From an uncultured Candidatus Saccharibacteria bacterium (GTDB taxonomy: Bacteria; Patescibacteriota; Minisyncoccia; Minisyncoccales; UBA1441): DNA of 34,028 nt. The notes under the pieces were generated by a model. It saw nothing but the letters and a program-made list of their open reading frames with translations, ran no database searches and was not told the DNA's origin. Position numbers and translations under genes: made by a program. Shown here in pieces: positions 1 through 34,028 of the stretch (positions are counted from its first letter, which is position 1; the number at the start of each line of letters is the position of its first letter). Location: positions 1-34,028 of the forward strand of contig CAZNED010000004.1 in assembly GCA_964572275.1 (NCBI GenBank), written 5' to 3'.

Positions 1-234
1 TCTGAGCAAAATAATCCCATGAAGCAAAGAGAAATCTTTGAAGCTCAAGAGAAAATCTTCAAAATGGGTTACGAAGAAGCGCAAAGAATGGATGAAGATT
101 TCTTAATGGCTCTAGAGTACGGCATGCCCCCGGCGGCTGGATTTGGTATGGGAATTGATAGATTAGCAGCCTTCATGGCCAATGTTCATTCATTAAGAGA
201 AACTATTTTCTTTCCAACTACGCGTCCTAAATAA
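1..234 (+). CDS. lysS: Lysyl-tRNA synthetase (class II), C-terminal fragment truncated by the window edge
   Basis: Frame is open from base 1; DEDFLMALEYGMPPAAGFGMGIDRL...RETIFFP is the motif 3 region of class II LysRS. Confidence 0.93.
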   Translation, partial: SEQNNPMKQREIFEAQEKIFKMGYEEAQRMDEDFLMALEYGMPPAAGFGMGIDRLAAFMANVHSLRETIFFPTTRPK

Positions 235-236
235 AT

Positions 237-1475
237 ATGTTAGATTTAGATTTTATTAGAGAAAATTTAGAGTTAGTAAAATCAAGTTGTGCACAACGAA
301 GATTTGAATTTGATGCTGATAATTTTATTGTCCTAGATGATAGAAGAAGAGCTATTATAAAGACCATCAACGATTTAAGACAATCTAGAAATAAATTAAG
401 CGATCGGAATGACGCTGCTCCTAAACAGATAATGGAAGAGGGACGCGCGTTAAAAGTTAAAATAAAAGAGAGCGAAGATATTTTGAAAAATATAGAAAAT
501 AATCTGATTATTATTGTTAATTCTATCCCAAATATATTGTTACCTAGCGTTCCTGAAGGAAACAACGAAAAAGATAATATTGTTTTACGTGAATATGGTG
601 TTCTACCTAAATTCGATTTTAATTTTAAAAGCTATCTAGAGCTAGGGGAAGATCTGAATTTAATTGATATTCCTCGGGCTACGAAAATAGCAGGAAGCCG
701 GTTTAGCTATCTAAAAAATGAATTAGTTTTAATACAGTTTGCTTTGTTAGATTTAGTCTTTGAGATTGCCAGAAGATTTGATTTTCAACCTGTAATCCCT
801 CCAGTTATGATAAAGCCTGATCTTATGGAACAATTAGGATATACATCTTTAAAGGAAAGCAATATTTATCTAATCGAGAAAGATGAATTGAATTTAGTGG
901 GCACTGCCGAGCAAAGCATAGCTGCTATGCATCAAGAAGAGACATTGTCTGATTTGCCTAAACGTTACATAGGGTATTCTACTTGTTTTCGCAGAGAGGC
1001 TGGGACCTATGGTCGCGAATTAAAGGGAATCTTACGAGTGCATCAATTTGATAAAGCGGAACTATTTAGCTTTTGTCATCCTGAAAAATCACAAGAAGAG
1101 CATGATTTATTTATTCAATTAGAAGAAGAGATTATGCAATCATTGAATATACCATATCGGGTTGTGGCACTTTCCAGTGGCGACTTATCCAAACCATCAG
1201 CGACTACTGTCGATATTGAATCATGGCTACCATCGGAGTCAAGATATCTCGAAACACACTCTTCTTCAAATTGTACCGACTATCAGGCGAGGGGGCTTAA
1301 TATCTTTTGTCGAAATGACAATAAATTAACGCCTGTCCATACCGTTAATGGTACAGCTCTAGCAATGAGCCGAATTTTGGCAGTTATTCTCGAAAATTAT
1401 CAGCAGGCCAACGGTTCTATCGCAATACCGAAAGTTTTACAGAATCGTTTAAATTTCAAAAATATTTCTAAATGA
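237..1475 (+). CDS. serS: Seryl-tRNA synthetase
   Basis: MLDLDFIREN N-terminus with coiled-coil arm, GTAEQ, STCFRREAG, GILRVHQFDK, SNCTDYQAR, HTVNGT, ILENYQ. Confidence 0.97.
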   Translation: MLDLDFIRENLELVKSSCAQRRFEFDADNFIVLDDRRRAIIKTINDLRQSRNKLSDRNDAAPKQIMEEGRALKVKIKESEDILKNIENNLIIIVNSIPNILLPSVPEGNNEKDNIVLREYGVLPKFDFNFKSYLELGEDLNLIDIPRATKIAGSRFSYLKNELVLIQFALLDLVFEIARRFDFQPVIPPVMIKPDLMEQLGYTSLKESNIYLIEKDELNLVGTAEQSIAAMHQEETLSDLPKRYIGYSTCFRREAGTYGRELKGILRVHQFDKAELFSFCHPEKSQEEHDLFIQLEEEIMQSLNIPYRVVALSSGDLSKPSATTVDIESWLPSESRYLETHSSSNCTDYQARGLNIFCRNDNKLTPVHTVNGTALAMSRILAVILENYQQANGSIAIPKVLQNRLNFKNISK

Positions 1476-2275
1476 ACGAGCAAATTGTAGTGGATGGATT
1501 GAAAGTTAATTATTCATTAACCGGCCACGGTCATCCGGTTTTAATTTTGCATGGATGGGGAAGTCGATCGAATGCCTGGCTGAATGTTCAAAATAAATTA
1601 TCTGAAAATTCGTCATTTAAAATAATAATTCCAGATTTAATAGGTTTCGGTCAAAGCGATCTACCAAAAATTGGATGGAATATGGATAATTATGTTGATT
1701 GGTTGGAGTTATTCATCATAGAATTATCTTCTCGGCATCCAGAATTCAAGAATCCGATATTTTTGATGGGACATTCTTTTGGGGGCAGGATTTCTGTTAA
1801 AGCAGCTGCTCGAGGAATAATACCTATTAAAGGATTGGTCTTGTGCGGGGCGGCCGGGCTAAAATCAGAAACCAGTATCAAATTGCAGATTATATCAGAT
1901 ATTGCAAAATCAGCTTCGCGTTTTATTGATAGAGTGCATTTAGACCGTCTTAAGACATATATGCGCGATTTTTATTATCATTTATTACGGCAAAATGACT
2001 ATCTTAATGTACCTCGCGTTATGAGAGATACTTTTAGAAAAGTTATAGAAGAAGATCTCACAGTCTATCTGCCAGCCATTCGTCAAAAAACATTGATTGT
2101 TTGGGGGGCAGAAGATCGCGTTGTTCCCGTGAAACAAGCATATCGTTTTCATCAAGGAATTATAGATTCTAAATTGGAAGTTATACCTTGTGTTGGACAT
2201 AGTCCTCAGTTAGAGCGCCCAGATGAATTAGCCGAAATATTATTGAATTTCTTCAAGGCTTGCAATTATAAATAA
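1472..2275 (+). CDS. Alpha/beta fold hydrolase
   Basis: LHGWG oxyanion motif, PDLIGFGQS, GHSFGG nucleophile elbow, WGAEDRVVP acid, GHSPQLE His; ATGA overlap with serS. Confidence 0.92.
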   Translation: MNEQIVVDGLKVNYSLTGHGHPVLILHGWGSRSNAWLNVQNKLSENSSFKIIIPDLIGFGQSDLPKIGWNMDNYVDWLELFIIELSSRHPEFKNPIFLMGHSFGGRISVKAAARGIIPIKGLVLCGAAGLKSETSIKLQIISDIAKSASRFIDRVHLDRLKTYMRDFYYHLLRQNDYLNVPRVMRDTFRKVIEEDLTVYLPAIRQKTLIVWGAEDRVVPVKQAYRFHQGIIDSKLEVIPCVGHSPQLERPDELAEILLNFFKACNYK

Positions 2276-3891
2276 TGACCATGGTAGATATTTTCCAAGG
2301 ACAACAATATTATTATCTATTGTTCGCTTTACTTGGATTATTACATTTAACCCGCGAGATTTTGCTTTATTTCAATTTTTGGCAGATAAAACAATATAGA
2401 TGGGACAGATTAAAAGATGGTTTAAAAGAAAATTATTGGGTTTTATTGCCACGATCAGCTGTCATTTCCAGTCTTATTCTATTATCTTGTTTCTTCTTAA
2501 CAGAACAATTATTCGCTTATTTAACATTAATAAATTTATTAATCTGGGATGGATATGCTGCCGTAAAATTATTGAAAAAGAAATGGGTTTATCCTATTGC
2601 CACCAAAAAATCGAAGGTATTCTTTTTGGGAGCATTAGTGGCCCTTATACTATTTAAAACATTAGCATTCGTTTATTTTCCATTGTACTTACCGCAGATC
2701 ACCTTATTATTAATAGCTTTTGCTCCCATCCTTGCCTTAATTTACTTGATTGCGGCAGAATGGCCGGCGCAATTAATGAAAAACAGAATCATTAATAAAG
2801 CTAAACTGCATAGAAATAAATTTCCTGAATTAAAAGTGATTGGCATTACTGGCTCATTCGGGAAAACCTCTGTAAAAGATTTTCTATATCATTTCTTATC
2901 TTACAAATATGGCTCTGATAAGATTGTGCGCACAGAAGGTAATATCAATACGCAATTAGGAATCGCTCAAACTGTCCTGAGCAAAATTAATAAAGAAACA
3001 ATCTTTTTTATTTGCGAAATGGGAGCATATCGACCAAATGAGATCAAAAAAAGCGCTGAATTAGCTAAACCTCAAATAGGAATTTTAACGGGAATCAATG
3101 GCCAGCATTCATCACTTTTTGGCTCTCAAAAGAAAATTATCTTGGCCAAATATGAATTAATTCAATCGCTTCCCAAAAATGGACTAGCTGTTTTCAATGG
3201 TGATAATCGTTGGTCAAGATTATTAGCCGAGAAATTTAATAATAAGATAATTGTTTCAACAAAAACTCAAAATAATTCTAGCTGGTTTTCTTCCAATGTT
3301 AAAATTGAGAAAAAATCACTTGATTTCACGATGATAAAAGGATCGGAAAAGATAGATTTTAAAACAAGTTTAATCGGCAGTCAAAATATAATCAATATTA
3401 TGATGGCTAGCGTGGTTGCTTTAAAATTGGGGTTGAATATCGAAGAAATTTCAAAAGCATCTCTTTCTTTGCCATTCCCAGCCAAAAGTCCATATATTTT
3501 TAATTATAATAGATCAGATATTATCGATGCTACTTATTCAAGTAATCCTGATGGAGCGTTAGCCCATTTGCATCATTTACGATTATGGTCTGGTTATCGG
3601 GCCATAATAATGCATGGTTTTATTGAGCTTGGATTAAACACAAATAAGGCTTATTATCAATTAGGGCGCGCTATAGGCAGATGTTGCCATATCGCTATTT
3701 TTACCGATGATCATAATTTAGAATTTATAAAAAAAGGTTTGGTTTCGGTAGAAGGTGAAACTGAAATAATTTTTACCAAAAATATTAATGAAATACTCGA
3801 GAAAATAAAGAAGTTTCAAAAACCAGAAGATATAATTCTTTTAGAAGGACGATTAAAAAAAGAACTTATGAACTCTTTAAAAAGAGCATGA
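2275..3891 (+). CDS. murF: MurF-like Mur ligase with an N-terminal multi-pass membrane domain
   Basis: GITGSFGKTSVK P-loop, GNINTQLG, EMGAY, N-G-D, DATYSSNP, IELG; about 160 hydrophobic N-terminal residues. Confidence 0.8.
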   Translation: MTMVDIFQGQQYYYLLFALLGLLHLTREILLYFNFWQIKQYRWDRLKDGLKENYWVLLPRSAVISSLILLSCFFLTEQLFAYLTLINLLIWDGYAAVKLLKKKWVYPIATKKSKVFFLGALVALILFKTLAFVYFPLYLPQITLLLIAFAPILALIYLIAAEWPAQLMKNRIINKAKLHRNKFPELKVIGITGSFGKTSVKDFLYHFLSYKYGSDKIVRTEGNINTQLGIAQTVLSKINKETIFFICEMGAYRPNEIKKSAELAKPQIGILTGINGQHSSLFGSQKKIILAKYELIQSLPKNGLAVFNGDNRWSRLLAEKFNNKIIVSTKTQNNSSWFSSNVKIEKKSLDFTMIKGSEKIDFKTSLIGSQNIINIMMASVVALKLGLNIEEISKASLSLPFPAKSPYIFNYNRSDIIDATYSSNPDGALAHLHHLRLWSGYRAIIMHGFIELGLNTNKAYYQLGRAIGRCCHIAIFTDDHNLEFIKKGLVSVEGETEIIFTKNINEILEKIKKFQKPEDIILLEGRLKKELMNSLKRA

Positions 3892-5135
3892 AATCATTAT
3901 TTTCGGCTTTATCACCAAATATAGAAAAAGATGATCTTTTATTGACGAAAAAGGTATTAAAGCGATCTGTTGATGAAGACATTAACCATGTTCAAATACT
4001 AACAGGATTATTCAATGAATATTTAGGAGGAAAATCGTTTGCTTTTCAAAGTGGTCGCATGGCATTTTGGGCTATTCTCAGGTCATTTTCCTGGCCCGCA
4101 GGGAGTGAAATAATTGTTCCAGGATTTACCTGTGCTGCAGCAATTAATCCTATAATTTGGTCTGAACTAAAACCTGTTTTTGTCGATATTAATGAAAGCC
4201 TTAATATAGATCTTAAGAAGATAGAGTCAAAAATTTCTGGGAAAACAAAGGGTATTTTAGTCCAACATACATTTGGTCTTCCTGTAGATATGATAAAGAT
4301 AAAAGAACTGGCTGAGAAATATAATTTAAAAATTATAGAGGATTGTGCTCATAGTTTAGGATCTAATTTTAGAGGAAAGTTGCTTGGCTCTTGGGGAGAT
4401 GCGGCATTTTTCAGTCTAGGGCGGGATAAAATTATTTCATCTGTTTTTGGAGGATTAGCATTCACCAATAATTCTTTGTTGGCTGATCGTCTTGCAAATT
4501 TGATGCAAGAAGCCAGTTACCCTAGCAATAAATGGATTAAGCAACAATTGCGACATCCTTTGTTAACGGCTAAATGGATCATGCCATATTATAATAAGAA
4601 AGAGTTAGGAAGAAAAATTCTTTTATTCTCTCAAAAGATAGGCTTATTATCAAAAGCCATGACACGGGAGGAGAAAATGGGTAAGATGAGGTCTGATGAA
4701 TTAATACAGATGCCTCAATCTTTAGCAATTTTAGCGATAAATCAATTTTCAAAGTTAAATTATCATCAGCAGCATCGTATAAAAATTGCTAATTTTTATC
4801 GTGAAAAATTAAAAAATCTACCAATATTATTGCCTCGGGAAGATACTGAAAGAACTTATTTGAAATTTAATATTATCTTTTCAGATAAAAAAACAGCTGA
4901 TGACATGTTGAAATATTTTCGCTCTCAAAATATCTATCTATATGATGGATGGAAGGATAGCCCAATTGTTCCATCTGATGTTGATTTATCGGCCATGCAA
5001 TATCAAAAAGGAATTTGTTCAGTAGCCGAGGATCTGTCAGGAAAATTAGTTAATCTACCGACTCATATTAATATTTCCATGGAAGATGCTTCTCGGATAG
5101 TTGAAACGATAAAATCATTTTTAAATACTCTTTGA
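3888..5135 (+). CDS. DegT/DnrJ/EryC1/StrS family PLP-dependent aminotransferase
   Basis: SGRMA, VPGFTC, QHTFG, IIEDCAHSLG, FFSLGRDK (PLP lysine)...GG, C-terminal LVNLPTH. Confidence 0.9.
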   Translation: MKSLFSALSPNIEKDDLLLTKKVLKRSVDEDINHVQILTGLFNEYLGGKSFAFQSGRMAFWAILRSFSWPAGSEIIVPGFTCAAAINPIIWSELKPVFVDINESLNIDLKKIESKISGKTKGILVQHTFGLPVDMIKIKELAEKYNLKIIEDCAHSLGSNFRGKLLGSWGDAAFFSLGRDKIISSVFGGLAFTNNSLLADRLANLMQEASYPSNKWIKQQLRHPLLTAKWIMPYYNKKELGRKILLFSQKIGLLSKAMTREEKMGKMRSDELIQMPQSLAILAINQFSKLNYHQQHRIKIANFYREKLKNLPILLPREDTERTYLKFNIIFSDKKTADDMLKYFRSQNIYLYDGWKDSPIVPSDVDLSAMQYQKGICSVAEDLSGKLVNLPTHINISMEDASRIVETIKSFLNTL

Positions 5136-5159
5136 TTTTGAGGATCAATCCAGTACAAT
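5132..5159 (+). promoter_or_regulatory. Putative sigma70 promoter for rarA (possibly leaderless)
   Basis: TTGATT (5132-5137), 16 bp, TACAAT (5154-5159); ATG at 5167 lies 7 nt after the -10. Confidence 0.5.
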
Positions 5160-5166
5160 ATGTTTG

Positions 5167-6384
5167 ATGATGGATCTATTTGAGGAACGCCTTAAAAAAC
5201 AGGCTCCTTTGGCTGATCGCATGCGACCAACCACCTTTGATGAATTTCTTGGCCAGGAAGACTTAACAGCGCCAGGAAGTCCTTTGCGACGGGCAATTGA
5301 CAGCGAACATATTGGTTCTTTGATATTTTGGGGACCACCCGGTTCGGGGAAAACCACTTTAGCATATCTTATCGCTCATTCCATGGATGTATTCTGGAAA
5401 GAATTTTCAGCTGTGGCAACAAGTATAAATGATGTACGCCAAGCCATTTATCGAGCTGAAGAAATGATCAAATTAAAAGAGAAAAGAACGGTCATTTTTA
5501 TCGATGAAATCCATCGATTTAACAAGGCACAACAGGATGCCTTGCTTCCATATGTTGAAAAAGGAGCCATAATCTTAATAGGCGCCACAACTGAAAATCC
5601 TTCTTTTGAGGTAATCACGCCCTTACTTTCAAGGCTAACTGTTTATGTTGTTAAACCTATGGGTCGAGAAGTATTAGAAAAGATATTGCTGAGAGCTCTT
5701 AATGATGAGAATAAGGGATTGGGAAAATTGAATCTAACAATAGATAATAAAGCATTAAAATATTTAACTTCTTATGCTGATGGAGATGCCAGATCCGCTC
5801 TTAATGGATTAGAATTTGCAGCTCATTATTTTTATAATATCGGACAGAAAAATATTGATGAGAATGGAATGCAAAAAGCCTTAAAGCAACACGTCTTGCA
5901 TTATGATAAAAGAGGGGAGGAACATTATAATTTAATTTCGGCTTTCATAAAATGCTTACGTGATTCAGATACAGATGCTGCTCTTTATTGGCTGGCTCGC
6001 ATGATAGAATCCGGCGAAGATCCAAAATTCATAGCTCGCCGCATGATAGTCTTTGCCTCAGAAGATATCGGCAATGCAGATATAAATGCCTTACAATTAG
6101 CAGTTTCTGTAGCTCGAGCCGTTGAATTTGTTGGCCTGCCTGAAGCGCGCATCAATCTGGCCCATGGAGTAGTCTATTTAGCAAGGACAAAGAAGAGTCG
6201 AACATCGTACGATGCTTTAATGAGAGCTACAGAAGATGCCAAAAAAGGATCTTTCGGTGTTCCTCTAGGGTTACGAAATCCTGTTACCGAATTGATGAAG
6301 AATATCGGTTATGGCCAACAAAATGATGAGAGAAAATCTAATTTTCCCGAAGAAATTGGATTCGCTAAATATTATCATGAATAA
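5167..6384 (+). CDS. rarA: Replication-associated recombination protein A (MgsA/RarA AAA+ ATPase)
   Basis: [60 protein letters not shown]; start set at ATG 5167 (5170 possible). Confidence 0.95.
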
Positions 6385-7624
6385 TCAGAAAACATATCGC
6401 GTATTCGAGCTCAATTCAGTTATCAAAGATATCCTAGAAGGATCTTGCTCTTATCCGATTTGGATTCAGGGAGAAATTAGTGATTTTGATAAAAATATCA
6501 ATCATCAGAATATTTATTTTCAATTAAATGAAAAAGATAACAATAAAGATAATATCCTCTCGTCTATTAAATGCGTTTTGTATGAATTTAAAAAAGAAAT
6601 GATAAGAATGCGCTTAAGAGAGGCGGGCGTTAAGATAACCCATATGGATGGATTAAATGTTCGTCTTAGGGTGCAATTGACCGCTAGCCAGCGTTATGGA
6701 AATTATTTGTTAATTATTCAAGACATTGATCCATCTTTTACGCTTGGACAGATTGCTCGGAACCGTGAGGAAATAATTGATTGGCTGAAAAAGCATAATT
6801 TATTGGATAAAAACAAAAAACAAAATCTTTCATTGTTGCCTTTCAGAATTGGATTAATCACGAATGAAGGAGAAGCTTATCACGATTTCATAAATAGATT
6901 AATTAAGAGTAGATTCGGTTTTAAAATATATTTTTACCAAGCTAGTGTTCAAGGCCCGAATATGGAGAAAGAGATAATTGCTGGGTTGAATTATTTTCGG
7001 AATATTTCAGATGAAATTGATACTATTGTCATCACGCGCGGTGGGGGATCGAGCGCAGATTTGAGCTGGTTTGATAATCGCATGATTTCAGAAAATATTG
7101 CTAATTTCCCAAAGCCAGTATTAACAGGAATCGGTCATTTTACCAATATTAGCATCACCGATTTAGTTGCTCATCAAAGCCTTGCTACACCTACAGCTGT
7201 TGCTGATTATCTGATCCAAAAGATTAATGATTTTGTTTCTCGATTAGAATATTATCGTCAAGAAATTTATTATCAAAACAATCTGATTATTAGAAAAATC
7301 AATCAAATAATTGAAAGTTATAAATTATTGTTAAAAAACCAAGCTCAAGGAATTTGTCGACAAAAGAAAGATGATTTAAAGAGAATAAAAAGTATTTTGC
7401 CAGAACTTAGCCAGAAATTCTTGAACGATCAAAAAGAAAATCATTCCATCACTCTAAACCAATTGGCTATCCTTGACCCAAAGAATATCATGAGAAGAGG
7501 ATTCAGCATTACTCGATTGAATAAACAAATTGTTATCAATGTCGATCAATTAAGTAAAGGAGATAATGTTACAACAATTCTTTATCAAGGAAAAATTTCA
7601 AGTAAAATTAATAAAATAAATTAA
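6377..7624 (+). CDS. xseA: Exodeoxyribonuclease VII large subunit
   Basis: OB-fold WIQGEIS...YFQL, VQG, RGGGS, TGIGH, TPTAVA, LDPKNIMRRGFS; start moved to in-frame ATG 6377; followed by xseB. Confidence 0.92.
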   Translation: MNNQKTYRVFELNSVIKDILEGSCSYPIWIQGEISDFDKNINHQNIYFQLNEKDNNKDNILSSIKCVLYEFKKEMIRMRLREAGVKITHMDGLNVRLRVQLTASQRYGNYLLIIQDIDPSFTLGQIARNREEIIDWLKKHNLLDKNKKQNLSLLPFRIGLITNEGEAYHDFINRLIKSRFGFKIYFYQASVQGPNMEKEIIAGLNYFRNISDEIDTIVITRGGGSSADLSWFDNRMISENIANFPKPVLTGIGHFTNISITDLVAHQSLATPTAVADYLIQKINDFVSRLEYYRQEIYYQNNLIIRKINQIIESYKLLLKNQAQGICRQKKDDLKRIKSILPELSQKFLNDQKENHSITLNQLAILDPKNIMRRGFSITRLNKQIVINVDQLSKGDNVTTILYQGKISSKINKIN

Positions 7625-7625
7625 C

Positions 7626-7847
7626 ATGGATAAAACTTCAAAAATTGTATCTTATCAAAAAGCATTGAATGATCTCGAAAAAATTTTAGAAGATCTTCGT
7701 GATGAAAAAATTGATATAGATCATCTTTCTACCAAATTGAAAAAAGCTTACGAACTGTTAAAGATTTGCCAGGCTAAAATCGATTCAGCTGAATTGGAAA
7801 TAAATAAAATAAATAATACTTTTAATAAAAATGAAAAATCTGTTTGA
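7626..7847 (+). CDS. xseB: Exodeoxyribonuclease VII small subunit
   Basis: SYQKALNDLEKILEDL...IDHL...LLKICQAKIDSAE pattern; 73 aa, directly after xseA. Confidence 0.9.
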   Translation: MDKTSKIVSYQKALNDLEKILEDLRDEKIDIDHLSTKLKKAYELLKICQAKIDSAELEINKINNTFNKNEKSV

Positions 7848-8556
7848 CGTTAATTCTTCGATCCCTTTTAAAATAAGCCGAAGTCGTTTGGAAAGATTTA
7901 TAGAATGCCCTCGTTGTTTTTATTTAGAAACAAAAAGAGGAATTTCTCGTCCCTCTACTCCTGGATTTTCATTGAATATGGCAGTAGATGCCTTGTTAAA
8001 AAAAGAATTCGATATTTTCCGGAATAAAAATATTGCTCATCCTCTGATGGAAGCATATGGTGTTAAAGCTGTGCCATTAAATCACCCTGATATGAATGAA
8101 TGGCGCAATAATTTTAAAGGAATATCCTTTCATCATAAACCAACTAATTTTATTATTTATGGAGCGGTCGATGATATTTGGCAAGACGAAAAAGGCAATC
8201 TTATTGTAGTTGATTACAAGGCGACCAGCACCACTAAGAATATTTCCCTTGACGACCCTTATCGTCAGAGTTATAAAAGACAAATGGAAATATATCAATG
8301 GATATTAAGGCAAAAAGGATTTAATATCTCTAATCTTGGTTATTTTGTTTATGCCAATGGAGAAAAAGACAAAGAAGCATTTGATGGTCGCTTAGAATTT
8401 AAAGTAGAGTTGATTCCTTATGAAGGAGATGACAGTTGGGTGGAAAAAATCATTGAGCAGGTGCATGACTGTTTGATAAAAGAAAATATTCCAGTTTCAG
8501 GCGAAGATTGTGAATATTGTAAATATCATAGGCAATTATCGGAGGCGGAAAAGTAA
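7831..8556 (+). CDS. PD-(D/E)XK nuclease (RecB/AddB/Cas4-like fold) with four cysteines
   Basis: SRSRLERFIECPRCFY, GAVDD, VVDYK, QMEIY, C-terminal CEYC. Confidence 0.85.
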   Translation: MKNLFDVNSSIPFKISRSRLERFIECPRCFYLETKRGISRPSTPGFSLNMAVDALLKKEFDIFRNKNIAHPLMEAYGVKAVPLNHPDMNEWRNNFKGISFHHKPTNFIIYGAVDDIWQDEKGNLIVVDYKATSTTKNISLDDPYRQSYKRQMEIYQWILRQKGFNISNLGYFVYANGEKDKEAFDGRLEFKVELIPYEGDDSWVEKIIEQVHDCLIKENIPVSGEDCEYCKYHRQLSEAEK

Positions 8557-8576
8557 AATTCTACTAAAATATTTAT

Positions 8577-9635
8577 ATGGATAATTTTAGGATTTCCATA
8601 ATTGAAAATAAAGATCAATGGGAAGCATTGAATGGAGTTTGTCGTGAAAAAACTTTTATGCATTCTTGGTCTTCCAAGGAATGGCGCAAAGCTATGGGGC
8701 AGGAAGTTAAATTATTAGGAATTTGGGATAATGAAACGTTGGCTGGGGGAGTATTATGCGTAACAATGCCTCTCATTAAAAAATTAGGATTAAAACTTTC
8801 CTTCTTTTTTATTCCTCATGGTCCTCTAATACATCCTCAATATGAATCTCGAAAAAAGGAAATTTTGTCAAATATTACATCTTATCTAAAAGACATAGCT
8901 CGTCAACGAAGAGATATTATTTTTTTAAGAATTGCTCCAGCTTGGATTCATTTGCCAGAACATGAAGATATCTTGCGCACAATTGGATTTCGCCCTGCTC
9001 CAATGTTTATTGTACCGGAAATAACTTGGTCGTTAGACGTTTCTCAACCCGAAGAGAAGATTCTTGAGAGTATGCGGAAAACGACACGTTATCTCATTAG
9101 AAAGGGATTGAATAATCCTGATCTAACAATTAAGAAAGGAGAAAATGAAGAAGATTTAGAAATCTTTTTAAATCTATATAAAGAAACTGTGAATCGACAT
9201 GATTTTCAAGCCTTTACGTTAGATTATCTTAGAAAAGAGCTAGCATACCTCAAGAGAGAAGGGCAAATCTTGATATTAAATGCTTTTTATCATCAAGAAC
9301 CTATTGCCTCTGCGATGATCGTTTTTTACAAAGATACGGCTTATTATCATCAGGGAGCTTCTACTGCAAGTCAACCCAAAGATGCTCCTGGATCATATTT
9401 AATTCAATGGGCAGCTATTCAAGAAGCCAAAAAAAGAAATTGTTCAAGCTATAATTTCTGGGGAATTGCTGATATCGAAACTCCTGAACATGCCTATTAT
9501 GGTTTGAGCTTATTTAAGAAAGGATTTGGTGGATTCAGAACAGATTATGTGCCAACTCATGACATAATATGGCGTTGGCCCTATTGGTTTAATTACATAA
9601 TAGAAAAAAACCGGCGTAGAAAAAGGAAATTATGA
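8577..9635 (+). CDS. FemABX family aminoacyl-tRNA-dependent peptidoglycan transferase
   Basis: FMHSW, IPHGP, MRKTTRYLIRK, YYHQGAS, QWAAIQEAK, YNFWGI, GLSLFKKGFGG. Confidence 0.9.
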   Translation: MDNFRISIIENKDQWEALNGVCREKTFMHSWSSKEWRKAMGQEVKLLGIWDNETLAGGVLCVTMPLIKKLGLKLSFFFIPHGPLIHPQYESRKKEILSNITSYLKDIARQRRDIIFLRIAPAWIHLPEHEDILRTIGFRPAPMFIVPEITWSLDVSQPEEKILESMRKTTRYLIRKGLNNPDLTIKKGENEEDLEIFLNLYKETVNRHDFQAFTLDYLRKELAYLKREGQILILNAFYHQEPIASAMIVFYKDTAYYHQGASTASQPKDAPGSYLIQWAAIQEAKKRNCSSYNFWGIADIETPEHAYYGLSLFKKGFGGFRTDYVPTHDIIWRWPYWFNYIIEKNRRRKRKL

Positions 9636-10420
9636 AAGTTATTCGTCCCTCCAGAAAAAAAACTTATTATCCTTTCTATCAAAGGAAAGTTTTTTGGCAA
9701 AGTCTAACTATCTTTATTCTTTTAATAATTATCATCTATTTGATATTATTTTCTCGTGCTTTTGAGAGAGAGCGTTTGACTATTGAAGGGAATGAAATCA
9801 TCCCTTCAAACATAATAAAGGAAATTTCTCAAAATTTTTTTGACAGACAAATAACTGATAGCTTAATTTGGCCGATTAATTCTTTAAAGAAGGAACTTAA
9901 AGAAACATTGCCCTATATTAATGAAGTCAAGATAATACGCAAATGGCCACATGAAATTATAATTTCTCTGGTAGAAAAAACTCCGAAATTCTGTCTAGAA
10001 ATATCCGAAGATTTTTCTTTCTTAATAGACAAAAATGCTGCAATTCTTGAAACAATTAACGGTAAATGTTCATCCGATATTATTATCATAAAATTTATTA
10101 ATAGCATGACAGAATTTGAATCGCTTAAACAGGATTATTGGTCGGTGATTCATGAGATCGATAACGCATTATCCATGTTGAATCTTAAATTAGAAGAGTT
10201 GCAAATAGAAGATCTCAGAATTAATGCCATGATTCGCAATTCAATTCCAGAACAACCATCGTGGTGGATTAAATTCAATCTTACATTTGATTTGCAAAAA
10301 CAATTAGAACGTTTAAAATTATTCTTGAAAACCAGAAATGCTGAAGAGATAGAGTCGATAGATTACATTGATTTGGGTAGTCATGAAGAGCGTATTTTTT
10401 ATGTTAATCGAGATAAATAG
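9632..10420 (+). CDS. ftsQ: FtsQ/DivIB-like cell division protein (POTRA domain)
   Basis: Basic N-terminus, one TM helix, IEGN, PYINEVKIIRKWPHEIIISLVE, C-terminal YIDL. Confidence 0.7.
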   Translation: MKVIRPSRKKTYYPFYQRKVFWQSLTIFILLIIIIYLILFSRAFERERLTIEGNEIIPSNIIKEISQNFFDRQITDSLIWPINSLKKELKETLPYINEVKIIRKWPHEIIISLVEKTPKFCLEISEDFSFLIDKNAAILETINGKCSSDIIIIKFINSMTEFESLKQDYWSVIHEIDNALSMLNLKLEELQIEDLRINAMIRNSIPEQPSWWIKFNLTFDLQKQLERLKLFLKTRNAEEIESIDYIDLGSHEERIFYVNRDK

Positions 10421-10434
10421 AGAATTATCCAATG

Positions 10435-10463
10435 TTGACACGCCTCTTAAATTGTGTTATCAT
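10435..10463 (+). promoter_or_regulatory. Sigma70 promoter of grpE-dnaK-dnaJ
   Basis: Perfect TTGACA (10435-10440), 17 bp, TGn-TATCAT extended -10 (10458-10463), 21 nt before the grpE ATG. Confidence 0.8.
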
Positions 10464-10484
10464 CACTAATGATTTTAATCAATA

Positions 10485-10973
10485 ATGACTTCAGAAGAAA
10501 AAAATAAAAAAATAAAGATTAGCGAGCAATTAACTGATTGTCTGAAAGAAAAAGAAGAATATTTGAAAGGGTGGCAAAGAGAAAGGGCTGATTTTATTAA
10601 CTATAAAAAAGATGAGTTTGATAGAATTAATAGAATGTCTCAATTGGCAAATCGAGAAATTCTATTGGATTTATTGGTAGTTTTAGATAATATAGAAAGA
10701 TTGAGAAACGAGATCGGAAAGCGTGATAAAGGTTTTTTGTATGAAGGTAGTGTCAAAATTCAAACGGAATGCATGCATGTGTTAAAAAAATATGGTGTGA
10801 GAAGAATGGTTGTCCAGCAGAAACAATTTGACCCAAAAGAGCATGAAGCCGTTGAAGTTATCCAATCGGATGAAGAGCAAGAAGGCACTGTATTAGAGGA
10901 AGTTTCAGCCGGATATTGGTTGCATGAAGAAGTTTTAAGACCAGCACAAGTTAAGATTGCCGGCATTAAGTAA
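10485..10973 (+). CDS. grpE: Nucleotide exchange factor GrpE
   Basis: QRERADFINYKK, LLVVLDNIER, FDPKEHEAV, GYWLHEEVLRPAQV; upstream of dnaK. Confidence 0.96.
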   Translation: MTSEEKNKKIKISEQLTDCLKEKEEYLKGWQRERADFINYKKDEFDRINRMSQLANREILLDLLVVLDNIERLRNEIGKRDKGFLYEGSVKIQTECMHVLKKYGVRRMVVQQKQFDPKEHEAVEVIQSDEEQEGTVLEEVSAGYWLHEEVLRPAQVKIAGIK

Positions 10974-10998
10974 TTAAGAATTAATTTAATTGTAGAAA

Positions 10999-12891
10999 AT
11001 GTCTAAGGTATTAGGAATTGATCTAGGAACAACGTTCTCGGCTATGGCTGTAATTGAAGCCGGTGAACCGAAAATAATTGAGAATAAAGAAGGTGCACGC
11101 ACAACGCCATCTATTATTGCTGTTAATAAAAAAGGGGAAAGATTGGTCGGTGTTTTGGCACAGCGACAAACAATAACTAATCCAGAGAATACCGTTTTCG
11201 GAACTAAGCGTCTAATCGGGAGAAAATTTTCTGATCCTGTTGTTCAAGAAGATTATCGTAAAACATCGTTTAAAATGCGAGGAACTGATGATGATCGAAT
11301 AGAAATAAAGATGGGTGATCAATGGTATCGACCGGTGCAAATTTCAGCTATGATTTTAGGAAAACTTAAAAAAGATGCTGAAGAAAAATTAGGAGTTAAA
11401 ATTGATGAAGCGGTCATTACATGTCCTGCTTATTTTAATGATGATCAACGTCAAGAAACAAAGGCGGCTGGAGAGATTGCTGGTTTAAAAGTTCTTCGTA
11501 TCATTAATGAACCAACAGCTGCTGCATTAGCATATGGTTTAATTAAAAGGAAAGACGAGCAAATCTTGGTTTATGATTTTGGGGGAGGAACATTTGACGT
11601 TTCTATTCTTGATATCGGTGATGATACTATTGAAGTGAAAGCTACCGGTGGAGACACTCATCTGGGTGGCAATGATTTTGATCAAAAAATTATTGATTGG
11701 GTTATCGTTCGCTTCAAGCAGGAAGAAGGGATCGACCTTGCTAAAGATCCTTTGGCTTTGCAACGGATTAAAGATGCAGCTGAAAAGGCTAAAATTGAGC
11801 TTTCAACAACGCTAGAAACAGAAATTAATTTACCATTCATTACTTCAACTCAAGAAGGCCCTCGACATCTATTATATTCTTTAAGCCGAGCCAATCTGGA
11901 AGATATGGTTGATGAATATATTGCAAAGTCATTAGATTTGACTAAAAATGTTTTAAAAGATGCGGGTTTAAAACCGGATGAAATAGAAGAAGTAATTTTA
12001 GTCGGCGGACAAACGCGCATGCCTAAGATTCAAGAGGAGATTAAGAAATTATTCCAAAGAGAGCCAAATCGATCTATTAATCCGGATGAAGTCGTGGCAA
12101 TCGGAGCGGCTGTTCAGGGTGGTATTTTACAAGGAGAGATGAAAGACGTTCTCTTGCTTGATGTTGTTCCTCTTTCGTTAGGATTAGAAACAATGGGAGG
12201 AGTAATGACAAAACTTATAGATAAAAATACTACTATTCCTACCCAGAAATCGCAAATTTTCTCAACTGCAGCTGATAGCCAGCCTTCTGTTGAAATAAAT
12301 GTTCTGCAAGGAGAGCGAGCTATGGCAAATGACAATCGTAGCTTGGGAAGATTTATCTTAGATGGCATTCCTCCAGCTCCTCGCGGAGTTCCTCAAATTG
12401 AAGTTAAATTTGATATTGATGCCAATGGTATTCTCAGTGTCTCAGCTCGAGATAAGGGAACGGGAAAAGAGCAATCTGTGCGAATAGAGGGATCAGCTAG
12501 TGTTTCAAGTGAAGAAATTGAAAAAATGAAGAACGAAGCCCAGAAGTATGCCGAACAAGATTCTCAAAAGAAACAATTGATTGAAGTGAAAAATCAAGCT
12601 GATACTGTAATCTATAGTGCGCGTAAAACCATCCAAGACCTTAAAGGAAAAATATCTGATGAAGATTATAAGAAAATTGAAGAACAATTATCTGAATTGG
12701 AGAAAGTGAAGGGGGGCGAAGATCTTGATGAAATAAAGAATAAAATGGATTCGCTACAACAAATTCTGCAAAAAATAGGCACTGATATATATCAGAAGAA
12801 TCAAGAATCTTCATCATCTCCAAAAGAAGAGACAGATCATAAAGAGGCAGAGAATGGCCAAGAGCCCTCAAATGATGAAAAGAAAGACTAA
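10999..12891 (+). CDS. dnaK: Chaperone DnaK (Hsp70)
   Basis: [58 protein letters not shown]. Confidence 0.99.
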
Positions 12892-12899
12892 AATAGATT

Positions 12900-13976
12900 A
12901 TGGAAGATTATTACGAAATATTAGGGATAGATCGTGCAGCTACAAATGATGAGGTTAAGAAGGCATATCGACGATTGGCACATAAATATCATCCAGATAA
13001 GGGTGGAGATGGGGAAAAATTTAAGAAAATAAGCGAAGCCTACAGCATATTATCAAATAAAGATAAGAGAGCTCAATACGATCGGTTTGGATCATCCTTT
13101 AATGCCTATCAATCGGCACCCGGAACAGATGGCGCTCCTTTTGGTTTTAATTTCCAACAATCTGATTTTGGCAATATTTTTAATGATTTCGATTTAGGCG
13201 ATATCTTTGATTTCGCATTTAAACAAAATACATATCATCCCAATAACCAGGGCGAAGATATCCATATACTGATTGAGCTAGGGTTGTCAGAAGTTTTAAA
13301 AATTCAACACAAGAAAGTATCTCTCAAAAAGAAAATTATTTGTCATCGTTGTCAAGGAAGCGGATCTGAGCCATCGACATTATTAAAAGAGTGTACGGCT
13401 TGTCGAGGAAAGGGGAGAGTGCATCAGGTCAAAAGAACTATTTTTGGTAATATGGCTCATTATACTGTTTGCCCAGAATGCCAAGGCACTGGAGAGGTTC
13501 CAGAGAAAGCTTGTAATATTTGTCATGGCCAGGGAAGAATCGACCAAGAGATCAGCATTGATCTTGAGATTCCTGCAGGAGTGGATAATGGACAGGTTCT
13601 AAAATTCAATAATTCGGGTCATGCTGGTTTTAGAAAACAGCCTTCGGGAGATTTATACGTGAAAGTCAATATTAAAGCACATAAAGAATTTAATAGACAG
13701 AGAGATGATCTAATCGGATTATTGCCATTAAAATTTTCAGAAGCAGTTTTAGGTGGAAAGATCGAGATGAAAGATTTGTCGGGAGAAAATGTAGTAGTTA
13801 ATATTCCCCGCGGATCTGAAGCCGGACAAATAATTAAAATTAAAGATCGAGGTATTCCTCATTATGGTCGCTTAGGGCGAGGTGATCTATATTTACATTT
13901 GCAAATCATAACTCCCAAACGCTTAACCAGAGATCAAGAAGAGTTGCTGAAAAAGTTGCAAAATGAGGGCTTATAA
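12900..13976 (+). CDS. dnaJ: Chaperone DnaJ
   Basis: J domain with HPD, G/F region, four CxxCxGxG repeats (CHRCQGSG, CTACRGKG, CPECQGTG, CNICHGQG). Confidence 0.98.
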   Translation: MEDYYEILGIDRAATNDEVKKAYRRLAHKYHPDKGGDGEKFKKISEAYSILSNKDKRAQYDRFGSSFNAYQSAPGTDGAPFGFNFQQSDFGNIFNDFDLGDIFDFAFKQNTYHPNNQGEDIHILIELGLSEVLKIQHKKVSLKKKIICHRCQGSGSEPSTLLKECTACRGKGRVHQVKRTIFGNMAHYTVCPECQGTGEVPEKACNICHGQGRIDQEISIDLEIPAGVDNGQVLKFNNSGHAGFRKQPSGDLYVKVNIKAHKEFNRQRDDLIGLLPLKFSEAVLGGKIEMKDLSGENVVVNIPRGSEAGQIIKIKDRGIPHYGRLGRGDLYLHLQIITPKRLTRDQEELLKKLQNEGL

Positions 13977-13984
13977 TTTAGAAT
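13956..13984 (+). promoter_or_regulatory. Putative sigma70 promoter for tRNA-Lys/ctpA overlapping the dnaJ 3' end
   Basis: TTGCAA (13956-13961), 17 bp, TAGAAT (13979-13984); tRNA begins after a 9-nt gap. Confidence 0.55.
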
Positions 13985-13993
13985 AATGTCATT

Positions 13994-14065
13994 GGGTCCG
14001 TAACTCAATGGTAGAGTAACTGCCTTTTAAGCAGTAGGTTGTGCGTTCGAGTCGCACCGGACCCA
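13994..14065 (+). tRNA. tRNA-Lys(UUU), CCA not encoded
   Basis: Acceptor GGGTCCG/CGGACCC plus A73, D arm with TGGTA, anticodon arm ACTGC-CTTTTAA-GCAGT, T arm GTGCG-TTCGAGT-CGCAC. Confidence 0.96.
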
Positions 14066-14086
14066 CATTTGTTTAAATTAAAAAAT

Positions 14087-15289
14087 ATGCAAAAAAAACA
14101 TGAGTATTTAAAATCATTATTTTTCGCCGTTATAGGATTTTTTGTTTGCGCTATACTAGGAACGATTTTATTGATACATTATGGTTTCCTTCCTTATAAT
14201 CCACCGATTCAATCTCCAGATGATATTGATCTATCAGTATTCTGGGAAGCATGGAATAATATAGAAGAATATTATATAAATTCTAAAGATCTTGACCGTC
14301 AAGAAATGGTTTACGGAGCAGTATCTGGAATGGTTTCTTCCCTTGGAGATCCTCATACGTCCTTTTTTAATCCTCAAGAATCATCCAAATTCAGAGAAGA
14401 TCTATCTGGAGAGATTGAAGGAGTAGGGATGGAGATAGGCCTAAGGAATGGTTATGTCACAGTCATTGCTCCTTTAAAAAACACACCTGCCGAGAAAGCC
14501 GGTTTGCAGCCAGGAGATCAAATCATTAAGGTTGACGATCATTCAACAATCGATATAACAGTAGAAAAAGCTGTTGAATTAATTCGAGGAGAGAAAGGAA
14601 GCCAGGTTAGTATCACTATTAGGAGAGCTGATGTTTACGAGGAGAAAGAATTCATCTTAACACGAGCCTTAATTCAAATTCCATCAGTTACATGGGAAAT
14701 AATTTCTGATGATATTGCTTATTTGCGCATACATCATTTCCATGAAGGCTTGACGCATTCCTTTCAAAATGTAGCTGCTGAGATACTTAAAAGTCCTGCA
14801 CAAGGAATAATTTTAGATTTACGCAATAATCCGGGTGGCTATCTTGATGTAGCTATTAATGTAGCTGGATGGTTCTTGCCGAAAGAAGATGTTGTTGCCA
14901 TAGAAGAGTTTGCAGATAGTCAACAACAAGTATTCCAAGCACAAGGCAACGCTAAATTATCCTATTACCCAATGATAATAATTATCAATCAGGGAAGCGC
15001 ATCAGGGTCAGAGATTTTAGCTGGGGCATTACGCGACAATCGCAAAATAACAATTGTGGGGGAAAATTCATTTGGAAAAGGTTCCGTACAACAAACCTTT
15101 AATCTCAAAGATGGCTCTTTGGTTAAAATTACTATTGCAAAATGGCTCACACCTCATGGGTATTTAATTGAAGGAGCTGGTCTAGAGCCAGATGTTACAG
15201 TTGAGGTAGATATAGAACAGTATTTGGCTAGTGGCAAAGATGACCAATTGGATAAAGCAGTAGAAATATTAAAAGGTATTATTAAATAA
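14087..15289 (+). CDS. ctpA: Carboxy-terminal processing protease (S41, PDZ domain)
   Basis: N-terminal TM, LGDPHT, PDZ (GVGMEI, PAEKAGLQPGD), LDLRNNPGG, SASGSEI, GKGSVQ; start moved to ATG 14087 after the tRNA. Confidence 0.93.
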   Translation: MQKKHEYLKSLFFAVIGFFVCAILGTILLIHYGFLPYNPPIQSPDDIDLSVFWEAWNNIEEYYINSKDLDRQEMVYGAVSGMVSSLGDPHTSFFNPQESSKFREDLSGEIEGVGMEIGLRNGYVTVIAPLKNTPAEKAGLQPGDQIIKVDDHSTIDITVEKAVELIRGEKGSQVSITIRRADVYEEKEFILTRALIQIPSVTWEIISDDIAYLRIHHFHEGLTHSFQNVAAEILKSPAQGIILDLRNNPGGYLDVAINVAGWFLPKEDVVAIEEFADSQQQVFQAQGNAKLSYYPMIIIINQGSASGSEILAGALRDNRKITIVGENSFGKGSVQQTFNLKDGSLVKITIAKWLTPHGYLIEGAGLEPDVTVEVDIEQYLASGKDDQLDKAVEILKGIIK

Positions 15290-15294
15290 AATAT

Positions 15295-15738
15295 ATGAAA
15301 GTAATTTTAAATCAAGATGTGCCTAAATTAGGAGTGAAAGGCGAAATAAAAGATGTTGCAAAAGGGTATGCTCGCAATTTTCTCTTTTCAAACAATTTTG
15401 TTAAACTTGCTACAAAATCCAATTTAGCACAACTACAGCGACTACAAGAATCTAAAACACTTATGCAGAAGAAACAAGCAATTCAAGCTCGGGAATTCGC
15501 TAAAAACATCGCAGAGAAGATATTTATATTACCGGTCGAAGTAGGGGATAAGGGGCAATTATTCCAAGCGATAGATGTTGTTCAAATTTCGGACCTATTG
15601 ACAAAAGAAGGATTTCCTGTTAATAAAACACAAATAATAATCGGTAAACCGATCAAAGAATTGGGTAAATTTGAGATTGATATTAAATTAACACCGGAAA
15701 TTATCGCTAAGGCAAAGCTAGAAGTCAGCGCACGTTAA
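15295..15738 (+). CDS. rplI: 50S ribosomal protein L9
   Basis: [40 protein letters not shown]. Confidence 0.96.
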
Positions 15739-15997
15739 GCACTTTAACAATTCTTTGTCGTCCGTCAAAACTTATTTTTCGACGAGTTTGAAACTCAAGT
15801 ATTCCAGCTTGAGCAGCATAAAGAGTATCATCTCGACCGATTTTAACGTTATGCCCGGGAATGAATTTTGTTCCACGTTGACGAACTAAAATCATACCAG
15901 CCCGTACCGGTTGTCCACCAAAGATCTTTACACCTAGTCTTTGTGACTGAGAATCTCTTGAATTGGCAGTTGCTTTTTTGGAAGCTTTCTTAGACAT
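15725..15997 (-). CDS. rpmA: 50S ribosomal protein L27
   Basis: [33 protein letters not shown]. Confidence 0.96.
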
Positions 15998-16019
15998 GAT
16001 TTCAATAAATTAATAACGC

Positions 16020-16048
16020 ATTATAATTGATTTAGGCGTTTTTGTCTA
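16020..16048 (-). promoter_or_regulatory. Sigma70 promoter for rpmA
   Basis: On the - strand: TAGACA (16048-16043), 17 bp, perfect TATAAT (16025-16020). Confidence 0.65.
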
Positions 16049-16055
16049 GTCGATT

Positions 16056-16223
16056 ATGGATGAAAAAATCTATAATATAAAAGAAAAAATAAAGAGGGAA
16101 GGGGAAAAGATAAAATTTTTTATTGTAATTTTTCTATTGTCTTTTTTGGCCTTTGGTTTCGGATATCTTGCAGCTCAATATCAAGCGAGAGAGCCTTTAC
16201 AAATAGAAAATTTCATTAATTAA
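16056..16223 (+). CDS. Small single-pass membrane protein, 55 aa (absent from the ORF track)
   Basis: Hand translation MDEKIYNIKEKIKREGEKIKFFIVIFLLSFLAFGFGYLAAQYQAREPLQIENFIN; clean TM segment; fills the rpmA-xer gap; ATTATG start context like neighbouring genes. Confidence 0.7.
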   Translation: MDEKIYNIKEKIKREGEKIKFFIVIFLLSFLAFGFGYLAAQYQAREPLQIENFIN

Positions 16224-17190
16224 GCGATTTTCCTCCATGAAAGCGCTTATGAAGATCTTTTAAGCGTTTGTTCGTAACGTGAGTATATATTTGCGTGGTA
16301 GCAATATTCTGATGCCCTAAGAATTCTTGAACTGTTCGCAAATCAGCCCCTTGGTTTAATAAATCTGTAGCGAAGGAATGTCTTAAAGTATGCGGCGTAG
16401 TGTTAATAGATAATCCGGCTTGTAAAGAATATTTTTTAATTATTTTCTCGACAGAGCGTATAGTAAGACGATGGCTGGAGCCATGAGATGCTCTATAGCT
16501 AATAAATAAAGGTTCTGGACCGTCTAAATTCGGTTTAACAATACGATCACGAACTTGTAAATATCGATTTAACCATTGCACTGATCTTTCTGAAAAGTAA
16601 ACAGTCCGAGTATAATTTCCTTTACCAACGATACTTAATTCAATAGAAGCTTGGTTTGTTTGGGCGTCTCTAAATTGTTTTCTGTTCAAAGATATTAATT
16701 CACTGATCCTTAGACCTGTGGAAAACAGAATTTCCATAATTGCTCGGTCGCGTAAACCAATGAAAGATTCAATATTAGGTATCTGTAGCAATTTATTTAA
16801 TTGTTCGAGATTAAGAAATTCTACTTTTTTGGTTTTTTTCTGTTTAGCTAATTCTATTTTCTCGGAGGGGAGAGACTTGATATTTTTAGCAGCAAAAAAG
16901 TTTAATAAGCTTCTTAAGGCGATTAAATAATAATTTTGGGTTACTTTCTTCAAAGTGCGTTGATTTTTATCAGCTGCTCTAGCTAAGAAGACTCGATACT
17001 GCCAAATATGATCTGAATCTATTTGGTGTGGCCTGAGCGATTCTAGATTATTAATTCTTAGCCAGTAAGAAAATTTATTCAAGAAACGATCATAATTTTC
17101 TTGTGTTTTACTGGATAGTCCTTTTTCAACGTCTAGCCAGTCTAAAAAATCAGGAATATGGTCAATAATGCTTTTTGAGCTTTCTTGCAT
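16216..17190 (-). CDS. Xer-family tyrosine recombinase (XerC/XerD-like)
   Basis: N-terminal FLDWLDVEKGLSSKT; catalytic R (TGLRISE), K (GKG), HTLRH, LGH, Y (TTQIYTHV). Confidence 0.93.
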   Translation of the reverse strand: MQESSKSIIDHIPDFLDWLDVEKGLSSKTQENYDRFLNKFSYWLRINNLESLRPHQIDSDHIWQYRVFLARAADKNQRTLKKVTQNYYLIALRSLLNFFAAKNIKSLPSEKIELAKQKKTKKVEFLNLEQLNKLLQIPNIESFIGLRDRAIMEILFSTGLRISELISLNRKQFRDAQTNQASIELSIVGKGNYTRTVYFSERSVQWLNRYLQVRDRIVKPNLDGPEPLFISYRASHGSSHRLTIRSVEKIIKKYSLQAGLSINTTPHTLRHSFATDLLNQGADLRTVQEFLGHQNIATTQIYTHVTNKRLKDLHKRFHGGKSLN

Positions 17191-17195
17191 AATCT

Positions 17196-17223
17196 ATTTC
17201 GCTTAATCTACATTATGCGAACT
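17196..17223 (-). other. dif-like Xer recombination site (11-6-11)
   Basis: - strand AGTTCGCATAA-TGTAGA-TTAAGCGAAAT versus E. coli dif GGTGCGCATAA-TGTATA-TTATGTTAAAT; arms are 9/11 inverted repeats; 5 bp upstream of the xer ATG. Confidence 0.8.
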
Positions 17224-17237
17224 TGGACATCAAACAC

Positions 17238-17265
17238 ATCTTATCCCTTCTCTTGTTCTTGTCAA
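17238..17265 (-). promoter_or_regulatory. Putative sigma70 promoter of xer
   Basis: - strand TTGACA (17265-17260), 16 bp, TAAGAT (17243-17238); places the dif-like site in the 5' UTR. Confidence 0.6.
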
Positions 17266-17282
17266 ACGATAGAATCATTTGC

Positions 17283-18809
17283 TTAGAGTAATTGATAAGC
17301 TTTTTTTAATCGAGTAATTGTTTTTTGAAATCCAAGCACTGCTGCTACCTCGAACGGTCCGGCAGAATTTTCTTTCCCAGTCAAAGCTACGCGAACAGGC
17401 CAGAGAAGAGTTCCTCTGTCCCCTATCTCTTCTGCAATTTTAAGGAGAATCTCTGTAATTTTATCAATATTCCATTCTTTTTTGCAAGAAGATAGGCCAT
17501 CTATCGCTTTATTAATTGCTTGTTTAATATCTTTAGGATCTTTCCCCTTCCATATTAGCAAATCAGCAGGATATTCTATATCTTCTTTTAAGAAATAATC
17601 TACAAGATTAGTAATCTCCGATAAAACTTTCAATCTTTCTTGATAAAGACTAACTATTTTTTCTAGATATCCTAAAGAAATTATTTCACTCGTTGCCTTA
17701 ATTTTATATTCTTGTTTTGTTTCAGAAACAACCTCCAATAGATCTGCTTCTATTAAATAAGGCAAACACATATTAGTTAATATCGGTAATGATTCTTGTC
17801 TGATGTAATGTCCATTCATCCAATTTAAGCGAACGATATCAAATATTGCTGGTGATTTCTGAACTTTTTCTAAGCTGAATTTTTCAATTAATTCCTCCAT
17901 AGAATATATTTCTCTATCTGCCCCCTCGCTCCACCCTAATAAGATAATGAAATTAATCAAAGCCTGGGCAAGATATCCTGATTTTTGATAATCACTAATC
18001 GCAACAACATCTTCCCTTTTGCTTAATTTCCGCCTTGTTGGCCCTAAAACTAATGGCAAATGAGCGAATTCTGGAACATCAATTCCCATAAATTCAGCTA
18101 AAATTATCTGCTTAGGAGTGTTTGAAATATGCTCTGCTCCACGCATAACGTGAGTAATTTTCATCAAATAATCATCAATCACTACTGCTAAATTATAAAG
18201 TGGCTCTGTTACGCTTTTAGCAATAATAAAATCACCTAATTCAGAAGAATTAAATTCTGTTTTACCATAGATCAAATCATCAAAAGCAATGACTCTTTCC
18301 GTAGGAGTTTTAAGACGAATAACAGCAGGTTCGCCATTAGCTAATCTTTTCTTAGCTTCTTTAGGATCTATTTTACGACAAGTACCAAGATAGCGAGGCG
18401 GCTCACCGATACTGGCATGATATTCTTTCTGCGCCGTTAATTCTTCTTGAGTGCAAAAACAATAATAGGCCTTATCTTCGTCAAGTAATTTCTGAATATA
18501 AGATGCATATATCTCTAATCTCTTACTTTGAGAATAAGGAGCATATGGACCTCCTTTATCAGGCCCTTCGTCCCAATCAAGCCCTAGCCAGTGTAAATAA
18601 TCTATGATATTTCTTTCCCATTGTTTTTTTGAACGCTTTCGATCAGTATCTTCAATTCTTAATATAAATTCTCCGTTGTTCTGCCGCGCAAATAGATAAT
18701 TGAACAAGGCCGTGCGCACAGTTCCTATATGCAGTGGACCTGTAGGTGATGGAGCTAAACGCACTCTTACTTTATTGGGAGTATTTAATTTCAATTTTCC
18801 ATTGCTCAT
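17283..18809 (-). CDS. gltX: Glutamyl-tRNA synthetase
   Basis: RVRLAPSPTGPLHIG, LRIEDTD, YYCFC, THVMRGAEHISNT, KLSKR. Confidence 0.97.
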   Translation of the reverse strand: MSNGKLKLNTPNKVRVRLAPSPTGPLHIGTVRTALFNYLFARQNNGEFILRIEDTDRKRSKKQWERNIIDYLHWLGLDWDEGPDKGGPYAPYSQSKRLEIYASYIQKLLDEDKAYYCFCTQEELTAQKEYHASIGEPPRYLGTCRKIDPKEAKKRLANGEPAVIRLKTPTERVIAFDDLIYGKTEFNSSELGDFIIAKSVTEPLYNLAVVIDDYLMKITHVMRGAEHISNTPKQIILAEFMGIDVPEFAHLPLVLGPTRRKLSKREDVVAISDYQKSGYLAQALINFIILLGWSEGADREIYSMEELIEKFSLEKVQKSPAIFDIVRLNWMNGHYIRQESLPILTNMCLPYLIEADLLEVVSETKQEYKIKATSEIISLGYLEKIVSLYQERLKVLSEITNLVDYFLKEDIEYPADLLIWKGKDPKDIKQAINKAIDGLSSCKKEWNIDKITEILLKIAEEIGDRGTLLWPVRVALTGKENSAGPFEVAAVLGFQKTITRLKKAYQLL

Positions 18810-19942
18810 TTTAAAGATAAATAATTTATAATATATTCAGCGATTACTCTAGCTGCGCGAGGACGAGCAAACGACCAAGCAGCCTCTCCCCTCTTCTTTA
18901 ATGATTCTAAGTCACTAAAAGCATATTGTACTGATTTTAAGAAAAAATGAGGAGTGAAATTATTCTCTTCTATCACCTGCGCTCCATAAGGAGCAAATAC
19001 ATATGCATTTTTAACTTGATGATTGCTAGCCGAGTTAGCTAAAGGGATTAAAATGCTTGGTTTGCCAAATGATGCGATCTCAAAAATAGTACCTGCTCCT
19101 GCTCGGGCAATAATAAGATCTGATGCTTGGTAAGCATTCCCCGCCTCCCATTCATTTAAGAATGGATAAAGATGATAAAAATTCCAAAATTTCTTATCCA
19201 CAGCTATTTTAGCTGCTATTCTTATTTCTTCGAAATTCGCACGACCACAATGATGAATAACCTCGAATTGTTCTAGGAGAGGCTGTATTACATCCAAAAC
19301 TGTATTATTTATGGTTTTAGCCCCCTGAGAGCCTCCATAAATGAAAATAATGGGCTTGTTGGATAATATACCCAACGCCTTTCGAGCGCTTTGCTTGTCT
19401 TGCTTCAATAAATCTATCCTAATGGGGTTGCCAACATTTAAAAACCTTTTGCGATTCTCTTTATTTTCTGGAAAAGAAGTAAAGACTTCCAACGCCCATT
19501 TTGCGGCAAAACGATTAGTTTTTCCCATAACTGTGTCAGATTCATGAACGAAAATAGGAATTTGTAATAAAAGCGACCAGAATACTGTCGGGAATGCCCC
19601 ATATCCCCCTTTACAGAAAACCAGATCTGGTGAAATAAAAAATAGATATAAAAATGAAATTACAAAACTTGCCGGTATTTTAAAGAAAATGTCTACAAAA
19701 TTACGCCAAGAAAAATAGCGACGAATTTTACCGCCTAATGTAAATTTAGTTTTTACTCCTTCTTTCGGAAAAAGATCAAGCGCTAGATCATCTCGAGGGC
19801 CAATATAATATAATGCAATATCTCTGTTCTTATCTATTTTTTTCATCTCTTGCATGATTGCAAGAATTGGGAAAACATGCCCTCCACTTCCTCCACCTGT
19901 AAAAACTATTTTAAACTTATTTTTTTTATTTTTTTGAATCAT
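18806..19942 (-). CDS. murG: Lipid II GlcNAc transferase MurG
   Basis: TGGGSGGHVFP, KGGY, HESD, GNPIR, GGSQGA, RAGAGT, HQVKNA; start set at ATG 19942. Confidence 0.95.
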   Translation of the reverse strand: MIQKNKKNKFKIVFTGGGSGGHVFPILAIMQEMKKIDKNRDIALYYIGPRDDLALDLFPKEGVKTKFTLGGKIRRYFSWRNFVDIFFKIPASFVISFLYLFFISPDLVFCKGGYGAFPTVFWSLLLQIPIFVHESDTVMGKTNRFAAKWALEVFTSFPENKENRKRFLNVGNPIRIDLLKQDKQSARKALGILSNKPIIFIYGGSQGAKTINNTVLDVIQPLLEQFEVIHHCGRANFEEIRIAAKIAVDKKFWNFYHLYPFLNEWEAGNAYQASDLIIARAGAGTIFEIASFGKPSILIPLANSASNHQVKNAYVFAPYGAQVIEENNFTPHFFLKSVQYAFSDLESLKKRGEAAWSFARPRAARVIAEYIINYLSLK

Positions 19943-21029
19943 TGAGCAAAAAACCAATTCCTATAATTTGAGATGCTAAAGCAGATCCACCATAACTAAT
20001 AAATGGTAATGGCATACCCGTTAATGGAATTAATCTCAGATTTGCGGCAATATGCACGAATGCTTGCACAGCAAACCACGTTACTATTCCTATGCTTATT
20101 AAATAATGATAACGATCGGAACGATTCATAGTCAAACGAATACTGAACCAAATCCATGCAACAAAAATCAAGATCAGCGCAACCGATCCGATGAATCCCA
20201 CCTCTTCTGCTATTATAGCAAAAATTGAATCACTTATGGAGTGTGGCAGAAATCCGAATTTCTGGCGACTAAATCCTAAGCCTAAACCAAATAATCCTCC
20301 CGATCCTATAGCATAAAGCATTTGCTTAATCTGGTATACAGCTGATAGTGGCGCCCGATCTGGATCTAAGAAAGTTAACAAACGAGTTAACCGATAAGAA
20401 GAAAATCGCGTTAATGCTAAAAATCCTAAAGAAATTATAATCCCCAGCATTATTATATTTCCTATGGGCATTTCCGAGGCAAAATATATAGTTAGAGCCA
20501 CGGCAACAATAATTCCCAGAGTACTTAAATCAGGTTGAAAAATCATCAAAATACCCATGGCAAAGATTAGTACGATGAAAGTCAAGAAAAGTTTACGATA
20601 TTCTTTTCTTCCGACAAATTCTGCGGCAATATGTGAAAAATATAGGATGAAGGAAATTTTTAATAACTCTGATGGTTGAAATGAAATCGGACCCAGGCTT
20701 AACCATCTTCTACTTCCACCTAGCATTTTACCGAAATAAGGTAAAAATAATAAAATTAGTAATCCCAAATTGGCTATAAATAAATATGGTGTCAATTTTC
20801 GGAAACGATTTAAAGGAAGTTTGTAGGCGATAAATCCCAATATAAGGCCAGGGATTATGCCATGCAATAATTGTCGCTTCAAATAATAATAACTACTCCC
20901 ATATTTCGCCAGCGCTATGGGAGCAGATGTCATAGCCAATATTAATAATCCAACAAAAATCAAGACCAAGGATAAACTTATGATTATCCATTGATTATTT
21001 CGAATTTGTTCTGTATTTTTTGCTATCAT
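19926..21029 (-). CDS. ftsW: SEDS peptidoglycan polymerase FtsW
   Basis: Multi-TM; GSRRW, FQPSELLK, QPDL, GSGG, DSIFAIIAEEVG, PLTGMPLPFISYGGS; lies between murD and murG. Confidence 0.92.
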   Translation of the reverse strand: MIAKNTEQIRNNQWIIISLSLVLIFVGLLILAMTSAPIALAKYGSSYYYLKRQLLHGIIPGLILGFIAYKLPLNRFRKLTPYLFIANLGLLILLFLPYFGKMLGGSRRWLSLGPISFQPSELLKISFILYFSHIAAEFVGRKEYRKLFLTFIVLIFAMGILMIFQPDLSTLGIIVAVALTIYFASEMPIGNIIMLGIIISLGFLALTRFSSYRLTRLLTFLDPDRAPLSAVYQIKQMLYAIGSGGLFGLGLGFSRQKFGFLPHSISDSIFAIIAEEVGFIGSVALILIFVAWIWFSIRLTMNRSDRYHYLISIGIVTWFAVQAFVHIAANLRLIPLTGMPLPFISYGGSALASQIIGIGFLLNDSKK

Positions 21030-22446
21030 CGCCTATTTTTTGAACCCAATAATTAAAGGTCTCTCCCCTATCTTGATAATCTTTGAAAGTGCTAAAACTA
21101 GCTGAAGCAGGAGAAAGAAGGCAGATTTTTCCCGGAGGCGTTACTCGATAAGCGTGGGTTATCGCGCCTTTCATCGTTTTTACATGTTTAATTTTCGGCG
21201 AAGGTTGATTGTGCTTATGTGCCATATCTTTCACTAACAATGCAATTCTAGGGCCAGTAATTGGAAACGTGATTAAATGTTTAATTCCACAATCTACAAT
21301 GTTCTGGGCTAATTTACGATAATCTAAAAATTTATCAGAACCACCAACGATTAATGTTGCAATTCTGTAATTGAGAGATGCCAGGGCTGACATGCTCGCT
21401 TCTGGTATTGTAGCCGCCGAATCATTATAGAATTCAATTTCTTTATATTTGCCTACAAATTCTAAACGAAAACGTGGGGATTTATATGTTTTACATCGGG
21501 ATACTATCGATTTATCAGACACGCCCATCATTTTAGCAATTATTACGGCAGGAAGAAGATTATGTTTTAAAGAGAGATTAACCCCTCGCAAATCTTTTTC
21601 TTTTAATATTAATTTATGTTTCTCTTGTGCTTTGGATCGATACCATAATCCTACATCATCCCAAAAACAAAAGCTTTTTTTGTTACCGGTTATGCTGAAA
21701 GTAATTTTTTGAGCCTGTGAATCATTAGCTATCGCCGATATTTTTTTATCATCCATGTTATAAATTAAAAAATCATTGTGCGATTGATGTATGGCAATAT
21801 TACTCTTTGCTTTGAAATAAGATCTCGGAGTTTTAAAATAATCAAGATGATCCGGCATTAAATTCAGAAAAACTGCTATATGCGGACTGATTTTTAAGCG
21901 ATCTAATTGATGAGATGACATCTCGTAGACAAACCAGTTTTTCTTGTTTTTTGTTTTATTCCAAAAAGTAAAAGCTGGGACTCCCATATTTCCCAAAAGA
22001 ATGCTATCAATTTTATCTTTGATTAGATGATGAATAAGCGTAGAGGTACTGCTCTTTCCTTTTGTGCCAGTAACTCCGATCGTTTGTTGATACATCCGAT
22101 TTAAGAATATTTCCGTCTCAGATGTAACGATGATATTTTGAGATAGAGCTTTTTTAATTTCTCGAGTAGCAAAAGCTATTCCTGGAGATTTTATAACAAC
22201 TTGATATTTAGAAATATCTCTAAAACAATCATGGCCGAAATGTAAATCCAATAATGAGTCATTCTTCATGATTTCTTTCCATCCTAAATCCATTTCTTGT
22301 AATGATCTACTATCAGCTAATCCTAATCGTTTCTGCGGATAAAATTGGCGCAATAATTTATATGAACTCTCCCCTTCTCTTCCTAAGCCATAGATCAAAA
22401 CTTTTTTCTTGGCTAAATTATTTATTGTTATAGATGACTTGTCCAT
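20995..22446 (-). CDS. murD: UDP-MurNAc-L-Ala:D-Glu ligase
   Basis: GLGREG, KSPGI, GVTGTKGKSST, EMSSHQL, DHLDY, NDSAAT, LSPASASF...RG. Confidence 0.94.
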   Translation of the reverse strand: MDKSSITINNLAKKKVLIYGLGREGESSYKLLRQFYPQKRLGLADSRSLQEMDLGWKEIMKNDSLLDLHFGHDCFRDISKYQVVIKSPGIAFATREIKKALSQNIIVTSETEIFLNRMYQQTIGVTGTKGKSSTSTLIHHLIKDKIDSILLGNMGVPAFTFWNKTKNKKNWFVYEMSSHQLDRLKISPHIAVFLNLMPDHLDYFKTPRSYFKAKSNIAIHQSHNDFLIYNMDDKKISAIANDSQAQKITFSITGNKKSFCFWDDVGLWYRSKAQEKHKLILKEKDLRGVNLSLKHNLLPAVIIAKMMGVSDKSIVSRCKTYKSPRFRLEFVGKYKEIEFYNDSAATIPEASMSALASLNYRIATLIVGGSDKFLDYRKLAQNIVDCGIKHLITFPITGPRIALLVKDMAHKHNQPSPKIKHVKTMKGAITHAYRVTPPGKICLLSPASASFSTFKDYQDRGETFNYWVQKIGDDSKKYRTNSK

Positions 22447-23200
22447 TAATGTTCCTGTTAAGGCAAAGACGACTAATTAGTTTCAAATGATATGGTTTCG
22501 CGCTAAAGTAAAATTCATGATCCTGATCGCTTTTTTTAAATACGGGATTTTTTTGTAGAAAATCTTTAACATTTAAAGCTAAAGCATTAGCTGGGTCAAT
22601 AATGTTTATTTTTGGACCCATAATTTCAGTGATGATATCCCTTAAAAGTGGATAATGAGTACAGCCCATAACAAGAGTATCTATCCCTTTTTCCCGCAAA
22701 GGAATTAAATATTCTTGGGCTATTTCTTTTGTCCCAGGTCGGTCCATCCAACCTTCTTCAATAATTGGAACAAATAATGGACATGCTTGCATATGTAAAG
22801 ACGCAATCTGACCAGATTCTTCCAACCTTTTAGAATATATATTGCTTTCAATCATTCCTGGTGTTCCAATTACTCCAATTTTTCTGTTTTGACTAGTTGT
22901 CAATGCTTCTTTAAGGCCAGGAGTTAGAACATCAAAAACTGGCACCTCTAATTCTTCGTGTAATAAATCAAATGCCCATGAAGATGCTGTGTGGCAAGCG
23001 ATGATAATTAATTCAGCACCATTTTGTATGAGCCATCTGGAATTATCTTTGGACCATTGCTGAATTAAGCTCGCTTGCTTTGTTCCGTACGGCAATCGAG
23101 CGGTATCTCCGAAATAAATTATTTGATATTCAGGTAGATAATTTAATAATTCTTTTACGACAGTTAATCCACCCAAACCAGAATCAAAAACGCCAATCAT
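22418..23200 (-). CDS. murI: Glutamate racemase
   Basis: GVFDSGLGGLTV, GDTARLPYG, ACHTAS, GCTHYP. Confidence 0.96.
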   Translation of the reverse strand: MIGVFDSGLGGLTVVKELLNYLPEYQIIYFGDTARLPYGTKQASLIQQWSKDNSRWLIQNGAELIIIACHTASSWAFDLLHEELEVPVFDVLTPGLKEALTTSQNRKIGVIGTPGMIESNIYSKRLEESGQIASLHMQACPLFVPIIEEGWMDRPGTKEIAQEYLIPLREKGIDTLVMGCTHYPLLRDIITEIMGPKINIIDPANALALNVKDFLQKNPVFKKSDQDHEFYFSAKPYHLKLISRLCLNRNINGQVIYNNK

Positions 23201-23201
23201 A

Positions 23202-24272
23202 TTACCATAAAAGCCTAATAGCTACTCCGATTAATGCCATGACCAATCCAATGACCCAAAATCTCATAGTCACTTTATAATGAGGCCAGCCTTTCGCTTC
23301 AAAATGGTGATGGATTGGGGCGGCTAAAAATAATTTCCGACCATAAATTTTCTTGTGTAATAGCTGGATAATAACTGATCCAGATTCTAATACTAATAAA
23401 AATCCTATGATCGGTAAAACAAATAGCGAATCAGTGAAGAAGGCTATCACTGTTAAAGTTGCGCATAGACCCATAACTGTCTCTCCAAGATAAAATCGAG
23501 CAGGAGGAATATTGAACCATAAAAAAGCCAACAAAGCTCCTACTAATACTAAACAAAAGGCTGCTAAGTCATACTGCAAATTTAAAAATGCAATAATAGC
23601 AAATGCCCCGAAGATAATAGAGAATGTTCCTCCAGCTAAACCATCTAAACCATCGATGATGCCGCCACTATACACTCCCAACATGGTGATAATAAAAATA
23701 GGGATCAACCACCATCCCACAAAAATACTACCAATTCCCGGTATACCAATAGTCGTAACACCTAATTTGAAATAAAACCACCAACCCCCAATTAAACCGA
23801 TCAAACCAATAAGCCCTATTCTCCATGAAAGCTTTAGTCCTCCACCGATATATTTCCCCTTTCCTCTAATTTGGAGTAAATCATCCACTAGCCCTAAAAC
23901 AGAAGCTGAAAACAAGGCGAAAATAGGTAACCAGGTTTGAGCTCTATTAACAAAATTAATTTGCCCAGTTAAACCGATGTCGAATTTAGAAAGAATTAAG
24001 AAAATTAACGCTACTAATAAAGGAATGGCCCAAATAATTATTCCCCCAACACGAGGAATCCTTGTCCCCTCGCCACCGTGGAATTTACTAAATACTTCCA
24101 ATTTTTTTCCATCAATGCTTTTATCCTTATCTTTTTTTCTCCAAAGTTGATGTTTATAGATAAAATCAGTAAACTTTGGAATGATAGCCAAGGACAATAA
24201 AAAGGAAAGGAAGCCAAGCCCGAATATGCGGACTGTTTGCCAAATGATATAAGAATCAGTTTCTAAAACCAT
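23202..24272 (-). CDS. mraY: Phospho-MurNAc-pentapeptide translocase
   Basis: Multi-TM; PRVGG, LGLVDD, DGLDGL, FLWFNIPPARFYLGE, APIHHHFE. Confidence 0.94.
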   Translation of the reverse strand: MVLETDSYIIWQTVRIFGLGFLSFLLSLAIIPKFTDFIYKHQLWRKKDKDKSIDGKKLEVFSKFHGGEGTRIPRVGGIIIWAIPLLVALIFLILSKFDIGLTGQINFVNRAQTWLPIFALFSASVLGLVDDLLQIRGKGKYIGGGLKLSWRIGLIGLIGLIGGWWFYFKLGVTTIGIPGIGSIFVGWWLIPIFIITMLGVYSGGIIDGLDGLAGGTFSIIFGAFAIIAFLNLQYDLAAFCLVLVGALLAFLWFNIPPARFYLGETVMGLCATLTVIAFFTDSLFVLPIIGFLLVLESGSVIIQLLHKKIYGRKLFLAAPIHHHFEAKGWPHYKVTMRFWVIGLVMALIGVAIRLLW

Positions 24273-25296
24273 AATAGTTAGAAGAATAAAGATATGCCTT
24301 TGGTAGCCACTCTACAATTTTTTTAGTATCTTCAAAACGATTCTTGGAGCCTAAAACAACAATCACTAAGTGAGTGTCGATATCCTTCATCTTAAAAACA
24401 GAAATTAGGCATTCGCCAGCTGCTGGAAGATATCCTGTTTTACCACCTTCTAGTTCTGAATAATATCCAAGCAATTGATTATTATTAATCACTCTATAAT
24501 AGAAAGCGCTAGTTTCGTCATATATGGGATAAGTATTAGTGGCCAGGATTGATCTGATAATTTCATAATCCTGATCTTGCCAAAGATAAGCGATTAATTG
24601 GGTTAATTCATGAGCTGTCGAGCGATTCCCCATTCCATTTGATCCATTTAATCCGCTGGGCGTAACAAATGTTGTGTTATCTAGGCCTAATAAAATCGCT
24701 TTTTTATTCATTTCATTTATGAAGGCGGTGACACCTCTGTTTTCGGCCAGAGCATAAGCAGCTCCATTGTTAGATTCCATCAACATTAAATACAGAATAT
24801 TTTTAACATTCAAATAATCGCCTTCTTTGAGAATACCCACTTGCCCATCCTGATCAGAGGCCTCTCTCGAAATGGTAACTTGCTGATCAAGTTCAAATAA
24901 ATCTATGGCTACTATGGCCGTCATTAATTTAGTTATGCTTGCAATTATATAGGGATGATCAGCATTCCTGGCTAATAAATTTTTTACACTTCCGTCTAAG
25001 CGAATCTCTATGGCTGAAGCAGCATAAAGATCTAAGTCTGGCTCAGGAACAGACCAATTCCTAATTGGCCTGTAGGCATTCAATAATCGATCTACTTGAT
25101 CATAATTTTGAGCAATAAGATTTTCTGGATTTAAAATTCTCCAATAGAAATAATTAGTTAACAATGGCCGAATAACAAAAAAAGCAAAAGTTATTAAAAC
25201 AACTCCAGTTATTATGAGTATTATTTCTTGACGATTTATAATAAATATATTCCTGTGATTCTTACTTCTATTTTTCTGCATAAAATTTACTATCAT
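24256..25296 (-). CDS. D-alanyl-D-alanine carboxypeptidase (peptidase S11)
   Basis: N-terminal TM; SxxK (ASITK), SxN (SNN), KTG (GGKTGY). Confidence 0.9.
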   Translation of the reverse strand: MIVNFMQKNRSKNHRNIFIINRQEIILIITGVVLITFAFFVIRPLLTNYFYWRILNPENLIAQNYDQVDRLLNAYRPIRNWSVPEPDLDLYAASAIEIRLDGSVKNLLARNADHPYIIASITKLMTAIVAIDLFELDQQVTISREASDQDGQVGILKEGDYLNVKNILYLMLMESNNGAAYALAENRGVTAFINEMNKKAILLGLDNTTFVTPSGLNGSNGMGNRSTAHELTQLIAYLWQDQDYEIIRSILATNTYPIYDETSAFYYRVINNNQLLGYYSELEGGKTGYLPAAGECLISVFKMKDIDTHLVIVVLGSKNRFEDTKKIVEWLPKAYLYSSNYYGFRN

Positions 25297-26681
25297 TTAT
25301 TTTCCGTATTCTTCAAAGATAAATTCAATTCTCTTAATTGTTCATGAGTTATCCCGGCCGGAGAACCTGTCATTAATTCTTTTCCTCCTTCAGTTTTTGG
25401 GAAAGGAATAACTTCGCGAATATTTTTCTCATCTAACATGATTGATAAAAATCGATCTAAGCCAATGGCAATACCACCATGTGGAGGAACTCCAAAACTA
25501 AATGCTTCCAATAAATGCCCAAAATTATCTTTGATAGTCTTTTCATCATGGCCTAAAACTTCAAAGATTGTTTGAAGCATTTCTGATTTATAAGTACGCA
25601 AACTCCCTCCCCCAATTTCAGCTCCATTAAGAACTAAATCATATTGAAATGCTTTAATCTGACCAGGATTATTTTTGATTTCATCAAGATTATCCGTTTG
25701 AGGGCGCGTAAAAGGATGATGGACAGAAGTCCATCCGATTTGATCAGCTGGTTTCTCAAACATAGGAAAATCAATGACAAAAGCGAATGCCAATTCTTTA
25801 TTATCGTTTTTATCGGATCGTAAATCTGGACGATCGCTCTGATAAAGTTTCATTGCCTCATCGTAAGTTAATCTAGGAAATGGGAATTCTTTTATTTTCT
25901 TATCGGAAAAAACTGTTTCCACCACTTCTTTAAACATATTTTCCATCATCTCTAAAATTTCTTTTTGATCGACAAAAGATAATTCTATATCTAATTGTGT
26001 GAATTCTGCCTGACGATCAGATCTAAAATCTTCATCTCGAAAACAACGCGCAATTTGAAAATATCTCTCTAGGCCAGCAACCATTAATAATTGTTTGTAT
26101 TGTTGTGGACTTTGAGGAAGTGCGTAAAAAGTTCCAGGGTAATGTCGAGATGGAACGACGAAATCTCTTGCTCCTTCAGGGGTCGATCTGGCCAAGACGG
26201 GTGTGTCTATTTCTCGAAATCCCTGATCACTTAAAAGACGTCTCAGTAATTGAAATACTTTGTGTCTTACTGTTAAATTGCGCTGCATCCTCGGTCTTCT
26301 TAGATCTAAGTAACGATATTTTAATCTACTCTCTTCACTGATGTCAGAGCCACTTTCTCTCAAATCAAAGGGTGGCGTTTCGGCTTTGCTAAGCACCGTA
26401 ATTTCATTTATTTCCATTTCTATCCGCCCAGTCTCTAAATCTTCATTGACCATATTCTCGGGCCTACTTTTCACCAAGCCGACTATTTCTACAACCCATT
26501 CTGGTCTCAAGGAGTCGACTCCTTCCATGCCTTTAGAGCCGACTGCTTGGATTGAACCACTGCGATCACGCAAATCAATAAAAATAATTTTGCCGTGATC
26601 GCGGCAACTGCTTATCCATCCATCGACCTTAATTGTTTCCCCTATTAATTTAGGGGCATCGGCAATAAGAGTTCTATTCAT
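25293..26681 (-). CDS. aspS: Aspartyl-tRNA synthetase, short form lacking the GAD insertion domain, probably non-discriminating
   Basis: RDHG, FIDLRD, RLKYRYLDLRR, STPEGARDF, LPQSPQ, CFRDED, PPHGGIAIGLDR; SDRPDLR runs straight into FVIDFPMFE; start at ATG 26681. Confidence 0.94.
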   Translation of the reverse strand: MNRTLIADAPKLIGETIKVDGWISSCRDHGKIIFIDLRDRSGSIQAVGSKGMEGVDSLRPEWVVEIVGLVKSRPENMVNEDLETGRIEMEINEITVLSKAETPPFDLRESGSDISEESRLKYRYLDLRRPRMQRNLTVRHKVFQLLRRLLSDQGFREIDTPVLARSTPEGARDFVVPSRHYPGTFYALPQSPQQYKQLLMVAGLERYFQIARCFRDEDFRSDRQAEFTQLDIELSFVDQKEILEMMENMFKEVVETVFSDKKIKEFPFPRLTYDEAMKLYQSDRPDLRSDKNDNKELAFAFVIDFPMFEKPADQIGWTSVHHPFTRPQTDNLDEIKNNPGQIKAFQYDLVLNGAEIGGGSLRTYKSEMLQTIFEVLGHDEKTIKDNFGHLLEAFSFGVPPHGGIAIGLDRFLSIMLDEKNIREVIPFPKTEGGKELMTGSPAGITHEQLRELNLSLKNTENK

Positions 26682-27048
26682 CTTTATTGTGAAAATAATT
26701 TTTAATCTTATCAACTATTTCCTGAGGATCATGATCTGCTTTAATAATATATTCCTTAATTCCGAATTTCTGCGCTTTTTTTTCTGTTTCTGGATTGTCA
26801 TAATTTGAAAAGACGATAACTGGAATGTTTTTAAAAACTCCTTCTTTTTCGATTTGTTCTAAGAAAAAAATCCCATTTTCGTTTGGTAAAATAATATCCA
26901 AAACAATCAGATCTGGCTTTTCTGATTTAACCAAAGAAATTCCTTCTTTAGCAGTACGCGCTATTGCTACTTCGAATCCCGCTCTAATAAATTTCTCTTC
27001 ATACATTCGAATCAACATTTCTTCATCTTCTATAAGCAGAATTTTCAT
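26674..27048 (-). CDS. Stand-alone response regulator receiver domain
   Basis: KILLIEDE, PDLIVLDIILP (phospho-Asp), NG, FSN, YIIK; no output domain. Confidence 0.92.
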   Translation of the reverse strand: MKILLIEDEEMLIRMYEEKFIRAGFEVAIARTAKEGISLVKSEKPDLIVLDIILPNENGIFFLEQIEKEGVFKNIPVIVFSNYDNPETEKKAQKFGIKEYIIKADHDPQEIVDKIKNYFHNKDE

Positions 27049-27722
27049 TTTTCCTCTTTCTTAATTTTATTACCTAAGTTTTTCAAAAAATCTTTGGCAA
27101 CCTCTTGTCCGCCCAAGCCAAAAGCCAGACCGAATGCTAAAACTAGGAAATATATCAATCCTTGGAACAAGATAGTTGTCATTTCTGGCACAATTCCAAT
27201 TTGCCTAAGAATGACTAAGATAGCTAAACCCCAGATCCCCCATCTAGCGAATTTTTCGGCAACAAAAGCATAGCTTGCATCAATCCAATTAATGGAAATA
27301 CGGATAATATTTCCAGCTGCATCAGCTAGGATGGTAGCAACAATGAAAATCAACATAGCTATGAGAAGATTTGGAAGCCAGCGAACTATTGCCATAATAA
27401 AATTAGCGATGCTCGGTAGGCTTAGTGCTTCCGCAGCCATTGACAAGAATAGAAGGATTAATAGCCAGCGCACTATCCATCCCCCCATATCAGATAAGTT
27501 TGATTTTATCCCCGATTGCTCTAATCCTCTTTTCCAACTATTTTTTTGGAAAAGCTGATCTATGCGAATTTTTCGCAATAATCGACTAGTTAAATGGCCT
27601 AACCAAATAGCCAATAAACATCCCATTATAAAAATCACTAAAATAAGAACAAGATTAGGCAATTGATCAAGAAATCTAGTCCACATTTCAACAATAATTG
27701 TTTGTAAATTAAATGGATTCAT
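27045..27722 (-). CDS. TM_helix repeat / CmpX-like (small mechanosensitive channel-related) membrane protein
   Basis: Two LPNL-led hydrophobic repeats; C-terminal AFGLAFGLGG. Confidence 0.75.
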   Translation of the reverse strand: MNPFNLQTIIVEMWTRFLDQLPNLVLILVIFIMGCLLAIWLGHLTSRLLRKIRIDQLFQKNSWKRGLEQSGIKSNLSDMGGWIVRWLLILLFLSMAAEALSLPSIANFIMAIVRWLPNLLIAMLIFIVATILADAAGNIIRISINWIDASYAFVAEKFARWGIWGLAILVILRQIGIVPEMTTILFQGLIYFLVLAFGLAFGLGGQEVAKDFLKNLGNKIKKEEK

Positions 27723-27729
27723 ATTGGTA

Positions 27730-27758
27730 ATATTATCAAAATAAACTTATTTCATCAA
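27730..27758 (-). promoter_or_regulatory. Putative sigma70 promoter (leaderless) for the TM_helix gene-RR-aspS-cell wall run
   Basis: - strand TTGATG (27758-27753), 17 bp, TGn-TAATAT (27735-27730), 7 nt, then ATG. Confidence 0.5.
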
Positions 27759-28355
27759 TTAAAAATACTGATGATATGCATCTTCGATTTGTAAAAAGAC
27801 TTTATCTGGCGTTTTTTCTCCGTCAATCATAATGATGTGGTCAAATTCCTTAGCAACTCTTTCATATCCGGCCCAAACCTTTTTCAATGTTTCTGTCTTT
27901 TCAAAAAGCTCCAAATTAAATCTATTCTTATTAATTCTTGCCAAACAAGTTTCGGGGCTAGTCTTAATGATAAAAGTTAAGTCAGGTTCAATAAAATTTT
28001 TATTGATTTCTTTTAGCCAATTCCAATCACTTATTTCTGTTGATCCGAAAGCTATTGTTGAAAAAAAGTAACGATCTGTAATTACAGAAATTCCTTGATT
28101 TAATAAGGGCAGTATTTCCTTATCTAAATGATGCGCTCGATCGGCAGCGAAAAGCAATTGCAGACATTCTGGGCTAGAGTGCCAATCATGTGTCAATTGC
28201 CCCCTCACTAAACCACCAATAATATTATTTGTCGGTTCTTTAGTAAGATGAACTCGTTCATTCATCGCCTGGATAAAATCTGTTAATTTATTGGCTTGAG
28301 TCGTTTGCCCTGATCCATCTAATCCTTCAAATGCTATAAATTTGCCTCTTTCCAT
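27759..28355 (-). CDS. tmk: Thymidylate kinase
   Basis: FIAFEGLDGSG(Q)TTQ, TKEP, LLFAADR, ITDRYFFS, PDLTF. Confidence 0.92.
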   Translation of the reverse strand: MERGKFIAFEGLDGSGQTTQANKLTDFIQAMNERVHLTKEPTNNIIGGLVRGQLTHDWHSSPECLQLLFAADRAHHLDKEILPLLNQGISVITDRYFFSTIAFGSTEISDWNWLKEINKNFIEPDLTFIIKTSPETCLARINKNRFNLELFEKTETLKKVWAGYERVAKEFDHIIMIDGEKTPDKVFLQIEDAYHQYF

Positions 28356-28366
28356 AATACTTATTA

Positions 28367-28422
28367 TTCTACTATAAAAACTTTTTTCAGCAATTTACTT
28401 ATAATTTCAAGTTTAGTATAAT
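28367..28422. promoter_or_regulatory. Divergent promoter region between tmk and the accessory operon
   Basis: + strand TTTACT (28394-28399), 17 bp, TATAAT (28417-28422); - strand TTGCTG, 16 bp, TAGAAT ending 10 nt before the tmk ATG. Confidence 0.45.
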
Positions 28423-28443
28423 AACGAAGCAACTTGTTAGAAT

Positions 28444-29637
28444 ATGTTTTTAAACGGAAAAATAAAAATTTTAATCTTTCTATTTTCCCTGTTTTTGGTA
28501 TGCGGAGCATTATTATACGAAGTTATCGCCGAAGAGACTAGCGACTCAGTTAACGATAATACTTGCATTCATTTATTCGTCCAAGATGAATGTATGCCCT
28601 GCACGAGCTTATTGTCATTCATAGAAACAATATCTGATAAATATAATGTTGATTTACGAATATATAATATTTCCGGTAATATCGAAGCAACGGAAATGTA
28701 TCTTAACCTCAGCAAATATTATGATATTCCGCAGACTGGTTTACCTATTGTTTTTATTGGTGAAACATATTTCATAGGGGAAGAAAGAATCAGAGAGAAT
28801 TTAGAAGAAACTATAAGCCTATGCCAAGCTCAAGGGTGTCCCTGCCCAGTAAAACAGTTAGAGAAAGCAATCACTCAATTTCCCCAAAAAGACGATTTCA
28901 TTGCCCCTAAGGAATTGATGAAATTGAATCTCATGGGGAAGGAACTTACTGTTTCTACTGCTAGCTCACTTCCATGGTTAACCATAGTATTAGGCCTAAT
29001 TGACGGGATCAATCCTTGTACTTTTTCAGTTCTATTTTTCCTTTTGACATATTTATTAACTATCGGATCACGCCGTAAAGCAATTAAAATTGGAATAGTT
29101 TTTGTACTAACTACCTTTTTTATCTATCTGATTTTTATGCTTGGCATTTTGAATTTAATTTCTATCATCGGTGCCATCCATAAAATAAAAATTATTGTCG
29201 CTGTTATTGCCCTAATAGCCGGAATCATCATGTTAAAAGATTTCTTTTTTTATGGTCGCTGGATTTCTTTAGAAATCCCATCTTGGGCTAAACCGAATAT
29301 CAAAAAATTAATCCAAAAAGGTACTTTCCCCTCAGCCATTATTCTTGGGATTTTATCTTCATTAGTTGAGCTACCTTGCACTTCTGGAATACCTCTTGTT
29401 TTCACAACAATCTTAGCGCAACAACATATAGCCGAAATTCCCGCCTTTTTGTATTTGATTGTATACAATATTTTTTACGTCATTCCATTATTGATTGTCA
29501 TAGGTTTAGTTGCTTTTGTCTTATTAAAAATGGAAGAAGCTGAATCGTGGAGATTAAAATTTAGAAAATACATGAGGCTTGTTTCAGGTATTATTTTAAC
29601 TTTCTTGGGAATAGTTTTATTATTTGGATTTATGTGA
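28444..29637 (+). CDS. Thioredoxin/glutaredoxin-like domain fused to a CcdA/DsbD-type transmembrane domain
   Basis: Signal/TM anchor, CMPC, GLPIVFIG (cis-Pro loop), CxxxxCPC linker, TM domain with DGINPC and ELPC cysteines, about 6 TM helices. Confidence 0.8.
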   Translation: MFLNGKIKILIFLFSLFLVCGALLYEVIAEETSDSVNDNTCIHLFVQDECMPCTSLLSFIETISDKYNVDLRIYNISGNIEATEMYLNLSKYYDIPQTGLPIVFIGETYFIGEERIRENLEETISLCQAQGCPCPVKQLEKAITQFPQKDDFIAPKELMKLNLMGKELTVSTASSLPWLTIVLGLIDGINPCTFSVLFFLLTYLLTIGSRRKAIKIGIVFVLTTFFIYLIFMLGILNLISIIGAIHKIKIIVAVIALIAGIIMLKDFFFYGRWISLEIPSWAKPNIKKLIQKGTFPSAIILGILSSLVELPCTSGIPLVFTTILAQQHIAEIPAFLYLIVYNIFYVIPLLIVIGLVAFVLLKMEEAESWRLKFRKYMRLVSGIILTFLGIVLLFGFM

Positions 29638-29639
29638 TT

Positions 29640-30389
29640 ATGAGTTTTTTGGGTAAAATCTTATCTGGAAATACACTATACTACCCCGGCTGTTTAACAA
29701 AATTCGTAGGTAGTGATTTGGAAAGAAAAAATAAAAGAATATTACAAATAATCGGCCTTGATTTTATCATGTTGCCGGAGATTGAATTGTGTTGTGGCTC
29801 CCCTGTCTTGAAGGCAGGATATGTTGAAGATTTCAGACAAATAGCAGAGAAAAACCAAAAGATATTATCTGATCATGGTGTTGGGCAAATCGTCACTAAT
29901 TGCCCGGCCTGTTTTTTAACTTTCCATAAAGATTATCAGGAAATTTTAGGCAATCATTGGAAAATAAAGGTAAACCATACCAGTCAAGTATTTCATCGTG
30001 CCCTAATAGAAAAGCGCCTACCTTTATCAAAGAATTCCGGGAAAATAACCTATCATGATCCCTGTCATTTAGGGCGTCAAGCTGGCATTTATCGAGAGCC
30101 CCGCGAATTGATCAAGGCTTGTGGCTATGATTTGATAGAGATGAAATTAAACCAAAAAAATAGTTATTGCTGTGGCGGAGGAGGTGGAGTTCAGTCTAAT
30201 GAACAGCTTTTATCAAATAAAATCGCCCAAGAAAGGATCCGGCAAACACGAGAAGAAACTTCTGCCGATATTATCTGTACAGCTTGCCCTATGTGTTATT
30301 TGCATTTACGTAATAATTCTGATTCTCAAAAGGGACCTAAGGTTATCGAATTGACTGAATTATTAGAGAGCGCTATCAACCATGATTAA
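29640..30389 (+). CDS. CCG-domain Fe-S protein (LutA/GlcF/HdrB-D family)
   Basis: Two CCG domains: YYPGC...CCGSP...NCPAC and YHDPCHLGR...CCGGGGG...ACPMC; start ATG 29640 (GTG 29634 possible). Confidence 0.88.
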   Translation: MSFLGKILSGNTLYYPGCLTKFVGSDLERKNKRILQIIGLDFIMLPEIELCCGSPVLKAGYVEDFRQIAEKNQKILSDHGVGQIVTNCPACFLTFHKDYQEILGNHWKIKVNHTSQVFHRALIEKRLPLSKNSGKITYHDPCHLGRQAGIYREPRELIKACGYDLIEMKLNQKNSYCCGGGGGVQSNEQLLSNKIAQERIRQTREETSADIICTACPMCYLHLRNNSDSQKGPKVIELTELLESAINHD

Positions 30390-31647
30390 AGACAATGAAT
30401 TCATTGCCCCTAATGAACGTTTGCTTATGATACGTATTTTTAACGATTATATCCGAAAAAGAGAAAGGACTCTTCTTGATCAAGGACGAGACTATGAATC
30501 ATATCGGGAAAAACTTTATCAGATTAAAAAGAATTCTCTTGAGAACATATGGTCATTGTGTGAAAAATCTACAGCCAATCTAAAGAAAAATGGGATTAAT
30601 GTGTTTTGGGCTAAGGATGCCGAAGAAGCCAGAGTGATTATCATCCGCCTAACCAATGATAAAAAGAAAATTGTAAAAACAAAAAGTAATACATTTCATG
30701 AAATTGATCAGGAAGGATTTTTGGCAGATAAAGAATTGACAGAAACCGATTTGGGAGATTTTTTAAATAGTTTGAATCAATCATCAGGAATCCATCCAGT
30801 ATTACCAGCCCTAAATCTATCTATCCATGAAATTGTTAATATAATTGAGCGTAAATTCGGAGTTAAAGTTGAAGCTAACTCTCAAAGTATTGTTGATTAT
30901 ATTAAGCCTATTTTACGCAGAAAAATAATTGAAGCCGATGTTGCAATTACTGGAGCTAATGCTATTACTGCTGATGGCCAAATTATCTTATTGGAAAATG
31001 AAGGAAATATATCATTAGCCACCAGAATACCCAGCATGCATATTATCGTGTCTGGATTTGAAAAAATAGTTGATAGCTTATCCGAAGCGATGGAATTAAT
31101 CGAAGCTTCTGTAATCTGGAGTACGGGTCAAAAATTTCCAAGTTATGTTTCTATAATTTCCGGACCTTCAAAAACAGCTGATATAAATAATGAATTAATT
31201 ATCGGAGCTCAAGGAGCAAAAGACGTGAATTTAATACTTGTTGATAATGGTCGCAAAGAATTAATTTCAGCCGGACTAGGAGAATTACTCTACTGCCTGA
31301 ACTGTGGTGCCTGTTTAAATTCATGCCCCGTGTTTAGGGAAATAGGAAAATCTTATGGAGGTAAATATCTCGGAAGCAAAGGTGTTATCTTTACAGCTTT
31401 CTCAGAGAGCCTTCTAGGCGCTAAGAAAGCAAATTGTTTTTCTTGCACACTTTGTGGTGCCTGTTATGACAACTGCCCGGTCAAAATAGATCTTCCCAGC
31501 TTAATGAAAAAAGTAAGAGAGCATCTGGTTAATAACGATATGAACACTGATGTCAATAAGAAGATGATTGATAATATTCGTAAGTCCGGTAATCCCTTCG
31601 GAGAAATAAAAAAGGGCACTATGCCCGATGAGTTGTATTGTTGTTAA
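30382..31647 (+). CDS. LUD-domain protein with a 2x[4Fe-4S] ferredoxin domain (LutB-like)
   Basis: ETDLG, ITGAN, ENEGNI, ISGPSKTADI, CLNCGACLNSCP, CTLCGACYDNCP; ends in ELYCC. Confidence 0.87.
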   Translation: MIKDNEFIAPNERLLMIRIFNDYIRKRERTLLDQGRDYESYREKLYQIKKNSLENIWSLCEKSTANLKKNGINVFWAKDAEEARVIIIRLTNDKKKIVKTKSNTFHEIDQEGFLADKELTETDLGDFLNSLNQSSGIHPVLPALNLSIHEIVNIIERKFGVKVEANSQSIVDYIKPILRRKIIEADVAITGANAITADGQIILLENEGNISLATRIPSMHIIVSGFEKIVDSLSEAMELIEASVIWSTGQKFPSYVSIISGPSKTADINNELIIGAQGAKDVNLILVDNGRKELISAGLGELLYCLNCGACLNSCPVFREIGKSYGGKYLGSKGVIFTAFSESLLGAKKANCFSCTLCGACYDNCPVKIDLPSLMKKVREHLVNNDMNTDVNKKMIDNIRKSGNPFGEIKKGTMPDELYCC

Positions 31648-31652
31648 TAATT

Positions 31653-32078
31653 ATGACTATGAAAATATATTTCGCTGGTTCAATTCGTGGCGGAAGAGAC
31701 AATAAAGAATTATACTTTCAACTAATTCAGCACCTTGCTCAGTATGGTCAAATTTTGACAGAACATATTGGCAATAGAAATCTAACTGAATTCGGTGAAG
31801 ATGGTCCATCTGATGAATGGATATACAATCGCGATATGTCTTGGGTTCAAGAATCAGATGTAGTAATCGCAGAAATCTCTATACCATCGCTCGGTGTTGG
31901 ATATGAAGTTGGAAAAGCCGAAGATATGAATAAAAAGATACTGTGTTTATATAAAAATCAGCAAGATAAAAGTTTGTCTGCCATGATTAATGGGAATCCA
32001 AACATGAAAATTGCAAGATATGAAACTTTAGAGGATGCCGTAAGCCATATTGACAATTTCTTTCAATTATTGGAATAG
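31653..32078 (+). CDS. DNPH1/Rcl-like 2'-deoxynucleoside 5'-phosphate N-hydrolase (NDT superfamily)
   Basis: IYFAGSIRGGR, LTEH, IYNRD, PSLGVGYE, LSAMI; start ATG 31653 or 31659. Confidence 0.85.
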   Translation: MTMKIYFAGSIRGGRDNKELYFQLIQHLAQYGQILTEHIGNRNLTEFGEDGPSDEWIYNRDMSWVQESDVVIAEISIPSLGVGYEVGKAEDMNKKILCLYKNQQDKSLSAMINGNPNMKIARYETLEDAVSHIDNFFQLLE

Positions 32079-32311
32079 TAAACTAGTCTAAAATCTGAAA
32101 TTTTCTTTCGAAATGTTACACTAAAATTCAGCCTATCGAAGATCATAATAAGGATTATAAGATTTGGAATTATCGTACATTTCTTTACATAAATCGCTCT
32201 TTTTAATTGTAACTTCTCATAACCCTAACATCATATGAAATAATAATACATTCTTATTTCCATTGCTGCCGTAAATGAAATCAAAAAAATTCATTCTTTA
32301 GCTTAGACATT

Positions 32312-32875
32312 ATGGAAAATTTTGAGAAAGCCATTAGTGCTCTAGGGAAACAGCTTATTGATGCAGGTATTGATATTTCTTCTTGGGGCACTGGTCGGGC
32401 TAAAACTTTGGTACATCTCCAAAATGAAATTGAAAGTGGTGAGATTATTTTAGTTACTGGAAAAAATGGCGAACTATTAAGGAAAGTTGCAATTGGAGGT
32501 GCGGATATATATTATCAATCTCCTAATGGCAAAAAGTATCATTTAAAAGAAGATAGACAAGTTTTTAAAGATGGGCGGGAGAGACGAAGAAATTTAGAGC
32601 AAGCTGTTTCCGAAAAAATGAAGCTAGGCGAAGACCCGCGAATTGCTATAATTCGTGGAATACAAGAAGAGTTAGGTATTCGTGGCGAAATTAATTTGGT
32701 CGCAACTGGAACGGACAAACAAAAAATCACCTCGCCTAGCTATCCTGGTTTAGAATCGCAATATATCCTCCACAAATTCCGGGTAGTATTAACAGAAGAA
32801 CAGTTCAATTCCGAGGGGTATAGAGAAGATCAGTCTGACAAAAGCACGTATTTTGTCTGGAAGGAAGTGAAATAA
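32312..32875 (+). CDS. Nudix-like protein with a degenerate Nudix box
   Basis: SEKMKLGEDPRIAIIRGIQEELGI resembles GX5EX7REUXEEXGU; N-terminal WGTGRAKT and SPSYPGL motifs. Confidence 0.55.
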   Translation: MENFEKAISALGKQLIDAGIDISSWGTGRAKTLVHLQNEIESGEIILVTGKNGELLRKVAIGGADIYYQSPNGKKYHLKEDRQVFKDGRERRRNLEQAVSEKMKLGEDPRIAIIRGIQEELGIRGEINLVATGTDKQKITSPSYPGLESQYILHKFRVVLTEEQFNSEGYREDQSDKSTYFVWKEVK

Positions 32876-33060
32876 AGAACAAAATTTTTGTTTCCATATT
32901 CACTCCTTCATGCCGTAATCAAAAATATATTACTATATTATATAGCATTATATATTCTACACGGCTTTTATACTCTACTCATGTTTTGCTTCACTATGCT
33001 CTACAAAACACAAGATGTCCGCAAAATTACCCGGCTCCGATTGAGGCGATAAACTTAAAA

Positions 33061-33136
33061 TGGTGGACTCGGGGAGATTCGAACTCCCGACCTCCACATT
33101 GCAAATGTGGCGCTCTACCAACTAAGCTACGAGCCC
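33061..33136 (-). tRNA. tRNA-Ala(UGC), CCA encoded
   Basis: - strand GGGCTCG...CGAGTCCACCA with G3:U70 pair; anticodon arm CCACA-TTTGCAA-TGTGG; T loop TTCGAAT. Confidence 0.97.
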
Positions 33137-33146
33137 TTTTTTAGGG

Positions 33147-33218
33147 TGGGCGTGGCAGGAGTCGGACCTGCGACCTCTTCTTTATCAGAGAAGCGCTCTA
33201 CCACTGAGCCACACGCCC
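33147..33218 (-). tRNA. tRNA-Ile(GAU), CCA not encoded, variant T loop
   Basis: - strand GGGCGTG...CACGCCC-A; anticodon arm CTTCT-CTGATAA-AGAAG; T arm GCAGG-TCCGACT-CCTGC. Confidence 0.94.
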
Positions 33219-33230
33219 TCAAGCAGAATC

Positions 33231-33259
33231 ATTTTAACAGCAACTAAAAAATCCCGCAA
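33231..33259 (-). promoter_or_regulatory. Putative sigma70 promoter for tRNA-Ile/tRNA-Ala
   Basis: - strand TTGCGG (33259-33254), 17 bp, TGn-TAAAAT (33236-33231); tRNA-Ile begins after a 12-nt gap. Confidence 0.55.
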
Positions 33260-33271
33260 GTTGGCGGGATT
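33246..33271 (-). terminator. Intrinsic terminator downstream of the 16S rRNA
   Basis: - strand AATCCCGC-CAACTT-GCGGGATT followed by TTTT (six T in a row in total). Confidence 0.7.
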
Positions 33272-33336
33272 GAATAATTGATTGCTTAGAATCGCCTTGA
33301 GAACAGATTAAGAAAGGATTACTGTTATTGCCTTAA

Positions 33337-33365
33337 GATTGAAATCCAAATTTGCGATTTCAATC
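33337..33365. repeat. Perfect 10-bp inverted repeat in the 16S 3' trailer
   Basis: GATTGAAATC-N9-GATTTCAATC. Confidence 0.7.
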
Positions 33366-33383
33366 AGAGTCGACAAACTTGAA

Positions 33384-34028
33384 ATAAATATTGTTCCACG
33401 CGCAGATTCCCCTACGCGTACCTTGTTACGACTTAGTCCTGATCATTGGCCCTACCTTCGGCCCTCCTAATGGAGAGACTACGGGCATTACCAACTTTCC
33501 TGACTTGACGGGCAGTGAGTACAAAACCCAGGAACACATTCATCGCCACGTAGCTGATTGGCGATTACTAGCGATTCCGGCTTCATGGGGTCGAATTGCA
33601 GACCCCAATCCGAACTGAGGAATTGTTTAAGCGATTAGCTCCATCTTGCGATGTGGCAACGCATTGTTAATCCCATTGTATCATGTGTGCAGCCCAGGGC
33701 ATCAGAGGGCCATACTGATTTGGCGTCATCCCCGCCTTCCTCCTCGTTGTTCGAGGCAGTCTCCTATGGTACGTGAAACATAGGACAGGGGTTGCGTTCG
33801 TTATCCGACTTAACGGTACATTTCAAAACACGAACTGACGACAACCATGCAGCACCTGTGCTAGCGCTCCCGAAGGATAGACCCGACTTTCATCGGGCTT
33901 CACTAGCATATCAAGCCCTGGTAAGGTTCGTCGCTTGTTGTCGAATTAAGCCACATGATCCACCGCTTGTGTGGGTTCCCGTCTATTCCTTTGAGTTTTA
34001 GTCTTGCGACCGTACTCCCCAGGCGGAG
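33384..34028 (-). rRNA. rrs: 16S rRNA, 3' portion (about E. coli 880 to end), truncated by the window edge; no anti-SD
   Basis: Reverse complements of conserved blocks: CCTTGTTACGACTT (1492), GACGGGCAGTGAGTACA (1391 variant), GATTACTAGCGATTCC, ACGAACTGACGACAACCATGC, CCGTCTATTCCTTTGAGTTT (926 variant), CGTACTCCCCAGGCGG; 3' end placed by alignment to E. coli. Confidence 0.97.

Follow-up and report, generated by a model that had tools for sequence, protein, structure and literature searches.

A dif-like site between promoter and start codon of a lone xer gene points to a single-recombinase Xer/dif module in Patescibacteria

An uncultured member of the Patescibacteria (CPR) carries a 28-bp dif-like sequence directly upstream of its sole tyrosine recombinase gene, within a stretch of 34,028 nucleotides that we analysed as a whole (the window). 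We consider it likely that this 28-mer is the dif site of the chromosome and that the adjoining gene encodes a single Xer acting on it, and we read the pair as a candidate single-recombinase Xer/dif module that most closely resembles XerS/difSL. The sequence analyses support this by the uniqueness of the site, its position at the replication terminus, its conservation, the covariation of its arms and the matching of recombinase type and site type, and it is from these that we infer binding, catalysis and dependence on FtsK.

The site is located at positions 17196-17223 on the minus strand, where it reads, from 17223 to 17196, AGTTCGCATAA-TGTAGA-TTAAGCGAAAT, and it is separated from the xer ATG at 17190 by the 5 bp AGATT, as the original prediction had stated. 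It has the 28-bp core with two 11-bp arms, partial dyad symmetry and a 6-bp spacer that is typical of Xer/dif: a left arm (17213..17223), a central region TGTAGA (17207..17212), which is the variable part of an alignment of 92 sites, and a right arm (17196..17206) that ends 5 bp from the ATG. Using the E. coli K12 dif as it appears in PMC2731167 (GGTGCGCATAATGTATATTATGTTAAAT) as reference, we obtained by manual count 9/11 matches of the left arm to the XerC arm and 5/6 matches in the spacer, the same counts as originally given. The right arm had been described as a mirror of the left instead of an XerD arm. The mirror relation holds at 9/11 positions, but the contrast was overstated, as the right arm also matches the E. 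coli XerD arm at 8/11. Over the whole 28-mer, 22/28 positions are identical to E. coli dif in the same 11-6-11 layout, and the first 15 nt equal those of the Neisseria meningitidis dif in the table of PMC2731167. Because the window contains one match at ≤3 mismatches, none of 100 shuffles (0/100) contained any, and the 470,812-bp genome has a single place for the 28-mer at ≤8 mismatches, a chance origin is excluded on sequence grounds. The only other match in the genome is the same 28-mer on the opposite strand with 6 mismatches.

The xer gene (16216..17190, minus strand; 324 aa) was assigned by a PF00589 search and family models. The profile search found one PF00589 gene in the genome, which is 92% complete, so that for this genome alone a second recombinase gene is possible in the missing part. 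In an even sample of the phylum, the Xer profile matched in 144 of 151 genomes, with exactly one match in 141 of these. The protein matched PF00589 with 143 bits and also PF02899. Its top NCBIfam models were XerD and XerC, with 240.1 and 228.6 bits against cut-offs of 329.6 and 335.15; the XerA model NF040815 gave 185.6 bits (cut-off 220) and the XerS model NF003462 120.1 bits (cut-off 267). It is hence Xer-like, yet stays below the family cut-offs of XerC, XerD, XerA and XerS. The catalytic residues R161, K190, H267, R270, H293 and Y302 are invariant in 22 orthologues and conform to the R-K-H-R-H/W-Y signature. Among solved chains, E. coli XerD (1a0p, E 1.9e-40) is nearest and XerH (5jjv, E 3e-14) is the weakest Xer match. 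The same genome also encodes RecA and an FtsK with a gamma domain (a 741-aa frame on contig C2; PF01580 214 bits, PF09397 97.8 bits). A complex prediction for the FtsK gamma region and residues 120-324 of Xer, its catalytic domain, gave no verdict (score 0.00) and was weighed neither way.

The location of the site is shared by orthologous loci. Within the order, all 25 of 25 loci carry it 4-173 bp upstream of the gene, always in one orientation; 23 of the 25 supplied the scoring matrix. Among further Patescibacteria, a site scoring 17 bits or more lies in plus orientation 5-312 bp upstream of xer in 64/80 loci, where the best competing match reached 16.4 bits. A recognisable site was absent in about 9 of 29 more distant loci, and a strict IUPAC pattern applied phylum-wide matched in 20/151 genomes, which is not above the reversed control, with just 6 of its 24 matches adjoining xer. 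Divergence of the site is too rapid to be captured by a single pattern across the phylum. A motif upstream of orthologous xer genes, as well as one Xer gene and one copy of the 28-mer per genome, were what the original prediction implied; the single gene and single copy were borne out for the genome studied, and the motif across the order and in most of the further loci. The neighbourhood is equally constant. A glutamyl/glutaminyl-tRNA synthetase gene (17283..18809, minus strand, PF00749) is the conserved upstream neighbour, found in 24/25 loci with this type of recombinase, and the gene for ribosomal protein L27 (15725..15997, minus strand, PF01016) is the conserved downstream neighbour, giving an order-wide fixed synteny of GluRS, site, xer and L27. 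Contigs from three metagenomes span the site in identical arrangement; joints at 17221 and 17224 in contig runs were disregarded, as their sides were shorter than 30 letters.

The position of the site coincides with the replication terminus. The cumulative GC skew of the window peaks at 17,200, at the 28-mer and where the genes converge: a terminus-type switch can be placed at 16000..17400, with plus-strand genes up to 15738 and minus-strand genes from 16216 to 28355. Among the large contigs of the genome, C4 alone changes cleanly from plus to minus skew. In the complete related genome G031, the site at 29,666 lies close to the skew maximum (29,466) and opposite dnaA (303.7-305.1 kb; skew minimum 295 kb), and it is unique, with 37.0 bits against 14.0 for the next best. 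Corresponding positions of site and maximum are 293,815 and 294,000 in G034 and 430,500 and 432,500 in G032, so that in the window and these three genomes the site lies 0.2-2 kb or less from the maximum of cumulative skew. In G033 the skew merely flattens at the site. One site per chromosome was found in the genome studied, in G031 and in 5/5 genomes of the same family with this type of recombinase, each of which has exactly one genome-wide pattern match, located beside xer. Nevertheless, a single site per chromosome is not found everywhere: in the complete genome G032, another strong site (37.6 bits) lies 47 kb from the first, in inverted orientation, with a different spacer and with no adjoining recombinase gene. 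A scan of G031 and G032 for FtsK-orienting words by strand skew gave no candidate, the top words being purine-rich coding words with a skew of about 2:1.

The gapless alignment of 92 sites also shows how the two arms relate to each other. T4, C5, G6, A8, A10 and A11 of the left arm are invariant or nearly so. Mirrored cells are complementary in 69% of cases, compared with 22-39% when the partner is slid, and the covariation score is 0.166 versus 0.086 ± 0.009 in shuffled alignments, with 0/500 shuffles reaching 0.166. The mirror covariation resides in the outer arm at position pairs 2-27 and 3-26; for the latter we counted 45 G:C, 34 T:A, 2 G:T and 11 other combinations. By contrast, positions 8-21 in the inner arm show a fixed A/A asymmetry. 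Arms that covary as mirror images are expected if one protein binds both of them, as originally proposed for this Xer.

A second pair occupies the same slot. Some genomes carry, in the same layout, a recombinase with 30% identity and a different site (type 2, as opposed to type 1 in the window). In the family of the window (f1), genomes with the type-2 recombinase showed the type-1 pattern in 0/5 and the type-2 pattern in 4/5 cases, each with a single match upstream of the gene, while the type-2 pattern occurred in 0/5 of the type-1 genomes. Type 2 was found in 18/121 genomes of the order, and the families f1, f2 and f15 contain both types.

Upstream of the 28-mer, a -35 hexamer TTGACA (17260..17265, minus strand), which has an equivalent in relatives, and a -10 hexamer TAAGAT (17238..17243, minus strand) are separated by 16 nt and form a predicted xer promoter that ends 14 nt before the site. 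This promoter, already named in the original prediction, stood up with a score of 10/12 and would place the 28-mer inside the 5' UTR of xer. A promoter-like motif ending -5 to +16 nt before the site, typically about 11 nt, is present in 57/72 related loci, against a background of 324 promoter-like matches in about 353 kb, and a promoter between site and ATG was found in 0 of the related loci scanned for such motifs. The fusion of promoter and site is kept regardless of the distance to the ATG, including loci in which this distance is 199-312 bp (L040, L045, L063 and L113). As the site-to-ATG distance varies from 5 to 312 bp, a translational effect of the site is not conserved. The RNA fold of the predicted leader did not stand out from shuffled sequences (z -1.1). 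The sole RNA run with any of the stretch covers the L27 gene alone, and all runs are contigs.

In the mechanism that we propose, each of the two mirror-related arms would be bound by one Xer monomer. Once RecA crossovers, odd in number, had produced a chromosome dimer, FtsK would gather the two dif copies at the septum, and Xer would exchange strands across the 6-bp spacer to restore monomers. The fixed inner asymmetry, with A at 8 and A at 21, would give the site polarity and might determine which of the two strand exchanges comes first. Because of its fusion to the xer promoter, the site would span transcript positions of about +8 to +36, so that Xer bound to dif would impede RNA polymerase and thereby limit its own level. 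Such self-repression through the dif-promoter fusion is plausible, if a little short of probable, and the architecture it predicts, with a promoter about 11 nt before the site, is the one found in the 57/72 loci. We further put forward, as a more tentative proposal, that the fusion may be a functional coupling in which occupancy of dif by Xer sets xer transcription, a one-site homeostat, and that promoter, site and gene may form a self-contained cassette that was swapped as a whole several times at the terminus. We suggest this because the spacing of about 11 nt between -10 hexamer and site is held across a large radiation, and likewise in two pairs that have only 30% protein identity and different arms but are found in the same terminus slot.

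The same architecture may have arisen without any feedback. Here the 28-mer would still be dif and Xer would still resolve dimers, but the layout would act as a safeguard, with an insertion at dif cutting xer off from its promoter and being selected against, or would simply keep site and gene linked so that they travel together as a cassette. The safeguard was proposed for difSL-xerS by Le Bourgeois et al. (2007, PMC1914069), and it agrees with our search of viral contigs with two site patterns, which gave 0 matches. The linkage variant fits the patchy occurrence of the two recombinase/site pairs, including the mixed families, as expected from whole exchange. However, the loci with 199-312 bp between site and ATG keep the fusion while tolerating long inserts between promoter and gene, and the tight spacing of about 11 nt to the -10 hexamer is not required for a safeguard. 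We regard this explanation as rather unlikely on the whole. The data do not separate self-repression from the anti-insertion safeguard, which fits them equally well.

Other readings would deny the 28-mer its role as dif, and we rejected each of them. That the palindrome is a mere xer operator, bound by Xer or another regulator, with the true resolution site elsewhere or nonexistent, appears very unlikely: although the 28-mer directly follows the promoter and palindromic operators are common, it has the layout and sequence of a dif, its position in the window, G031 and G034 is that of the skew maximum, neither the genome studied nor G031 contains another dif-like sequence, and the type of site switches along with the type of recombinase. 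The resemblance of an adjoining gene and site to integration modules, for which XerS was compared in PMC1914069, could suggest the integrase of an integrated mobile element with the 28-mer as attachment site. The near-universal single copy of the gene in the phylum sample, the fixed synteny, the lack of a second site in the genome that could bound an element and the housekeeping genes on both flanks make this highly improbable. A DNA inversion switch for phase variation was hinted at by weak matches to tyrosine-type invertase models (68 bits, cut-off 221), yet such a switch needs two inverted sites where the genome has one, and the arrangement is constant in the contigs of the three metagenomes; we hold the chance of this to be minimal. 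The reading as a single-recombinase Xer/dif module, which is also that of the original prediction, is thus supported by one PF00589 gene, one site, its conservation, the skew maximum and arm covariation.

Compared with known systems, the module shares most with XerS/difSL of Streptococcus and Lactococcus (Le Bourgeois 2007, PMC1914069; Nolivos 2010, PMC2965235; reviewed in PMC5357621), which likewise combines one recombinase, a site immediately upstream of its gene, a location at the terminus and the presence of FtsK. It differs in that XerS has 356 aa and difSL 31 bp with an 11-bp centre according to PMC5357621, compared to 324 aa, 28 bp and a 6-bp spacer here, and the XerS model score is less than half its cut-off. 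A site placed between promoter and ORF, with autoregulation or insertion protection, was a speculation in PMC1914069, whereas the promoter-site fusion is seen directly in the loci analysed here. XerH/difH of Helicobacter and Campylobacter (Carnoy and Roten 2009, PMC2731167; Debowski 2012, PMC3325230; Bebel 2016, PMC5241119) is also a single-recombinase system with a gene-linked site in most species covered by PMC2731167, but the difH consensus given there (..TGAAAAC...TTTTCAAA..) is unrelated to our 28-mer. With XerC/XerD-dif, the module shares the 28-bp 11-6-11 terminus site, a left arm and spacer near-identical to the proteobacterial dif sequences listed, XerD and XerC as top family scores, XerD as best solved match and the FtsK gamma domain. 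Unlike that system, it has one recombinase, scoring below both equivalog cut-offs, instead of two paralogues, and gene and site adjoin. Moreover, the inner arm bases of canonical dif are symmetric and the outer ones differ, whereas here it is the outer positions that covary as mirror images, and asymmetry is fixed at an inner position.

The background to the original prediction, namely that single-recombinase systems use non-canonical sites, was incomplete: archaeal XerA is one recombinase that acts on a conserved 28-bp dif (Cortez 2010, cited in PMC5357621), and for this reason there is a precedent for one recombinase with a canonical-type site. XerA is, however, reported in that review to be independent of FtsK, while an FtsK with gamma domain is encoded here; our protein falls below the XerA equivalog cut-off, and the part of the review consulted mentions neither a gene-site nor a promoter-site fusion for XerA. 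The xer gene probably belongs to the 'Cand' subgroup of Smyshlyaev 2021 (PMC8138268), which comprises simple recombinases related to Xer from candidate phyla; that work classified the proteins and, in the sections consulted, makes no mention of a site, of a location at the terminus or of a fusion to a promoter. In another lineage, the Legionellales, XerL/dif (Nicholson et al., bioRxiv 10.1101/2021.09.12.459815) is a further lineage-specific single-recombinase system that was found by sequence and then shown experimentally; the likeness concerns the description in its abstract. In the literature searched, we found no description of the promoter-dif-xer arrangement in Patescibacteria/CPR.

CPR bacteria are a very large group of uncultured bacteria that are known almost only from metagenome assemblies, and the site would provide a sequence marker of their replication terminus that is useful for checking and closing genomes. 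The two matched pairs in one slot may serve as a natural system for studying joint changes, or exchanges, of recombinase and target specificity, and the conserved promoter-site fusion makes the 2007 speculation on XerS testable with 100 bp of DNA and one protein. Our findings indicate that chromosome-dimer resolution has been retained in these reduced genomes and relies on one enzyme.

On the minus strand of the window, sequence reading placed a -35 hexamer TTGACA (17265-17260) and, 16 nt after it, a -10 hexamer TAAGAT (17243-17238), which is separated by 14 nt from the 28-mer AGTTCGCATAA-TGTAGA-TTAAGCGAAAT (17223-17196). Directly 3' of this dif-like site lie AGATT and then the ATG of xer, an open reading frame of 324 aa (16216-17190, minus strand). 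Compared to E. coli dif as printed in PMC2731167, the left arm is identical at 9/11, the spacer at 5/6 and the right arm at 8/11 positions, and the right arm mirrors the left one at 9/11; the original prediction had described left arm, spacer and mirror symmetry correctly. Xer bears a phage-integrase catalytic and an N-terminal SAM-like domain, and its nearest solved structure is E. coli XerD (1a0p). Among curated family models, each with its own cut-off, it scored best against those for XerD (240 bits; cut-off 329.6), XerC (229; 335.15), XerA (186; 220) and XerS (120; 267), and reached none of these four cut-offs. A 55-aa hydrophobic ORF (16056-16223, plus strand), for which no Pfam match was found, shares 8 bp with the 3' end of xer.

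The proposal that xer stands alone held up, as the source genome (470,812 bp in 15 contigs, 92% complete) contains a single PF00589 match. The site was likewise found once, with no second 28-mer at up to 3 mismatches in the window or at up to 8 mismatches genome-wide; shuffled sequence gave matches in 0/100 shuffles. The genome also encodes RecA and, as a 741-aa frame, an FtsK with a gamma domain; DnaA is encoded on another contig than the window's. On contig C2 (67226-68008 and 68137-69213; locus L033), ftsK is followed immediately by recA in the same direction.

Orthologues of at least 48% identity (type 1) occur in 24/30 relatives of the same order. The motif expected upstream of orthologous genes was present in 25/25 loci (24 relatives and the window), 4-173 bp from xer and in the same orientation, although this count is partly circular because 23 of the 25 sites went into the scoring matrix. 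Site scores were 18-40 bits, and the next best match per locus reached at most 7.7 bits. A Glu/Gln-tRNA synthetase gene lies upstream of site and xer in 24/25 type-1 loci, and the L27 gene follows xer wherever the locus extends that far. A further set comprised the best 80 loci of 577 relatives in a genome collection, shares some genomes with the first set and carries the labels Nealson-, Staskawicz-, Jorgensen-, Magasanik-, Falkow- and Kuenenbacteria, Paceibacterota and others. Among these best 80 loci, 64 show a plus-oriented site with a score of 17 bits or more at 5-312 bp from xer on its upstream side (median 43 bp), three have it in the opposite orientation, four carry it 459-1383 bp upstream and nine stay below 17 bits; the highest unrelated match within these 5-kb loci was 16.4 bits. 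In five of the nine, the top match still lies 16-45 bp upstream, and two of the nine have less than 130 bp of upstream DNA.

Across an even sample of the phylum, the Xer profile matched (E ≤ 1e-40) in 144/151 genomes, with exactly one match in 141 of them. The strict site pattern occurred in 20/151 genomes, not above its reversed control, and 6/24 of its matches were beside xer. Twenty-nine more distant loci yielded a recognisable site within 700 bp in 8, different palindromes upstream of xer in several and no recognisable site in about 9. Since the site diverges at phylum scale, the module is well supported only for the window's order and several related lineages; beyond these, its presence is suggested.

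To locate promoters, we used a search anchored on the site (TTGACA with at least 5/6, 16-18 nt, TAnnnT with at least 4/6) in 72 of the best 80 loci, leaving out four distant sites and four top matches below 13 bits. In 57/72 loci, a promoter ends -5 to +16 nt before the site, most commonly 10-12 nt, and this spacing holds for distances between site and ATG from 5 to 312 bp. By the same criteria, which gave a background of 324 matches in about 353 kb, a promoter between site and ATG was found in 0/72 loci and no promoter at all in 9/72. As the spacing is independent of the distance to the ATG, the conserved unit is promoter plus site. The site would start a few bases past the predicted transcript start. 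Between -35 and -10, a short GC-rich inverted repeat such as CAGGC..GCCTG or CCCCT..AGGGG is often present, its halves covarying between loci (L042, L045, L046, L052, L056, L084, L091 and, with a second type of recombinase, L030, L258, L259); the promoter of the window has no such repeat. It could represent a binding site, or a terminator of the upstream gene that overlaps with the promoter.

The outer positions of the two arms covary as mirror images in an alignment of 92 distinct sites. The alignment started out with 93 distinct sites scoring 17 bits or more; the window's own site took the place of its identical copy in L003, and the L245 site, located some 690 bp upstream where the examined stretch ends, was omitted. 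Positions 3/26 are G:C in 45, T:A in 34, G:T in 2 and other in 11 sites, and positions 2/27 are C:G in 23, T:A in 16 and G:C in 8. The covariation score was 0.166 compared to 0.086 ± 0.009 in 500 shuffles, of which 0/500 reached it, and at most 0.105 with the partner slid, all figures being inflated by kinship among the sequences. We read this mirror covariation as a sign that a single protein serves both arms. At positions 8 and 21, 90/92 sites carry A and A, a fixed symmetry break that gives the site a polarity. Among the sequences printed in PMC2731167, the canonical XerC/XerD dif has symmetric inner and differing outer bases, whereas window-type sites show the reverse.

The six relatives that lack a type-1 orthologue, namely G023 of another family and five members of two genera in the window's family, carry a recombinase just 30% identical to the window's Xer. 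This type-2 protein is Xer-like and scores below the family cut-offs; its gene takes the slot of xer, with the tRNA synthetase gene on one side and the genes for L27, L9 and S41 peptidase on the other. Upstream of its gene lies a different 11-6-11 site, (G/T)GAGTATAA-N6-T(A/T)ACACTCA, 4-12 nt after TTGACA-N16-17-TAnnnT, a layout present in 14/21 type-2 loci (L027-L030, L252-L268; in L028, site 1235-1256 and gene 1297-2229). Within the family, the type-2 pattern has one match each, upstream of the gene, in 4/5 type-2 genomes (the fifth contig begins inside the gene) and occurs in 0/5 type-1 genomes. The type-1 pattern has one match each, beside xer, in 5/5 type-1 genomes and occurs in 0/5 type-2 genomes; the two type-1 sets of five, one per pattern, are partly different. 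Type 2 is found in 18/121 genomes of the order, scattered across families, and the two pairs reflect either rapid divergence in place or cassette replacement. In type-2 loci, a small membrane-like ORF between synthetase gene and promoter takes the place of the 55-aa ORF. One relative, G013, has a type-2 gene and fragments of other recombinase genes on a small contig (C66) and type 1 on another contig of the same bin (85% complete, 2% contamination), which may be mixed.

In the window, plus-strand genes reach to 15738 and minus-strand genes extend from 16216 to 28355. GC skew turns from positive to negative at the same switch, and the cumulative maximum of the window (17,200; 200-bp bins) falls on the site. 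Because the other large contigs are single-signed throughout (C3 is weak mid-contig and positive in its last bin), the window contig carries one of two skew switch points. At 28355-28444, 11 kb from the terminus-type switch, gene direction and skew change once more, this time divergently, and the plus-strand genes from 28444 on are on the presumed lagging strand. As skew tracks gene direction besides replication, closed or long records of relatives were tested. In G031 (the L053 record, labelled a complete Nealsonbacteria genome; 639,534 bp), the site lies at 29,666 (37.0 bits; next best 14.0), the cumulative maximum at 29,466 (500-bp bins), the minimum at 295 kb and dnaA at 303.7-305.1 kb. 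Site and maximum are at 293,815 and 294,000 on a 394-kb contig of G034, and at 430,500 (xer-linked site) and 432,500 in the complete genome G032 (647,540 bp), where dnaA is about 50 kb away from the minimum. On a 594-kb contig of G033, of which 174 kb were examined, the skew merely flattens near the site (523,660). G032 also has an extra dif-like site at 383,204-383,231 (minus strand; L166:3204-3231), which at 37.6 bits is stronger than the xer-linked one, 47 kb from it and inverted relative to it. Its spacer is TGTAGA rather than TGATGG, and it is intergenic with neither a recombinase gene nor a promoter adjoining; it is possibly due to a past rearrangement or the site of an element. In sum, agreement is clear in three cases and partial in one, and one case speaks against strict uniqueness.

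Single left-arm copies (ATGTCGCACAATAT..) are located at 30,973 in G031 (L116) and at 431,574 and 429,968 in G032 (L168). They flank the dif-xer pair within about 0.3-0.6 kb, are directed away from it and occur nowhere else in these two genomes; similar half-sites are the second-best matches just after xer in many loci, and none was found in the source genome. In L227, 37 bp upstream of xer, the order of the arms is swapped, with the right arm first and the left arm 5 bp after it, and in L105 a full site 625 bp upstream is accompanied by a left-arm-and-spacer copy at the xer start. Both arrangements may have been left by insertions at the site. The octamer GAGAAGGG, which we take to be the B. 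subtilis SpoIIIE recognition word, lies within the window's promoter spacer (17245-17252, minus strand), oriented toward the site. Its leading:lagging strand counts, uncorrected for base composition, are 17:2 in the source genome, 12:0 in G032 and 21:5 in G031.

At the level of sequence, the locus combines all features by which a dif is recognised, namely core architecture, single copy, terminus position, conservation and a cognate recombinase, and arm covariation and the matching of site and recombinase types add to this usual evidence. Together, they argue for a single-recombinase Xer/dif module for dimer resolution, a reading we hold to be highly probable. Xer would bind the site and catalyse recombination, presumably in dependence on FtsK. 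XerC/XerD-dif is the closest system by sequence for both protein and site, and differs from the locus by the single recombinase and the inverted pattern of arm symmetry found here. Functionally, the locus resembles XerS/difSL and XerH/difH, which likewise pair one enzyme with a linked site; it belongs to neither system, as their family models and site features, when tested, did not fit. As far as the excerpts of Smyshlyaev et al. (PMC8138268) go, the protein probably belongs to their 'Cand' subgroup, for which these parts mention no site.

The layout of promoter, site and xer allows two readings, both of which Le Bourgeois et al. offered for difSL-xerS (PMC1914069). Xer positioned on dif, which would span about +8 to +36, may hinder RNA polymerase and so repress its own gene, as originally predicted; such self-repression is plausible, at slightly less than an even chance. 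The layout may instead, as an idea, be a safeguard against insertions at the site, although a pure safeguard is made somewhat less likely by the long leaders in which promoter and site stay fused.

Our literature searches on dif, Xer and chromosome dimers in Patescibacteria/CPR, in which subscription journals were mostly uncovered, showed no description among the papers listed. Dimer resolution is an expected housekeeping function, here with no description found for a very large group, and both the promoter-site fusion and the swapped recombinase/site pairs are directly testable.
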